In this document: positions 1 through 64,000 of the stretch, piece after piece
Layout of the letters: every line of letters begins with the position of its first letter
How positions within the stretch are numbered: position 1 is the stretch's first letter
NCBI GenBank assembly: GCA_007116145.1
Contig: SKJB01000019.1
Span: 10,868 to 74,867, forward strand
Source: Limnochordia bacterium
Lineage (GTDB): Bacteria > Bacillota > Limnochordia > Darwinibacteriales > DTU012
DNA length: 64,000 bases
Reading direction: 5' to 3'
Translations under genes and position numbers: made by a program
The notes under the pieces: model-generated
Database searches by the model: none
What the model was told of the DNA's origin: nothing
The model's input: the letters and a program-made list of their open reading frames with translations, nothing else

Positions 1-865
1 GCTTAACATAGTCCTCTAAGAGATGAATCTTCTCAAACTTAGCAAGCATCTCATCGCTACAAAAACAGATACTCGTCTGATCAATTAAGAGAGAACGGCG
101 AATCCGTCGTCCACCTGATTCTGTCATTCCTCGCCAGTTTTTAAAGGAATCCTCGATCATTTTATAGGTTGGAATCGTCGTAATTGTATTATCCCAGTTA
201 CGGATTTTAATACTGTGCAACGCAACTTCGACGACATCACCATCTGCCTCATACTTAGGCATCTCCAACCAATCGCCCACACGGACCGAATCATTACTCA
301 TGAGTTGAATACTAGCAATGAAAGATAAGATGGTGTCACGAAAAACAAGCATTAGAACTGCCGTTAATGCCCCAATTCCACTAAGGAAGAACCAGGGTGA
401 TTGATCGATCAAAATGGATATCGACAATATACCTGCCACGATATATAATAACATCTTCACGATCTGCACATAGCCTTTAATGGGTCGTTTCTTAGAAATC
501 GCATAGGTGTTGTAGATAAAAAGAACACCAGTTAGGAATTTATCAACAAAAATAACAAGAATGAGATAGATCCAGACGCTGATAAATTTCTGTACCGTAT
601 CTCCAATCGACGGCAAAAACTCAACACTTTGAAATAAAATAATGGCGGGAATCAGTTGTGGAATCGGAGTAAATACACCTTGCTCATATAAAGTTTGATC
701 CCATTTTCCTTTTGTTTGGCAGAATACATAATATAAGAATCGGAGTACGAAATATTTCGTAATCAGATAGAGCGCTAACCCAAGTAGCACCAAAGCTATA
801 GCCACCAGAAATTCCTGTAGCACTGGTTGGTTAGTAATTGTGTCCCATAATTTTGTAATATCCAC
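1..865 (-). CDS. Mechanosensitive ion channel, MscS family (YbdG/YnaI-like); the C-terminal part runs off the left edge of the window
   Basis: Minus-strand translation from a GTG at 865 reads ...VRVGDWLEMPKYEADGDVVEVALHSIKIRNWDNTITTIPTYKMIEDSFKNW..., the typical MscS beta-domain signature, with TM helices before it. An RBS GGGGAGG lies 7 nt upstream of the GTG. It is absent from the ORF track, presumably because it is truncated. Confidence 0.7.
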   Translation of the reverse strand, partial: MDITKLWDTITNQPVLQEFLVAIALVLLGLALYLITKYFVLRFLYYVFCQTKGKWDQTLYEQGVFTPIPQLIPAIILFQSVEFLPSIGDTVQKFISVWIYLILVIFVDKFLTGVLFIYNTYAISKKRPIKGYVQIVKMLLYIVAGILSISILIDQSPWFFLSGIGALTAVLMLVFRDTILSFIASIQLMSNDSVRVGDWLEMPKYEADGDVVEVALHSIKIRNWDNTITTIPTYKMIEDSFKNWRGMTESGGRRIRRSLLIDQTSICFCSDEMLAKFEKIHLLEDYVK

Positions 866-867
866 GC

Positions 868-2343
868 TCAAGCCTCCCCTTTTTCGGTTGATACCATAAG
901 CAATCTCCATAAATCATCACTAAAACGTACCGCTAACATCAGTGCTCCTAACAGTAGCATTATCCCAAATAACCCTAGATCAACGAGAATCCATTGCTGC
1001 ATCTGGGAGCTCATTCTGTAGGAAATTCGCAAAACAAAAAGTGCTCCCAATCCCATGCTGATAGCAGTACTGTAAAACACATTTAGATTTTGCTTTATGG
1101 CAGCACTTGGGTTTGTCCAGTCCAGATAGGGTCGGAAGAAATCCAGTAGAATAAGGAGCAATATCAGCCCACTGACCAGCAACACACCGAAAAAGATCCC
1201 AGAAACAACACTATACCAATTCATTTGAAACATAATAGCGATCACGATTAACCCGATTCCAGTACCAATCGTATTTATGGTCAACGATGCGAAGAACCGA
1301 CTAGAGAGTAACTGCAAACTCGTAAAAGGCAAACTCGATAAATAGCAAATCGAAGATCCAGTCCGAGAAAATGTCGTCGCTGCATTTGTCGATAGAGCCA
1401 CCATAAACCAGGCATACAAAGCAGAAAAAACAATTTCCATATTAACTGTAAGTCCCTGAAACCATGGCGTCAGCAGCGGGTATGCTACACTGTGTTTTTC
1501 AGTCCAATACACCGCAAAGAGGATTATCGGGACGCTAACGTAACCCATCAACCCATGGACGGCATAAACTGGATTGCGCAAAAGCATCCTAAGTTCTACC
1601 TTTGCTAAAACCCAGACTATACTCGGCTTACAAAAAAGTAGCAATGAAACCAAGAGCACACTCAAAAGTGCGTGCAGAGAGAACAATATCGGACTAACAT
1701 GCAAATCGAAATACAAGAAAATTTCTCCTATTCCTCCGCTAAAAATAGAAATGAAATGCTCTGGATTGTTATAGGGCACCCACAACTGGACCGATGCTTG
1801 CATCAAAACTAGCACAAGAATCAATGCCAGAGCTCCCTGGTGGATATAGAGCTTGGGTATGCGAGAAACTACGTGGTGGAGACTATGTACTACGATCATC
1901 GCTAGTACGAGAGGTAATAAAGGAGCAACCAGAAAAATGGCAATACTTGGTATCAGCAACCACAAACTCGGTTGCATATAGATCCAATAATAGATTAGAC
2001 TTGGGAGGAGCAGTATTGCTTGAGGTATGTAGGAAATGGTGATAATCGTCCTACTCTTTGCTCGCAAGACAGACCAACTAGAAAAGGGTGAGTCAAAGTA
2101 TATTAGCACTAAGTATAATCCGATAAAAAAGCCAAAAATCTGTGATCCCGCGAGTGCTAGAGATAGCAGCAATTGCGGTTGGGAAAACGCAATTCCGATC
2201 TGATAGATGGTTACGGAAAATTTCCAGAGAAACAAGACAAGGGAAAGCCCTAATAAACCTGCTGTTATGCAGATTAGGGCTAATTCCCAGCGATGTCTAT
2301 CCACCAAAAGTTTTTTCATGTATACACCACCAACTTCGATCAT
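868..2343 (-). CDS. Polytopic integral membrane protein, about 12-14 TM helices, function unknown
   Basis: The 491-aa ORF is highly hydrophobic and Leu/Ile/Phe-rich with many predicted TM spans. Its stop is 3 nt from the MscS start, and it sits directly downstream of the dehydratase gene. I recognised no family motif. Confidence 0.5.
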   Translation of the reverse strand: MIEVGGVYMKKLLVDRHRWELALICITAGLLGLSLVLFLWKFSVTIYQIGIAFSQPQLLLSLALAGSQIFGFFIGLYLVLIYFDSPFSSWSVLRAKSRTIITISYIPQAILLLPSLIYYWIYMQPSLWLLIPSIAIFLVAPLLPLVLAMIVVHSLHHVVSRIPKLYIHQGALALILVLVLMQASVQLWVPYNNPEHFISIFSGGIGEIFLYFDLHVSPILFSLHALLSVLLVSLLLFCKPSIVWVLAKVELRMLLRNPVYAVHGLMGYVSVPIILFAVYWTEKHSVAYPLLTPWFQGLTVNMEIVFSALYAWFMVALSTNAATTFSRTGSSICYLSSLPFTSLQLLSSRFFASLTINTIGTGIGLIVIAIMFQMNWYSVVSGIFFGVLLVSGLILLLILLDFFRPYLDWTNPSAAIKQNLNVFYSTAISMGLGALFVLRISYRMSSQMQQWILVDLGLFGIMLLLGALMLAVRFSDDLWRLLMVSTEKGEA

Positions 2344-2346
2344 TTA

Positions 2347-4551
2347 TTAACCCGCTCGATGCTGCTCCTGGTTTAAACAAAAGATCACGTCTTTCTGATA
2401 ATTGAGATACGCTTCTTCATATACAGTTTGCGGAACCACACCGAGTGATGAAGCTGTACAACCATTCATTCGATTACTCGCTGCAATTAGGCGTTGTCGT
2501 TTATTTATGGTAGCCAACCGCTCTTCACCAAGCTCTTTTCGTCTTGGGGGAATCTGAGCAAATTCAAGCTCTAAATTACCCTTAAGCAAACTTGCTGTAT
2601 CCACAAAATCGATCCGTTTTTCCCGCAATTGTAAATACAAAATATCACCGGTTTGTAAATAGAGGATCCCACCCCGCGCCTTCGCTTCAGGATTAAGATG
2701 ACCAATCGCTGCTCCGTATGTTACCCCAGAATAACGCCCATCACTTATCACTGTAGCTACTTGCTTCAGCTGCCGGTTTCCATTAATGTATTGCATGGGC
2801 GTAAACATTTCAGGCATCCCAAAGGCCATGGGTCCTTGTCCCGCTATAACAATAGCAATCCGTAAAGCATTCGTTGCAAGCAAACCAGTGAAAACACTAT
2901 CATAATCGGCCGACTCTAAATGCAGGGCAGTCTTAGGATGATTATGACGTAAAAGAGCTAACATCGCCAACTTATCAAATTTCCGTGACTTTTGCAAGTC
3001 TTGAATGAGGTCAGGATTTAACAAAGAGCGATTCGCAGCATCCTCATTCTCAAAGTATAACACAAATGCTAACTTTTGATCAAAATGATCTAACTGAGCC
3101 GTGGGCATTCCACTAATCTTTACCACTGCATCGTCAAAAAAGTTGCCTTGTAATACATCAACGCCACTAAAAGCTCGTCGCGGTTTACTCATAATTATTG
3201 GATTTTCAACTACGCTAGTTGCTGCCAAGTTACGCTTATGTTTTAGACGGGTGCGCCAACTCGTTCCCGTAACTGTCGGAGCATCTTCGTCCATAGTCAC
3301 TCCATTGCGCAACAACTCATAATAAATCGTCTCAACACCACGAATTTGCCCTGTGCTACACTGCTCTGCTAACGCAAAGAAGTCACGCCCCTCGGTCAAA
3401 CTATAATTGAAAAGATCAGGCACGCTACATTCTTCATGAATGGCAGCAAAATCGGTTAAGCCAAACGTATATCCACCATAAAGCATAGCAGCAACAATAT
3501 GCATAGTTAAATTTGTCGATCCACCAGAGGCACTGTGGATACGTATCGCGTTTTTGATATTGGTTGCCATAATATTGGCCACACCAAACGTAGTGTTATT
3601 GATAAGGCGACCTAAGTCATCGACGGCTACATTCACCTGCTCTTGGCTAGGTGGTGCAGTTAGAAATTCCAAGGTAGGGTGCACTAAACCAAGCGCACAT
3701 ACCACCGTTCGACTACTATTACCAGTACCATTAAAGGCACAGATACCTCCATCACAATGACACGTCGCAGCAGCGATCCGTTTCTCCAAGTCCTTCTGAA
3801 CTGTGCGGTCTATTAAGCCTCGATCCACAGCTCGACTAAGCACTCCTTGAAAAGTCGTATTTGACGAACATTGTAAAATATATTCCATTGTATCTCTAAT
3901 GTCATCTGCAATATCGGATGCCCCACCACTAATTGCTTGTGCTGCAATTTTATTAAGCTCCTCCCTAACATCCTGGGGGATCACTCCACCTCTTAGCACA
4001 TGAGCTGGAGCAAAAGTAGCAAAAAATGGCGCTTCACCGCGAGATTGCCGCAATCGATCAATATGCGCCAGCGCTCCCACGAGTGCGAGAGGCTGTTTAT
4101 CACAACTCTGTAGCACAAATGCTCCATGATAGCTATGGGCCTCAATTTGATTAACAACAATCTCTGCTATGGCGTTACGACTTTGTAACGAATAGCTCAT
4201 TCCCTGTGTACTTTGGGCCGTTCCGTCGCACATCACAGGTGTGGCAAAATAAAAGGGTACTCCACCATTTTGCCAAATGCGCAAAGCTGCGCGATAGGCT
4301 GTGGATAAGTCTCGAATATGGGCCGGATGATCAGCTGAACCACCGATAATGGCTATGCGCGGATAGTTTTGGTCTAATCGTTCAACAATCTCTTTAAGAC
4401 TCCATTCTATATCGACTGGACTACTAGCTTCTCCTAGATACTTACGAGCTTCATCGAGAAAACCCGCGACACAGATTGGTTCGTTTGCTTTTCCTTGCAC
4501 TTGTAATTGATAGGGATTTACACTACTTTTAATCTTAGGGTATTCAAACAT
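2347..4551 (-). CDS. IlvD/EDD-family dehydratase (dihydroxy-acid or sugar-acid dehydratase), unusually long at 734 aa
   Basis: It carries the family motifs LQSCDKQP (CDK Cys ligand), CDGTAQ, and ISDGRYSGVTYGAAIGHLNPEAKARGG, which corresponds to TDGRFSG...IGHVSPEA. The C-terminal roughly 120 aa extend beyond typical IlvD/Edd lengths. Confidence 0.8.
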   Translation of the reverse strand: MFEYPKIKSSVNPYQLQVQGKANEPICVAGFLDEARKYLGEASSPVDIEWSLKEIVERLDQNYPRIAIIGGSADHPAHIRDLSTAYRAALRIWQNGGVPFYFATPVMCDGTAQSTQGMSYSLQSRNAIAEIVVNQIEAHSYHGAFVLQSCDKQPLALVGALAHIDRLRQSRGEAPFFATFAPAHVLRGGVIPQDVREELNKIAAQAISGGASDIADDIRDTMEYILQCSSNTTFQGVLSRAVDRGLIDRTVQKDLEKRIAAATCHCDGGICAFNGTGNSSRTVVCALGLVHPTLEFLTAPPSQEQVNVAVDDLGRLINNTTFGVANIMATNIKNAIRIHSASGGSTNLTMHIVAAMLYGGYTFGLTDFAAIHEECSVPDLFNYSLTEGRDFFALAEQCSTGQIRGVETIYYELLRNGVTMDEDAPTVTGTSWRTRLKHKRNLAATSVVENPIIMSKPRRAFSGVDVLQGNFFDDAVVKISGMPTAQLDHFDQKLAFVLYFENEDAANRSLLNPDLIQDLQKSRKFDKLAMLALLRHNHPKTALHLESADYDSVFTGLLATNALRIAIVIAGQGPMAFGMPEMFTPMQYINGNRQLKQVATVISDGRYSGVTYGAAIGHLNPEAKARGGILYLQTGDILYLQLREKRIDFVDTASLLKGNLELEFAQIPPRRKELGEERLATINKRQRLIAASNRMNGCTASSLGVVPQTVYEEAYLNYQKDVIFCLNQEQHRAG

Positions 4552-4619
4552 ACGTCACGTCCTTCAAAATTCTTCTTTGTGATTTAATTAGCAAAGCTTC
4601 TTCACTCTATTCGCCACGT

Positions 4620-5420
4620 TTAGCAAGAATCCTGTAATCCATCACCAATTAAATTAAAACCCAATACTGTCAGTGCGATAGCAAGACCTGGAAACATCAC
4701 TGTCCAAGGAGCGTGAGTCGCAAATGACTGCGCTTCACGTAACATTCGGCCCCAGCTCGGTTCGGGCGGTTGCACACCCACACCCAAGTAGCTTAAGGAG
4801 GCTTCTGCCAATATGGCGGCAGCAAAACTCACTGTTATTTGCACAATTAAAGGAGGCAAGGTATTTGGAAGTAAATGTTTACGGATAATACGCCCATCCG
4901 TAGCCCCCATAGCTCTAGCTGCTTCAATAAAAGTTGTTTGGCGCAAACTCAAGAAATTTGCACGCACAATACGCATAAAAATAGGTACATTAGCAATTGC
5001 GATAGCTACCATGGCTGTACCTTGACCAGGTCCCCATATTGTAACAGCGAGTAATGCTAATAAAAATGCAGGAAAGGAATATAACCCATCAGCTATGCGC
5101 ATAAGTATTTCATCCCAGCGACCGCCAAAATACCCCGCAATGGAACCAAGCACAACACCAAACAACATACCCGAGAAAACAGCAATTAGACCAATCGCTA
5201 AAGAGGCGCGGCCACCAGCCATAACACGGCTGAAGATGTCACGTCCATACTGATCTGTCCCGAAAAGATGTTGGGCGGAAGGCGGACTAAAACGATTGGC
5301 TATCACCATGACCGTTGGGTTATATGGTGTATACAACACGCTAATAGCTGTAGTACAAAATAGAAGAGTTATAAGTACACTGCCTAACACTAAGGGAACC
5401 CGAACTCGATTGCGTTTCAT
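4620..5420 (-). CDS. ABC transporter permease, DppC/OppC-like
   Basis: It carries the binding-protein-dependent transport signature ...AARAMGATDGRIIRKHLLPN... and has the N-terminal TM plus 5 further TM helices typical of DppC. Confidence 0.85.
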   Translation of the reverse strand: MKRNRVRVPLVLGSVLITLLFCTTAISVLYTPYNPTVMVIANRFSPPSAQHLFGTDQYGRDIFSRVMAGGRASLAIGLIAVFSGMLFGVVLGSIAGYFGGRWDEILMRIADGLYSFPAFLLALLAVTIWGPGQGTAMVAIAIANVPIFMRIVRANFLSLRQTTFIEAARAMGATDGRIIRKHLLPNTLPPLIVQITVSFAAAILAEASLSYLGVGVQPPEPSWGRMLREAQSFATHAPWTVMFPGLAIALTVLGFNLIGDGLQDSC

Positions 5421-5440
5421 ATGCCCTTATCCACCCTCCT

Positions 5441-6358
5441 TCAATCAAACTGAATACGTGGATCTAAAACCACAATGACCAGATCAAAAACTAAATTTGA
5501 AAACAGAATCAAAGCTGCACCCACCATCACTAAACCCTGCACTAAAGGGAGATCTCGCTGCAACACACCTGCTAGTAACAATTGACCTAAACCAGGCAAG
5601 CTAAATACTTGCTCTATGATAATGGTGCCCGCTAGTAATTGCGTAAGATGAATACCCGCAACGGTAAAAATATTTATTGATGCATTGCGTAATGCATGTT
5701 TATACAAGACGATAAATTCAGTCAACCCTTTACTCCGTGCTGTTCGCACATAATCTTGCTCTATGGTCTGCAACATACTCGATCGCACCATCCGCGTTAA
5801 AACTGCTGCGCGGGGTAAGGCTAAAGCAAGCCCTGGCAACACCAAACTAAATGCTCCTACATATCCACCTGGTGGAAACAACCCATAGCGCACAGCTAGT
5901 AACTGCATCAGTAAAATTCCCATCCAAAACGCGGGAATTGCCATTCCAAGTTGGGACAAGATTAGGCCAAGGTTATCGACAAGCTGCCCCTTATGAATGG
6001 CGCAGCTTATTCCTAACGGAATCGCTATTACGATCGCCACACCCACACCTAATAGTGCTAACCCTAGTGTCACTGGCAAAGCACGAATCAAGAGCGATGA
6101 AACGGGGACATTATAGCGAATGGACTCCCCAAAGTCTCCTTGCAACACACCAAACATCCACTGCCCATACCGAATCAGTGGGGGATCGGATAATCCGAGG
6201 CGATCTCGGATAACCTCTAAGGCTGCCGGATCGCCCTCTGTCCCTAGTATGAGAATTGCTGGATCACCAGGAAGAACTTGCAGAGCTAAAAACACTAAGA
6301 TGCTAATCACACAGAGTGTGGCTACAAAACTACCTAGTTTTCGGAGCAGATACTTCAT
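5441..6358 (-). CDS. ABC transporter permease, DppB/OppB-like
   Basis: The protein is 305 aa with the N-terminus MKYLLRKLGSFVATLCVISILVFLALQVLPGDPA typical of DppB, and carries the EAA-loop region ...RTARSKGLTEFIVLYKHALRNA... Confidence 0.85.
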   Translation of the reverse strand: MKYLLRKLGSFVATLCVISILVFLALQVLPGDPAILILGTEGDPAALEVIRDRLGLSDPPLIRYGQWMFGVLQGDFGESIRYNVPVSSLLIRALPVTLGLALLGVGVAIVIAIPLGISCAIHKGQLVDNLGLILSQLGMAIPAFWMGILLMQLLAVRYGLFPPGGYVGAFSLVLPGLALALPRAAVLTRMVRSSMLQTIEQDYVRTARSKGLTEFIVLYKHALRNASINIFTVAGIHLTQLLAGTIIIEQVFSLPGLGQLLLAGVLQRDLPLVQGLVMVGAALILFSNLVFDLVIVVLDPRIQFD

Positions 6359-7845
6359 CGTTCGCTGTATAAAGTAGCTACATCAATGACATAGATGGGA
6401 TAGCTATGCCAACCGTTGATTCTCTTCGTTGTAATACTTAATTGGCTCGGATCCATAATAAAGATTCCTGCTACTTCCTTTGTCATGATTTCCTGTGCTT
6501 GCTGGTAAAGCACACTTCGTTCCTCACTGGGTGCGATTACAGCCTGATTAATCAGAGCATCATAGACCTGGTTATTAAAATTAAAGAAGTTTCGTTGCGA
6601 GTCACTCTGGTAACGAGCAAGTATGGGGTGCGGATCTAGTTTCCCAGTCAGCCCAATCACAGATAATTGATAATCTCTTTGGCTGTAAACTCGCTCTAAC
6701 CACGTACCCCATTCAATAACGCGAATGCGTACATTGACACCAATCTGGCGTAATTGCTCAGCAATTATCTCTCCTGTTTGCACATGCAACCCATACGGAG
6801 CTGGTAAGTCTAGCGTTAGGTTTAAGCTAGTGTAACCTGCTTCCACCAACAGCGCTCTAGCTTGCTCTGGATCGTAGGCTAAAACCTCCGAGAGGTTAGG
6901 ATGGTAGAACTCAGACATGGCAGGACTAATTCCGCTATATATGGGATCGCCATGCCCCCAGGCCGCTCCAACAATAATTTCGTCACGATTGATAGCTAGG
7001 GCTAGAGCCTGACGCACTCGCACGTCATCTAAGGGTGGGTGTTGATTGTTCACGGTGAGTAATTGCACCAGATTCATGGGTGAACTATGCACAATCAAGT
7101 TAGAATCATTTTCCACCTGATGTAACAAGCTCGGTTCTAAACGCGGAATAATATCAATCTGACCTGTTTTCAAGCTCAAAACTGCACTATTATCATCGGG
7201 AATAATCCGAAAAAACACTTCTTCAAAGTAGGGTTGTTTACCTGACCAGTGCTCGCCAAAACGGGTAAGTTTGACAAATTGATTAGGGCGCCATTCTGCG
7301 AATTGGTATGGCCCAGTCCCAATCGGTTTGTTTCCTAGACCTGCTGCATCTTTTGGATAGACGACAACTGCCATATCTGCTAGTTCATAGATAAATGGAC
7401 TGTAAGGTTGACTTAAGATAATGGTGACCGTTGTATCCGTCGCCTTTACCTCAAGAATTTGGAGATATTCACTTGCTTTTTGCCCAATTTGGGGATCCCT
7501 TGCTCGATTCAGAGCATTAACTACATCGGTAGTGGTCACACGTTGCCCGTTATGGAAATAAGCCTCCCGTAAATGGAAAATATATTTGGTTTGCGTCTCA
7601 TCAATCTCCCAATGACTAGCTAACGCACCTTCTAAGCCCCCACTCGGTGTACTCTTAACTAATCCTTCGTAAATATTAAAGGCAATCTCCGCTGTAGCAG
7701 CAGCGACTGAACGATTTGGATCAAAACTGTCAGGATCTGTGGGTACTGCGATATTCACTACTGTTTTACTCGCACTCACCCCACTTGTCAATATAACGAA
7801 ACCAAGAACGATAATGAACACCGCTAGCCCTAATTTTTTACCCAT
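6355..7845 (-). CDS. ABC transporter substrate-binding protein, family 5 (peptide/nickel/oligosaccharide-type)
   Basis: The protein is 496 aa with a signal peptide followed by a family-5 SBP-like body. It is co-directional with the two permeases and overlaps them by 4 nt. Confidence 0.75.
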   Translation of the reverse strand: MGKKLGLAVFIIVLGFVILTSGVSASKTVVNIAVPTDPDSFDPNRSVAAATAEIAFNIYEGLVKSTPSGGLEGALASHWEIDETQTKYIFHLREAYFHNGQRVTTTDVVNALNRARDPQIGQKASEYLQILEVKATDTTVTIILSQPYSPFIYELADMAVVVYPKDAAGLGNKPIGTGPYQFAEWRPNQFVKLTRFGEHWSGKQPYFEEVFFRIIPDDNSAVLSLKTGQIDIIPRLEPSLLHQVENDSNLIVHSSPMNLVQLLTVNNQHPPLDDVRVRQALALAINRDEIIVGAAWGHGDPIYSGISPAMSEFYHPNLSEVLAYDPEQARALLVEAGYTSLNLTLDLPAPYGLHVQTGEIIAEQLRQIGVNVRIRVIEWGTWLERVYSQRDYQLSVIGLTGKLDPHPILARYQSDSQRNFFNFNNQVYDALINQAVIAPSEERSVLYQQAQEIMTKEVAGIFIMDPSQLSITTKRINGWHSYPIYVIDVATLYSER

Positions 7846-8462
7846 GATTGTTCTCCCTTCCTTCCTAGGCCATAAGCCAATATATCCAATACATCGCGAA
7901 TGAACTCCAAATGCTTTTCTGCTTCCTCCGCAGACAACCCTTGAAAGTTTTCGATCAGTTCCTTACCCACTGAATGATAAACAAAGAAAGCGGCCTCCTT
8001 CGAAAGATTGGGATTAACCTGACCATCCTCCATTGCTTGGATTAACATACGCGTAAAATCACTAGCCCTTAGCTCCTTGTTATCAATAATCTCTTGATGT
8101 AGCTTATCGTCCTTACTCTCCCAAAAATTAATCGCAATTTGATGATAAAGAGGGTACTCCACAGCAAACATATATGCTCGTTGGTAATAGCGCTGTAGGG
8201 TTGCAAAAAAATCTTGATCTTTGGCAAAAACATCTTGTAAATAGTTGCGTTTAGAGTCGTAGACACGTTTAATTATGTAGAGATACAAGTCCTGTTTGTC
8301 AGCAAAATACTGATACATGCTCCCCTTAGCAATCCCAGCATTTTGCACAATGGTACTCAAGGAGGCCCTCTCGTAAGGATATTTCGCAAATTCTTCCAGA
8401 GCTGCTTGCACCACACGATCGCGCTTTATGTCTCTTAAATTAAAAAATGTTTCTTTTGGCAT
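7830..8462 (-). CDS. TetR/AcrR-family transcriptional regulator
   Basis: The N-terminal HTH region RVVQAALEEFAKYPYERASLSTIVQNAGIAKGSMYQYFADKQDLY is a typical TetR_N. It overlaps the SBP start by 16 nt and is likely the operon's regulator. Confidence 0.85.
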   Translation of the reverse strand: MPKETFFNLRDIKRDRVVQAALEEFAKYPYERASLSTIVQNAGIAKGSMYQYFADKQDLYLYIIKRVYDSKRNYLQDVFAKDQDFFATLQRYYQRAYMFAVEYPLYHQIAINFWESKDDKLHQEIIDNKELRASDFTRMLIQAMEDGQVNPNLSKEAAFFVYHSVGKELIENFQGLSAEEAEKHLEFIRDVLDILAYGLGRKGEQSWVKN

Positions 8463-8568
8463 TCAGTTCCTCCTCTACAAATATGACCAACCAGTCACAT
8501 TTATTGTCTTCACTATACCACAGACCCATCCTTAGAAGCAAGGAAATAAATGTTAAATTTAAGCATCA

Positions 8569-9135
8569 TTACGAGAAAAACCACAACCCGAGTACAGCTG
8601 ATGCCAGGAGAGCATGAATCGGATCCGCTTTGAAACGCCGAACTGCAACGAATACTCCTAGAGCAATTAGTACACTCGGTCGATCAATAGCCGATGCATC
8701 CACCGAATTAGCGACTGCAGGTACAACGAGAATGCTTTGGCCGATATACACCGCAGCAGCTCCAATTAAACCTACTACAGCTGGTCGAATGCCCGCAAAC
8801 ACACGCTTAACTATTTGGTGTTCCCGATGCGTTTTCCAGAAGCGAGCAAGAGAATTAATAAAAATAAATGAGGGTAGTGCAATTGCCGTTGTGGCTACAA
8901 TAGAGCCAAGTATACCACCTGTGCGAAAGCCAATAAAAGTGGCCATGTTCACAGCAATTGCCCCCGGTGTCATCTCGGCAATGGCAATAATATCGATAAA
9001 CTCAGCGGAACTCAGCCATTGATGATGCGAAATCTCCTGCTGAATCAATGGAAGCATCGCGTATCCACCACCGAAGGTAAATAACCCAATCTTAAAAAAA
9101 ACCACTACCAATTGCCAATAAATCACGGTCGACAC
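8569..9135 (-). CDS. chrA: Chromate transporter (CHR family) short-chain subunit, YwrA/YwrB-type half-protein
   Basis: It carries the CHR motif FTFGGGYAMLPLIQQEI and is 188 aa, paired with a second half-gene directly upstream. Confidence 0.8.
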   Translation of the reverse strand: MSTVIYWQLVVVFFKIGLFTFGGGYAMLPLIQQEISHHQWLSSAEFIDIIAIAEMTPGAIAVNMATFIGFRTGGILGSIVATTAIALPSFIFINSLARFWKTHREHQIVKRVFAGIRPAVVGLIGAAAVYIGQSILVVPAVANSVDASAIDRPSVLIALGVFVAVRRFKADPIHALLASAVLGLWFFS

Positions 9136-9210
9136 CTCCTAGGAGCAAACGCCAAAAGTCGTCAAAGCGAGGAATAAAGCTCCCTTTTCAGCCTTCCTTG
9201 CTATGATCTA

Positions 9211-9747
9211 TCATTGTTCATCAGAGATTAAAAAACCTATGAGACCTGCAGCGACGATGATCCAGGCTGCATGAATAACTGTAAATAAGCTTAGCAAAAA
9301 AGCCACAATAGCAATACCAACATCTAAAGCTCGCCGACAACTAGCCATTGCAATGCGAATCGCTGCTGCACCCACTAGACCAACAACGGCTGCTCGGATC
9401 CCAGCAAACGCTTGCATCACATAAGGCATAGACTGTAATTGATGAAACGAGAGTGCAATGGTGACGATTACAACAATAGAGGGTGCAATCACTCCAGCAG
9501 CAGCCACCAAAGCACCAAGAGGTCCCGCTAGCTGATTACCGAGGAAAATGGCGGTATTAATGGCAATCACACCTGGTACTGATTGGGCTAAGGCATAGAT
9601 GTCGAGAATTTCATCCTTATCTGTCCACCCCTTCTTTTCAATGACCTCTCTTTCAATCAGTGGGAGCATCGCATAACCACCACCGAAGGTAAATAAACCG
9701 ATACGGAACCAGACCGCAAATAAATCCCAAAGAATTGCGTGTTTCAT
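9211..9747 (-). CDS. chrA: Chromate transporter (CHR family) short-chain subunit, the other half of the heterodimer
   Basis: It carries the CHR motif FTFGGGYAMLPLIEREV and is 178 aa, tandem with 8569..9135. Confidence 0.8.
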   Translation of the reverse strand: MKHAILWDLFAVWFRIGLFTFGGGYAMLPLIEREVIEKKGWTDKDEILDIYALAQSVPGVIAINTAIFLGNQLAGPLGALVAAAGVIAPSIVVIVTIALSFHQLQSMPYVMQAFAGIRAAVVGLVGAAAIRIAMASCRRALDVGIAIVAFLLSLFTVIHAAWIIVAAGLIGFLISDEQ

Positions 9748-9843
9748 TTCCCTTCACCTCTTGCGTACTACATAAATTCCAATACTATTTGTCCGACAAG
9801 CTTTATGGCATAGTAAAAAGCCTGGTCTATGCCAGGCTTTTTA

Positions 9844-11571
9844 CTACTTTTCTAAACCCTTTGTGACAAGCTCTGTAAAGGCCGCTTCTAGTTTCGCTAG
9901 TTTTACTTCCGTCTCCGTCTGGTTTTTACTCACTGCTCCAACATAGAGCTTCATTTTTGGTTCGGTCCCAGATGGTCTTAGCGTAATCCGATCACCCGCG
10001 GTGGTTTCCCACTGTAATACATCCTCGCGTGGTAAAAGTATTGGTGTTTGCGTATTATCGATCAAGTCGGACTCGATTCCTTGGAGATAATCACGGAATA
10101 TCCGAATCGGCAGGCCAGCGATTGTAGTAAACGATTGCTGACGTAAATCTTCGATAAACCGATTCGCCTTTTCTGCTTCTACACTTGAATGAAAAGCATA
10201 CGAGCGTAAACGCTCAAAATAGAATCCATGCTCTTCCATTAATTGATCCAATCTTTGTAACAGTGAAATTCCTTTAGATTTATAATACGCCGCCATTTGC
10301 GCCACGAGCAAACTTGCCATAACTGCATCTTTATCTCGAACAAAATTACCAGCTAGATAGCCATAACTCTCTTCAAACCCAAATAAAAAACGCTTGTTTT
10401 TCTGCTCTAGAATTCCCATTTGATCGGCAATATACTTAAAGCCCGTTAGAGTTTGGATCAACTCGACTCCAAATTTGCGCACAATCGGTTTTATCATCTC
10501 CGTTGTAACTATTGTTGTGATCACCACACAGTTAGCTCGTTGATCAACAGGCACTGTCTGTAATAAGTAATCGGTGAGTAAAATCCCTATCTGATTGCCA
10601 TTTAGCAAGGCATAACCTTGATCCTTTAGCAACGCAACTCCAACTCGATCTCCATCAGGATCCGTTGCCATTATCACATCATAGTTTCCATTCCCTGCTT
10701 GTGAAAATGCAAGGCGAAACGCATCTGCCTCTTCTGGATTCGGCAACTTAACCGTTGGAAAATTCTCATCTGGAGATAGCTGCTCTAACACGCAGTCCAC
10801 CTGCGTAAATCCAGCTTCCTTCAACGCCCGCGGCACAAACTTACCACCAGTTCCATGTAACGGTGTGTATAAAACTCGTAATGACAAATCCTGCATCTCT
10901 CGTCCAGGGCACAATGCCTTTAACTGCTGATAATACTCTGTGTACAAGTCCTCATCTACCCAAGTCCACAAAGGATGTTCAACAGGATTTTCGCTATATG
11001 TAACATCAGCTAAAGCGAGTTCTTCCATAACTTCGCTAATCTGTTGAGCGATATCACTTAGGATCTGGCCCCCATCACTTTGATAGACCTTGTAACCATT
11101 ATACTCTGGTGGATTATGACTAGCAGTGACCATAATCCCTGCACCAGCCTGACACTGACGAACAGCAAAACTTAGCAGCGGAGTCGGTGTTATCTCACGA
11201 AAGACATAGACCGGAATCCGATTCTCCACCAACACTGCAGCTGCTGCTTGTACAAATTCCTGCGAAAGTCTGCGCGAGTCACAGGCGAGGGCTACACCGT
11301 TATCACCCTGCCCATTTGCATTGAGTACATTCGCAAGAGCTTGCGTTGCCAGACGGACTGTATACAGATTCATTCGATTCGGGCCTGCACCTAACTTGCC
11401 GCGTAATCCACCAGTTCCAAATTGGAGCTGCTTATAAAAACGCTCATAGATTTCATTGTCTTGGCCCTCTAATTCTAGCAACTCTTGCTTTGTGGTCTCA
11501 TCTACTTGCTGATCCTCTAACCATGCTTGGTAACGCTTGTTTGCATCCATCGCCATCTTCCTTTCTTCCAC
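9844..11571 (-). CDS. pgcA: Phosphoglucomutase/phosphomannomutase family protein (alpha-phosphoglucomutase PgcA-like)
   Basis: It carries the active-site Ser loop TASHNPPEYNGYK and is 575 aa, the length of Bacillus PgcA, with a metal-binding DPDGDR motif. Confidence 0.85.
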   Translation of the reverse strand: MEERKMAMDANKRYQAWLEDQQVDETTKQELLELEGQDNEIYERFYKQLQFGTGGLRGKLGAGPNRMNLYTVRLATQALANVLNANGQGDNGVALACDSRRLSQEFVQAAAAVLVENRIPVYVFREITPTPLLSFAVRQCQAGAGIMVTASHNPPEYNGYKVYQSDGGQILSDIAQQISEVMEELALADVTYSENPVEHPLWTWVDEDLYTEYYQQLKALCPGREMQDLSLRVLYTPLHGTGGKFVPRALKEAGFTQVDCVLEQLSPDENFPTVKLPNPEEADAFRLAFSQAGNGNYDVIMATDPDGDRVGVALLKDQGYALLNGNQIGILLTDYLLQTVPVDQRANCVVITTIVTTEMIKPIVRKFGVELIQTLTGFKYIADQMGILEQKNKRFLFGFEESYGYLAGNFVRDKDAVMASLLVAQMAAYYKSKGISLLQRLDQLMEEHGFYFERLRSYAFHSSVEAEKANRFIEDLRQQSFTTIAGLPIRIFRDYLQGIESDLIDNTQTPILLPREDVLQWETTAGDRITLRPSGTEPKMKLYVGAVSKNQTETEVKLAKLEAAFTELVTKGLEK

Positions 11572-11577
11572 TGATAG

Positions 11578-12294
11578 TTAATCATTTAGCTTGTAATAGT
11601 GCTTTGTAGACAGATATCCAAGCCAAGCCCCAACAACCACATTACTTGGCCAATGCTGCTCCAAATGAAGACGTGACAAGCCGATCATTCCAGCTAGTGG
11701 ATATAGAACCCATCCAGACCCTGGGTAATGCTCATGCAAAACCGTTGCCATCGCTGTCGACGAAGCTGTATGAGCTGAGGGCATCCCATGATAGCGCTCA
11801 TCAAATGTGGGCCCTATAAAGCGAGTGCCCTCGTGCAAATGGGGACGAGACATTCCCGTTGTTGCTTTGAAGATCCCCGTATTTACTCCTGTATATCCTA
11901 GCGCATAGATCATATCTTCACCCAACTGCGATCCCATCATACCTAATAGCATGGCAACAGCTAGATGAAATCTAGGATCACCAAGGTTTGTTAAGTGAGT
12001 CCAAGTCCTGTTAGCAATAGCACAATCCTTGTTTGTTGTCCATTCATACAACGGTTGATCCACAAACACCAAACCAAAACTAACAAGAAAACCACCTATT
12101 TCGAAGCGAGTAGCACTTGGTGCCGTACGATAGTATGTAAGAGTCTGAGTTGGTAACTGCTGCACTATCTTAGGTAGCGGCAGCGACCACTCTCGCTGCT
12201 TAGCGCTTGCAGGCAGGGCATATGTAGAAAGAATAATTGTAATTAGTAAACGTATAGCCAATTTCCGACGACTACTCGTAAACAGCGCTTCCAC
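11578..12294 (-). CDS. PAP2-superfamily phosphatase (membrane/secreted)
   Basis: It carries the PAP2 motifs MSRPHLHEG (KX6RP-like), PSAHT (PSGH) and SRLHLEQHWPSNV (SRX5HX3D), with an N-terminal signal/TM. Confidence 0.75.
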   Translation of the reverse strand: MEALFTSSRRKLAIRLLITIILSTYALPASAKQREWSLPLPKIVQQLPTQTLTYYRTAPSATRFEIGGFLVSFGLVFVDQPLYEWTTNKDCAIANRTWTHLTNLGDPRFHLAVAMLLGMMGSQLGEDMIYALGYTGVNTGIFKATTGMSRPHLHEGTRFIGPTFDERYHGMPSAHTASSTAMATVLHEHYPGSGWVLYPLAGMIGLSRLHLEQHWPSNVVVGAWLGYLSTKHYYKLND

Positions 12295-12313
12295 CTCACT
12301 TCTTGCTTTGCTA

Positions 12314-13135
12314 TTAAATTCGGTCTCTTCTGCCTAATTCCTGCAAACTGTGAGAAACTTCATGTGCACTTTTTGGGGAGTGGCAAATACTATTGATAAC
12401 CCGCTTTAAATTTTCTAACCCTACTCGCACACTATCAATAGGTGCCATAGTATACTTTTCTGTCTCGATAATAAACCATTCCACACCCACACTATCACTA
12501 GTCCTGACGATTCCTGCTAAATCAACATCACCCGTACCCACTTCTACTTGGTCTCCACTACTTAAAAAGTCCTTAATGTGTACAAGAGGACATCGGTTGG
12601 CATACTGTTGCATATAAGTAACCGGATCTACTTTGCCCTGATACACCCATCCAAGATCAAGCTCAGCAAACACAAGTTTAGGATTCGTTTCAGCAAAGAA
12701 AATGTTAAGTGCGTACTCATCGTTGTATCGAGTAAATTCCATACTGTGGTTATGATATCCGAGTTGCATGCCATGAGCGCTTACTTTTTCGCCAATCGTG
12801 TTCATCTTCTGCGCAAACCGAACCCAGCCTTGTCTATCGTTACTCTCTAGAGATGGAGATGGACAAACAAGCCGAGAATTGCCGATCTCCTGATTAAACG
12901 CAATTTGCTGATCCAAGTCATTGGTTAAGGCATCAAAACCAACATGTGCACCCACTGGTAGCAACCCAAAAGTATCCAACCGACTCTTTAGTTCTCTAGC
13001 CGTTAAACCTCCATATCCAGCAAATTCCACGCCTTGATAACCAAGATCTGCTACACGCTCTAATACACCCACAAAATCCTGGGACGCATCCTCACGCAAT
13101 GAATATAACTGTAATGCTATTGGTTTCCTGCTCAA
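12314..13135 (-). CDS. Sugar phosphate isomerase/epimerase (xylose-isomerase-like TIM barrel)
   Basis: The N-terminus IALQLYSLRED...LGYQGVEFAGY and an overall AP-endonuclease-2/TIM-barrel pattern support the call; 273 aa. Confidence 0.75.
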   Translation of the reverse strand: MSRKPIALQLYSLREDASQDFVGVLERVADLGYQGVEFAGYGGLTARELKSRLDTFGLLPVGAHVGFDALTNDLDQQIAFNQEIGNSRLVCPSPSLESNDRQGWVRFAQKMNTIGEKVSAHGMQLGYHNHSMEFTRYNDEYALNIFFAETNPKLVFAELDLGWVYQGKVDPVTYMQQYANRCPLVHIKDFLSSGDQVEVGTGDVDLAGIVRTSDSVGVEWFIIETEKYTMAPIDSVRVGLENLKRVINSICHSPKSAHEVSHSLQELGRRDRI

Positions 13136-13226
13136 ATATATCTTCCTTTCTCTTTATGACTTCTACTTCTACTTCTACTCTAGAGCTTTCCACACCTTCA
13201 TTCGGGTGCAATTACCACTCAGTTCA

Positions 13227-13637
13227 TTATTCAGCTTCAATCTTTATCTGAACGAGCGCAGAGTTCTCTCCATTACTGCGATACCACAGATCCAGCGAAT
13301 AGCGTATTGTACCCGTTCCTTCTTTTTCAATCAAAAACCCATCATCTGGCCAGATCGTCCAAGATTGATCCTCGATAATTCGATACCAGAGTACACCATC
13401 TGTGGGATTTTCATATGTCAGAGTGAATAATGCATCCTGATTGCTCTTTACTGTGAATATAAGAGCGTCGTACAAAACAAACGCATTCGGACCAAAGACT
13501 TGGATCTGATCACTATCAAACACCAACTGCGATCGAGGTATGATCTGAAAACCGAGCGTTACTTGCTGGGCCCAACCAGTAGATGAGAGTAACCAACCTA
13601 GACAGACAATAAGAATGATCCGCCAATAGTAGTGCAC
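13227..13637 (-). CDS. Small secreted protein, unknown function
   Basis: The protein is 136 aa with the signal peptide MHYYWRIILIVCLGWLLSSTGWAQQ. I recognised no motif. Confidence 0.4.
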   Translation of the reverse strand: MHYYWRIILIVCLGWLLSSTGWAQQVTLGFQIIPRSQLVFDSDQIQVFGPNAFVLYDALIFTVKSNQDALFTLTYENPTDGVLWYRIIEDQSWTIWPDDGFLIEKEGTGTIRYSLDLWYRSNGENSALVQIKIEAE

Positions 13638-13728
13638 AAATATCCCCTCCTCATATACTTATTTATTCGAATATATGTTCCGAATTCCTGCCAGAAGAGA
13701 AAATTTTATTGGGCAAAGCGCCAGGCGT

Positions 13729-13768
13729 GGTATACTAAAAAAAGTATACTCCGTTAGGAGTATACTTT
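13729..13768 (-). terminator. Rho-independent terminator of the cold-shock gene
   Basis: A perfect palindrome AAAGTATACTCC-GTTA-GGAGTATACTTT is followed on the minus-strand RNA by a U-run, about 22 nt downstream of the csp stop. Confidence 0.75.
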
Positions 13769-13789
13769 CATTATCAAGTTGCGTGCATT

Positions 13790-13987
13790 CTATAGACGTG
13801 TTACATTAGAGGCTTGAGGACCTCGATTACCGTCAACGATTTCAAATTCTACGTCTTGACCTTCTTCTAAAGTCCGAAATCCATCACCTTGAATTGCTGT
13901 GAAGTGTACAAATACATCGTCTCCACCTTCGCGCTCAATAAAACCAAAACCTTTTTCTGCATTAAACCATTTTACTTTTCCTACCAT
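13790..13987 (-). CDS. Cold-shock protein, CspA family
   Basis: The sequence [33 protein letters not shown] contains RNP1 KGFGFI and RNP2 VFVHF. It is 65 aa, with an AAGGAGG RBS and a long 5' UTR typical of csp genes. A candidate promoter TTGTAA-17-TATTAT lies near 14115-14150. Confidence 0.95.
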
Positions 13988-14177
13988 AAATCTTTATGGC
14001 CTCCTTAAAATATTCTCATTAAAAAGTGGAAGTTCGAAAAGCCTATCTGTAACCTTATGTAGAGGCCACTTGCATACGCTAAATTTCTTCCTTAACCCTT
14101 TAACTCATTAGTATAATACCACACAAAATCAGATATTACAAGCTTTTTTTGAAAATAAATGTTAAATAAATCGAAAA

Positions 14178-15074
14178 TCACGTATGCATCGTATCCAAGG
14201 ACATAGAAGCAGTACTGTGGTCTCTGTGCCGAACGCGATTGGCTATTTTATCTTGGGCAAACCTGCGCGCTAACTCATTACTGATCGCAACAGAACGGTG
14301 CTGGCCTCCCGTACATCCTATGCCTACAGTCAAGCGAGCCTTACCCTCCTCGCAATACGCTGGAATCAAGCTCGCTAACAACTCATAAAACTTGGCAATA
14401 AACTCCTTGGTCTGTGGCCATTGAAGCACAAAATTTGCCACCGATCGATCTTCACCGGTAAGGTGTTTCATTTCCGGAATATAGAAAGGGTTTGGAAGAA
14501 AGCGTACATCAAAAATAATATCGGCATCGTTAGGAACACCATACTTATAGCCAAACGACATAATATCTATGGTCAAGAGTTCGTGAATCGATTTCCCTGT
14601 CAGCACCGAATTTAAATGTGCTTTTAACTCTACAGGTTTTAGCAAGGATGTATCTATAATTACGTGGGCTAACTCACGAACCTCAGCCAATAAACCGCGT
14701 TCGTGCCGAATACTATCGTAAATACTTCCTTCTCGAATCAAGGGATGACGCCGTCTAGTTTCGCTAAACCTTCGAACCAAAATACGATCTTCACAGTCAA
14801 GAAAGACAACCTGGTACGCACTTCCACTGCTCTTAAGCCACTTTAAAGCATAGGATAAATCCTGAAAGTGCTCTTGACCACGTACATCCATGGCAATAGC
14901 AAATCTTCGTTTTTCATGATTTGTGGCTTGAATTTCAACTAACTTTGGTAATAATGAAGGAGGTAGGTTATCAATACAAAAGTAATCTAGATCTTCTAGC
15001 GCTTTCATTGCCTGTGTTTTTCCAGCTCCGGACAACCCTGTAACAATGATAAAACTAACATTCGTCTCACTCAT
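14178..15074 (-). CDS. rapZ: RNase adapter / nucleotide-binding protein RapZ (YvcJ)
   Basis: The N-terminus IIVTGLSGAGKTQAMKALEDLDYFCIDNLPPSLLPKL shows the P-loop and the YvcJ signature, and a C-terminal GCTGGQHRSV motif is present; 298 aa. Confidence 0.9.
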   Translation of the reverse strand: MSETNVSFIIVTGLSGAGKTQAMKALEDLDYFCIDNLPPSLLPKLVEIQATNHEKRRFAIAMDVRGQEHFQDLSYALKWLKSSGSAYQVVFLDCEDRILVRRFSETRRRHPLIREGSIYDSIRHERGLLAEVRELAHVIIDTSLLKPVELKAHLNSVLTGKSIHELLTIDIMSFGYKYGVPNDADIIFDVRFLPNPFYIPEMKHLTGEDRSVANFVLQWPQTKEFIAKFYELLASLIPAYCEEGKARLTVGIGCTGGQHRSVAISNELARRFAQDKIANRVRHRDHSTASMSLDTMHT

Positions 15075-15133
15075 TCGTTACTCCCTCCTTTTTTATTACT
15101 CTTCTCGTTGTTTGTACCTATCCCATTACCTAC

Positions 15134-17131
15134 TTACTTAATAATCTTATCATTTAGGTAGTCATTCCAGACATTCTCGAACCAACTGTCCTCCTCAGGT
15201 AATGCTCGTACGGGATCCCACTGAAATTTGCACTCACCATTTTTCATGCTAACTCGTTGGATCCGTTTTTGGAATGACTGATCATTCGACAGCGAAAACC
15301 GAAACTCTTCAGCCAGAAAAGCGAGGGGTAAATCACCATTGGCATCATAAACGAGATACGATCCCCGTGAGGTACCACCTTCGGCAATAAAATCAACAAT
15401 GGCTGATAGGTAAACATACTGAGTAAGCAATAAATCATAGTTCTGAAAACAGTAAGCGAGTTCTGTTGCTGAGGTAATCACCGTCTCATCCACAAGTCTC
15501 TGTAACTGTTGCTGTGCTTCACTTGCTCCGACTTTCGCCTCTTCGAGTGACCGTATGTGAGCACCTTTTTTGGTCATTCGCTCACCAATTTGCTGGCGTA
15601 TATCTAAAACTGTACTGGTAGTTCCTAACTTTGCTAAAAAGTCTTGACCCAGCTGAATCTTATTTTGCACTTGCGTACTAATCGTCTGCACAAACTGATC
15701 CAATGGAAGTGGTGCTTCTTGATAGCGCGCCGCAATAAATTGAGCTGCTCGTGTGCTGCCGACTTGCCCAGCATTTAACGCACTGCCGCCCGGACGATAT
15801 ACACCATGGCTGCCGTTAACCTCGCCTACAGGGAAGAAATTTTTGAGATTGCTCTCCCACCAGTGATTGCCATCAAGACCACCATTATTATGTTGCGCAC
15901 ACACTGCTATTTCTAAATACTCCGTCGTTAAATCGATACCATTCGTACTATACAACTCTATTGCAGGCTGATTCATGTGCATAAGCCGTTCAATCGGTGT
16001 ACCAAACAATGCATGAGATTTACTTAGATAGGTATAGGACTCTTCAGATAGTAAGTCAAAATCTAATTGTCCATCAACGCTCCCCCATGTAGGGTTAGCC
16101 ATGAAATCAAGAAACACTCGTCGTCCTTTGATCACTGTCTCATTATAGACTAAAATATCTATCAGCGATGATCCAAAATCCTTAACCTTCTTAGGATCAA
16201 AAGGCCATTGATACCCTTTAAGAAAGACGGCATCTAGCATCTTACCAGGATCAGAAAAATAGTCGACAAGGAATTCTTGTTCATCATTACCATCAAGATC
16301 GGTAGAAACATAACGAGGCAACACTTGCTGATAGGTACCAGATAGATTCCAACGAAACTTAATAGAAGCTAACCCATATTGGCTCTCTGTTAAGTTTTTG
16401 CCTTTTGCTCCAGCCTCAAATGCAATACCTGTGGCACCAGTCTGACTTGGTGGGTAGACAGACGTAGCATATATTCCAGCTGGACCGCCTGTGGCATAGA
16501 TAACATTCCTACAGTTAAGTATGAGGTAACGCTCCTTGTCATTATCTTGCTCTGCCAAATTTAAGCAAAGTACACCGACTGCTTGGCCTTGTTGCTCATC
16601 AGTCAAAATAGCAATCACCTGATAGCCATCGAAAACAGGTATATTCTTCTGCTCAACTTGGGTTTCTAGCTTCTCGGTCATAAACTTAGACGTCAACGGA
16701 CCTGCCGAAGTGGCTCGTTGTCTTGGATCGTGATCTGTCTTGTAGCCGATAAACTCACCAAATTGGTTATGGGGAAAAGGCACTCCGATATCCACTAAAT
16801 GATAGAAAGCCTGACTCGATAAGGCTGCTTCTACCAAGGCAATATCACCATCCATACACCCACCGTCATAGAGCGTCTGCGCCATTTCCCAAATAGAATC
16901 GGGTGTGTTACCCGATAAGGTTAGCTTATAATATGTTTGTTTATCCGACCCAGTATTGCGTGAAGTTCCCATTTTCATACCTTCAGTGACAATCACTACG
17001 TCTTTTTGTCCAAGGTTATAGAGCCGATCGGCACCGTTTAAGGCTGCGGCTCCACTACCAACTACCACGGTATTACAAGAATAAACTGGTAGGTCTACTC
17101 CATGAATCGTTACATGTTCTAATCTGTCCAT
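15134..17131 (-). CDS. FAD-dependent oxidoreductase of the succinate dehydrogenase / fumarate reductase flavoprotein superfamily; substrate unknown
   Basis: The N-terminal dinucleotide fold is VVVGSGAAALNGA. The segment GTSRNTGSDKQ is positioned like the SdhA RSHTxAAxGG loop, and CAQHNNGGL is positioned like HYxMGG. The protein is 665 aa. Confidence 0.6.
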   Translation of the reverse strand: MDRLEHVTIHGVDLPVYSCNTVVVGSGAAALNGADRLYNLGQKDVVIVTEGMKMGTSRNTGSDKQTYYKLTLSGNTPDSIWEMAQTLYDGGCMDGDIALVEAALSSQAFYHLVDIGVPFPHNQFGEFIGYKTDHDPRQRATSAGPLTSKFMTEKLETQVEQKNIPVFDGYQVIAILTDEQQGQAVGVLCLNLAEQDNDKERYLILNCRNVIYATGGPAGIYATSVYPPSQTGATGIAFEAGAKGKNLTESQYGLASIKFRWNLSGTYQQVLPRYVSTDLDGNDEQEFLVDYFSDPGKMLDAVFLKGYQWPFDPKKVKDFGSSLIDILVYNETVIKGRRVFLDFMANPTWGSVDGQLDFDLLSEESYTYLSKSHALFGTPIERLMHMNQPAIELYSTNGIDLTTEYLEIAVCAQHNNGGLDGNHWWESNLKNFFPVGEVNGSHGVYRPGGSALNAGQVGSTRAAQFIAARYQEAPLPLDQFVQTISTQVQNKIQLGQDFLAKLGTTSTVLDIRQQIGERMTKKGAHIRSLEEAKVGASEAQQQLQRLVDETVITSATELAYCFQNYDLLLTQYVYLSAIVDFIAEGGTSRGSYLVYDANGDLPLAFLAEEFRFSLSNDQSFQKRIQRVSMKNGECKFQWDPVRALPEEDSWFENVWNDYLNDKIIK

Positions 17132-17185
17132 TACTTTATACTACCTCCCTGAATATACTTTCTCTTGCTCCTCGTGTAAATATAA

Positions 17186-18391
17186 CTAAGCTTGTATCTT
17201 GGTGGTCACTAGATTGTCCTCCAATCGAGTTTTGCTTAACAATCCATGCGCTAGTATAGTAGCCATTAGCCCAATGACCCCGACTGCGATAAATCCACCA
17301 GATAGACTTAAACGGTCGCCAATAAACCCAACTAAAACAGGTCCACCAAACATTCCTAATGCATAGATTGACTGAAAAAAACCCATAGCCGTTGCTCGTC
17401 TCTCAGCCACAACCGACTTGATGCTTAAGCCCATGAGTACAGGAAATATTACTCCTCGTCCAAAACCTCCTAAACCCTGGGTAATGTATAGCACCCAAAG
17501 GTTTGTGGTAAACGGAATCATCATAGAAAAGGTCGCTATGATCAAAAAAGCGATAACCAACAAACGGCGCTCCCCAAACCTCTCTGCCCACACCCCGCTA
17601 CGAAGTGCAGTATAAGCGGCCGGTAACGAAGATATGAGGGCTAGAATACTTAATTGACTGCGTGAGGCTCCAATTGCTACTGCATGACTAGGGGTAAAAC
17701 CGTAAATCGTAGAGAATGTGATACATTGAAACAATATGGCTAAAAACGCGACACTCAGAAGAATGGGATCCTTGCCCACCTGCAACAATTCCTGGATCTT
17801 AACCGTTTGCTTTTCAATCTGAGTTTCAGGAATACGCGTACTTAAGACTAGACCAATCATTCCTACTAGCCCACCAATAATAAATGGTGCCTGCCAGCTA
17901 AGATAATCAGCAACAAAGCCGCCCATACTCGTGGCGAGCATCTGTCCTAAAGACGTATAGAACACTATTATGCCCATTGCCTTCGGTGCTTCTTCTGGTC
18001 TAAAATAACTAGAAAACAATACCGTAAACGTAACCCATGTAGCTGCAGCTGCCCCAGCTAAAGACCGAAAGGCTAGTACCAACAACGGATTTGTAACTAA
18101 ACCCATTCCCACAGAACTAGTCATTGCCAAACCTACACCAATAGTTATAAATATTCTGCGTTTCTGTAATTTGTCCGATAGGATCCCTAACGGAATGCGT
18201 AGTAGCATCTGCGTTAAACCGTAGGAACCAACAACAAGACCTACCATTTGTAGCGATCCACCAAGATGCTGAACATACGGACCGAGAATCGGCATGTACA
18301 TGTATAATGCAAACCAATAGATCATTGTGACTGCATAGAATAGACTATGACTCTGCTCCCGTGGTTTTGCAATCAATAGCTTAACCTCCAC
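17186..18391 (-). CDS. MFS transporter
   Basis: The 401-aa protein has 12 predicted TM helices and MFS-like loop motifs (GILSDKLQKRR). Confidence 0.75.
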   Translation of the reverse strand: MEVKLLIAKPREQSHSLFYAVTMIYWFALYMYMPILGPYVQHLGGSLQMVGLVVGSYGLTQMLLRIPLGILSDKLQKRRIFITIGVGLAMTSSVGMGLVTNPLLVLAFRSLAGAAAATWVTFTVLFSSYFRPEEAPKAMGIIVFYTSLGQMLATSMGGFVADYLSWQAPFIIGGLVGMIGLVLSTRIPETQIEKQTVKIQELLQVGKDPILLSVAFLAILFQCITFSTIYGFTPSHAVAIGASRSQLSILALISSLPAAYTALRSGVWAERFGERRLLVIAFLIIATFSMMIPFTTNLWVLYITQGLGGFGRGVIFPVLMGLSIKSVVAERRATAMGFFQSIYALGMFGGPVLVGFIGDRLSLSGGFIAVGVIGLMATILAHGLLSKTRLEDNLVTTKIQA

Positions 18392-18527
18392 TTTTTGTGT
18401 ACTAGTATTTATATTTTAGATTGATGGGCAAAATACCTGCCCATTTAAAAAACAATTTTCTTTGTGGGAATAAAAGGATTTACCACTGAGTATCCAGAAA
18501 AAATAGGTATACAAAGGGGGATCTGTA

Positions 18528-19727
18528 ATGAACAACGAAAAAATTCAACAAGCAACAGAGCATTTCGCGCAAATTCTGCAAGCAGAATTAGCGAGAATTG
18601 ACAAAATGAAAAACAGCGAAGGTTTTGTAGATTATAGCACGCTTCCAACAATTACAATTGGGATAGTTGGTGGCGATGGAATCGGACCTTTCATTGCTGA
18701 TCAAACACAGAAAATCCTAGAAACACTACTAGCAGATGCACTAAAAACTGATCGCATACGCTTAAAAGTGGTGGAAGGACTGACAATTGAGAATCGTATT
18801 GCAAAAATGCAGGCCATTCCTGACGAAGTACTAGCCGAACTACAAGAATGTGATGTTATTCTTAAAGGACCAACAACGACTCCTCGCAGGGGCGATGATA
18901 TGCCCAATATCGAAAGTGCTAACGTGAGTATGCGCCGTGCTTTTGATTTATTTGCCAATGTCCGCCCAGTGAAAATCCCTCAGGATAATATTGACTGGGT
19001 ATTCTTCCGCGAAAATACCGAAGGTGAATACATCCTAGGCAGCCAAGGAGTTGACGTAACTGAGGATCTCGCAATTGACTTCAAAGCCATTACAACCCAA
19101 GGAGTCGAACGAATTGTACGAGCTGCATTTGAGTATGCCAAGCAAAACGGCCGTAAACGGGTAACCGTTGTCACAAAAGCGAATGTTATTAAAACAACAG
19201 ATGGCAAGTTCCTGAAAATCGCACAAGAGATTGCCAAAGAGTATCCAGGTATTTCATGTGACGATTGGTATATTGATATTATGGCGGCCAAACTAATTGA
19301 CCCAAGCCGTCGTTCCGAGTTCGAGGTACTTGTAATGCCTAATCTCTATGGAGATATTCTTACCGATCAAGCGGCCCAATTGCAAGGTGGAGTAGGAACA
19401 GCCGGGAGCGCCAATATCGGTACGAAACATGCCATGTTTGAAGCGATTCATGGCTCCGCACCACGCATGGTTGACGAAGGGCGAGCTCAATATGCCGACC
19501 CAAGCAGTCTTGTGCGAGCAGCAGTCATGATGCTAGAGCATATCGGCTTCAAAACCGAAGCAAAAAATCTCGATATGGCTTTAGACATTTGCGGGCAATA
19601 CGAAAAGAAATTCGTGCTAACAAGCCGCGCCAACGGAGTAACAAATGATCAATATACAGACTATATCCTAGATACACTAGCAGATCCAAATATTGAAGCA
19701 AAGTGGTTAAGTTACACCCAGAAGTAA
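18528..19727 (+). CDS. Isocitrate/isopropylmalate dehydrogenase-family beta-decarboxylating dehydrogenase with an N-terminal extension of about 45 aa
   Basis: It carries IGIVGGDGIGPFI and NLYGDILTDQAAQLQGGVGTAGSANIG, the family signature; 399 aa. It is convergent with the ilv operon and shares the terminator at 19735-19770. Confidence 0.8.
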   Translation: MNNEKIQQATEHFAQILQAELARIDKMKNSEGFVDYSTLPTITIGIVGGDGIGPFIADQTQKILETLLADALKTDRIRLKVVEGLTIENRIAKMQAIPDEVLAELQECDVILKGPTTTPRRGDDMPNIESANVSMRRAFDLFANVRPVKIPQDNIDWVFFRENTEGEYILGSQGVDVTEDLAIDFKAITTQGVERIVRAAFEYAKQNGRKRVTVVTKANVIKTTDGKFLKIAQEIAKEYPGISCDDWYIDIMAAKLIDPSRRSEFEVLVMPNLYGDILTDQAAQLQGGVGTAGSANIGTKHAMFEAIHGSAPRMVDEGRAQYADPSSLVRAAVMMLEHIGFKTEAKNLDMALDICGQYEKKFVLTSRANGVTNDQYTDYILDTLADPNIEAKWLSYTQK

Positions 19728-19734
19728 CAACAAA

Positions 19735-19770
19735 GAAGGCTATTGGGGAAAACCAATAGCCTTTTTTGTT
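19735..19770. terminator. Bidirectional rho-independent terminator between convergent genes
   Basis: The hairpin AAGGCTATTGG-GGAAAA-CCAATAGCCTT is flanked by an A-run on one side and a T-run on the other. Confidence 0.7.
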
Positions 19771-19785
19771 GTTATAGCCTTATAT

Positions 19786-21090
19786 TTAATCGAAAGCCTT
19801 TGGATTGACTGTGAGAATTTTTTCCACCTGCGCCGGATAGGTAGCAATAAAACGCAATTCATCGTTAGTGAGTGGTTTTTGGTTATGCAAAGCAGCGTAC
19901 TGAACTAACCGTAACGTATCCCTTTCGCTTTCCAATTGTATGCCTAAGTTCGCGTATACATGCCGCAATCCTTTTAGTCCACCATACTCACCCGTTGAGA
20001 TAATCCGCCCAAGGGGCTTAATTTCTTGTTCATCAATTCCAAGTTCGTCAGGTGTATAGAGCTCATAATTTTTCCGATCCTTTAACATCCCATCTGCATG
20101 GATTCCAGATTCGTGCGCAAATGCATTAGATCCTACCCCTACTTGGTTAATTGGAATTCCCTGACCAAAAGCTACGGCTGCATAATTGCAGACCTTCCAG
20201 GCCTTAGTAAAGTCTATTTTCGGATCAAGAATTGCTCGATCTTGCATTCCGCGAGATTTCGTCAGAGCTAAGATCACAGAAACCAAGTCAGCATTACCAG
20301 CTCGCTCACCCATACCGTTTACTGTGGTGTTAATATAGGCATCCACACCTGCATCAATAGCTCCCATAGCACCTTCTACAGAGTTTGCCACGGCATACCC
20401 TAAGTCATTATGGCAATGGAGCTCAATCGGAATTTGGACAGCCTCTGCGATGCGTTTAACACTATCATAGATGGATATGGTTCGATCAAACCCTAAGGTA
20501 TCACAATAACGAATCCGATCTGCTCCATGCTCTTTAGCCGTCATCGCAAAACGGACTAGATAATCTTCATCATATCGTTTATCATGGGTGTATGGTTCTG
20601 TACGGGATGCATCCTCTGCATTTACACCGATTGATTCAATACCTGCTTCCTTTGCTGCTGATACTGCTTCGGCGACCATTTTCAAGATATCAGAACGATC
20701 GATACGACCACCAAATTTCCCATCAGTCATGATCTGTGATGTCGATATGGATAGGTTCAGATGCTTAACGTTTGTATGTTTAACGGTCTGATATACATCC
20801 TCAGCTGCAGCTCGCACCCAGCCTTCGAGACGCATATTGCCCATTACGCCCATTTCCGCTAATTCTAGGTTGGCATTTAGATAATTCCACTCGTGTTGCA
20901 GTGCAGGAAATCCAAATTCGCTTTGATAAATTCCCATCTCTCCAAGATATACATTCAGCATCGTCTTCTCAAGCTTAGACAAGCCAATAAACGCCGTCTG
21001 CACTCCATCGCGATTTGTGACATCAATGATATAAATCTTATTTTTATCGCCCATAGACACCTCTCCTAAAATATTTATTCGTGCAATCAA
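19786..21090 (-). CDS. 2-isopropylmalate synthase / homocitrate synthase-family (DRE-TIM, HMGL-like) protein, short form without the LeuA C-terminal regulatory domain; possibly a citramalate, homocitrate or Re-citrate synthase
   Basis: The N-terminal IYIIDVTNRDGVQT corresponds to TTLRDGEQ. The HxH metal site ...LHCHNDLGYAVANS and a HESGIHADGMLK motif are present. At 434 aa it is about 80-100 aa shorter than LeuA, and it is the last gene of the ilvBN operon. Confidence 0.75.
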   Translation of the reverse strand: MIARINILGEVSMGDKNKIYIIDVTNRDGVQTAFIGLSKLEKTMLNVYLGEMGIYQSEFGFPALQHEWNYLNANLELAEMGVMGNMRLEGWVRAAAEDVYQTVKHTNVKHLNLSISTSQIMTDGKFGGRIDRSDILKMVAEAVSAAKEAGIESIGVNAEDASRTEPYTHDKRYDEDYLVRFAMTAKEHGADRIRYCDTLGFDRTISIYDSVKRIAEAVQIPIELHCHNDLGYAVANSVEGAMGAIDAGVDAYINTTVNGMGERAGNADLVSVILALTKSRGMQDRAILDPKIDFTKAWKVCNYAAVAFGQGIPINQVGVGSNAFAHESGIHADGMLKDRKNYELYTPDELGIDEQEIKPLGRIISTGEYGGLKGLRHVYANLGIQLESERDTLRLVQYAALHNQKPLTNDELRFIATYPAQVEKILTVNPKAFD

Positions 21091-21182
21091 CCTAGCATTT
21101 CAGCTAGTATTCGCCACATCTTTGCAGTATTGGAAATGAGTATATCATAACCGTACTGAGCTGTCAAATTTCCCCTATGTGC

Positions 21183-21686
21183 CTATTGCCCAACCTGACT
21201 AATCTGTTGATCTCCTCGTTGCAAAGCAGTTAATCCTGTTCGGACTAACTCTTTAATACCATACGGTTGCATGAGTTCTATAAACGCTTGTAGCTTGGAT
21301 TGGTCTCCCGTAATTTCGACCGTTAGTGTTGACGGAGATACATCAATAATGTTTGCCCGAAAAATATTAACTATCCCAGTAATCGAGGCTCTAGTCTTTT
21401 CTCCAGCCTCAACTTTAACGAGAACAAGCTCACGATATACAGACGCTTCTGGTGCAAGCGATACAATCTTGATGACATCTACCAGTTTGTTCAACTGTTT
21501 TTTAATCTGTTCCAAAATATAACTATCACCACGCACAACGATGGTCATGCGCGAGATAGAGGCATCTTCCGTCTCACCTACGGATAGGCTGTCAATATTA
21601 TACCCTCGCCGGCTAAACAGACCGGAAATCCGACTTAATACTCCAGAATGATTCTCGACTAATACAGATATTACATGGCGGTCCAT
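21183..21686 (-). CDS. ilvN: Acetolactate synthase small (regulatory) subunit
   Basis: The N-terminus MDRHVISVLVENHSGVLSRISGLFSRRGYNIDSLSVG is the canonical ACT domain of IlvH/IlvN; 167 aa. Confidence 0.9.
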   Translation of the reverse strand: MDRHVISVLVENHSGVLSRISGLFSRRGYNIDSLSVGETEDASISRMTIVVRGDSYILEQIKKQLNKLVDVIKIVSLAPEASVYRELVLVKVEAGEKTRASITGIVNIFRANIIDVSPSTLTVEITGDQSKLQAFIELMQPYGIKELVRTGLTALQRGDQQISQVGQ

Positions 21687-21714
21687 ACGTATCCTCCTTT
21701 GATTTTATACAGAT

Positions 21715-23334
21715 TTATAATGTGCTTTCTTTCGCATCTACGATACATTCAACCAAGTAAGGCTTCCCCGACTCTAGAGCTACTCGCATACTTGCTGAAA
21801 AATCTTTGGTATTTGTAACCTGTACTCCTTGAAAGCCGTACGCTTGCACCAGAGCAATAAAATCGGGATTACCGTCAGTAATGTCGATTCCAAATGTTTC
21901 TCCATAACCCCGATCTTGTAACTCGCGCACCATACCTAAACGGGAATTGTTAAACAGAAGTATCACTATCGCTAAGCGATTTTGAGCAATCGTCCCTAAC
22001 TCAAACATACTCATTTGGAAGCCACCATCGCCAACAATTGCCACAACCTGCCGATCTGGCGCAGCAACTTTAGCACCAACAGCCGCGGGCAGACTATAAC
22101 CCATTGTTCCCAATCCTCCCGACATCAGCAACTTGCGGTCGCCCTGCATGGGGAAATTCCTTGCTGCCCATAACTGGTTTTGACCAACATCGGCCGTAAC
22201 CACTGCTTGATCGTCTACAACCTCTCCTAAGTCACGGAGAACCTGCTTAGGATTAACGAATCCTGGTTTGTTGTGTATTTCTGTATGCACTCGATCACGT
22301 ATACTCGCTAGTTCAGCTACCCACTCTTCTGTTTCCAAGGGCTCAATCCCGTCAGACAGTTGCTGCAGGATATGTTTTGCGTCACCGACAACGGGTATAA
22401 GGGTTCCAAGATTTTTACCTATCTCCGCAGGATCAATATCAATATGAATAATCTCGGCATTTTTGGCAAAGATACCAGAGCCTGCTGTTGCTCGATCAGC
22501 AACTCTTGCACCGATGACAACGAGCAGATCCGCCTGCCCGACCCCGCGGTTAGCATGGGCAAATCCATGAGAACCGATCATACCAAAATAGTAAGGATGA
22601 TCGACACCCATCGCTCCTATACCCATTAGTGTATGCACAACGGGAATGCGTGCTTTCAAAGCAAACCCAGCTAATTCCTTTGTCGCCTTAGCGTGTAGAA
22701 TCCCACCACCCACACAGATAAGTGGTTTCTTACTGTGTCGTAGCTTGCGTAAAGCCCGCTTTATTTGTCCAACGTGACCTTCAAAGGTTGGCTTGTACCC
22801 ACGAATTTGTAGTTCATCTGGCTGATTAAATTCAATTCGCGTATTTTGAATGTCAACAGGGATATCAATGAGCACCGGACCCGGACGACCCGTACTCGCA
22901 ATATGAAACGCCTCTTTCATAATCCGCGGCAACTGTTGTGCATTGCGAACCAAATAGCTGTGTTTTATAAATGGTTCTGTTGCGCCTGTGATGTCCACCT
23001 CTTGAAACACATCTCGTCCCATCAAATCTGTGCGCACCTGCCCTGTGATGATTACCAAAGGAATCGAATCCATATATGCCGTAGCAATTCCTGTAATCAG
23101 ATTCGTGGCGCCAGGTCCAGAGGTTCCAATCGCAACACCAACAGAACCTGTCGTGCGTGCATATCCACTTGCACTATGGACGGCAGCTTGCTCGTGACGA
23201 ACTAGGATATGTCTAACCATGCCATTATTACGCAATGCATCATATAATGGGAGGACGGCCCCGCCAGGATAGCCAAAGACAACCTCAACATTTTCCTTCT
23301 GCAGACATTTAACAATTGCATCTGCTGCTTTCAT
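21715..23334 (-). CDS. ilvB: Acetolactate synthase (acetohydroxy-acid synthase) large subunit
   Basis: The N-terminus VVFGYPGGAVLPLYDAL, a ThDP motif GDGGFQMSMFELGT and a length of about 540 aa support the call. An RBS AGGAGGA precedes the start, and a T-box leader lies immediately upstream. Confidence 0.9.
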   Translation of the reverse strand: MKAADAIVKCLQKENVEVVFGYPGGAVLPLYDALRNNGMVRHILVRHEQAAVHSASGYARTTGSVGVAIGTSGPGATNLITGIATAYMDSIPLVIITGQVRTDLMGRDVFQEVDITGATEPFIKHSYLVRNAQQLPRIMKEAFHIASTGRPGPVLIDIPVDIQNTRIEFNQPDELQIRGYKPTFEGHVGQIKRALRKLRHSKKPLICVGGGILHAKATKELAGFALKARIPVVHTLMGIGAMGVDHPYYFGMIGSHGFAHANRGVGQADLLVVIGARVADRATAGSGIFAKNAEIIHIDIDPAEIGKNLGTLIPVVGDAKHILQQLSDGIEPLETEEWVAELASIRDRVHTEIHNKPGFVNPKQVLRDLGEVVDDQAVVTADVGQNQLWAARNFPMQGDRKLLMSGGLGTMGYSLPAAVGAKVAAPDRQVVAIVGDGGFQMSMFELGTIAQNRLAIVILLFNNSRLGMVRELQDRGYGETFGIDITDGNPDFIALVQAYGFQGVQVTNTKDFSASMRVALESGKPYLVECIVDAKESTL

Positions 23335-23339
23335 CAATC

Positions 23340-23660
23340 ATCATCCTCCTAGTATAAAAATAACCCCATCCCATATACAGGGACGAGGTATTAACCACGC
23401 GTTACCACCCTAACTTATACCAGTTTTACAACTCGGTATCACTTAGAAGGTCCAATTAGACCTTGACCGATAACGGAGTCTCCCGATACTTCCTACTTAT
23501 TCAGAAATACAGCTCCAGAGCGACACGAATTTCCCTTTTAGTCCGATTCACACCACCCACCGGCTCTCTGCACTCAAGTTGGAAACACTTAACTCTTTCT
23601 TTGCTATTCGCAATATGTATTTCTATGAGTATATCAATAATTAAAGGGTTTGTCAAATTT
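23340..23660 (-). promoter_or_regulatory. T-box riboswitch leader controlling the ilvB-ilvN-(IPMS-like) operon
   Basis: The minus-strand RNA contains AGUUAGGGUGGUAACGCGUGG (window 23395-23416), a near-perfect match to the T-box consensus AAUUAGGGUGGUACCGCGG. A U-rich tract and the ilvB RBS follow. Upstream stem-I-like elements include AGAGAG and GGUGUGAA. The specifier codon is not unambiguously identifiable by eye, with candidates CUC (Leu) or AUU/AUC (Ile). Confidence 0.75.
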
Positions 23661-23833
23661 CGAATAGAATGTGAAAATTTTCGATTTTTTCGCACAATGG
23701 AGTTCATCATTCCTAAATCCCATATGTATAAATGTTTTTATTTTTTATTTTTATTTTAACAAAGGAGAAAGCATTCAATTAATAGAACTCACTACTTGTT
23801 AGCACCTCGACGTGGTTTTTTGGAGGTGTGTGA

Positions 23834-24185
23834 ATTGAGAGCATTACTAGCCGATGATAATGAATCATCGATCTTTTCGGTCAGTAATTACCTTGAAACA
23901 TTCGGCATTCAAGCTATTTGTGCTTGCACTCGTCAAGAGTGCTTAGAATTATTAGAAATGTGTAATGTAGATGTAGTCATAGTGGATTTGGTAATCGATG
24001 GTTGCTTTTCTCTTACCTGTGTGGAAAAAATTAGAGAAAAATACCCTTCTTTACCAGTAATAATTTGGACGGGATACACTGCAGAACAGCTTCCCAAGCA
24101 CATATTAGAGCGCTTTATTGTTATTTACAAGCCATATTGCCTTGAAGAAGTTCGAAAACTGATAATCAAGCAGCAACCGTTATAG
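23834..24185 (+). CDS. Single-domain response-regulator receiver (CheY-like), orphan with no kinase nearby
   Basis: The sequence (M)RALLADDNES...VDVVIVDLVI...PVIIWTGY...IYKP matches the receiver phospho-acceptor Asp, T and K positions. The start is probably TTG at 23834 after an RBS GGAGGTG, so the track ORF start at 23796 is likely overextended. Confidence 0.6.
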
Positions 24186-24309
24186 AAGCTTATGTCACGT
24201 CGGGGTGCCTACAATTGCCCATCAAGTGATAGTCACCGCTATATTGGTATAAAAAAGACGCTCCCCTTAACGAAAAGGAAAGAGAGCGTCTTGTACTACT
24301 AGTTTATCC

Positions 24310-26007
24310 CTATTTTACTGCTACCCCTTTTTTCAGGATAGCCTTTGCTTCATCATCGGTTGCATCAGCCACATAAGGAATCCCAGTGTCTAGTGCAGTT
24401 TCCCTATTACCTGCCATTAAATCATTGCGTTTTATCTCTGAGAGATTAAACGCACGAGCACCAGCCATGAACTGCTGTAAACCACAAGCCAATTTATCGG
24501 CAAACGTATATAATGCGACAGCTCCATACGGAATGTGCTTCATCTCATTCTTACCTACTAACTCCTCCACATCATACCAACTAGCAAAAATACTCTCTGG
24601 CCTATCCCCAATTTCGCTCACACTAGCAGGTAATTGGGTCCAATTTCCACTTACCCGTTCTCTGCTTTCAGGATTCAGTACACCCTCAATATTTGAACCC
24701 AAGAAACCGGGAATCATCGGTGCTCGACCAAGACAGACTAATTTAGTATACGGTGAGCCTAGCGCTAAGGCCTTAAAGATGTGGTCTTCGCGAGCAAAAC
24801 CACCACCGAACGATAAATCCGGCACGTTCAATCCTTGTTGACTTAAAATATCTGCATACTCCACAGTCTTACTGTGTAATTGTAGTGAAGGAACACCCCA
24901 GTGCTCCATCATGTTCCAAGGACTCATACCAGTCCCGCCACCTGCTCCGTCTATCGTTAGTAGATCTAACTTCGCATCAGTGGCAAAGCGGAGGCTCATC
25001 GCCAATGTCTTCATGGCATAGGCACCAGTCTTTAGTGATATGCGCTTATATCCTAAACTCCGTAGATAGGAAACAGACTCCATAAAACTTAACTCCAGTT
25101 GCTCTGTTGTGGCTTCAGTTGTCCCTCCAAGTCGACTATGACGAGCAAACGTTTTGATAGCACCCGATTTGAAAGCCCTTTGATTGGTTGCCAATCGTGG
25201 ATCAGGATCGACTACATACCCTCGTTCAGCGAGAAACAATGCATATTCTAGGGTGTCTACCTGAATTTCTCCACCAATGTCCTTCGCTCCCTGGCCCCAT
25301 TTAAGTTCGATAATCACCGAATCCCCATACTTATCTATCACGTATTCAGCAACACCATTACGAGTGTCTTCAACATTCAGCTGTACAAAAATAGCGCCAT
25401 ACCCGTCACTATATTTTTGATATACATCGATCCGACGATCCAATTCAGGAGCTGCAAGAATACGACCCCCTTCGATTACAGACTCTTTATCTACCCCGAC
25501 CACGTTCTCGCCAATCACCACGGGAAAACCAGATAAAGCAGCACCGATAGCAAAGGACTCCCAGTACTTCGCAGCAATAAACGTCGAGCCTAGCGCTCCT
25601 GTCATAATCGGCAACTTGCACTTGGTCTTAATGCTTTGCCCAAACTCCGTTGTCAAATCGACATTCGGAAAGATACAGTGGTCTGCATCATTACTAAGTC
25701 CTTCTCCTAAACCATTTGCACCATGGGCATACCCTTGAATTCGCAGCGCATGATAACCCACACCTTCAGGACAAACATTACCACTTCCAGCGGTAACAAG
25801 ACCAAAGTCTCTTGGATACAGAGTCTTACGACCTTGGAGCGAAGCTAACCAAGTTTCACACTTACCCTTACAATCGGCTCGACACAATGTACATAAGCCA
25901 GACTCACAAGCATCCCCTCGGTTAACAGTTCCCAAAGCATCATTTCGTTTACGCCATTCCTGCATTGTATACCCTCCACTACGTATATTTATACACTTCT
26001 TAAGCAT
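24310..26007 (-). CDS. Glutamate-synthase-related FMN-binding protein (GltB domain-2 family) with an N-terminal Cys-rich, probably Fe-S, segment
   Basis: An N-terminal CESGLCTLCRADCKGKCE cluster is present, and LLTIDGAGGGTGMSP matches GltB IDGAEGGTGA; 565 aa. Confidence 0.75.
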   Translation of the reverse strand: MLKKCINIRSGGYTMQEWRKRNDALGTVNRGDACESGLCTLCRADCKGKCETWLASLQGRKTLYPRDFGLVTAGSGNVCPEGVGYHALRIQGYAHGANGLGEGLSNDADHCIFPNVDLTTEFGQSIKTKCKLPIMTGALGSTFIAAKYWESFAIGAALSGFPVVIGENVVGVDKESVIEGGRILAAPELDRRIDVYQKYSDGYGAIFVQLNVEDTRNGVAEYVIDKYGDSVIIELKWGQGAKDIGGEIQVDTLEYALFLAERGYVVDPDPRLATNQRAFKSGAIKTFARHSRLGGTTEATTEQLELSFMESVSYLRSLGYKRISLKTGAYAMKTLAMSLRFATDAKLDLLTIDGAGGGTGMSPWNMMEHWGVPSLQLHSKTVEYADILSQQGLNVPDLSFGGGFAREDHIFKALALGSPYTKLVCLGRAPMIPGFLGSNIEGVLNPESRERVSGNWTQLPASVSEIGDRPESIFASWYDVEELVGKNEMKHIPYGAVALYTFADKLACGLQQFMAGARAFNLSEIKRNDLMAGNRETALDTGIPYVADATDDEAKAILKKGVAVK

Positions 26008-26125
26008 ATATCTATTTTGAGTAACCTCTTAGTGTTAAGTATAAACTTTGGATTTGTGCTTGTAAACGCACAGGCATATTATTATACGTGTATACAACGT
26101 AGTGCATGTATACACGTATACAAAA

Positions 26126-26160
26126 AATCGCCTCTACCATAGGGGCGATTTTTATCCGCT
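26126..26160. terminator. Rho-independent terminator (bidirectional) downstream of the aldolase gene
   Basis: The hairpin ATCGCC-TCTACCATAG-GGCGAT is flanked by an A-run and a T-run. Confidence 0.65.
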
Positions 26161-26196
26161 TCGCTGCTAGCTCATTAGCAACAAATACTATTCTAC

Positions 26197-26913
26197 TTAA
26201 AAAAACAATTCTAACAGACCATCAACCTGTCCAGGGGCCCCTGGCATGGGCAAACTGCGCGTTTTCATTGTACGTTCTAAATTCTGCACATGCTCTTTAG
26301 CTAGAACCTCTGCTCCGCCTAATAATTGAGCCACAAGGATAGACTTCGCAGCTGCTTCCATCATCTCAAAAAACTCTAAAGCTCTTTCTACTCCCTCTAA
26401 ACTAGTGACAATTGCACCATGATTCTTCATTAAAAATGCATTTGCATTAGGGAGTTTGTCATCGAAAGCTCGTGCTAATTCCTCTGACAAAGGCTCCTCA
26501 TACTCAACAGTAACCATTGGTCCTACCTCAATAATCGGTTCAGGCAAGAATGCTTTGGTCAAGAGATCGGTATCTGCGATGGCAAAACCAGTCATTACTG
26601 GTGGGTGGGCGTGAACAATTCCAGTTAAGTCAGGACGTTTCTCAAATATCCGGAGATGAAATGGAGACTCACCTGTTGGTTTGCGACCCTCCTTGGCAAA
26701 CAATACATTGCCCTGCATATCAATAATACAAACATCATCAAATTGAATCTTGCGCTTAGCCACTTTTGTTGGCGTAATGAGAACGACATCATCAGCCACT
26801 CGATAAGAAAGGTTTCCTCCATGGGATGTTACATAGCCAAGATCTGCTAACCGGCGGCTAGATTCGGCTAACTCCTGGATCTGATTAGAATATTTTTGTT
26901 GTAATTCGTGCAT
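26197..26913 (-). CDS. Class II aldolase/adducin-family protein (L-fuculose-1-phosphate aldolase / ribulose-5-P 4-epimerase-like)
   Basis: A metal-binding His cluster GIVHAHPP and the N-terminal LADLGYVTSHGGNLSYRV motif are typical of class II aldolases; 238 aa. Confidence 0.8.
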   Translation of the reverse strand: MHELQQKYSNQIQELAESSRRLADLGYVTSHGGNLSYRVADDVVLITPTKVAKRKIQFDDVCIIDMQGNVLFAKEGRKPTGESPFHLRIFEKRPDLTGIVHAHPPVMTGFAIADTDLLTKAFLPEPIIEVGPMVTVEYEEPLSEELARAFDDKLPNANAFLMKNHGAIVTSLEGVERALEFFEMMEAAAKSILVAQLLGGAEVLAKEHVQNLERTMKTRSLPMPGAPGQVDGLLELFF

Positions 26914-26935
26914 CTTCTACCCCTCATTTCTCTAG

Positions 26936-27721
26936 TTAATCGATTAAAAAAACAACTGCATAGTGCGCAAAAAAGTCATATTTCTTAGCAGCTTCAAAAA
27001 TTCTACGAGCATCATTTTGACTGATAATAACCTCTGTTCTTGCAGGACCAGCTACATCAAGGGCGACGATCGTTAATGGTGAAGTATATGATAAGCGTCC
27101 AGGGACGCTAACCCGTTGCACCATGTTCGACGATAACTCTCGACCATAGGATACCACTCCCTGTTGTTGCACATAATCATAAGATGCCACAACACCGCCA
27201 TAAATCAATTCACCAGATTCAGACCAGACCCGAGGACTGATACCACGCTGTAACCCTAATCCGCGAGCATCCACAATTAATCCGGTATATACCTGGCGAT
27301 CAACGACTAGTTGGAATAAACCATCTTGATTGGATGCGTCTATATGGGATGATCGAGCTATACTCATCATCTGATCAACACTACCATCAGTTAGACCTTC
27401 GTTCGTGTATACACGTACAGACGCGCGGTTTGCACGGACTGGAGTTATGAATTGGAGATCAACACTATCCTGGGATTCTAGACCGCGATGTAACTTCGAC
27501 ATATGTAAAAAATCGCCGCTCTCACCATGAGTCCAAAGGGATATACGTGTCGGAATACTACTCACACTTCCAGGTAGAGTAAACGAGAGATCATAGGTAG
27601 CATGAGCTTCTACCAAAAATGCCTTCACTTCATAACTAGCCTGTACCTGCTGATAACCAAATAAACCAGTAACAACGAGCAGCAAACCAATGACAATAAT
27701 TCCACGACTACCCCGTTTCAT
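26936..27721 (-). CDS. Secreted protein or lipoprotein, unknown function
   Basis: It has the signal peptide MKRGSRGIIVIGLLLVVTGLFGYQQVQA. I recognised no motif. Confidence 0.4.
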   Translation of the reverse strand: MKRGSRGIIVIGLLLVVTGLFGYQQVQASYEVKAFLVEAHATYDLSFTLPGSVSSIPTRISLWTHGESGDFLHMSKLHRGLESQDSVDLQFITPVRANRASVRVYTNEGLTDGSVDQMMSIARSSHIDASNQDGLFQLVVDRQVYTGLIVDARGLGLQRGISPRVWSESGELIYGGVVASYDYVQQQGVVSYGRELSSNMVQRVSVPGRLSYTSPLTIVALDVAGPARTEVIISQNDARRIFEAAKKYDFFAHYAVVFLID

Positions 27722-27874
27722 AGCGTAACCTCCTTTTTAATACCAGTCACTCGTAAATCAATCAAGCTTTCTAATTTTAAACGTTCTTCATAGATTGGAA
27801 ATATCCTCCTTTCTCTTCATCCATAAACCAACAAAAAAAGAAAAAAATGCAAGGTCGGTCATGACCCTACATCC

Positions 27875-28669
27875 TTAGAGCTTCTGATATACATGATAAC
27901 GTAATCGTTGCGAACTGCCACCCCAAAATCCGAGAATATGGTGAGGTGCTTGTTTTTCTAGAACAACATAAAAGCGGTGAGGAAAGAAAATCCGAATAAG
28001 ACCCCTTAGACCAAGAGAAAAAACGATAATATTATCTGAATCTTTCAGCATAACATTCATAGTTTCTGGAAATGTAGACTGCCTCACTAATTTATCAATC
28101 TCACTCTGCTTTAGTAAGCTTACTTGTAAACGGTTAAACTTATCTCCGCTATTGCTATCATACAAATTCCCATGAAACGTAGTCTCCCCAGCTAGTACTA
28201 GAGATTGCAAATATAAACCTAATGACTCTATGTCGACGGTTTCCGTTGGAATATCGTGTTCCCGAATTTGCTGGGATTCTTGCTCTAAGAAAAATTCAAG
28301 CACTAAGCGGTCTACTTCTATATCAATAAATGCCGTCCGACGATCAAATCCGATTCGCTCTATATCATCTTTGGCCCTAACTTCTAATTCGCTACTTAGT
28401 AAAAGAAAACTGAGATCATAAACACTCTTACTTTGGTAGCTCGGTCCAGTAGCTGCAATCGTTATTTGAGCCAAGTCACGATCAATCCTCATCGATGTCG
28501 TATACGAATACTCAATGACATCATCAGGTGTAAGGATATCTATTCTGTATCCCTGCAAATCTGGAAGACTATCGGGCAAACTTTGAGCCATACCAGTCGC
28601 TAGCCCGAATAAACTGCAGACTGTTAATAAACACATCATAAACACCATGCGATCACACTTCACAACCAA
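27875..28669 (-). CDS. Secreted protein, unknown function (possibly LolA/RseB-like fold)
   Basis: It has an N-terminal hydrophobic signal (MVFMMCLLTVCSLFGLATGMAQS). The true start may be the internal Met, and the family assignment is weak. Confidence 0.35.
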   Translation of the reverse strand: MVVKCDRMVFMMCLLTVCSLFGLATGMAQSLPDSLPDLQGYRIDILTPDDVIEYSYTTSMRIDRDLAQITIAATGPSYQSKSVYDLSFLLLSSELEVRAKDDIERIGFDRRTAFIDIEVDRLVLEFFLEQESQQIREHDIPTETVDIESLGLYLQSLVLAGETTFHGNLYDSNSGDKFNRLQVSLLKQSEIDKLVRQSTFPETMNVMLKDSDNIIVFSLGLRGLIRIFFPHRFYVVLEKQAPHHILGFWGGSSQRLRYHVYQKL

Positions 28670-28812
28670 ATACCCCTTTCTTTCAAAGAAACTACCCTCA
28701 CCTTAACCCTAATTCGCCTTACCGGAGCGATCTCCTGCTAGCTACAGGCCAAATACATTTGTTGACAAATAGCGTTCTAGACTAAAAAAATAAGCGCAGG
28801 CAAACCCCACGC

Positions 28813-29109
28813 TTATCCTTTGCTCATCGTATTTAGCTTTCCCTCACGGATAATTCTGCGAATGCTGTCATAACTTAAGTGAAATAGTTCCATTAGCGCT
28901 TCAACCGATTCTCCGTTAACATAATGACTCAAGATCTCTCTGTTTCTCGCTTCTAACTGTACCTTTGTACCGTTACGCTCACCCCAACTGAGATATCCCT
29001 CAGACTTTTTAGGAATATATATCTCTTTTCCTTGTACATAGCGCTGAATCTGATGTACCAAATCCCTGGGCAAAACTTTTTCTGCGTTTACATACATACG
29101 GCCATGCAA
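28813..29109 (-). CDS. Mor-family transcriptional activator-like small DNA-binding protein
   Basis: The segment GKEIYIPK...ARNREILSHYVNGESVEALMELFHLSYDSIRRII fits the Mor-domain pattern IYIPK...RN..I...F.G.....L...Y.LS.R.I..II with a C-terminal HTH; 98 aa. A rho-independent terminator lies at about 28770-28808. Confidence 0.6.
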   Translation of the reverse strand: MHGRMYVNAEKVLPRDLVHQIQRYVQGKEIYIPKKSEGYLSWGERNGTKVQLEARNREILSHYVNGESVEALMELFHLSYDSIRRIIREGKLNTMSKG

Positions 29110-29414
29110 CCCCCTAAAACGGTGCTAGCCTAAACGGTCAACCAATTAAGGTAGGCCCACACCCTATTATTTTCTACTACGCATACGTTCCTATTCGTAA
29201 ACGAATGAATCATCATCTGGCCTACCCCCTTTCCCTGTATAGTGAATTGTTAAATTCCTGTATCCATATTTTACAGTATATTCAGTAATACTTCAAGGGC
29301 AAATTCATTCCTAATTGTTCTTGCAAATCACTCTATCACTTAATGCGACAGATTTCACAAACTTAAGCAGGAATCAGTTAGAAAAGACAGAATACTTATC
29401 TTGGAGGGATTAAC

Positions 29415-30920
29415 ATGAAACTAAAACATATTTTACTAATTATCGGCTTAGCTCTTTTGCTTGTTATCTGGTACTTTCGCACCTGGTTTCAAGGACTCGC
29501 ACTTTACTTCTATGCAACTCCAGTGATTTGGCAGGTGCTTATACTCACCTTCACCCTACACTACGGTGTCTTTAAGCAAATTCCAGCTCTAAACAAGAAA
29601 CAAGAAATAAAAATAGACCAAAATAATGCAGAGGAAGTTACAGCTGCAGGTCTGATTTCTTTTTTTCTCTTCTTTCTATTACTTATTCCCGGTTTGATCA
29701 CTGCAAATATTGCTCGTGGTGTACACTTAGCGCAAACCGTAGATTATCAGTTCCGTGATACATTACCCGAGTCCACAGATGATATCCGACTCATGCCGTA
29801 TCATGTAGCGAAACGCTACGCAAAGGACTCACTACAACTGAGCCAATTTAAACTCGGCACAGAAAACATTGCATTGATCGACGGTAAATTACAATGGGTC
29901 TTCCCCTTAACGCCTGATGGGCTAGTAATCACTTTTTTACAGAAAAACAAAGGAATCGTCACGGTTGACGCAACCACAGAAGAAAAGAATTCTCGGCACT
30001 ACTGGGAAGACATGGAAATTGGTGAAGGAATGCAGATCCGTGACAACCTCTACTGGAATCTTTACCGACGTCATTTTTTTGTATCAACCGATGATCCATT
30101 CTACTTACCTCATAATGATACTATCTACACTGTAGTCGGCACAATTGGCTACCGCTTTCATTTTCGCTGGGGTGTGATCTACACTTCGCCCTACTTTAAA
30201 GGGGTCTACATTGTCGACGCAGCTGGAAATAGCGAATTTGTCTTATCCGAAGCGGCTACCAACCATCCCGTCTTAGCTGGAAATCGGATTTTTCCCGAGA
30301 ATCTTACACGTACATTCGTCAATGCATACCAATACCATCTTGGCGCACTAAACAAGATATTTATCCATAAAGATCAAATCCAAATACAAGATACACCAAG
30401 TCCAGGGAGCTCCGTAAATCGCCAGCCCTACCTAATGAATACTGAAGAAGGTCTCAAGTGGTTTATTAGCACCGAACCCTATGGTGCTAGTCACGGTATT
30501 TTCAAAATTTTTGTTGTAGATGCACGAACAGGACAGATTGAAATCTATGAATTGCCACAAGATCAAACTCTAACAGGTCCCGTACGATCTGTGGACTATA
30601 TTCGCCGTTCCAACCCTGTTGTCGATTGGAGCCGATTTAATTCTGTCGAACCTCTACCTTTTGTACGAAATCAGAGTCTATTCTGGAAATTAACAGTTAT
30701 TCCATCAGATGCAGCCGGTATAGCCTATCAAGCCTTTATCGATGCAAATACCAATGAGGTGTTTGAACTACGGCAACCAGCCGATATTCAAGCATTTCTA
30801 GTTGGTAACGAGGTTGTACAACCTCGTTTGGCAGCCAGAGCAGACGACGATGTCATCAATACAATTCGAGCGAAGCTTAAGGAATTAGAACAACTGCTGG
30901 ATCAACTAGACGAAAAATAG
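29415..30920 (+). CDS. Membrane-anchored protein with 3 N-terminal TM helices and a large extracytoplasmic domain, function unknown
   Basis: The protein is 501 aa with TM segments at about residues 5-25, 30-50 and 78-100. An RBS GGAGGG precedes the start and a strong terminator follows. I recognised no motif. Confidence 0.5.
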   Translation: MKLKHILLIIGLALLLVIWYFRTWFQGLALYFYATPVIWQVLILTFTLHYGVFKQIPALNKKQEIKIDQNNAEEVTAAGLISFFLFFLLLIPGLITANIARGVHLAQTVDYQFRDTLPESTDDIRLMPYHVAKRYAKDSLQLSQFKLGTENIALIDGKLQWVFPLTPDGLVITFLQKNKGIVTVDATTEEKNSRHYWEDMEIGEGMQIRDNLYWNLYRRHFFVSTDDPFYLPHNDTIYTVVGTIGYRFHFRWGVIYTSPYFKGVYIVDAAGNSEFVLSEAATNHPVLAGNRIFPENLTRTFVNAYQYHLGALNKIFIHKDQIQIQDTPSPGSSVNRQPYLMNTEEGLKWFISTEPYGASHGIFKIFVVDARTGQIEIYELPQDQTLTGPVRSVDYIRRSNPVVDWSRFNSVEPLPFVRNQSLFWKLTVIPSDAAGIAYQAFIDANTNEVFELRQPADIQAFLVGNEVVQPRLAARADDDVINTIRAKLKELEQLLDQLDEK

Positions 30921-30930
30921 CAACAAAAGT

Positions 30931-30971
30931 AAAACCCTAGTACTCCAGGTATCGGAGTACTAGGGTTTTTT
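30931..30971. terminator. Bidirectional rho-independent terminator
   Basis: The hairpin CCCTAGTACTCC-AGGTATC-GGAGTACTAGGG has 12-bp perfect arms, flanked by AAAA and TTTTTT. Confidence 0.85.
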
Positions 30972-30976
30972 ACCCC

Positions 30977-33658
30977 TCACTGATTGAGATCGCGTCGTTT
31001 AGCAAGTTGCTCTTCCTGTTCCTTGCGACTTCGTAACCGCTCTAGATTGTGCAGCTGCCGTTGCTGCCGCTTCTCTTTACTAGCAACCCATGGCCATAGC
31101 AGTGCTTGCCACGTGACGAGCCGCACTCCAATATCGAGGACAAAGAGGAGCAGCGCCGCTAACACAAACCAGGACCAAATATCTCGATAGTCGTGGTAAA
31201 ATGTGTCACGAACTGCAAAGACTTCCGCAGGATCGGATAACTCTCGTCCATCAGTCGCTTGGGCTAAACGACCCATCAGATCCCTTTGTCCAGTAGGAAG
31301 CCTGTATTCGGGTGAATAAGGAACCACTACTCCGGTTTGCACCGAGTTCGCTGTTTGTTGCGATTCCCAATTAATCGTAACGAGATATGTACCAGAACCA
31401 GTTACATCAAAAACTCCCTGGTATTCCCCAGGTCCAGATTGATTAAGCATGATGGAGTAAAAGTCTCCTTGCGGAGCACTAACTCCTGCATCTATGGTAA
31501 GAAAGTTTAGGAAATCTCCGTTGTAATCAAGAGCATCAACAATAATTCTGCCCTGCAATTCATCTATAACAACCTGTGGGAAGACATTCTCTACCGTCGC
31601 ATCTCGCAAGACATGACGCACCATCTGCCCCACTAATTTCTCATATTCCCCAGTTCCCACCCAGTCTTGTAACCAATTTCCACCCATATCTGAAAGAAAA
31701 CTAACCGTCCGGCCCAACCCATAGCGCCAGCTTGCTAGCAATGGAGAATTATCAGGAGTTATTAAGTGCACATCTGCTAACTCGCGGGCGGTGGTGGCAA
31801 TAAAGCCATGAATCTTCGGAACTGCGGCCCAACTAATTTCAGCAACTAGTGGTGTTTGCGCAAGGGGAATCGGTTGAAAAGACTCCTCACTAATTGCATG
31901 GCGAATCATCCGACTCGTTTCTGCCACAAAGATTTGGGTGATTTCGTTAATATCTGTAGTATAGTAGAGTTCGCCTCCACCCCAGTTAGCTAGGTCTGTC
32001 ATTAAGTCTAGATCGACATCATCGCCAAGGGCGATAGCACTTAAAGTAATATTAGCAGCACGCAAACGCTCTGTAATTCCGCGATAATCTGCATCCACAC
32101 TTATACCATCAGACAGGAGCACAATATGGCGTAATGCCGTTTTCTCATCAATCATTGCCCTATAGGCTTCTTGTAGTGCAGGGTAAATCAGAGTCCCACC
32201 CCCTGGTAGAAGCGGAGCTAGTTCCTCGATTAGCTGTGTTTTGTTTTGTGCCCTCTGAATCGGAATGATCCATTCGGTGTGATTATCAAAAGCTAATAGG
32301 CCGATTCGCTCTTCGCTGACAAGCATATCGAGAACAGCCACTGTTGCTTCTTTTGCCAAATCCATCTTATTTAAACCACCACTACCCAGCACCACCTCAC
32401 CCATACTGCCTGACTTATCTAACACAATCAGCATAGTCAGTGTTGGAAATAGTACGCGTTGCTCTATCCGTGAATGCACTGGGAGCATAGTCTCTAATGG
32501 TGTATCGGTGTACTCGCCCATACCAAAGCTATTTTCACCAGCAAGGGCTACTAATCCACCGCCAAAATCTCGTACATAACTTTGGAGTATTTGCAGTTGC
32601 CCGCGAGAAAAAGTACTGCTCGGCACATCATTGATTATCACAGCTGCAAAGGATTGTAACTCCTGCAAAGTAGCGGGAAATGCTGATGGCAACCGAGTTT
32701 CTACATCCATATCATGCTCTTGTAGTCCAGCGATAAAACTATCCTGTTCCGGACTAGGGTTGCTAATTAATAGAATAGGCGCATGGCCTTCAACAACAAC
32801 AAACCCGGCACCCCAATTATTCGCAAGTATCGTATCTGGCCTGGCATCCACTTCAACTCGATACCGGTGAAAACCACCAGATGAGATACTTTGCTCATAC
32901 ACAAAACCATTAACGCCTGGTTCGAGTATAACTTCCTCTTCCTCAACAAGCCGATCGTTATGATATAAGCGCAAGGTACCTTCGGCTTTTTGTGTACTCG
33001 ATATGCTGACACGCAAAGGAAACTCTTGGTTGCGGCGTACTCGCGGTGCCATGAACACCTGATCAACTAACACTTCAGGTCCATTTTCGCGGCTTAGAGG
33101 ATAAACGTCAATGGGTATACCGTTTTCGCGGAAAACCAAGGCCGTTTGCAGCGCAGACCCCATGTTTTGCTCCCCATCACTTAGGATTACAACCCGACGA
33201 TTACCGATCTGGGACAAATGATCCAAGGCTAAGTCTAGACCTGCCTGTATATTCGTGTAATTAGATTGCACCGTGGAGTGGAAATCAGTAAACAATACAT
33301 TGTTTTGAGGCAATGCTTCCACTACCGCATTAGCCCCAAACACTACAATACCTACACTATCTTCCTTTTGTTGATACGCAAGCGACTCCGAAATAAAGTC
33401 TCTTGCCCTATCTCTTTGCTCGACCTCCATACTTGCTGATAGGTCCACCACATAGATGACGGAATTCTCATCACTAGGTAGCACTAGACGAACTTGAGCA
33501 AGAGCTGCGATTAAAAGAATAAGCAGAAAAAGGCGTAGCCCGCAAGCGATCTGTTCTTTGATAGCACGAGAACGCAAACTACGGCTATATACATAGACAA
33601 CTAGGGGTAATACACCAAGAAGTAGCAAATAGATCGGTCTTCCAAAATAGACTGGCAT
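30977..33658 (-). CDS. Membrane protein with a BatA-type N-terminal TM anchor and two von Willebrand factor A (VWA) domains plus a C-terminal TM and coiled-coil tail
   Basis: The N-terminus is of BatA_N type (PLVVYVYSRSLRSR). The first VWA domain is marked by VIYVVDLSASM...ILSDGEQN, and the second by IVLDKSGSM...LLSDGIS. A C-terminal TM is followed by EKRQQRQLHNLERLRSRKEQEEQLAKRRD; 893 aa. Confidence 0.75.
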   Translation of the reverse strand: MPVYFGRPIYLLLLGVLPLVVYVYSRSLRSRAIKEQIACGLRLFLLILLIAALAQVRLVLPSDENSVIYVVDLSASMEVEQRDRARDFISESLAYQQKEDSVGIVVFGANAVVEALPQNNVLFTDFHSTVQSNYTNIQAGLDLALDHLSQIGNRRVVILSDGEQNMGSALQTALVFRENGIPIDVYPLSRENGPEVLVDQVFMAPRVRRNQEFPLRVSISSTQKAEGTLRLYHNDRLVEEEEVILEPGVNGFVYEQSISSGGFHRYRVEVDARPDTILANNWGAGFVVVEGHAPILLISNPSPEQDSFIAGLQEHDMDVETRLPSAFPATLQELQSFAAVIINDVPSSTFSRGQLQILQSYVRDFGGGLVALAGENSFGMGEYTDTPLETMLPVHSRIEQRVLFPTLTMLIVLDKSGSMGEVVLGSGGLNKMDLAKEATVAVLDMLVSEERIGLLAFDNHTEWIIPIQRAQNKTQLIEELAPLLPGGGTLIYPALQEAYRAMIDEKTALRHIVLLSDGISVDADYRGITERLRAANITLSAIALGDDVDLDLMTDLANWGGGELYYTTDINEITQIFVAETSRMIRHAISEESFQPIPLAQTPLVAEISWAAVPKIHGFIATTARELADVHLITPDNSPLLASWRYGLGRTVSFLSDMGGNWLQDWVGTGEYEKLVGQMVRHVLRDATVENVFPQVVIDELQGRIIVDALDYNGDFLNFLTIDAGVSAPQGDFYSIMLNQSGPGEYQGVFDVTGSGTYLVTINWESQQTANSVQTGVVVPYSPEYRLPTGQRDLMGRLAQATDGRELSDPAEVFAVRDTFYHDYRDIWSWFVLAALLLFVLDIGVRLVTWQALLWPWVASKEKRQQRQLHNLERLRSRKEQEEQLAKRRDLNQ

Positions 33659-33676
33659 CGTTAGTCCCCCATTAGA

Positions 33677-35506
33677 TTACAATTTTTGCGAACGTGGTCG
33701 ATGGTAGAGATACCATTCAAGAAATAACAAAACGATTCCAAGTAAGACGATATACGGCCAGATATCCTGATAAAACGGTCCCTCTGCCTGGCGAGCTGCC
33801 ACAAAACGCTCCGAGAACACTTGTGGGCGCACATCTGACTCTTGCTTGGAGAGAAGATTGACTGCAAAGTAATCCACTGTTTCGTCATGCATTGTAATTG
33901 GATAAAAACCAACACTCGGTGTATCTAAAACAACAAACCGGTGATCTGACCAATACAGACTGATTTCCTCTCCGCGCGGATTTTTCATACTTTGGGGCAT
34001 TTTTAAGCGGCGTACTGGGAATGTATAGGCATCGCCTGCATGGACTAGAGCATAGTTAGCATCAAAAACATGAGGATAGAACCACGTAACTACGTTTGTT
34101 ACAAAGATCGGGAAACCGACCTGTAATGGCAAATTGGATTCGTACAAGTCAAAAGGTAAAACCGCGAAGCGAAAGTCTGGCTGCTCATAGATGGTTAACA
34201 AAGGACCGTGGACTCCCGAAATAATCGTTTCAAATTCCGGCGGCCAATGTAGCTGATACCAAGAACGAATTCGCAAACCACTTAAGTCCACAAATCGCAG
34301 TAGGGGATGATGCGATTTCCATCCAGTTATTTGCGCTTCACCTCGTATTAACGGCTGTCCCTCTTGTAGTTCTGGGGGATAGGTCCCAATAAATATGGTG
34401 TTACCAGAAAGATTAGCTGGTGGACTCAGGCGATCAAAGATTACTAAGTCATACAAATCCAGCTCCTGTCCAGAGACTTCGGACTTAGTAAATAACCGCA
34501 GATTCGGGATGGTTAATAGTGCTCGTTCGAGAAAGAAATTACCTGGGCTCACTAATAAGACTCGCAGCCCTTCACCAATGCCTAAAGGTAAGTATGCGGT
34601 GTTGTCAACGGCTAAATCATCAGTATGTAAGGTCACTAGATAGTTCCCGCGTCCGGTTGTGTTTAACGGGTAAAAAACAGCTTTGCTCTCCTCAGGTCCA
34701 AGTTCTATGCTATCTCGAATTATAATTCGACCTTGTAAACTTATGGACAATGGAACAATCTGTTCAACATCAGAGAAATTGCTTACTTCAATAAAAACTT
34801 GGTATTCATTTAAACGACCAGTAGCCATCGAAGCATCTAGTTTGGTAATTCCCACATTAGCAGTGTTGGTACCAATTTGAAACACTTCGAGGGTATGCGG
34901 TTTATCATAGGCTAGACCTGGATATGATCCATCGGTAAAGAACCAGATCTCTCCACTTACAGCATCTGTCAGTAGTTCACTAGCTTGCGTAAACGTTGCA
35001 GCGAGATCAAGCGCTGTATCGGTCGCTGCTAATTCCTGCAATGTGCGCATTATCCGTTGATGATCCATTGTAAACTCTTGAACAATCTCGGGTTTGGCAC
35101 TCGCTAATACGAGAGCCACCTCCGTGTCCGGATGCAGATTGCGGATTCGTTGGATAGCATCGACAACAGAAGCTGCAAAGCGGCTTGGTGTTATGTCATT
35201 TGCCTGCATACTCGCTGATCCATCGATAACCAGCACTACCTTTGTGCTTTGATAGTTTGAAATCAAAACTTGGGGCTGTGCTAATGCGCTAATCAGTAGG
35301 GCAAAAATCATTAATTGTAACACAAGTAGCCAATCAAATTCTAGGCGAAAACGGGGTTTCGGGGAGCTATAGTCTTCAATAAGCGACTTCCATAGCATGG
35401 TGGACGGGACGCGAATATCCTGACGCTTACCCTTGAGAATATAAAATACGATAATCAGTCCAGATAACAAAAATAGATAGAGTGCTGCTAAATTAAGAAA
35501 TTGCAC
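33677..35506 (-). CDS. BatA/BatB-like VWA-domain membrane protein
   Basis: The N-terminus MQFLNLAALYLFLLSGLIIVFYILKGKRQDIRVPSTMLWKSL is an aerotolerance-regulator-type N-terminus. The VWA MIDAS motif VVLVIDGSASM is present, and there is a C-terminal TM; 609 aa. Confidence 0.75.
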   Translation of the reverse strand: MQFLNLAALYLFLLSGLIIVFYILKGKRQDIRVPSTMLWKSLIEDYSSPKPRFRLEFDWLLVLQLMIFALLISALAQPQVLISNYQSTKVVLVIDGSASMQANDITPSRFAASVVDAIQRIRNLHPDTEVALVLASAKPEIVQEFTMDHQRIMRTLQELAATDTALDLAATFTQASELLTDAVSGEIWFFTDGSYPGLAYDKPHTLEVFQIGTNTANVGITKLDASMATGRLNEYQVFIEVSNFSDVEQIVPLSISLQGRIIIRDSIELGPEESKAVFYPLNTTGRGNYLVTLHTDDLAVDNTAYLPLGIGEGLRVLLVSPGNFFLERALLTIPNLRLFTKSEVSGQELDLYDLVIFDRLSPPANLSGNTIFIGTYPPELQEGQPLIRGEAQITGWKSHHPLLRFVDLSGLRIRSWYQLHWPPEFETIISGVHGPLLTIYEQPDFRFAVLPFDLYESNLPLQVGFPIFVTNVVTWFYPHVFDANYALVHAGDAYTFPVRRLKMPQSMKNPRGEEISLYWSDHRFVVLDTPSVGFYPITMHDETVDYFAVNLLSKQESDVRPQVFSERFVAARQAEGPFYQDIWPYIVLLGIVLLFLEWYLYHRPRSQKL

Positions 35507-36399
35507 TACTTAAGCCCCCTCTCCTTGCGTAATCGCTGAAAGAGTATGTGCTCTAACGGATCTGTTGTTGTGATCCTAAGATATAGATTGCCATACTCCT
35601 TGGAAAATCGGGCAAGCGCTTGGCAGTGTGCCTCCACATTTTGACGATATGCATTTACCGCAGCTTCGCTCAGATACACCTCTTTTGCTTGAGATGTTTC
35701 AGAATCAATTAGATATAAATCTGCACCCGGGGTCGGAGCAACCTCCTGTTCCGAAAGTATTTGCACTAACCAAACCTGCCAACCAGCACTACGCAAGGCT
35801 AATATACCTTGTTGATAACCTAACGGATCGAGAAAATCACTAAGCACTACAGCTAAGCCTGGTTGCTTATACTTATGCCCAAACAGAGTGAGAGCTTGAT
35901 TCACGTTTGTCTCACCCGCTGGCTCTAACTGCGCCAAAAAATCAAAGTAGGATCTTGCCCGATTCTTACTCTTCACTGGGCGCATCACTGCATCAAGACA
36001 GGATGAAAAAGCTACCGAACCCACCCGATCCGATTTTATCAGTGCAATATAACCCAAAGCCGCTGCTAACTGTGCCGCATAGTGAAGCTTTGTTGGTTGA
36101 CCATAACCCATCGATCGACTGTGATCAACGAGAAAATAAACCAAATAATCCCGTTCCTCGACAAACTGCTTAAGGAACAACTGCTCCAAGCGGGAATAGA
36201 GGTTCCAATCAATATAGCGGTAATCATCACCCCGCTGGTATTGCCGATAGTCATTAAACTCCATACCTCCACCTAAGCGTGGACTCCTTCGCTGTCCCAC
36301 TAAGTGAGTACCCTGTGTTCGTTTAGCTACCAACTCTGATTTCTCAAGCAGACGTAAAAAACTATTATCTAACAACAAGGCTCTCACCTCCTTAGACAC
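35506..36399 (-). CDS. DUF58-family protein, the VWA-like partner of MoxR ATPases
   Basis: The sequence GGMEFNDYRQYQRGDDYRYIDWNLYSR...YFLVDHSRSMGYG is typical of DUF58. It overlaps the MoxR gene by 8 nt. Confidence 0.8.
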   Translation of the reverse strand: MSKEVRALLLDNSFLRLLEKSELVAKRTQGTHLVGQRRSPRLGGGMEFNDYRQYQRGDDYRYIDWNLYSRLEQLFLKQFVEERDYLVYFLVDHSRSMGYGQPTKLHYAAQLAAALGYIALIKSDRVGSVAFSSCLDAVMRPVKSKNRARSYFDFLAQLEPAGETNVNQALTLFGHKYKQPGLAVVLSDFLDPLGYQQGILALRSAGWQVWLVQILSEQEVAPTPGADLYLIDSETSQAKEVYLSEAAVNAYRQNVEAHCQALARFSKEYGNLYLRITTTDPLEHILFQRLRKERGLK

Positions 36400-37384
36400 T
36401 CTCTGGTACCTTGGCGATTATTTCATGAATAAGCTGATCCATATCTTGTTCCGTTGCTTCTCCTTCGAAATTTAGGAGAATTCGATGGCGGAGTGCGGGC
36501 AGAGCTACAGCGCGCACATCGGCAAAACTAACAGTGAAGCGCCCTTCCATAAACGCTTTTGCCTTACCGGCTAAGATAAGAGTTTGACCTCCCCGTGGAC
36601 TCGCTCCGTAGCGAACATAATCCTTAACAGCCGTGATATTCGCCTCTGCGTGAGGATGGGTTGCTAAAATAATCCGAGCAGCATAGGTTAAGACCTCGTG
36701 AGACACAGGCATCTGCCGTACTAACGCCTGTAGCTGTAACAATGCATCACCATCAAACATTTTTGTCAGTGAAGCCTCTTCCCCAATAGTGGTTTTCAAT
36801 AAAATATCGCGTAGCTCCTCAAAGCTAGGATAGCCCACCTTGACTTTAAAGAAGAAGCGATCAAGTTGCGCTTCCGGCAAGGGATAGGTGCCTTCCAACT
36901 CCAAAGGATTCTGCGTTGCTAGAACGAAGAACGGCTGCTCTAGGTAGCGCGTTTCTCCAGCAATCGTAATACTACGCTCCTGCATGGCTTCTAATAGAGC
37001 CGATTGCGTCTTTGCTGTAGCGCGATTAATTTCATCGGCTAGAACAATTTGCCCAAAGAGGGGACCTGGTTGAAATTGAAAATATCGCCGGCCATTGGTG
37101 TCTTCCATTAAAATATTGGTACCTGTAATATCAGCAGGCATTAAATCAGGAGTAAATTGAATACGGGTAAACTTTAAATCAAAGACCTGACCGATACTGT
37201 GAACGAGCATGGTCTTTCCTAAACCCGGAACACCTTCTAACAAAACATGACCATTACACAATATAGCGGTCATCACTTGATCAATCACACTATTTAGCCC
37301 GACAATTACTCTACCAATCTCCTGTTTTGCATGTATTATCGCTTGTTGGTATTCTGCAAATTGTTTTTGCTCCAATCCATCCAT
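36392..37384 (-). CDS. MoxR-family AAA+ ATPase
   Basis: Walker A is LLEGVPGLGKT, Walker B is VLADEINRA, and the sensor region is VLATQNPLELEGTYPLPEAQLDRF; 330 aa. Confidence 0.9.
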   Translation of the reverse strand: MDGLEQKQFAEYQQAIIHAKQEIGRVIVGLNSVIDQVMTAILCNGHVLLEGVPGLGKTMLVHSIGQVFDLKFTRIQFTPDLMPADITGTNILMEDTNGRRYFQFQPGPLFGQIVLADEINRATAKTQSALLEAMQERSITIAGETRYLEQPFFVLATQNPLELEGTYPLPEAQLDRFFFKVKVGYPSFEELRDILLKTTIGEEASLTKMFDGDALLQLQALVRQMPVSHEVLTYAARIILATHPHAEANITAVKDYVRYGASPRGGQTLILAGKAKAFMEGRFTVSFADVRAVALPALRHRILLNFEGEATEQDMDQLIHEIIAKVPESV

Positions 37385-37400
37385 TCAAAATCCCTCGCTT

Positions 37401-38711
37401 CTAGTCCATTATTATCAGTGAAAAATACTCTCGTACCAAATCTCGATATGCAGCAGGTATTTGTTCCGTCGTCAAATGATTTAACAGTTCCGTTCGATAG
37501 GTCACCAACCGATCAAGCACTACATCATTTGGATGCTGTACACCTTCTTGCGGTGGTAACAATTCCTCTAAAAATGCAGTGATATAAGAATCATCACCCA
37601 TCTCTACACGGGCTCGAGACATTTCATAATCGGACTCTGTTATATCCACATCTGTGGGGGGAGCTAATCCATCATCATCAAGAGTACCTGCAGTCGATCC
37701 TTGGATTTCCGCTTCTGTGTCTTCGTCTAAGCTAAGAGCATAGCCATCGATCGGTTCGTCACCAAAATCGTAATCATCGAACTCACCGTCCATTGTCGCT
37801 GCGCGCCGCTCTCCTTCACTATGGTTATTCTCTTCCTCATCATAGTCATTGTCTGCAGGCTGATAGTTATCTCCTTCTGCATCCATTGAATCTCGTCCTT
37901 CTTCTCTGGCATCTGGAGTTTCACTGCTTTCTCGAGGCTCCCCTGGACTGTTTGGTTGCTCAAAACGACGGCGTAAAATCTCTTGACTCTCTTCCTGTTC
38001 TCGACTGAGCCTTCGTTGTAACTCATCTAGCTCCTTATACAATGTTTCTCTTTCTTCATCGCTGTCTGGTTGAAATTGGGTGAAATCCGGATCTTGCGGG
38101 CGAATACGTGTAGCTTCTCGCACTAACGAGTCACGAAATAATTCTTCAGCTAATTCTGAGATTAACTCATCATCAGAGATTTGCCGTGATGAATACGGAA
38201 TATCCACGCTTACTCTCGGGCCTCGTTGCGGTGCTAGTACCACAGCCATCACACTACAGAGTGCAATGATCAAATACTTGCGCAGCGGCTGCCATTGGAT
38301 CGTAAAGGGGTTTCGTTTATCCTCCCGTTCAAGCTCTGCGAGAACCTGTTTTATGAGTAAAGGATAAAACGGATTGGTTTTCTCCTCGTCCATTAGTTGG
38401 CAAACGGTCATCAACTTGGCCTCTAACCCTAAAGCCCTATCCGCTTGGGCTATTACTCGGCGCCGAGCAATAGGCCAAAGTAATCCCACTGCACCACTGA
38501 GAACAGGTACCAACACGATAAAAGTGATGACACCCCGCCAGTTAACCTCCATCAAAAGCCACTTCTGACTCGCTAAGCAGAGTGCAAACAGTAAGCAACT
38601 CACCATTAGACCCCACAGGCAAAAAGTAATTCCTTGGATTGTTTGCCCTCTACGTTGATAATCCTCTACGATTTTAATCAGTTCTTGATCACGGCTCATT
38701 TTTATCACCAC
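37401..38711 (-). CDS. Membrane protein with an N-terminal TM hairpin, a long acidic low-complexity linker and a conserved-looking C-terminal segment; a DUF4129-like MoxR-operon accessory protein is inferred
   Basis: TM helices lie at about residues 28-50 and 60-82. Residues 230-390 are extremely D/E-rich (DAEGDNYQPADNDYDEEENNHSEGE...). The C-terminus is ...YRDLVREYFSLIIMD. Its position directly upstream of MoxR in the same operon is the main argument for the family assignment, which is inference only. Confidence 0.4.
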   Translation of the reverse strand: MVIKMSRDQELIKIVEDYQRRGQTIQGITFCLWGLMVSCLLFALCLASQKWLLMEVNWRGVITFIVLVPVLSGAVGLLWPIARRRVIAQADRALGLEAKLMTVCQLMDEEKTNPFYPLLIKQVLAELEREDKRNPFTIQWQPLRKYLIIALCSVMAVVLAPQRGPRVSVDIPYSSRQISDDELISELAEELFRDSLVREATRIRPQDPDFTQFQPDSDEERETLYKELDELQRRLSREQEESQEILRRRFEQPNSPGEPRESSETPDAREEGRDSMDAEGDNYQPADNDYDEEENNHSEGERRAATMDGEFDDYDFGDEPIDGYALSLDEDTEAEIQGSTAGTLDDDGLAPPTDVDITESDYEMSRARVEMGDDSYITAFLEELLPPQEGVQHPNDVVLDRLVTYRTELLNHLTTEQIPAAYRDLVREYFSLIIMD

Positions 38712-38716
38712 CAGTC

Positions 38717-39367
38717 CTAACGAAATACCAATCCAAAAAAATCAAGAATTAAGTCTAATAGTAATACCATGCTTATACCTACTAGGATCCAAAGAGTCAT
38801 TTGCGTGATAATCAGTGCGCCTATAAGAATGACTGCCACTATTCCACTTACCAGCCAAGCAAAACGTCCAACAGTTTCGCCAATCGATAACTGAATCCAG
38901 CCGGTTGTCACAGCAATAACAAGAACCCTCATAATAACTGTTCCCAACATAGTGTATGACAAACCATCAACAAAGACAACTAAGAGACCAAGGGGAATCG
39001 TATTCATAATGAGTACCAAATTAAGCACAACAATAGAAAGAGCTTTAGCCATCACAATTTCGCTCATAGAGAAATGACCATACTGCTTCCACTCCCGTAC
39101 TGAGTAACGGTCCGCAAAACTAAACATTCCTTCAATAAGGTGCAGGTTAATCAGAATCAATCCACTACTGAGAGCATACCCGTATCCTACTCCCACCAAA
39201 GGTCGCTCAAAACCACGAATCAATCCATCGGGCCACATCAAGAGTAAGATGAAACCAACACCGCCAACGAGTAGAAGATTCCACACCCAAAAGAATCGAC
39301 TGTGTAGGTGTGCATAGAGATCACTAACAAATACAATAAGGAATCGTTCAATTAACACCAGCCTCAT
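38717..39367 (-). CDS. Small polytopic membrane protein, 5-6 TM helices, possibly SpoIIM/DUF95-like
   Basis: The 216-aa protein is almost entirely hydrophobic helices. It overlaps the upstream gene by 4 nt, and the family is inferred from operon context only. Confidence 0.35.
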   Translation of the reverse strand: MRLVLIERFLIVFVSDLYAHLHSRFFWVWNLLLVGGVGFILLLMWPDGLIRGFERPLVGVGYGYALSSGLILINLHLIEGMFSFADRYSVREWKQYGHFSMSEIVMAKALSIVVLNLVLIMNTIPLGLLVVFVDGLSYTMLGTVIMRVLVIAVTTGWIQLSIGETVGRFAWLVSGIVAVILIGALIITQMTLWILVGISMVLLLDLILDFFGLVFR

Positions 39368-41262
39368 TCCTTCAACATTAAACTGATAGGGGTAAGTAAG
39401 AATCCGTAAAACTCTCGACTACCTGCACCAGAGAGTTGCACAATCTGCTGAAATCCATTTCCTTGAAGTACACTCATAAGCCAAAGTTCATCTCCATAAT
39501 TATTCGCTGCGAGTTCTTTTAATACCGTTTCCTCAAGCAGTTGTCTTAACACATCCGGTGAATTACGATTTACAAGGAGGCTCTCTATCTTTGGTAATGC
39601 AGCGTTTAAGCTAGAGTGACCGAATCGATTACGTTCCATAATAAAAAATTGCTCCTGATAGGGTAAAACAGGACCAAGAACATACCACTTACCTTCATAA
39701 TGTAGATAGTTTTGATCAACAGAAAACTCGGATTGATTTGTAATCTTTAAGCGTAATAATTCGCCAGACTGCGCCACATCGATAAAGATCGGCAATTCAG
39801 CTACATAATGAGTCCGAAAACCAGCAACTCCCCACTCGGTCTCCGTATGTAACGGTATACTCACTGATTCGGGTCTTACAATCGTTGTTAACAGATTAAA
39901 CAACGAATCTGCATTCGGAGCCAGAGTTGTAATACTACCTTGGGTCCGGCGTAACGTTACCTCTGGATCTCCAACACCAGTAACTATTAACGTATGATAA
40001 CCCTCCACTATGGCACGATTGCTTAGAGGGTGCTTTTGAATAAATGCCACATCCATCATTAACCGATTTACACTCCGTTGCGTATCATTAAACACCAGTA
40101 GCAATGCCAAGAAAGAAACTCCATTAATAACGAGTAAACCAAAGACAAGCAATAAGACATTACGTTTGCGAACCTGGATACTATAAAACAAACCTATCAG
40201 TGCACAACTAAGCAGGATAATCATTATTATCAAAAAATAACGGGACGGTCCATGCCATACTCCACTTGCTAATATTTTTGCGGTGAGACCATCCATAGAA
40301 ACTGTAGCCGTCCTAGGCCACCTTTTCTGAGCGATCAATTCACCAAATAACCAGTGGCGCTGCTGATCGATGCGGAGCTGTGGAGCCTCAAGATCAAAGG
40401 CCAAAAAGTAAACATCACCATGTCCAATATGATTATGAATCACTAAGGGATGCTGTTCATATGCTAGCCAAATATGTGCCTCTTCTACCTGCGTCTGCCA
40501 GATTTCTAGTTGATTCACACTGTTTAGAAGCGGGTGTGTTAGGTTCTCAGATTCACTGAATGTGAGCGTTTGCTTGAGGCGGACTTCCATGGGAAATAGT
40601 CGACGAAACAATGGAGAACTGATCGATTGATACCCGCCTGAACCCGACCAAATAAGTGACTTCCCAGGTACTAACCAATTTAAGATAGCATCGACATGAG
40701 CACTACTCAGTGCATGTAAATCGGCATCATGCATAATAATGGTATCGATCGTTTGATAACCTAACCACTCCACAGGCAGATACCGAGGCTGTGAATAAAA
40801 AACTTGTGTTGGTAATTCATTTTGCCGCAGAAACTCAAATCCTGTTCCGTGATCACTAATAACTAATACCTGATTTGCTAATTGACCCTTATGATCTAGT
40901 TGTATTTGGTTCTCCCAATGCACAATATCGTTAGCTTCTACTCGAATCTGATAAGGCGATCCGCTATACCATACCACTGCTCTATATTGCCGTTTGGAAA
41001 AGGCTGGTATGGACAGTGGAATGCGATATTCCTCCTGCCTTTGCTGCGATCTGAGTATATTATAATGTGTTGTAGACAGCACGATTTCTCCTTGAAAGGG
41101 CAATTCTTCGCTACTAATTTCCATCCAAACTGGTATCCAACCGACACTTGCTTGGTTATGATCAAAGCCCATTTGTACATCAAGAGTTAATGCGTGAGTA
41201 ACAAAAGAAATAAAGCACAACAGCATCAAAGAGATTGCTAAAATACGTGCCGTTTTTTGCAT
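39364..41262 (-). CDS. Large secreted/membrane protein with a signal peptide plus internal TM segments, unknown function; first gene after htrA in the MoxR operon
   Basis: The likely true start is the internal Met (MQKTARILAISLMLLCFISFVTHA, signal peptide) preceded by an RBS AGGAG. The annotated upstream extension would overlap htrA by 83 nt. TM helices lie around residues 360-420 of the 667-aa ORF. Confidence 0.45.
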   Translation of the reverse strand: MQKTARILAISLMLLCFISFVTHALTLDVQMGFDHNQASVGWIPVWMEISSEELPFQGEIVLSTTHYNILRSQQRQEEYRIPLSIPAFSKRQYRAVVWYSGSPYQIRVEANDIVHWENQIQLDHKGQLANQVLVISDHGTGFEFLRQNELPTQVFYSQPRYLPVEWLGYQTIDTIIMHDADLHALSSAHVDAILNWLVPGKSLIWSGSGGYQSISSPLFRRLFPMEVRLKQTLTFSESENLTHPLLNSVNQLEIWQTQVEEAHIWLAYEQHPLVIHNHIGHGDVYFLAFDLEAPQLRIDQQRHWLFGELIAQKRWPRTATVSMDGLTAKILASGVWHGPSRYFLIIMIILLSCALIGLFYSIQVRKRNVLLLVFGLLVINGVSFLALLLVFNDTQRSVNRLMMDVAFIQKHPLSNRAIVEGYHTLIVTGVGDPEVTLRRTQGSITTLAPNADSLFNLLTTIVRPESVSIPLHTETEWGVAGFRTHYVAELPIFIDVAQSGELLRLKITNQSEFSVDQNYLHYEGKWYVLGPVLPYQEQFFIMERNRFGHSSLNAALPKIESLLVNRNSPDVLRQLLEETVLKELAANNYGDELWLMSVLQGNGFQQIVQLSGAGSREFYGFLLTPISLMLKE

Positions 41263-41284
41263 AGATACCACTCCTGTGCTGACA

Positions 41285-42322
41285 TTACGGTTGCGCATCA
41301 ATTTCGACAGTAATAGTGCTGCGATATCCGTCGCGCAGTATAATGATAAATACCGTTTCACCCACATCCATCTGACCTACCATGCTTGTAACTTCCTGCG
41401 GGCTCAGTATGCTGTGGCGATTGATTTCCACAATGATATCGCCGACTTTCATCCCCCCTATCTCTGCAGGGCTGCGCCGCATCACGCTTGTAACTAACGC
41501 TCCGCGAGTATGCGTCAACCCATACTCCGATGCAATCGTAGGTGTGATAGCTGCAACATCAACTCCAAGTCTCGGACGCAACACACGACCATAAGTAAGT
41601 AAGGATTCCATAATCGCTACTGCCCGATTTATCGGGATAGCAAAACCGATTCCTTGCGCGAAGGGAATAATTGCGGTATTAATCCCGATTACTTCCCCGG
41701 CTAAATTCACTAAGGGACCACCACTATTGCCTGGGTTAATGGCTGTGTCTGTCTGTAAGAAATCCTCATACACAGTGCCACCTGCTTCCATGGTTCTGTG
41801 CTTGGCACTGATAATCCCAGCTGTGACTGTGAGTTGGGTACCTAGATGCATGGCATACGGACTACCAAGAGCAATGACCCATTCACCGACCCGGATATTG
41901 TTCGAATCACCTAAATGGACAGTCGGCAGTGTATGTAAGTAAGGGTTTTCTGTTAGTTTTAGAATAGCAATATCGCTCTTAGCATCACCACCCACAAATA
42001 GTACATCGGGAATAGTCGTACCATCAGCGAGCGTCACCGTTATTTTCTTTGCTTGCTGTACCACATGGTTATTGGTTAAGATATAACCCGCTTCACTAAC
42101 GATAAACCCAGATCCAGTTGCAGTTCGGCTCTGACGACCACTTGGTTCCATTTCCACATGAATATTAACAATGGCTAAAGAAACTACATCCACAACATCG
42201 GCAATGGCATATCGACTTGTAGTGTTTAATTCTGCAAAAGCGCTACTTAACTGTACTCCCGTCATCAGAAAAATTACTAGGATTAGGATCCACCATTTCG
42301 ATTTCGGGTTTTGTAACCGCAT
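41285..42322 (-). CDS. htrA: HtrA/DegP-family serine protease (trypsin-like domain plus PDZ)
   Basis: The catalytic triad context is GSGFIVSEAGYILTNNHVV (His), DIAILKL (Asp) and TDTAINPGNSGGPLVN (Ser). An N-terminal TM/signal and a C-terminal PDZ (GDIIVEINRHSI) are present. Confidence 0.9.
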   Translation of the reverse strand: MRLQNPKSKWWILILVIFLMTGVQLSSAFAELNTTSRYAIADVVDVVSLAIVNIHVEMEPSGRQSRTATGSGFIVSEAGYILTNNHVVQQAKKITVTLADGTTIPDVLFVGGDAKSDIAILKLTENPYLHTLPTVHLGDSNNIRVGEWVIALGSPYAMHLGTQLTVTAGIISAKHRTMEAGGTVYEDFLQTDTAINPGNSGGPLVNLAGEVIGINTAIIPFAQGIGFAIPINRAVAIMESLLTYGRVLRPRLGVDVAAITPTIASEYGLTHTRGALVTSVMRRSPAEIGGMKVGDIIVEINRHSILSPQEVTSMVGQMDVGETVFIIILRDGYRSTITVEIDAQP

Positions 42323-42384
42323 CTCGGATAACCCTCCTTAATAAGAAGTATACTACACAATGATTTACTCTTCAACCTTCTATA

Positions 42385-42416
42385 TTGGAGCAAATTGAAC
42401 TGAATGAAAAAACCTA
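42385..42416 (-). terminator. Rho-independent terminator downstream of the UPF0210 gene
   Basis: The hairpin CTAGGAGATTTCCTAG is followed by a U-run on the minus-strand RNA. Confidence 0.65.
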
Positions 42417-42431
42417 GGAAATCTCCTAGAT

Positions 42432-43805
42432 TTAATTTCTGAGGCTGTGAATAGGAGCCGGGATCCGCCCACCGCGTTTGATAAAATCCACACTTGAAAA
42501 CTTACTCACGCTAAGAATGGGTGAACTGCCCAACAAACCGCCAAATTCAACCCAATCACCCACTATCTTATTGGGAACAGGAATAATCCGAACTGCGGTT
42601 GTTTTGTTATTTATCATACCAATCGCAGCTTCATCAGCGATGATGGCAGCTAATGTCTCTGCTGGTGTATCTCCAGGAACTGCTATCATATCAAGTCCTA
42701 CTGAACAGACGCAAGACATTGCCTCCAGCTTCTCAATATTGAGCGATCCTGTTTGAATCGCCTCAATCATACCTTCATCCTCACTGATAGGAATGAAAGC
42801 TCCACTGAGACCGCCTACATGAGAAGATGCCATGGTACCACCTTTTTTGACCGCATCATTTAGGAGCGCCAAGGCTGCTGTCGTTCCTGGTGCTCCGCAA
42901 CTCGCAATTCCCATCTCCTCAATAATTCGAGCTACACTATCACCAACAGCGGGTGTGGGTGCGAGCGATAAATCAATGATCCCAAAGGGCACGTTTAATC
43001 GCCTAGAAGCTTCTCGAGCCACTAACTGACCGACACGAGTTATCTTAAAGGCTGTTTTTTTCACCGTCTCCGCTAACACATCAAAACTCTCACCCCGCAC
43101 GGTTTCTAACGCTGCTTTCACTGTTCCCGGTCCACTGATCCCCACATTGATCACGCACTCCGGCTCGCCGATTCCGTGAAACGCGCCAGCCATAAAAGGA
43201 TTGTCTTCAGGAACGTTCGCAAATACCACCAGTTTTGCACAGCCTAGACCATCACTATCCGCTGTCAATTCAGCGGTTTTTTTTATGATCTCTCCAAGCT
43301 GAGCAACGGCATCCATATTGATTCCTGCCTTCGTCGTTGCCACGTTCACAGACGAACACACTCGTTCGGTGACAAATAGCGCCTCGGGAATTGCCTTTAA
43401 CAATCGATGATCCCCGTTGGTAAACCCTTTATGCACTAGAGCAGAGAACCCGCCGATGAAGTTAACGCCCACCTCTTTAGCAGCTTCATCAAGAGTTCGG
43501 GCAAAGGCTACATAGTCTTCATCCTCACTAGACTCTGCAATCATGGATATGGGAGTCACCGAAATCCGCTTATTAATTATGGGGATCCCATATTCGCGTT
43601 CAATCTGTTCACCCACTTGCACTAAATCCTTAGCATAGCGTGTAATCTTATCATACATTTTTTTGCGAGCTATCTCTCCATTACCATGACAGCAATCACG
43701 GAGTGAAATTCCCATTGTAATGGTGCGTATATCTAGTTTTTCTTTTTCGATCATCCGAAAGGTTTCTAACACTTCATAGGATTGTAACATAGATAACTCC
43801 TCCAA
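42432..43805 (-). CDS. UPF0210-family protein (DUF711)
   Basis: The 457-aa protein has the conserved N-terminus [26 protein letters not shown]. It has the usual ACT-domain UPF0237 partner immediately upstream with a 2-nt gap. Confidence 0.75.
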
Positions 43806-43807
43806 CG

Positions 43808-44077
43808 CTAAATTCGGTGCATGGACTTAAAAATGTCTTCATGTTGAATCTTGATCGAAACCCCCAAGGATTCCCCTTCAAGAGTTAAGCTATCACGCAG
43901 TTCATCTAGGGATAATTTAATATCTGCTAAATCCACGAGCATCATCATGGTAAAATACTCCTGTAAAATAGTTTGACTAATATCTAAAATGTTTGCATCT
44001 GCTTCAGCTAACACTGTACTCACCCGGGCAATAATCCCAGTTCTATCCTGACCAATCACAGTTATAATTGCTTTCAT
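43808..44077 (-). CDS. ACT-domain protein, UPF0237 family
   Basis: The sequence [38 protein letters not shown] is an ACT fold; 89 aa. Confidence 0.8.
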
Positions 44078-44193
44078 TGCATAACGCTCCTTGATTTTTT
44101 TACGATTATATCACACTTTTCCTCAAAGAAATATAGAAATCTGCAAACTTAACAAAAATACTGCCTGAACATAACCCAGACAGTATTTACGCA

Positions 44194-44574
44194 CTACTTG
44201 TACTCCAATAATTCAATCTCATAATTATCTGGATCTGTGATAAAGGCCATCTTTTTCCCAGCAGAAATGACCTCTCGCCAATTTTCTGGCCAAATATCCA
44301 ATCCCTTTTTTTCGAGTTCATCACAACAAGCAAATAAATCTGGCACACTGATGGCAAAGTGCAGTAAATCTTCCTGGACGCTGAGTTCATAATTAGCAGA
44401 CCAAGTAAACTCGATGGTATGCTCATTTCCTGGAAGCTCTAAATGGCAAATCTGATTACCAGCCGGTGATTTATCGGAACGACTCTTCACCCTAAACCCT
44501 AAGTTATCACTGTACCAAGCAATGGATTTGTCTAAGTCACTCACACGAACTCGCGTATGTAATAATTTGTACAT
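44194..44574 (-). CDS. VOC-family (glyoxalase I / lactoylglutathione lyase-like) protein
   Basis: The sequence LHTRVRVSDLDKSIAWYSDNLGF...HLEL...EF carries metal ligands H/E in the usual positions; 126 aa. Confidence 0.75.
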   Translation of the reverse strand: MYKLLHTRVRVSDLDKSIAWYSDNLGFRVKSRSDKSPAGNQICHLELPGNEHTIEFTWSANYELSVQEDLLHFAISVPDLFACCDELEKKGLDIWPENWREVISAGKKMAFITDPDNYEIELLEYK

Positions 44575-44740
44575 ACTCTCTCTCCTTTGAAAACCTTTTT
44601 TCTTATTACTTCATCTTATTACTTCATGATTGTAAGGATGAATACCTTTTATTGCTGGAAAATAATCAAAAGAAGACCAAGCAGCGAGCGCCTAGTCTTC
44701 TTATTCCACATGCACTTAAGGCCGATTATTTGTACGTTTC

Positions 44741-45589
44741 TTAGTCAATCCACCCTTGCACAACATCCTCATTATCAAGTACCCATTGGCGAGCCAACTC
44801 TAACTCACTACCACTACCTTCACGCACTATATTCATCATTTCGTGTAATTGTGCTTGTGTCAGTTTATAACGAGCCATAAAACTACTTACTGCTGGATCA
44901 AAGTCCGCAAAGAATCCTTTACGTAAAACTGTCTGGATATTCTCAGAACCTCCATAGACATTATGAGGATCCTCTAAGAATTTGAGATCCCACACATCAA
45001 ACTTCCAATGAGGAACCCAGCCTGTGACAACAATCCATTCATCATTTCTTATGGCTTGACCTAGCTGAATAACCATTGCTGCGTCACTTGAATCCATAAC
45101 ATTAAAATTTAAACCATAGATATCCAGAGCCGCATCTGTTGCAGCCATAAGTCCTGCACCAGGATCAATACCGTAGATCATATTCCTAAACTTTCTACTG
45201 TTATCGTTTAGCTCTGTAATACTATCAATGTCAACATACTGGGGTACAACCAAACCAATTTTTCCGCCTTCAAAGTTTGCTCCTACATTAATGAGATCCT
45301 TACCGTATTCTTCCCAGTAGAATCCGTGAGTAACAGGTAACCATGCAGCTAAAAATGCATCAAGATCACCTTGTGATAATCCCGCCCATAGTATTCCAAC
45401 ATCCACCGACATTAGTTCAACCTCTAGATCAAAGTATTCCTCTAACACTGCTGCTGCAATGTGAGTTTGGCTAATCGCACAATCCCATTCCACATAGCCA
45501 AGTGTTATATCTGCAGCTGCAACTCCTGCAGGTATTGCTAACAACAGTACCAAAGCAAAAACGAAAATCGACCTCTTTTTTTGTAACAA
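44741..45589 (-). CDS. opuAC: Glycine betaine/proline ABC transporter substrate-binding lipoprotein
   Basis: The 282-aa protein has a signal peptide and Trp-box residues (WLPVTHGFYWEEY). It is the last gene of the opuA-type operon. Confidence 0.8.
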   Translation of the reverse strand: MLQKKRSIFVFALVLLLAIPAGVAAADITLGYVEWDCAISQTHIAAAVLEEYFDLEVELMSVDVGILWAGLSQGDLDAFLAAWLPVTHGFYWEEYGKDLINVGANFEGGKIGLVVPQYVDIDSITELNDNSRKFRNMIYGIDPGAGLMAATDAALDIYGLNFNVMDSSDAAMVIQLGQAIRNDEWIVVTGWVPHWKFDVWDLKFLEDPHNVYGGSENIQTVLRKGFFADFDPAVSSFMARYKLTQAQLHEMMNIVREGSGSELELARQWVLDNEDVVQGWID

Positions 45590-45601
45590 CTAAATCGCTC
45601 C

Positions 45602-46438
45602 TTAAAATTCTTGTTTTTTCTTTCCTAATCCCTGGGTAATTCGATCTAAAAAGATAGCTAGAATTACCACCGCTAAGCCACTTTCAAAACCTAGGCCTAT
45701 ATTGACTCTCTGTACTCCTCTGAGTACCATTGAACCGAGTCCACCAGCTCCAATCATGGCTGCAATTACCACCATCGAAAGTGCAAGCATAATAGACTGG
45801 TTCACCCCCGCCATAATCGTAGTTAATGCATGTGGAAGTTCAACTTTAACTAGCAATTGGTATGGAGTACAACCAAAAGCATGACCGGCCTCAACTAAGT
45901 CATTTGGAACTTGCTTTATACCTAACGATGTGAGTCTAATCATCGGGGGCATTGAAAAAATAATTGTTGCCATTACGCCTGGAACTCGTCCTAAAGAAAA
46001 AAACATAACGGCTGGTATTAAGTAGACAAAAGCAGGCATTGTCTGCATTAAATCAAGAACAGGACGCACACTATTATCAAGTCCTTTATGTTTTGCAATA
46101 ATAATTCCTAAAGGTAAACCAACCAGTAAAGTAATAATTTCGGCTGTCAAAACCAAGGATAAGGTCTGCATAGCTGGTTGCCACAAACCAATATTATTGA
46201 CCAATAAGAACCCAATAATCGCAAATAGAGCTACTCCCTTGCCTGCCAATTTCCAGGCAATTAGTGCTGTAATCACCACAAAAACAATGAATGGAATGCC
46301 TAGCAATACGCTTTCTATGCCCATGACAGTCGCGTACACAACATCATTAATCCAATCAAATACAAAACCAACATGCTCTTGGAGTCCATCTACTAAGCTG
46401 TCAACATGTTGCCCAATAGGAATACGAAATCCATCCAT
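45602..46438 (-). CDS. opuAB: Glycine betaine/proline ABC transporter permease
   Basis: The 278-aa protein has 6 TM helices and an EAA-like loop (LVEAGHAFGCTPYQLLVKVELP). It overlaps opuAA by 1 nt. Confidence 0.85.
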   Translation of the reverse strand: MDGFRIPIGQHVDSLVDGLQEHVGFVFDWINDVVYATVMGIESVLLGIPFIVFVVITALIAWKLAGKGVALFAIIGFLLVNNIGLWQPAMQTLSLVLTAEIITLLVGLPLGIIIAKHKGLDNSVRPVLDLMQTMPAFVYLIPAVMFFSLGRVPGVMATIIFSMPPMIRLTSLGIKQVPNDLVEAGHAFGCTPYQLLVKVELPHALTTIMAGVNQSIMLALSMVVIAAMIGAGGLGSMVLRGVQRVNIGLGFESGLAVVILAIFLDRITQGLGKKKQEF

Positions 46439-47628
46439 TAAATGACCCCCCTTCGAGCTAAAGCAGCCAGCATGTGACTGCGGGCGATAACGCCAACTAG
46501 CTTCTGATCTTCGTCTACCACAGCCAAAGGAAAGGCGGTATCACTAGACATCTCTAATAATGAACGAAGAGGTGTACTCAGGAGAGTTTGAGAAACTTCA
46601 TGTACAGGTATATCTTTAATCGATAAACCTTCTTTCTTGGCTCGAACTAAGTCTTCTGGATGTAATCCACCAACCACTCGATGCGTACCGTCGACCACAA
46701 GAATACTCGATAACCCATGTTTATCAATTTTGCGCAGTATTACATTGACACCGTCTTTTTCCAACAGCGCAACGGCTAATGGTTTGTGCATCACACTCTC
46801 GGCAATCAGAATCTTACTCCGATCCACGTCTTCTGTAAACTTAACCACATACTCATCTTCCGGATTATTGAGAATCTCTTCCGCTGTGCCGAGTTGTACA
46901 ACCCAACCGTCTTTCATAATCGCAATCCGATCGCCTAGACTCAGTGCTTCATCTAGATCATGGGTAATGAAGATAATGGTTTTATTCATTTTCTCTTGTA
47001 AACGTAACAACTCTTCTTGCATCTCTTTGCGGATTAACGGATCTAGCGCACTAAACGGTTCATCCATTAACAATATGTCTGGATCAAGAGCCAAGGCACG
47101 TGCTAAACCGACCCTTTGTTGCATACCACCCGATAACTCACTTGGATATTGGTTTTCCCAGCCATCTAAACCTACTAGTTCAATTGTCTCTTGTGCGATT
47201 TTCTGCCTTGCATCCTTCTCTACTCCTCGAATCTCAAGACCAAATGCAACATTATCCAAAATGGTTCGATTGGGGTACAAGGCAAAATTTTGAAACACCA
47301 TGCCAATTTTCGTCCGCCGAAACTCTCGCAATGCAGGACGAGTCATTGCTGTAATATCCTCACCATCAATGACAATCTTACCCGCTGTAGGCTCATGTAA
47401 GCGATTTAAACAGCGTAGCAGCGTGGATTTACCACTACCAGACAGACCCATTACCACAAAAATCTCTCCTGCATCCACATGAAAGCTGACATCCGCTACA
47501 CCAATGGTTAGTTTTGCAGAACTCAATATTTCATCCTTTGCCACACCTTGCTGCAGAAGCTCAACACCGCGACTTGGATTTTTACCGAATATTTTGACTA
47601 AATTTTCCACTACTACTTTATGATCCAT
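46438..47628 (-). CDS. opuAA: Glycine betaine/proline ABC transporter ATP-binding protein with tandem C-terminal CBS domains
   Basis: Walker A is GLSGSGKST, the signature is LSGGMQQRVGLARAL, and Walker B is LLMDEPFSALD, followed by a CBS pair. The start is taken as ATG at 47628 (MDHKVVV...) preceded by GGAGGA; the 12-codon extension in the ORF track is unlikely. Confidence 0.9.
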   Translation of the reverse strand: MDHKVVVENLVKIFGKNPSRGVELLQQGVAKDEILSSAKLTIGVADVSFHVDAGEIFVVMGLSGSGKSTLLRCLNRLHEPTAGKIVIDGEDITAMTRPALREFRRTKIGMVFQNFALYPNRTILDNVAFGLEIRGVEKDARQKIAQETIELVGLDGWENQYPSELSGGMQQRVGLARALALDPDILLMDEPFSALDPLIRKEMQEELLRLQEKMNKTIIFITHDLDEALSLGDRIAIMKDGWVVQLGTAEEILNNPEDEYVVKFTEDVDRSKILIAESVMHKPLAVALLEKDGVNVILRKIDKHGLSSILVVDGTHRVVGGLHPEDLVRAKKEGLSIKDIPVHEVSQTLLSTPLRSLLEMSSDTAFPLAVVDEDQKLVGVIARSHMLAALARRGVI

Positions 47629-47845
47629 ATAGTATCCTCCAAACAATCTACTTTTCTGCCACACCTAACATCATATCACACTGGTATTTAAATCACAAAC
47701 TGCAAGACTCAATTTGACTGCAATTCTCATACACTCAGCTAGATTGTACGAAAATTAACGTACAGCAGTGGCGGATCGCTAGATGATGCTCGTTTATCAT
47801 AGCAAAGACAGTTGCAGATCTTGCTATGTTCTGCTAAACTATGAA

Positions 47846-47960
47846 TCGTGGGAGAGTAGATGGCACGCGTGTTAGTGCTTAAGGATGGGACGTTGCCTTA
47901 AGACGAAGTGCTTTGTTTATCGAGCTGCGGTGTGTCCATCGCGTCCGCTGGCACCAAAGA
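47846..47960 (+). promoter_or_regulatory. THF (tetrahydrofolate) riboswitch aptamer upstream of folT
   Basis: GGGAGAGUAGAUGGCACGCGUGUUAGUGCUUAAGGAUGGGACGUUGCC...GACGAAGUG...GCUGCGGUG...CAUCGCGUCCGCUGG aligns block-for-block with the THF riboswitch (GGAGAGUAGAUG..CGCGUUAAGUG..GAAUGGGAUGUCGUC..ACGAAGCG..GCGCGGUG..CAUUGCAUCCGCUCC). A hairpin CCAAAGAG-UCCUUUU-CUCUUUGG follows at 47954-47977; its strand could sequester the AAAGGAGG RBS. Confidence 0.8.
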
Positions 47961-48018
47961 GTCCTTTTCTCTTTGGTTACAGGCATCTGCCCTAACCATA
48001 GAGAAAGGAGGTGTAAAC

Positions 48019-48561
48019 GTGAAAAAATATACAACTAGAGAGCTGGTTTATCTGGCTTCTTTGGTTTCACTAAGTGTCGTTTTAACCCGCGTGTTAAGCT
48101 TACGAATTGCTATCGGTAGTGTAGATGCAATTCGCATTGGGTTTGGGGCGCTGCCGCTAATACTAGCTGGTATTACCTTAGGACCAGTAGCAGGAGGGAT
48201 TGTTGGTGCAATTGCTGATGTTGTCGGGTATGTGATAAATCCAATGGGCGCGTATATGCCCCATTTTACACTGACATCTGCTCTTACCGGATTACTGCCA
48301 GGCTTTGTAGTTTTCTACATGCTTCGTGGCAATCAAACGTACTGGGCATTAATCTGCGCCATCACTTTTGGTCAGCTTATATCATCGATCATCCTCGTAC
48401 CATACTTTTTGCAAAGCTTGTTTGGTATACCAATCCAAGCCACACTCCTACCAAGAATTGTGGCCCAGGTGATCCAAGTTCCTATCTATGCGTGTCTATT
48501 ACGAACGCTGTTAAGCTACTCACCGATGAGGATTACACGAGCAACAAAGCCAGTGTCGTAA
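48019..48561 (+). CDS. folT: ECF-transporter S component, folate family (FolT-like)
   Basis: The sequence V(M)KKYTTRELVYLASLVSLSVVLTRVLSLRI... has 5-6 TM helices and about 180 aa. A GTG start at 48019 follows an AAAGGAGG RBS. It sits immediately downstream of the THF riboswitch, and a terminator hairpin lies at 48572-48610. Confidence 0.75.
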   Translation: MKKYTTRELVYLASLVSLSVVLTRVLSLRIAIGSVDAIRIGFGALPLILAGITLGPVAGGIVGAIADVVGYVINPMGAYMPHFTLTSALTGLLPGFVVFYMLRGNQTYWALICAITFGQLISSIILVPYFLQSLFGIPIQATLLPRIVAQVIQVPIYACLLRTLLSYSPMRITRATKPVS

Positions 48562-48633
48562 TTTTAGCCAACCAAAACCGACCGAAAGATAATGGGCGGT
48601 TTTGGTTTACTATAGTCTAAAAGTGTGCAACCT

Positions 48634-48663
48634 TGACCCCAAAGCGATAAAAGTGGTATAATT
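48634..48663 (+). promoter_or_regulatory. Sigma-A-type promoter for the HAD phosphatase gene
   Basis: TTGACC, an 18-nt spacer and TATAAT lie about 25 nt upstream of the RBS AGAGGAGGG and the TTG start. Confidence 0.6.
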
Positions 48664-48686
48664 ACCTTGAAAGAGGAGGGACTCTA

Positions 48687-49466
48687 TTGAATGATCTAAC
48701 AAGTAAAAAAGGGTTTATTTGTGACATGGATGGTGTAATATATCATGGAAACCATGTTCTTCCTGGTGCATTAGCTTTTGTCAATTGGCTTAAGCAAGAG
48801 GATAAGGGATTCATTTTCTTAACGAATAGTAGTGAACGCTCACCTAAAGAATTGCAACAGAAGCTTAACCGCTTAGGTATCGAGGTGGACGAAAGCCATT
48901 TTCACACCAGTGCGTTAGCAACAGCCAGCTTCTTAGCGAGCCAGTGTCCCAATGGTAGCGTCTATGTAATTGGTGAAACAGGATTAACCAAAGCACTCTA
49001 CGATGCAGGATTCTCCATGAATGATGTGAACCCAGATTACGTCGTAGTAGGCGAAACCCGCTCATATAGTTTCGAAAAAATTGAACGTGCTGTGCGGTTA
49101 GTACTAGACGGCGCCAAATTAATCGGAACGAACCCAGACCTAACAGGTCCAACTGAAGGCGGTATTGTCCCAGCAACGAAGGCCTTAATCGCGCCCATTG
49201 AATTGGCTACACGCCGTCTGGCCTATTTTATTGGTAAGCCAAATCCACTCATGATGCGACACGCAGTTAAAAAGCTCGGGACAAAAACCGAGGAAACTGC
49301 CATTATAGGTGATCGGATGGATACAGATATCATTGCTGGTATTGAGTCTGAACTTGATACCGTTTTAGTCTTAAGCGGTGTCAGCTCTAGAGAGACGGTC
49401 AAACGCTTTCCCTATCAACCCCATTACATACTTGATGGCGTTGGCAATATTGTACCCAAGACATAA
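48687..49466 (+). CDS. HAD-superfamily subfamily IIA hydrolase (NagD/YutF-like sugar-phosphate phosphatase)
   Basis: Motif I is FICDMDGVIY, motif II is FLTNSS, and motif IV is GDRMDTDI; 259 aa with a TTG start. Confidence 0.85.
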   Translation: MNDLTSKKGFICDMDGVIYHGNHVLPGALAFVNWLKQEDKGFIFLTNSSERSPKELQQKLNRLGIEVDESHFHTSALATASFLASQCPNGSVYVIGETGLTKALYDAGFSMNDVNPDYVVVGETRSYSFEKIERAVRLVLDGAKLIGTNPDLTGPTEGGIVPATKALIAPIELATRRLAYFIGKPNPLMMRHAVKKLGTKTEETAIIGDRMDTDIIAGIESELDTVLVLSGVSSRETVKRFPYQPHYILDGVGNIVPKT

Positions 49467-49573
49467 AATGTATCGTTTACTACAGAAAAACAGCTGTATT
49501 GCCTCGGCAACACTGCTGTTTTTCGTAAATCACACCGATAAAGTAACGAAATGATTTTAAGGAGGAGCAAATT

Positions 49574-50752
49574 ATGCTGACGACAAAACACAAAGCAGCT
49601 CCTTGGTTTTTCATCCTTAGTTTATTGTTCATTATCTGTATCCTTACACCAGCGTTCGCCATTACCACATCGGAACTGTCCACAGGGTATTTTACCAACC
49701 CCACCAAAGTAGCACTCGCACCACCGCGAGTCAAATGGACGGTAAATCTTAATGCCCAAGTCTATGCATATCATCCGTTGAATCTTCATACTTTCTTGGT
49801 GGCCACTAACAAGGGATTAGCGAGTATCCCATACGATACTGGGGTCATAGCATGGGTAATGCAACCCCGGGCAGCCACTAGTCTAATTACAGCTGGTGCA
49901 TTAGTCGATGATATCTGGCTCTATCAAACGGCAAACGGAAATGCCATACAACGTCAGGTAGTCTTGGAAAACCGCTTGTTGAAACGCAACCATATAGCAA
50001 CGCGGCTAAATTGGGAGATCAGCTCTCCAGGGCAACTTATCAGCAACACAAACAGATCAGACGCCGAAACCCAGATACATCTATACCAAAATTTTAGCAA
50101 TCTGCTGATAGCTGTCGATAAAAGCGGGCAATTACGCTGGACATATCCAGCAAACACTAAAGTTAAACACACCCACCGTTTGCCTAATTACATACTCTTT
50201 GGTGAGCAAAATCGGTGGGTTATTCTAGATAGTGTGAGCGGTCAACGTATTACCCACAGCACCCTGTCTGGAACACCTGTAGCTACTCCCTACGAAAGTA
50301 ACCAGTCTGTCTATATAATGGAACAAGATAGAACCAATGTATTTTTATCACGCTGGAGTTTAGAGGGGCAACTTTGGTGGCGCAAAAACATAGATGGACA
50401 TAGTATCGTAAACGTCGGTTACATAACGGCAACAGAAAACGAACTTGTTTTAGCGTATAACACGAGTATTAATCAATCGAAGGTCATGGGTTTCCACAAA
50501 AAAACTGGAGATATTTTATGGACACACCAGTTTTTAGAACCGATCTCAACCCAACCACTCCCCTTAGCATCCATGGTATACCTCGGTTATTATGGTTATG
50601 TACGCGGAATTGAGTCCAGCACTGGTTCGCTACTATGGGAAACAGATTTTCCTGGCATCGTCCATAGTCTCAATCATCAGAGTAATCTGGAGGCACTAGT
50701 GGTTATAAGTGACCAAGGAATCGTACACAGCATTGGACCTATTTCTCCGTAA
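49574..50752 (+). CDS. Secreted protein, probably beta-propeller (PQQ-like repeat) fold, unknown function
   Basis: It has the signal peptide MLTTKHKAAPWFFILSLLFIICILTPAFA. Its short repeats rich in W, Y and G are suggestive, not diagnostic. Confidence 0.4.
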   Translation: MLTTKHKAAPWFFILSLLFIICILTPAFAITTSELSTGYFTNPTKVALAPPRVKWTVNLNAQVYAYHPLNLHTFLVATNKGLASIPYDTGVIAWVMQPRAATSLITAGALVDDIWLYQTANGNAIQRQVVLENRLLKRNHIATRLNWEISSPGQLISNTNRSDAETQIHLYQNFSNLLIAVDKSGQLRWTYPANTKVKHTHRLPNYILFGEQNRWVILDSVSGQRITHSTLSGTPVATPYESNQSVYIMEQDRTNVFLSRWSLEGQLWWRKNIDGHSIVNVGYITATENELVLAYNTSINQSKVMGFHKKTGDILWTHQFLEPISTQPLPLASMVYLGYYGYVRGIESSTGSLLWETDFPGIVHSLNHQSNLEALVVISDQGIVHSIGPISP

Positions 50753-50788
50753 GCAAAAAGGCTCGAATACAACCAATCAGGAAATCGC

Positions 50789-51055
50789 TTATTTATTTTT
50801 TTGCTCTAACCTGTAAATAAAAGCAAGAATTTGGGCAACGGCTACAAATAACTCCTCAGGTATTTCTTGATTAAGCTCGACATTTATAAGGTTATCAATA
50901 ATTTGCGAATCCTGCATCACAGGGATATCATGTTCGAGGGCAAGGGATTGTATTCTCTCTGCGAGCAATCCTTGGCCTTTGGCTAGTACTCTTGGAGCTT
51001 GATCCTCTGCCCGATCATATCCGAGTGCGACGGCCTTTGCTGTTTTTCTTACCAC
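50789..51055 (-). CDS. FlhB/EscU C-terminal-domain protein (YlqH-like)
   Basis: AVALGYDRAEDQAPRVLAKGQGLLAERIQSLALEHDIPVMQDSQIIDNL...IPEELFVAVAQILAFIY matches the FlhB cytoplasmic domain pattern (AVAL.YD...AP.VVAKG.G..A..I...A.E..VP..ED..LA..L......IP.ELY.AVAEILA.VY); 88 aa. Confidence 0.75.
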   Translation of the reverse strand: MVRKTAKAVALGYDRAEDQAPRVLAKGQGLLAERIQSLALEHDIPVMQDSQIIDNLINVELNQEIPEELFVAVAQILAFIYRLEQKNK

Positions 51056-51071
51056 TAACTACACCATCCTT

Positions 51072-52418
51072 TCATACCTGCAAATCAATGGATGTCTTGG
51101 GTTTGGGGTAAACATGATCCACAATACTCCGACGCAGTGGTTTAATTCCTAAGTACGTATCCACTTCCGTAATACTGTATCCAGAGTCTGTCAGTATCTG
51201 CAAGAGCTGAGAACTGTGCTTTTTAAACGCATTTCGGCATTTGTCTTCTGCAAACCCAATCTGCATGGTCAAGTTCATCTGCTGCATTCCAAGATGCAGT
51301 AACATACTACCAAGATATTCCGTTGTCACAGCGAGATGCACATGGAAGAGAACTCCTTGTTTAGTAGCTGCTGACTTTTGTTCCTCTTCATCAGGGTGAA
51401 TCAGCAATTCTACCAATCGTAGCTGTTCTTCAACAAAGAGCGGTATCTGCACATAAAATCCATTGGTCCCACTATCCTGCAGTGCTACATTTACCAAGCG
51501 CTCGCCAGTTAATTCCGACACCAGCGAAGTTAACTGTTTGGTCAAAGTAATGAGGGTTCGACCTACGTCTGGGACGTTTGGGACCTCCAAATCCTTAACT
51601 GTCAACACGTGTTCCGATAGTTTTTCCGATGCTTTATCCGACAAGTGTTCCGGCCCATGTTCCGACAGTTGTTCCAACAGCTGTTCCTCAGAAACGGAAG
51701 GAGGAGACTGCGAAATCTCCTCTAAAACAGCAATAATATCAGGAATATAAGCTGCATTTGCTTGCCTAGCTGTGACAAACTCAAATAAGGAGTTCTCATC
51801 TTGGACAAGTTTGCCTAAACTAGACCACACAATCCCCTCAAACAAGGAATAAAGCCGTGCTTCTAGCTTGGTAGAAACAGTCGGCCTCTCACTAATTAGA
51901 TCGGAAAAATTACGAGTTTCTGCTCTATCCAAGAATCCATTCCACCACTCAACCGTTCCTTTTGTCAAAGGCACTTGGGCTTTAAGCAGAAGTGCCAAAC
52001 CATTTAGTTGATCTAAAAATGTGGAATCTTGCATAGCTGGTAAGAACTGCCACAGCTTATTGCCTACATTCGTTGTAATCGGGATGTTTAGTCGGGCTAA
52101 TCCATGAATAATTGCATTTTCCTTAACAGACATACTCGTACGTTCATCCTGGTTAGATACAATCGAGAGAATGATTTGGCTCCCCGTTTTCTGAATCTGC
52201 ACACTTAATTGCATGCCTTCCTGTAATGGAATCTTAGATTGCGCACTAAATAATTGACCTTGCCAACTTAACATCGCCTTACCATCCGCAATTTTTTGCA
52301 CCATAACCTGGAGAATAGAACCCTCGTCGAGCTGAGACCAGAAATCTCCTGATGGCGTGGTGAGTTCCGGCAAAGCTTTTGTGGTGTGGAACAAACGGGA
52401 AATCAAATTGTCCATCAT
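51072..52418 (-). CDS. YlqG-like protein of unknown function (possibly FliK-like hook-length-type domain); partner of the FlhB-domain protein
   Basis: The 448-aa protein contains the segment GSILQVMVQKIADGKAMLSWQGQLFSAQSKIPLQEGMQLSVQIQK, which resembles the FliK-type N-terminal pattern. It sits 16 nt upstream of the YlqH-like gene, as in the Bacillus ylqG-ylqH pair. Confidence 0.45.
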   Translation of the reverse strand: MMDNLISRLFHTTKALPELTTPSGDFWSQLDEGSILQVMVQKIADGKAMLSWQGQLFSAQSKIPLQEGMQLSVQIQKTGSQIILSIVSNQDERTSMSVKENAIIHGLARLNIPITTNVGNKLWQFLPAMQDSTFLDQLNGLALLLKAQVPLTKGTVEWWNGFLDRAETRNFSDLISERPTVSTKLEARLYSLFEGIVWSSLGKLVQDENSLFEFVTARQANAAYIPDIIAVLEEISQSPPSVSEEQLLEQLSEHGPEHLSDKASEKLSEHVLTVKDLEVPNVPDVGRTLITLTKQLTSLVSELTGERLVNVALQDSGTNGFYVQIPLFVEEQLRLVELLIHPDEEEQKSAATKQGVLFHVHLAVTTEYLGSMLLHLGMQQMNLTMQIGFAEDKCRNAFKKHSSQLLQILTDSGYSITEVDTYLGIKPLRRSIVDHVYPKPKTSIDLQV

Positions 52419-52456
52419 TCACTCACTCCATAAACAATTTTACGCTGACAAACCAT

Positions 52457-53962
52457 TTAGTTTCTAAATTTTAGCACTGAGCCTAACGACTCCGTAACCT
52501 GATCGATATTGCGCTTAATGCGGGGTATCGTCAGCCATTTTCTCCGATAGCGGTCAAAAAACGACTTAACCACTGTGGGTTCCACCACGTGAGCAACGTG
52601 AGATAACTCGGCTTGATTCGACCATACTAGTACAGAATCATTTTCAGTAATCCACAAGGAATACGTATCGAGCTGCGGTGCTAAACCGAGTCTAAACTCA
52701 CTCGATGTTCTTAGTATCTCAATCATGTGATATACGTGATCTACTCTGTGATCCTGACTAATCTCTATTGGCTTCCCTACAAGCAGTGATAAATAGTGAC
52801 AAAAGAATACTTGCTCGGAGATATATTGAATGAATCCTTCTTCAGGAATTGCAAGGTACGTTGCATTTGTTAGACTAGCATTTGTGTTATGCTGGTGAAA
52901 CCGTTTATAACAGCCCACAATCTGTTCAAAAACTGCATTGTCTACGTTGTTCGCGCGCAAGACATCACAGAAAAGCTCTAGAGGCATGGTAAGGAATAAA
53001 GGATAATAGCAAGATATTAGTTGGTCACCTTTAACAGGCAGTGCACTCAATTTATCGTCTATAAGTGGTAGAAATCGTTCAGGCGGACAGATTTGAATGA
53101 GCTGTTTACACTGGCTTTGCATTCCATAAAACACGGATGTGTATTGTGACAACGAGAGAGGATCCCTAACTAAACTTGTACATATCGCCTCTTCGGCATC
53201 TGCTGAGGTGATTCCTGTTAAAGCCATAGCTTGGTTCGCCACAAAAATTGTTTGTAAGCTAGTTGGATCTACATACATAGGTAAGAACCATGACTCGATC
53301 TGTCCTGTTAAATGCAATGGGATCCAGTAATCCAATATAGAATCAATACAAGTGGGATTTCGATCAACCCAATGAATGATTTTGATATGATGTCCGCGCT
53401 TCAAGATTTGCATTAATAAGTGCTGCCATTTTCTAAGAAAGTCATGATCTTCCGTTAACCAATTCATCGATTCTTGACTGACTAGCAGTAACTGAACTTT
53501 TCGATTGATGGAGAGCACTTCGTTGAGAAAAAATAATACCGCACTCCGTTTTCCTTCATTTCCTTGCCAGATCCGGATACTAGCCTCATAGGATCCGTCT
53601 GGTTGGCGAGAGATAACCTCTTTTTTACTGTCAGCATAACTAAGAAAAACCGAATCCGTCAACCAGCGTCCCAAGCACTTTACCTTGTCTTCTAGGCTCT
53701 TAGTGGTAATTTCAGGTTCAATTTGCTTTAACAGATCAGCAATGATATGAACACCTTGCTGATCTTCACTCGCTAAAAGAAACTCAGCTATTAAGTTCAC
53801 GTGTTCTGAGCCTAACGTCAGAGTGCGCCGCTTGTTCTTCCATTTGCTAACCAAAGTGTTATCTACATGAATAGCAGCAGCCAGTTCCTGCCCCGAAACC
53901 TGCAAGGTATCCATTATTAAGCCTAAACGTGACTGATTATGCAACCGCTCTAGTTTGTTCAT
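52457..53962 (-). CDS. Large (501-aa) protein with an N-terminal XRE-type HTH and about 430 aa of unassigned C-terminal domain
   Basis: Residues 13-45 (LIMDTLQVSGQELAAAIHVDNTLVSKWKNKRR) are a classic XRE/Cro HTH. The remainder is Cys/Trp-containing with no motif I recognise. It lies 38 nt upstream of the YlqG-like gene on the same strand. Confidence 0.5.
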   Translation of the reverse strand: MNKLERLHNQSRLGLIMDTLQVSGQELAAAIHVDNTLVSKWKNKRRTLTLGSEHVNLIAEFLLASEDQQGVHIIADLLKQIEPEITTKSLEDKVKCLGRWLTDSVFLSYADSKKEVISRQPDGSYEASIRIWQGNEGKRSAVLFFLNEVLSINRKVQLLLVSQESMNWLTEDHDFLRKWQHLLMQILKRGHHIKIIHWVDRNPTCIDSILDYWIPLHLTGQIESWFLPMYVDPTSLQTIFVANQAMALTGITSADAEEAICTSLVRDPLSLSQYTSVFYGMQSQCKQLIQICPPERFLPLIDDKLSALPVKGDQLISCYYPLFLTMPLELFCDVLRANNVDNAVFEQIVGCYKRFHQHNTNASLTNATYLAIPEEGFIQYISEQVFFCHYLSLLVGKPIEISQDHRVDHVYHMIEILRTSSEFRLGLAPQLDTYSLWITENDSVLVWSNQAELSHVAHVVEPTVVKSFFDRYRRKWLTIPRIKRNIDQVTESLGSVLKFRN

Positions 53963-54237
53963 CAGACTTCATCGGACTCCTCCCGTTGCTATAGTTTCCA
54001 CCATATTAAGTATAAGTCTGCACTGCTAGATATGACAAGAGCTTCTTACCCGCCGTTTACTTCGTTTCAGCGATCAAACGTAGGACAACTCTCTATATCT
54101 GCTTATCGCTTAGGGTTTCTCATGTTTTCATTGATGTATACTGGTATTTTTAGCGTCTGTAGTGTTTCAGTGTTCCATCCCTTGCATACCTTACACCATG
54201 AGCTTTATTAGTAAATACAGATAAGGAGTAGACATAT

Positions 54238-56088
54238 ATGTGTGGAATTACAGGATGGATCGATTGGCAAGCAGATTTATCAGAACAAAATCATGTGGTG
54301 AAACGAATGACCGCTACCCTTCATTTGCGTGGTCCAGACGATACTAGTACATGGTGTAGTAAGCATATAGGCCTTGGCCATACTCGGTTGGTGGTAGTGG
54401 ATCCAGTCGGCGGTAAACAACCAATGGTTCGTTTTAGAGAAGCAACCGAGGATGAAGTGGTGTTAGTGTATAACGGAGAACTATATAATACGGAAAAACT
54501 GCGTAAGGAGCTGCTATTACTCGGTTATCGGTTTCAAGGCCATTCTGACACAGAGGTACTATTAACATCCTATCTACAATGGGGAACGGCGTGTGTTCAC
54601 AAGCTCAACGGCATATTCGCATTCGCCATCTGGGATAGCAGTAATCAGCAGGCTTTTCTTGCTAGGGATCGTTTAGGGGTAAAACCCCTATTCTATCGGC
54701 AGCATAATAGCCAGTTACTCTTTGGCTCCGAGATCAAAGCCCTATTAGCCCACCCGCAAGTGAAAGCGAGGGTTGATGACGAGGGTTTAGCTGAACTCTT
54801 TGGCTTAGGACCTGCACGCACACCGGGTCATGGGCTTTTTTACGGCCTCCACGAGTTGCGTCCAGGCCATGCACTCATCTATTCGCGAGAGCGCTTTCAA
54901 ATTCATCCGTATTGGCAACTAAAGAGTGAGAAACATTGCGATGATCTTGAAACCACACAACATCGAGTTCGTGATTTAGTCCACAATGCCATCACGCGCC
55001 AACTAGTAGCTGATGTACCTGTATGCACATTCTTATCCGGAGGCTTAGATTCAAGCGCTATTACTGCTATAGCGGCTAAAAGCTTGCGCCAACAAGGACG
55101 GGGCCCACTGCATACTTACTCCATTGACTATCAAGACAATGAGCAGTACTTTCAAGCAGACTCCTATCAACCAAACTCCGATAGCCATTGGATTGACATC
55201 ATGTCACAAGCAGCACGGTCTATCCATCATAGCTTCGTCATTCCAACAAAGGATTTGGTAGCGTACCTTAAAATGGCCGTTATCGTTAGAGATCAACCAG
55301 GTATGGCAGATATTGACTCCTCCCTCCTCTGGTTTTGTCAACAAGTAAAAAAGGAAGCCACCGTCGCTTTGTCTGGCGAATGTGCTGACGAAATATTTGG
55401 GGGATATCCATGGTTTCATAATCCAGACCAAACAGGGTCTGATCACTTTCCTTGGATGCAATCGACTTCCGCTCGAGAAGATCTCCTACAGCCCAAGTGG
55501 CAGAAGAAGCTCAATATCAAACAGTATGTAACACAACGCTATTTACAGACGCTTAAGGAAGTCCCTCACCTGACTGGCGAGAGTGCATCAGAAGCGAAAC
55601 GAAGAGAACTATTCTATTTAAATATAGTTTGGTTCATGACCACGCTGCTTGATCGCAAGGATCGCATGAGTATGGGAGCGAGCCTCGAAGTACGTGTTCC
55701 ATTCGCTGATCATCACCTTGTAGAATACGTTTGGAATATCCCATGGGAGTTTAAAGCGATTGATGCCCGAGAGAAAGGCATATTACGACGAGCACTTACA
55801 GGCATTTTACCGTCTGAAATTCTCAATCGCAAGAAGAGCCCCTACCCAAAAACTCATAATCCCATTTACACAAAAGCTGTTAGGGATTGGTTATCAGAAA
55901 TTATTGCCACTCCTCATGCTCCACTGTTAGAGCTTGTGTCCAAAGAAAAGCTAATACAGCTAATTGAGACGGACGGGCAAAGTTTCAACAGACCCTGGTT
56001 TGGCCAACTAATGACTGGACCGCAACTCATGGCCTACCTTGCCCAAGTCAATACTTGGTTTGAACACTACAACATTCAAGTGCACTAA
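54238..56088 (+). CDS. asnB: Asparagine synthetase (glutamine-hydrolysing)
   Basis: The N-terminal MCGITGW has the Ntn Cys2, and the PP-loop is SGGLDSS; 616 aa. Confidence 0.9.
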   Translation: MCGITGWIDWQADLSEQNHVVKRMTATLHLRGPDDTSTWCSKHIGLGHTRLVVVDPVGGKQPMVRFREATEDEVVLVYNGELYNTEKLRKELLLLGYRFQGHSDTEVLLTSYLQWGTACVHKLNGIFAFAIWDSSNQQAFLARDRLGVKPLFYRQHNSQLLFGSEIKALLAHPQVKARVDDEGLAELFGLGPARTPGHGLFYGLHELRPGHALIYSRERFQIHPYWQLKSEKHCDDLETTQHRVRDLVHNAITRQLVADVPVCTFLSGGLDSSAITAIAAKSLRQQGRGPLHTYSIDYQDNEQYFQADSYQPNSDSHWIDIMSQAARSIHHSFVIPTKDLVAYLKMAVIVRDQPGMADIDSSLLWFCQQVKKEATVALSGECADEIFGGYPWFHNPDQTGSDHFPWMQSTSAREDLLQPKWQKKLNIKQYVTQRYLQTLKEVPHLTGESASEAKRRELFYLNIVWFMTTLLDRKDRMSMGASLEVRVPFADHHLVEYVWNIPWEFKAIDAREKGILRRALTGILPSEILNRKKSPYPKTHNPIYTKAVRDWLSEIIATPHAPLLELVSKEKLIQLIETDGQSFNRPWFGQLMTGPQLMAYLAQVNTWFEHYNIQVH

Positions 56089-56145
56089 AGAAATAGACCT
56101 CAGTGCTACTAGGGCGCTGCGGTCTATCTCTCTATATCGTCATCT

Positions 56146-56523
56146 CTAATCTTTATCTCTTGTTAGCTTAATTTCGATACTATTTACTAGTGACAGTAAC
56201 TCTGCACGATTGGACACTGGATACAGGCTGGTTAATTTATCTCCGAAAAAAGGTTTCTGATAATTACTCTCCTTGCTCTCTTCATTTATTATGGCAGAAG
56301 TAGACTTAGGAGTCGCTAACATCCGCTTAATTGTTTGTACATCCAAGTTCTCTTTTATCAATCCTTTAATCGTAAGTAAACGTTGGATATCCTCATCGGT
56401 AAAGCGCCTTTGCTTGCCTTCGGTGCGTTGAACTGTAATTAAACCAGTGGACTCATAATAGCGAATTTGTCGAGCTGTTAATCCCGTTCTCTCTTGCACA
56501 GTACCAATGGAGTACATCGTCAT
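56146..56523 (-). CDS. glnR: MerR-family nitrogen regulator of the GlnR/TnrA type
   Basis: SIGTVQERTGLTARQIRYYESTGLI matches the GlnR/TnrA HTH (ARQIRYYE). The 125-aa protein is divergent from glnA1. Confidence 0.75.
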   Translation of the reverse strand: MTMYSIGTVQERTGLTARQIRYYESTGLITVQRTEGKQRRFTDEDIQRLLTIKGLIKENLDVQTIKRMLATPKSTSAIINEESKESNYQKPFFGDKLTSLYPVSNRAELLSLVNSIEIKLTRDKD

Positions 56524-56690
56524 CTCTCCTCGTAGAATCTGTGTCAGCTTAATAGGTTAATGATAGCAAATTAATCGCTTTTCGTCAACTTGAACTAAAT
56601 ACCATCAGGGCAGAGCGGCAAAAACCTTACATATACATGTATACAAACAAATTGTTTACACAAAATACCCAGTTTATACCTAACGCATAC

Positions 56691-56720
56691 TTGACATAAG
56701 CAAGTAGTCGTTGATAGAAT
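56691..56720 (+). promoter_or_regulatory. Sigma-A-type promoter of glnA1
   Basis: TTGACA, an 18-nt spacer and TAGAAT lie about 60 nt upstream of the glnA1 RBS. The inverted repeat AAACAA-A-TTGTTT (56646-56658) just upstream is a candidate operator. Confidence 0.5.
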
Positions 56721-56784
56721 AAACGTATCGAAGAAATTGATGTCAGCTTTCATCTATACCCACCTTAAAAGAGGAGTGAGCAGT

Positions 56785-58113
56785 ATGACAAAGTATTCTA
56801 AAGAAGATGTATTACGATTAACCCAGGAAGAGGATGTAAAACTTATTCGATTACAGTTCTCCGATATCTTAGGCACAACGAAAAATGTAACGATTGCAGT
56901 GGACCAACTACCAAAAGCATTAGATAATGAAATGATGTTTGATGGTTCATCCATTCAAGGGTTTGTTCGCATTCAGGAGTCTGATATGTATCTCTATCCT
57001 GACCCCAATACGTTTGTAATTCTACCTTGGCAGAGTAACGGATGTAAAGCTGCTCGACTCATCTGTGATGTTTATCTACCGAATGGCGAACCTTTTCCTG
57101 GTTGTCCCCGTGGTGTTTTAAAGAAGGCACTAGCAAAAGCCAAAGATATGGGCTACACCATGTATGTTGGTCCTGAACCAGAATTTTTCTTGTTTAAGAC
57201 TGACCAACAAGGTAACCCTATCATGGAAACCAATGACACTGGAGGTTATTTTGATCTCTCCCCCCTTGATAAAGGCGAAGAGGCACGAGAAAGCATTGTG
57301 TTTGCCCTACAATCCATGGGATTTGAAATCGAGGCATCCCATCACGAAGTGGCTCCTGGACAACACGAAATTGATTTCAAATATGATGATGCCCTCAGCA
57401 CCGCGGACAACGTAGCTACTTTCCGATTTGTTACTCGAACAATAGCCAAAAACTATGGTCTGCACGCATCGTTTATGCCAAAACCAGTATTTGGTATCAA
57501 TGGATCTGGTATGCATGTCCACCAGTCTCTCTTTACAGATGGCAAGAATGTATTCTATGATCCAGAAACTGGTGGGCTTAGTGATACAGCCAAACATTAT
57601 ATTGCTGGAATCTTAGAACACGCTAAATGCTTTACAGCGATTACGAACCCGCTAGTTAACTCCTATAAGCGTTTAGTCCCAGGCTACGAAGCACCTGTCT
57701 ATATTGCTTGGTCGGGCAAAAATCGAAGTTCTCTAATTCGAATTCCAGCAGCAACAGGTGTGGCTACTCGGGTCGAACTACGTAGTCCTGATCCAGCCAC
57801 CAATCCCTATTTAGCTTTAGCCGTAATGCTAGAAGCAGGCTTAGATGGAATCCAACGCAAGTTACAACCAGGACCAGAGTGTTCCGATAACATCTTTGAA
57901 ATGACGGAAGAACAACGAATCCAACAAGGTATTCCTAGTTTACCAGGAAGCTTAGAAGAGGCTCTCAAACTTCTACAGCAGGATCCATTAATTCGCGCAG
58001 CCCTCGGTGAGCATGTTTACTCCAACTTCATCAAGGCAAAAACTATTGAGTGGGACCGCTACCGAACCCAAGTGCACACCTGGGAACACGATGAATACCT
58101 GTCACTGACTTGA
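56785..58113 (+). CDS. glnA: Glutamine synthetase type I (GSI-alpha), copy 1
   Basis: The sequence [30 protein letters not shown]... carries the conserved GS motifs [22 protein letters not shown] and NPYLALA. The start is taken at ATG 56785 after AAGAGGAG; the track ORF start at 56737 is overextended. Confidence 0.9.
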
Positions 58114-58132
58114 TCTCATTAGCATATTAGTC

Positions 58133-58173
58133 AAAAAAGCTTGGGGTGTCACAGGACACTCCAGGCTTTTTTT
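58133..58173 (+). terminator. Rho-independent terminator after glnA1
   Basis: The hairpin GCTTGGGGTGTC-ACAG-GACACTCCAGGC (with G-U pairs) is followed by TTTTTTT. Confidence 0.7.
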
Positions 58174-58250
58174 GGCTGGAACTTCAAGCTTGAAATACGC
58201 TTTGTTTTAGGCTATAGTTAAGAGGGATTAGAGTTTAGGGGGCGGACCCC

Positions 58251-59600
58251 ATGGAGGATGAAATGGTGCTAAATCAATTACAACGAAATATTGTAGAGCA
58301 AGCTCAACAAAAGGATGTCCACCTGATTCAGTTACAGTTTACTGATATCTTAGGTACTTTAAAAAATGTCTCGATTACCCTCGACTATTTACCCGAGGTT
58401 CTTGCACATGGAATTATGTTTGACGGCTCCTCAATTCAAGGTTTTACGCGCGTCCATGAATCGGACATGTATCTTCATCCTGATCTAAATACCTTTACTA
58501 TCTTTCCTTGGAAAACAGAAGATGGTGATGGTATCGGTCGTTTTATCTGTGATGTGCATACAGCAGACGGAAAGCCTTTCATGGGTTCTCCTCGTAATAT
58601 ATTGAAGCGTACGATTGCCGAGTGCGCTGATATGGGACTTACAATATTTGCAGGACCGGAACCAGAATTTTTCTTATTTGAAACTGATGAAAAGGGTAAT
58701 CCCATTAATATTACCCAGGATAAGGGTGGATATTTTGATCTATCACCAGTAGATAAAGGAGAGAATGCTCGCAACAGCATTGTGAAAGCTTTAGAACAAA
58801 TGGGTTTTCAGATTGAAGCCTCTCATCACGAAGTAGCACCTGGACAGCATGAGATCGATTTTCGCTTTGCCGAAGCCCTGACAGCTGCCGATAATCTTAC
58901 CACCTTCAAATTCGTAACCAAAGCAGTAGCCAAACAGCATAAGTTACACGCAACCTTTATCCCCAAGCCAATTCAAGGAGAAAATGGTTCAGGATTACAT
59001 ATGCATCTCTCAGCCTTTAAGAATACTATCAATGTTTTTTATGATGAAAACCAACCAAATGACCTCTCGCAAACAGCCCGTTTCTTTATTGCTGGACTAC
59101 TAAAACATGCAAGAGCAATTACTGCGATTACTAATCCAACAATAAATTCGTATAAACGACTAGTACCCGGGTATGAAGCACCTATTGATGTCACCTGGTC
59201 AGCTTCGAATCGTAGCTCATTGATTCGGATACCTTCAGTAAGAGGTCAAGCTACGCGCTTAGAGTACCGCAGCCCCGACCCTACTGCTAACCCGTATTTG
59301 ACTCTGGCAGTGTTAATGAAAGCCGGTCTAACGGGAATCGAGCACAAGATCGAACCGAACCCCCAAATAAAAGAGATTGCCTATGAGCTAAGCAGCTTAC
59401 ACCGACAGAAACTTGGAATTCAACAATTACCCGACTCCTTAAAAGAAGCTTTAGACGCCTTAGCAGGAGATTCTGTAATTCAAGATGCGATTGGTGATCA
59501 CATTTACGAGAACTTTATGAAAGCAAAATTAATCGAATGGGGCATTTATCGTAACCAAGTCCATAAATGGGAATTAGATCAATACCTTACATACTTATAA
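58251..59600 (+). CDS. glnA: Glutamine synthetase type I, copy 2 (tandem paralogue)
   Basis: It has the same motif set ([29 protein letters not shown]) as copy 1; 449 aa. Its own putative promoter is TTGAAA-17-TATAGT at about 58188-58216. Confidence 0.9.
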   Translation: MEDEMVLNQLQRNIVEQAQQKDVHLIQLQFTDILGTLKNVSITLDYLPEVLAHGIMFDGSSIQGFTRVHESDMYLHPDLNTFTIFPWKTEDGDGIGRFICDVHTADGKPFMGSPRNILKRTIAECADMGLTIFAGPEPEFFLFETDEKGNPINITQDKGGYFDLSPVDKGENARNSIVKALEQMGFQIEASHHEVAPGQHEIDFRFAEALTAADNLTTFKFVTKAVAKQHKLHATFIPKPIQGENGSGLHMHLSAFKNTINVFYDENQPNDLSQTARFFIAGLLKHARAITAITNPTINSYKRLVPGYEAPIDVTWSASNRSSLIRIPSVRGQATRLEYRSPDPTANPYLTLAVLMKAGLTGIEHKIEPNPQIKEIAYELSSLHRQKLGIQQLPDSLKEALDALAGDSVIQDAIGDHIYENFMKAKLIEWGIYRNQVHKWELDQYLTYL

Positions 59601-59620
59601 TAACTGGTAAATCTTATTAG

Positions 59621-59654
59621 CAAACCGAAGCAATCGGTTTGCTTTTTCTTTTGT
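59621..59654 (+). terminator. Rho-independent terminator after glnA2
   Basis: The hairpin GCAAACCG-AAGCAAT-CGGTTTGC is followed by TTTTTCTTTTG. Confidence 0.8.
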
Positions 59655-59837
59655 TTGTTAACACCATCTTAACGGTGTATACCGATATATCGGCATAAGA
59701 TCCTGTATACAGGTATTATGACCGTTTTTCCCTTTATTTCTTCTTATTTCACTAGTATAATAGCATACATAAACAACAGTGCTGAATCCGTTGGGCCCAA
59801 CGTTTTAAGCAGAACAGCAAGAAAGGAGCATACACAT

Positions 59838-60566
59838 TTGAGAAAAGATTATGATCTGATGATCGATCAGTTAGTGACTTGGATTAAGGAACAGATAACT
59901 CGAGCAGATTGTCAGGGTGCGGTAGTAGGACTATCGGGAGGTATTGATTCATCCGTTACTGCCGCTCTATGCAAAAAAGCCTTTCCTGAAACTACCCTTG
60001 GGGTGATCATGCCCTGTGAATCGCAACCTCAAGATGGCAAGGATGCTCAGTTTCTCGCTGAACAATTGAACATTGACTATAAAGTGATATTATTAGACCA
60101 AACCTATCAAACTTTATTAAAAGCCTTACACAACTCCGAAGCACCTACACATAAATTGGCCTACGCAAATATTAAGCCTAGACTGCGTATGACTACACTA
60201 TACTTCTATGCGAATCTAACGAACAGCCTAGTAGTAGGAACAGACAATCGGAGCGAACTAAAGATTGGTTATTTTACGAAATATGGCGATGGTGGTATTG
60301 ACATCACTCCCCTGGGTAATCTCGTGAAGACCGAAGTACAGGAACTAGCTCGTTTGTTAGATATTCCCCAACCCATTAGAGAAAAAAGACCTTCCGCCGG
60401 GCTATGGCTTGGTCAAGAGGATGAAGTGGAATTGGGCTTTGGTTACCAAGATCTCGATTACTACATTCTAAACAAGTCAGCAGAACCTGCCATTAAGGAG
60501 CGCATTGATTCGCTGGCTAAAAAAAATAATCACAAGCTCAAGTTACCACCAATCCCAGATTTCTAA
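59838..60566 (+). CDS. nadE: NH3-dependent NAD+ synthetase
   Basis: The PP-loop is GLSGGIDSSV, and C-terminal KRPSAGLW and DGGIDI-type motifs are present. The start is taken as TTG 59838 after GAAAGGAG, with ATG 59859 as an alternative. The track ORF from 59718 adds an implausible hydrophobic leader. Confidence 0.85.
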   Translation: MRKDYDLMIDQLVTWIKEQITRADCQGAVVGLSGGIDSSVTAALCKKAFPETTLGVIMPCESQPQDGKDAQFLAEQLNIDYKVILLDQTYQTLLKALHNSEAPTHKLAYANIKPRLRMTTLYFYANLTNSLVVGTDNRSELKIGYFTKYGDGGIDITPLGNLVKTEVQELARLLDIPQPIREKRPSAGLWLGQEDEVELGFGYQDLDYYILNKSAEPAIKERIDSLAKKNNHKLKLPPIPDF

Positions 60567-60595
60567 ATCAGGTTTTAAAAAAGGAGTGGCATGAC

Positions 60596-61927
60596 ATGAA
60601 AAAAGTAGTTCTTATTTTAACACTATGCGTATTGATACCTCTAATTATCAGCACTACGGGATTGGCCCAAGAATTAGAAGAGATTCATACAGCCATTAAC
60701 ACTATCTGGGTCCTCCTCGCAGCATTTCTTGTTTTCTTTATGCAAGCCGGTTTTGCCATGGTAGAAGCGGGTTTCACCAGAGCAAAGAATGCTGGTAATA
60801 TCGTTATGAAGAACATCATGGATTTTTCCGTTGGATCAATTATTTACTGGGCAGTTGGGTTTGCCCTGATGTTTGGAGCAGGAAATAGCTTTATTGGATA
60901 TTCGGGATTCTTCTTATCTGACAGCTTCAGCCATCTGGGACTAGATATTCCCATAGCTGCATTTTGGATTTTCCAAGCCGTTTTTGCAGCTACGGCGGCT
61001 ACTATCGTATCTGGTGCAATGGCAGAACGCACTAACTTTTCTGGTTATCTAGGTTATAGTATTTTTATTACTGGTTTAATCTACCCCATCGTTGGTCACT
61101 GGATATGGGGCGGCGGCTGGTTAGAGGAATTAGGCTTTATTGACTTCGCTGGTTCTACCGTTGTTCACTCTGTTGGCGGCTGGGCCGCTCTCGCTGGGGC
61201 GATAGTCTTAGGTCCCCGTATTGGCAAATACAACGCAGATGGTTCTGCTAATGCTATTCCTGGACATAACCTATTGATGGCTGCTCTCGGTGTCTTTATT
61301 CTCTGGCTTGGTTGGTTTGGATTTAATCCGGGTAGTACTTTATCTGGAATGGATTTAAGCATAGCCATGATTGCAGTTACAACTAACCTATCGGCTGCTG
61401 CTGGTGCTACATTGGCGATGATTATTAGTTGGATCAAGTATGGGAAACCAGATGTAAGTATGACGCTAAATGGAGCGCTAGCTGGTCTTGTAGGAATAAC
61501 AGCAGGTGCAGCCGATGTAAATGCCATTGGCGCTATCGCAATCGGTCTTCTTTCAGGTATTATCGTCGTCTATGCTGTAGAGCTTATCGATAAAATCCAT
61601 GTCGATGATCCAGTTGGTGCTATTGCAGTACATGGTATATGTGGAGCACTGGGCACACTGTTTGTTGGACTATTCGCCCTTGATGGTGGTCTCTTCTACG
61701 GCGGTGGCCTACAACTTCTTCAAATACAAGGAATAGGGGTAGTAGCGGTTGCTCTATGGACATTTACCACAGCCTTTGTGGTATTTAAAGTAATTGATTC
61801 TCTGATAGGTTTAAGAGCAAGTTCTGAAGAAGAAATAGAAGGATTGGATATCACAGAACACGGTTCCACCTCCTATCCTGACTTTGTCCCGCTATACGGC
61901 AAGAGTTTCAAAATCCATAAGAGTTAG
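60596..61927 (+). CDS. amtB: Ammonium transporter (Amt family) with signal peptide
   Basis: It has 11 TM helices, the Amt signature D(F)AGGTVVH (DFAGSTVVHSVGG) and conserved twin-His (VHG...) regions; 443 aa, 29 nt after nadE. Confidence 0.9.
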   Translation: MKKVVLILTLCVLIPLIISTTGLAQELEEIHTAINTIWVLLAAFLVFFMQAGFAMVEAGFTRAKNAGNIVMKNIMDFSVGSIIYWAVGFALMFGAGNSFIGYSGFFLSDSFSHLGLDIPIAAFWIFQAVFAATAATIVSGAMAERTNFSGYLGYSIFITGLIYPIVGHWIWGGGWLEELGFIDFAGSTVVHSVGGWAALAGAIVLGPRIGKYNADGSANAIPGHNLLMAALGVFILWLGWFGFNPGSTLSGMDLSIAMIAVTTNLSAAAGATLAMIISWIKYGKPDVSMTLNGALAGLVGITAGAADVNAIGAIAIGLLSGIIVVYAVELIDKIHVDDPVGAIAVHGICGALGTLFVGLFALDGGLFYGGGLQLLQIQGIGVVAVALWTFTTAFVVFKVIDSLIGLRASSEEEIEGLDITEHGSTSYPDFVPLYGKSFKIHKS

Positions 61928-61951
61928 TTTAAGCTGCGAGGAGGCTAAATA

Positions 61952-62296
61952 GTGAAAAAGATAGAATGCATCATTCGTCCGGCTTGCTTAGAACAATTAG
62001 TTGGCACTGTAGAAAAATTAGATTTAGGTGGTATGAACATCACACAAATTGTCGGGTATGGAACACAAAAAGGCGGTGGCGACACCCAGGTGTACCGCGG
62101 CATTGAGTACACAGTAAAACTTAAAGAGAAACTAAAAGTAGAAATCGTTGTTAATGACGAGCTCGTCGATGAAGTAATCACTCAAATTATCAATGTTACT
62201 CGTACTGATCATGCTGGTGATGGGAAGATCTTTATTTATCCAATTGAAGATGCCATCCGGATACGAACAGGTGAACGTGGTCGAGACGTAATTTAG
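61952..62296 (+). CDS. glnK: PII nitrogen regulatory protein (GlnK/NrgB type)
   Basis: The 114-aa protein has a GTG start after GAGGAGG, a T-loop region GYGTQKGGGDTQVYRG and the C-terminal GDGKIFIYPIEDAIRIRTGE; 24 nt after amtB. Confidence 0.85.
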   Translation: MKKIECIIRPACLEQLVGTVEKLDLGGMNITQIVGYGTQKGGGDTQVYRGIEYTVKLKEKLKVEIVVNDELVDEVITQIINVTRTDHAGDGKIFIYPIEDAIRIRTGERGRDVI

Positions 62297-62442
62297 CGAA
62301 ATGTATTTACCCCAGGGCTATGTTGAGCTTACACTCTCACTGCTCTGGGGTAAATTTTACTTTTATTTCTTGCAACACCTTGACAGTTCAATACTTTATC
62401 CGATATTCTTAGACTATCGAGATCTATGGAGGTGGAATCCAA

Positions 62443-63131
62443 TGCTTAACTTACCACCAATCAACCCACAAAGCTACCAACCACTTAGAGAGCAAGTTTA
62501 TGAGTTACTGCGTCAAGCGATATTAACTGGGATGCTAAAGCCTGGCGAACAAATAACCGAGGTAAATATTGCTGATCAATTACGAGTCAGCCGAACTCCT
62601 ACCCGAGAAGCAATTCGCATGCTTGAACAAGAGGGCTTTATTGTGATCATTCCACGAAAAGGTGCATTTGTTACTGGTATCCGCTCAATGAAGGAAATCA
62701 ATGATATTTTCCAGGTGCGGATTGTATTAGAGGGTTTAGCCGCTTCGTTGGCCGCCCTCAATATCAAACCAGAGCAACTTGAACGGCTAAACCAGCAGAC
62801 AGAATTAATTAATGCTTGTTTAGCCAACCAAGATATTGCAGGATGTATTGAGATCGATACTGCTTTTCATCGAATTATCTGTGATGCTTCTGGTAATCTT
62901 TGTCTCCAAAAGATCCTGGATAGTCTTTTTGAACAGATCACTCGTTTTAGAGGAGCATCCTTAGGAACTGCAGGGCGAATGAAAGAAGCACTAGATGAAC
63001 ATCAAGCTTTAGCGCAAGCCATTGCCGAAAGCGATGCTACCAAAGCGCAGGAGCTAGCAATCGCTCATCTAAACAAAGCAAGAGAATGTATCTTATCTGT
63101 TTTTAAGAACCAACAAAAATTTAACGATTAA
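62443..63131 (+). CDS. GntR-family (FadR/FCD subfamily) transcriptional regulator
   Basis: The N-terminal winged HTH is PLREQVYELLRQAILTGMLKPGEQITEVNIADQLRVSRTPTREAIRMLEQEGFI, and the C-terminal FCD is all-helical. The start is ATG 62443 after GGAGGTG, preceded by a terminator-like hairpin (62306-62370) and TTGACA at 62381. Confidence 0.8.
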
Positions 63132-63146
63132 TCGAGGGGGAAATTC

Positions 63147-63653
63147 ATGCAAAAAAATGTCAGCACTGGGGTATTATTAGTAGGTATTGGTTTCATTTTA
63201 CTGCTCGCTCAGTTTGGTTGGTTAGGGGATCACCTTGTTCTCTACTTTCTTTCCGTAGGATTTTTTGCCGTCTACAAATATTTAGGCGCAGCGAAAACGT
63301 ATCATAATATTGGCTTTCTGATTCCAGCCACTGTGCTACTAGCTATCGCACTCTTTGTTGATGTTCAACGCTTATTCAATGGTTGGTTATTTGGGGCTGG
63401 TTGGTTTTTCCTACTATTAGGGGGAGCATTTCTCACTGTCTACCAAGTTCACACTAAAAATGCAGGTACTGATAAGAGCAGCACGATATGGCCCCTGTAT
63501 CCAGCAGGAGCATTAGTAGCCTTCGGAATATTTATCGCAATAACTGAGCAACTTGAGACCTGGAAGCGGTTTGGTATAACTAACTATGTCTTTCCAATTG
63601 CACTGATCTTGGTTGGACTCTACCTTACCTTTGGCAAAAAAAAGAGTACGTAG
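63147..63653 (+). CDS. Small membrane protein with 5 TM helices, unknown function
   Basis: The 168-aa protein is hydrophobic, with an RBS GAGGGGG. Confidence 0.45.
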   Translation: MQKNVSTGVLLVGIGFILLLAQFGWLGDHLVLYFLSVGFFAVYKYLGAAKTYHNIGFLIPATVLLAIALFVDVQRLFNGWLFGAGWFFLLLGGAFLTVYQVHTKNAGTDKSSTIWPLYPAGALVAFGIFIAITEQLETWKRFGITNYVFPIALILVGLYLTFGKKKST

Positions 63654-63668
63654 AATTGTTTAGTAACC

Positions 63669-63719
63669 AAACATCCAAAAGAGCTACAAACGTTAGCGTT
63701 GTAGCTCTTTTGGATGTTT
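63669..63719. terminator. Bidirectional terminator between convergent genes
   Basis: It has 21-bp perfect inverted arms, AAACATCCAAAAGAGCTACAA ... TTGTAGCTCTTTTGGATGTTT, with a 9-nt spacer. Confidence 0.8.
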
Positions 63720-63721
63720 AC

Positions 63722-64000
63722 TCATTTACTAGCCCCTAAACTATATGTGCGATAAAACCGTTCGCTTGCTCGTTGGATCAAACTCGGTCCCTGCTCCATG
63801 GCAGCGGCCAAATCCATCGGTTGATCGACAATCGGCAGTACAAGGCTGATTCCTGTTTCCTGCAAACTCTCAATATTAATACCGATTTTACCAGCAAAAC
63901 CCAAAGCAACAACCCCATGCTTTTTAGCTAACAGTCCTACACCCACAGGAACTTTACCAAACAACGATTGGGAATCAATACTACCTTCTCCCGAAATCAC
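63722..64000 (-). CDS. Glycerate kinase, C-terminal part (gene continues beyond the right edge)
   Basis: ISGEGSIDSQSLFGKVPVGVGLLAKKHGVVALGFAGKI matches the glycerate kinase C-terminal ITGEG.ID.Q...GK.P motif. The Met at the window edge is coincidental. Confidence 0.7.
   Translation of the reverse strand: MISGEGSIDSQSLFGKVPVGVGLLAKKHGVVALGFAGKIGINIESLQETGISLVLPIVDQPMDLAAAMEQGPSLIQRASERFYRTYSLGASK

Follow-up and report, generated by a model that had tools for sequence, protein, structure and literature searches.

Eight consecutive genes of an uncultured Bacillota genome constitute, as judged from their sequence, a real and tightly packed operon with one predicted transcription unit. It probably encodes a Bat-like (MRP-class MoxR) module with a presumed envelope function, in which a core of seven genes is headed by a dedicated, clade-specific HtrA protease. 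The MoxR/DUF58/VWA combination is a known ATPase-driven envelope system; the three additional membrane proteins found here, and a protease, accompany it in other bacteria too.

Organization of the locus

The minus-strand block 30977–42322 of the window (the whole analysed stretch of 64,000 nucleotides) comprises eight ORFs, according to the ORF list and the reading of the sequence. The genes and associated signals are given below in 5'–3' order; both signals upstream of htrA were obtained by consensus scan and sequence reading.

42410–42433, minus strand: weak terminator-like hairpin belonging to the DUF711 gene upstream
42347–42375, minus strand: promoter-like site TTGAAG-17-TATACT upstream of htrA
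41285–42322, minus strand: htrA, 345-aa membrane-anchored HtrA/DegP-type serine protease
39364–41262, minus strand: 632-aa protein, remote member of the DUF7408/DUF4350 family
38717–39367, minus strand: 216-aa polytopic membrane protein with about six transmembrane (TM) helices
37401–38711, minus strand: 436-aa protein with TM hairpin, segment 81–146, third TM helix, acidic disordered linker and conserved C-terminal motif
37587–38228, minus strand: acidic linker of the 436-aa protein (residues 162–375; 31% D/E, net charge −44)
36392–37384, minus strand: MoxR AAA+ ATPase, 330 aa, no TM helix
35506–36399, minus strand: DUF58 protein, 297 aa, no TM helix, VWA-like
33677–35506, minus strand: 609-aa BatA-type protein with BatA_N double-TM anchor, VWA domain, long extra ectodomain and C-terminal TM helix
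30977–33658, minus strand: 893-aa double-VWA protein with double-TM N-terminus, VWA1, GATase1-like module, VWA2, beta-rich region, C-terminal TM helix and basic tail
30931–30969, minus strand: intrinsic terminator-like hairpin (stem of 17 bp, then a T-rich tract)

The junctions between the genes are +22, −4, +17 (or +5), +16, −8, −1 and +18 nt. The sequence-only reading, which placed all eight genes on the minus strand with gaps of at most 22 nt or short overlaps, is thus accurate (−8 to +22 nt). The shared strand has little weight, because nearly all genes between 1 and 47 kb lie on the minus strand; tight spacing and synteny at other loci are the features beyond chance. The promoter-like site is followed by a Shine–Dalgarno (SD) sequence, AAGGAGG, ahead of htrA. 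The downstream hairpin lies 8 nt past the last stop codon, between the operon and a convergent 501-aa ORF, and a search across the eight-gene locus gave no convincing internal terminator by which it could be split. Signal or TM segments are present in all the proteins except MoxR and the DUF58 protein. All topologies given here were derived from hydropathy and the positive-inside rule.

ATPase, DUF58 and VWA proteins

The MoxR, DUF58 and BatA-like VWA genes recognized by the sequence-only reading were confirmed by Pfam (AAA_3, DUF58 and BatA_N with VWA_2). MoxR matches AAA_3 (1.8e-61, 206 bits) and AAA_lid_2 (1.1e-16) and contains a Walker A motif, GVPGLGKT, at 51 and a Walker B motif, LADEINR, at 115. 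The DUF58 protein (DUF58, 6.1e-37, 127 bits; VWA_2, 5.8e-8) carries the MIDAS motif DHSRS at 92. In the 609-aa protein (Pfam BatA, 4e-12; VWA_2, 1.3e-14; NCBIfam TIGR02226) this motif is DGSAS at 95. Its VWA domain is predicted to be extracytoplasmic by the positive-inside rule and by analogy with the experimentally mapped BB0173 (PMC5700661). A search of the 609-aa protein for the GATase1-like module common to the 632-aa family was not significant (E = 0.14).

The 893-aa protein had been described as a BatA_N-anchored protein with two VWA domains and a coiled-coil tail. The two VWA domains are retained (Pfam VWA_2 and VWA, two stretches each), with the MIDAS motifs DLSAS at 72 in VWA1 and DKSGS at 414 in VWA2. 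The Pfam BatA match is not significant, and hydropathy alone suggests the double-TM N-terminus. The coiled-coil tail is replaced by a C-terminal TM anchor (~831–849) and approximately 40 charged, net-basic residues. The GATase1-like module (Pfam GATase1_like, 4.1e-10) occupies residues ~291–403 and 601–665; residues 291–403 are similar to the 632-aa family (hhalign E = 3.2e-4). The DxSxS MIDAS motif is intact in four of four VWA-type domains of the operon.

Three additional membrane proteins

The 632-aa protein, to which 633 residues were attributed earlier, starts with M at 41262 and is identical to database protein P0001. Its N-terminal half consists of a signal/TM segment (7–25), an Ig-like beta-sandwich (~25–120) and a non-catalytic GATase1-like/GIFT domain (~128–300) in which the catalytic cysteine is absent. 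The C-terminal half includes a TM hairpin (344–387) followed by a beta-rich ectodomain. Pfam and NCBIfam gave no match, even at E ≤ 10. Profile search led to a family with 3,391 representatives, most of them with DUF7408, DUF4350 or GATase1_like, and the PDB sequence and fold matches were GATase1-like, ThuA-like and IFT52-GIFT structures. Therefore DUF4350, proposed for checking in the sequence-only reading, was the correct suggestion at superfamily level. The MoxR link does not extend to the whole DUF7408 family: in the case of P0003, a distant DUF7408 protein, no MoxR gene comes next.

All three proteins were initially called unassignable. This no longer applies to the 632-aa protein and remains valid for the other two, which have no family match; none of the three was assigned to a separate housekeeping family. 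The 216-aa protein, with a conserved "WP" after TM1, had no match in Pfam (even at E ≤ 10), NCBIfam, PADLOC or PDB. Its homologues occupy the equivalent gene position in the related loci L001 (29–32% identity) and L011 (39–41%); the positional equivalent in L009 shows weak colinear similarity (hhalign E = 0.028).

The 436-aa ORF probably starts at the ATG at 38699 and encodes 432 aa, as in database protein P0014. No Pfam or NCBIfam family match was obtained at E ≤ 10, and the AF2 model is too poor for use (pLDDT 44). Homologues are found at the equivalent gene position in L001, L011 and, weakly, L009. Segment 81–146, predicted to be cytoplasmic, has the conserved motif ADRxLxLxxxLxT...NPF, and the C-terminus has (E)(I/V)Pxx(x)R(D/E)(L/I)V(R/K)xYF. 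The linker is predicted to be extracytoplasmic by the positive-inside rule. It is acidic, as was noticed earlier, but the D/E content above 40% claimed for residues 230–390 is in fact 32%, and just the best 60-aa window reaches 40%.

HtrA and related loci

In the protease, an N-terminal TM/signal segment is followed by a trypsin-like domain and a single PDZ domain, in agreement with its original annotation as HtrA (Pfam Trypsin_2, 1.3e-31; PDZ_2, 4e-11; NCBIfam TIGR02037, 1.9e-100). The catalytic residues are His in NNHV at 84, Asp in DIAIL at 117 and Ser in GNSGGP at 198.

Six related loci were compared. The complete order 632-216-436-MoxR-DUF58-BatA(609)-893 is found in a second Bacillota MAG, L001, with identities of 29, 29, 25, 65, 49, 39 and 44%, respectively, the last to an 887-aa protein. 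Locus L009 (GC 0.62) has an equivalent order, 675-250-520-MoxR-DUF58-BatA, as far as the contig reaches. Relatedness to the window proteins could be detected for its first gene and, weakly, for its third; the second corresponds in position only, and the L009 MoxR is 59% identical. The flanking genes are different at each of the related loci.

Two of the six loci lack HtrA: a class A PBP takes its place in L001 and Peptidase_S58 in L009. The claimed eight-gene unit headed by HtrA is consequently valid for the window, where HtrA is the first gene, but the best reading of the sequence comparison is a conserved core of seven genes and a clade-specific HtrA. These replacements, the 22-nt gap after htrA (the widest in the locus) and the divergent htrA of L008 could also mean that htrA encodes an ordinary housekeeping protease and merely happens to lie upstream of a seven-gene functional unit. 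This explanation is rather unlikely, since htrA adjoins the 632-aa homologue in four lineages. It lies directly upstream in L011/L012 (61% HtrA identity) and L007 (51%), despite the low identity of the 632-aa homologues in long alignments (31–38%). In L008, HtrA (47%) is beside an IS-disrupted copy, whose match is a 59-aa fragment. In addition, there is no terminator between htrA and the 632-aa gene, which has its own SD sequence, and no promoter-like site was found in the 22-nt gap.

Comparison with known systems

Bat operons and operons of MRP-class MoxR proteins have reportedly been described by Tang et al. in 1999 and by Snider & Houry in 2006. As in these operons, DUF58 comes directly after the MoxR (AAA_3) gene and is followed by membrane-anchored VWA proteins. 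The operon also shares with Bat the double-TM anchor of the BatA_N type, an intact MIDAS and the presumed envelope/stress-tolerance role. BatA and BatB are roughly 330 aa long, whereas the window VWA proteins (609 and 893 aa) are two to three times longer, have extra GATase1-like and beta-rich ectodomains and in one case contain two VWA domains. Furthermore, MoxR is not the first gene, being preceded by htrA and three membrane-protein genes, and the host belongs to a Bacillota lineage, unlike the Bacteroidota and spirochaetes with Bat. The three extra proteins, said by the sequence-only reading to fall outside the Bat A–E scheme, indeed gave no TPR, BatD or SH3 match, and the operon is devoid of BatC, BatD and BatE genes. 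Bat/MoxR systems, including the Riemerella Bat operon (PMC11834572), have been linked to stress or the envelope (PMC11834572, PMC12067865).

In Borrelia burgdorferi the BatA-type protein BB0173 has an experimentally periplasmic VWA domain (PMC5700661). The 609-aa protein resembles it in the BatA_N, VWA and C-terminal TM arrangement, with three TM helices at equivalent positions; BB0173 is short (third TM helix at 310–328) and has no extra ectodomain. The BB0170–BB0176 cluster likewise contains adjacent MoxR and DUF58 genes. It differs in having a BatD/TPR/SH3 fusion and in the absence of DUF7408-like, 216-aa-like, 436-aa-like or HtrA genes.

The mycobacterial moxR1-DUF58-VWA operon, with an MRP-class MoxR, DUF58 and a membrane VWA protein, adjoins ripAB, and MoxR1 is reported to aid RipA export (PMC12067865). 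Both systems are thus linked to an exported envelope enzyme, RipA/RipB there versus HtrA, PBP or S58 peptidase here. Other linked envelope genes and short VWA proteins distinguish the mycobacterial operon, whose descriptions mention neither DUF7408-like nor other accessory genes.

In archaea, a MoxR/vWA/DUF4350 membrane complex has been predicted and proposed as a novel secretion system (Makarova et al., PMC5898192). A membrane-anchored extracellular flavodoxin/GATase1-like (GldG-like) protein in one operon with MoxR and vWA is common to these clusters and the window, as are further membrane or secreted partners, most components being predicted to be extracytoplasmic. The archaeal DUF4350 counterpart has a single C-terminal TM helix, whereas the 632-aa protein combines a signal peptide with a central TM hairpin and an additional ectodomain; this protein belongs to the DUF7408 branch and itself scores below the Pfam threshold. 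The partners also differ: Ig-like S-layer-type proteins (PF07760) in the archaeal clusters versus BatA-type VWA proteins and two orphan families here. With respect to GldG/GIFT-domain proteins (gliding-motility ABC transporter GldAFG; IFT52; OST48), the window operon differs in having no ABC ATPase, and no ABC-2 permease similarity was detected for the 216-aa protein.

Proposed function

In the proposed Bat-like module, the 609-, 893- and 632-aa proteins would expose large ectodomains between the membrane and the wall. With three VWA domains that have a MIDAS and as many as three GATase1-like oligomerization modules, these could form a hetero-oligomeric scaffold, with the 216-aa protein as the membrane core. 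The 436-aa protein may bridge both sides of the membrane, segment 81–146 being inside and the acidic linker and C-terminal motif outside. The D/E side chains of the linker could act as MIDAS ligands or cation binders; the MIDAS-ligand role is speculative, because the linkers of homologues are much less acidic (19–23% D/E). Cytoplasmic MoxR, brought in by the VWA-like DUF58 adaptor, would use ATP to assemble or remodel the complex from inside, and the extracytoplasmic HtrA could mature the large exported proteins or control their quality. The Bat, BB0173 and mycobacterial MoxR1 systems suggest, by analogy, envelope homeostasis or stress tolerance as the physiological role.

The same proteins could, at a low probability, make up a secretion or transport machine instead of a static scaffold, the 632-aa GIFT protein and the 216-aa polytopic protein serving as a conduit powered by MoxR. 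In favour of this, the 632-aa protein has a central domain with matches to GATase1-like, ThuA and IFT52 (GIFT) folds, and the gene of the small 6-TM protein follows directly, overlapping the 632-aa gene by 4 nt. The published archaeal prediction (PMC5898192) favours such a machine, which also draws on the GldG/GldF gliding ABC transporter. However, the operon lacks an ABC ATPase and an evident cargo gene, and no ABC2_membrane or other transporter match was found for the 216-aa protein. MoxR proteins, moreover, are known as remodelling chaperones and not as translocases.

Cofactor insertion or enzyme activation is the best understood action of the wider MoxR family (CoxD/CoxE, NorQ/NorD, CbbQ/CbbO, RavA/ViaA), and the MoxR ATPase here adjoins a MIDAS-bearing VWA-like protein. 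Nevertheless, it is very unlikely that this pair acts on one specific enzyme, either by inserting a metal cofactor or by activating it. No candidate target is present in the operon or conserved in the variable flanks, the AAA_3/DUF58 pairing corresponds to the MRP class and not to CoxD/NorQ/CbbQ/RavA-type subfamilies, and membrane or ectodomain proteins make up five of the seven core components.

An anti-phage or biological-conflict function, of the ternary MoxR-vWA-beta-propeller type reportedly described by Kaur et al. in 2020, is suggested by a secondary Pfam bpMoxR match on MoxR (39.8 bits) and is largely refuted: AAA_3 scores far higher over the same region, beta-propeller, VMAP and effector domains were not found by Pfam/NCBIfam, the PADLOC matches amount to generic protease similarity of HtrA, and the operon lies in a housekeeping gene context of uniform GC.

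Operon layout and genomic context

The eight open reading frames at 30977-42322 of the minus strand encode, in the direction of transcription, proteins of 345 (HtrA), 632, 216, 436 (or 432), 330 (MoxR), 297 (DUF58), 609 and 893 aa. The junctions from htrA to the gene of the 893-aa protein measure +22, -4, +17, +16, -8, -1 and +18 nt, in agreement with the gaps of at most 22 nt or short overlaps described for these minus-strand genes in the sequence-only reading. A Shine-Dalgarno sequence is recognisable before most of the eight genes. Internal terminators splitting the locus had been named as evidence against a single unit, and no convincing one was found within the operon. The shared strand is unremarkable by itself, since nearly every gene between 1 and 47 kb lies on the minus strand. 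A horizontally acquired island was rejected on the GC content, which is 0.43-0.45 along the operon and matches the flanks. The signals and flanking features are as follows.

Upstream of htrA (-): promoter-like TTGAAG-17-TATACT with a strong Shine-Dalgarno sequence
30931-30969: terminator with a 17-bp stem, 8 nt past the last stop codon of the operon
42432-44077 (-): DUF711 (UPF0210) gene and small ACT-domain gene, directly upstream of the operon
29415-30920 (+): 501-aa ORF with N-terminal TM helices and without a Pfam match, convergent to the operon
26936-27721 and 27875-28669 (-): ORFs of 261 and 264 aa without a Pfam family, downstream of the operon
23376-23610 (-): T-box leader (107 bits), upstream of the TPP-enzyme gene
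21715-23337: TPP-enzyme gene, acetolactate synthase-like (ilvB-like), T-box-controlled
47850-47952 (+): THF riboswitch aptamer (51.7 bits), immediately 5' of the ECF-transporter S-component gene

The flanks are of housekeeping character (the DUF711/ACT pair, an OpuA-type ABC transporter, the ilvB-like gene and the ECF S-component gene) and indicate a chromosome of Bacillota type. Some read-through from DUF711 into htrA is possible, because the hairpin between the former and the htrA promoter region is weak (10 pairs, 3 of them G-C). The hairpin at 30931-30969 is common to the operon and the convergent 501-aa ORF, and could possibly serve as a bidirectional terminator; no relation of this ORF to the operon proteins was seen. 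The T-box probably controls a branched-chain amino-acid biosynthesis cluster, as HMGL-like and ILVD_EDD-type genes are located further along. The S-component ORF is listed from 47908, a start that overlaps the THF aptamer, and its translation therefore probably begins further downstream.

MoxR core and HtrA

MRP-class MoxR/DUF58/VWA (Bat-like) operons are widespread and are tied to aerotolerance, stress resistance and virulence. The present operon belongs to this class, as it combines an AAA_3-type MoxR, an adjacent DUF58 gene and MIDAS-bearing VWA proteins. MoxR (Pfam AAA_3, 1.8e-61, 206 bits; AAA_lid_2, 1.1e-16) retains an intact Walker A motif (GVPGLGKT at 51) and Walker B motif (LADEINR at 115). 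The gene of the DUF58 protein (Pfam DUF58, 6.1e-37) overlaps moxR by 8 nt. MoxR and DUF58 contain no hydrophobic segments, which are present in the other six proteins.

The 609-aa protein is a true BatA-type protein (BatA, 4e-12; VWA_2, 1.3e-14; TIGR02226). In the 893-aa protein, Pfam recognises VWA in two stretches and also GATase1_like, and the match to Pfam BatA is not significant. The DxSxS MIDAS motif is found at 95 in the 609-aa protein, at 72 and 414 (both VWA domains) in the 893-aa protein, and also in DUF58. In both large proteins a K/R-rich loop joins two N-terminal TM helices, and each protein ends in a short basic tail behind a C-terminal TM helix; from these loops and tails, the positive-inside rule predicts that the VWA ectodomains are exposed outside the membrane. 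Such an extracytoplasmic VWA topology has been established experimentally for the BatA-type protein BB0173 (PMC5700661). The end of the 893-aa protein, previously described as a coiled-coil tail, is instead a TM helix followed by about 40 charged residues.

The 893-aa protein carries a GATase1-like module related to the family of the 632-aa protein (hhalign E=3.2e-4), and a possible module of the same kind in the 609-aa protein is not significant (E=0.14). In the region of the 893-aa protein encoded at 31664-32434 and 32450-32788 (minus strand), residues ~291-403 align with this family, the second VWA domain occupies residues 409-577, and the end of the Pfam GATase1_like model (its C-terminal part) is matched by residues 601-665. 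This VWA domain appears to be inserted into a split GATase1-like module, which may form a nested-domain architecture.

HtrA consists of a trypsin-like domain (Trypsin_2, 1.3e-31) and a PDZ domain (PDZ_2, 4e-11), with intact His, Asp and Ser motifs at 84, 117 and 198. Its score against TIGR02037 is 337 bits, under the cut-off of 416, with model positions 53-330 of 434 covered.

Accessory proteins encoded between htrA and moxR

The second protein of the operon is 632 aa long, not 633 aa as counted earlier. It had been regarded as unassignable, which stands insofar as a direct Pfam match is absent: neither DUF7408 nor DUF4350 is detected even at E<=10, and the gathering score is not reached. Its homologue in a 62%-GC relative (locus L009) reaches 23.6 bits, with a cut-off of 27. 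By profile homology and architecture, nevertheless, the 632-aa protein is a member of the DUF7408/DUF4350 family. An exhaustive profile search recovered 3,391 cluster representatives (1,182 with E<=1e-10), the family size of ~3,400 being counted in clusters at 50% identity. Among 65 sampled members, DUF7408 was found in 49, DUF4350 in 13 and GATase1_like in 4. The alignment with the family is colinear along the full length, and the common layout comprises a signal peptide, an ectodomain, a central TM hairpin and a second ectodomain. A word-indexed homology search, of very low sensitivity for these proteins, returned for the 632-aa protein only itself and two distant matches, a 12-sequence profile searched in the same manner gave five matches, and tblastn against plasmids gave none. 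In a Rosetta-stone test, none of 149 family representatives joined a DUF7408 protein to a 216- or 436-like domain, and no mention of DUF7408 was found in the literature searched.

The central domain of the 632-aa protein has a GATase1-like (flavodoxin-like) fold, and in the PDB the profile of the family hits 3soz (9e-8) and 2gk3, two GATase1-like proteins from structural genomics. At the position corresponding to the nucleophile elbow the sequence itself shows SGSGG, which means that this domain is not a glutaminase. The AF2 model is confident for residues ~25-210 (pLDDT 70-86), where a beta-sandwich is followed by an alpha/beta domain, and poor beyond them. Foldseek matches of this model in the PDB are generic beta-sandwiches (TM ~0.15), and were used only for the designation 'Ig-like'.

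The two other accessory proteins could not be assigned by the sequence-only reading, and this is confirmed: neither the 216-aa protein, with about six TM helices, nor the 436-aa protein has a credible match in Pfam (E<=10), NCBIfam, PADLOC or the PDB, and the orphan status of the former is relative to those libraries. The 436-aa protein is built of TM helices, a variable linker and a short conserved C-terminus. The linker is acidic (net charge -44), with a D/E content of 31-32% rather than the >40% estimated earlier. In a word-indexed search the profile of this protein recovered only itself and its homologue from a Bacillota MAG locus (L001), probably as a result of candidates being crowded out by acidic words. 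For the 432-aa form, the AF2 model was discarded (pLDDT 44).

Comparison with known systems

The Bat operon (BatA-E) shares with the present one a BatA-type protein with a BatA_N double-TM anchor and VWA domain, here of 609 aa. BatB, a second and short protein with BatA_N and a single VWA domain, is unmatched, since the second VWA protein has 893 aa, two VWA domains and GATase1_like. BatC/BatE (TPR, SH3) and BatD (oxygen-tolerance domain) match none of the eight proteins, the three accessory proteins having been checked to E<=10, so these extra proteins do lie outside the Bat A-E scheme as first supposed.

In DUF4129-DUF4350-MoxR-DUF58 clusters, the DUF4129 domain forms the C-terminal part of a TM protein encoded upstream of MoxR. 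No such domain is found here: neither the 436-aa protein nor its homologues in L001 and L009 matched DUF4129 (E<=1 to 10), and the build of this protein is only analogous. With the GldAFG-type ABC transporter the operon shares only the GIFT-like fold, and neither ABC_tran nor ABC2_membrane is matched in it (Pfam/NCBIfam).

The archaeal arCOG01314-MoxR-vWA operon, predicted to encode a complex, unites a DUF4350-like ectodomain protein with MoxR and vWA (Makarova 2015; PMC5898192), and the same combination is found in the present operon. For the archaeal DUF4350-MoxR-vWA clusters Makarova et al. suggested a machine for secretion or transport, and this reading was considered here as well. The archaeal DUF4350 protein, however, carries a signal peptide plus one TM helix at its C-terminus, whereas the 632-aa protein combines a central TM hairpin with a further domain at the C-terminal end. 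The archaeal partners are Ig-like S-layer-type proteins (arCOG02884 / PF07760), and PF07760 has no match in the present operon.

Conservation of the gene cluster

Six related loci were inspected in all. The MoxR genome scan yielded one informative locus, L001, the contexts of L002-L004 being unrelated; a four-sequence metagenome scan yielded only two short loci, both with HtrA. In L001 all seven genes, from the homologue of the 632-aa protein to that of the 893-aa protein, occur in unchanged order, with identities of 29, 29, 25, 65, 49, 39 and 44%. The accessory proteins (29/29/25%) thus evolve much faster than MoxR (65%). In L009 (GC 62%) the order is 675-250-520-MoxR-DUF58-BatA-type up to the contig end. 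Here the homologue of the 632-aa protein is 20-21% identical, and the 250-aa protein shows weak similarity to the 216-aa family (E=0.028). Two motifs are common to the 436-aa and 520-aa proteins: ADRxLxLxxxLxT, which follows the TM hairpin, and (I/V)Pxx(x)R(D/E)(L/I)VxxYF at the C-terminus.

In L011/L012 (61% identical) and L007 (51%) the gene immediately upstream of the 632-aa homologue encodes HtrA, and in L008 (47%) it lies divergently beside an IS-interrupted homologue. In L001 its place is taken by a class A PBP gene (3541-5685), and in L009 by a Peptidase_S58 (DmpA-like) gene (9042-10001) that stops 8 nt short of the DUF7408-like gene. These replacements indicate that the seven genes are the conserved unit and that HtrA is a recurrent, clade-specific addition; of the eight-gene, HtrA-headed unit first proposed, the position of HtrA at the head holds here, while the conserved unit lacks it. 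A reading of htrA as an unrelated neighbour of the module was considered; in each of the few related loci with a readable flank, the gene next upstream encodes a protease, a peptidase or a cell-wall enzyme. This recurrent placement of genes for exported enzymes points to a role in envelope assembly. The link to MoxR is not valid for the whole DUF7408 family, as the gene of P0003, a distant database member, is not followed by MoxR. Each operon protein is contained in one or two public assemblies, and the host organism is rare.

Proposed mechanism and significance

MoxR and the VWA-like DUF58 adaptor would act on the cytoplasmic side, and the 609-, 893- and 632-aa proteins would display large ectodomains, with a joint total of three MIDAS sites and at most three GATase1-like modules. 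In the analysis of archaeal DUF4350 proteins, oligomerisation was noted for the GATase1-like fold (PMC5898192). The best candidate for the coupler is the 436-aa protein, whose conserved segment 81-146 would face the cytoplasm. The acidic linker and the conserved C-terminus of this protein would be on the outer side, and acidic side chains there could fill the MIDAS sites or bind cations. HtrA could mature or police the large exported subunits.

In a bolder reading, the seven-gene cluster would be an undescribed trans-envelope machine occurring across phyla, with the order DUF7408-like protein, 6-TM protein, TM/acidic-linker protein, MoxR, DUF58, BatA-type VWA protein and double-VWA protein. 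Cytoplasmic MoxR/DUF58 would control a lattice outside the membrane by way of the two orphan membrane proteins; up to three GATase1-like/GIFT scaffold proteins and three MIDAS sites would make up this lattice. The MIDAS ligand would be built in, as the acidic linker, and a dedicated maturation factor would be supplied by HtrA, by another peptidase or by a PBP. We regard this bolder reading as unlikely. No description of the seven-gene arrangement or of its HtrA linkage was found in the literature searched. The physiological role is likely envelope homeostasis or stress tolerance, judging from two analogous systems: Bat operons (PMC11834572) and mycobacterial MoxR1, whose gene lies beside ripAB and which helps RipA export (PMC12067865).

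A cofactor-insertion chaperone was also considered. A conflict or defence system was rejected on PADLOC results and domain content: PADLOC is negative, Pfam finds no beta-propeller or effector domains in the operon, and the bpMoxR of MoxR-vWA-beta-propeller conflict systems scores only 39.8 bits here, far under the 206 bits of AAA_3.

Although not surprising in kind, the locus is a useful lead for MoxR research. Three extra membrane proteins accompany the MoxR core in fixed order in distant lineages (40% and 62% GC). Candidates for a link from the ATPase in the cytoplasm to the VWA domains outside are three parts of the 436-aa protein: its conserved cytoplasmic motif, its acidic linker and its C-terminal motif. 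If true, the trans-envelope machine would be the first concrete architecture for cross-membrane signalling by MRP-class MoxR systems.

Additional observations on the related loci

In L001 a gap of 215 nt (9788-10004) separates the 422-aa gene from moxR, and one of 104 nt separates moxR from DUF58; the corresponding junctions in the window are a gap of 16 nt and an 8-nt overlap. With such gaps, the seven genes of L001 may form two transcription units.

In the metagenome contig L008 (55-3685) the 632-aa homologue, which has the divergent HtrA gene immediately upstream, is split into an N-terminal part at 1125-1607 (+) and a continuation near 3508-3684 (+). Between the halves a 543-aa transposase-like ORF (1705-3336) is located on the opposite strand, and the gene looks inactivated by an IS insertion.
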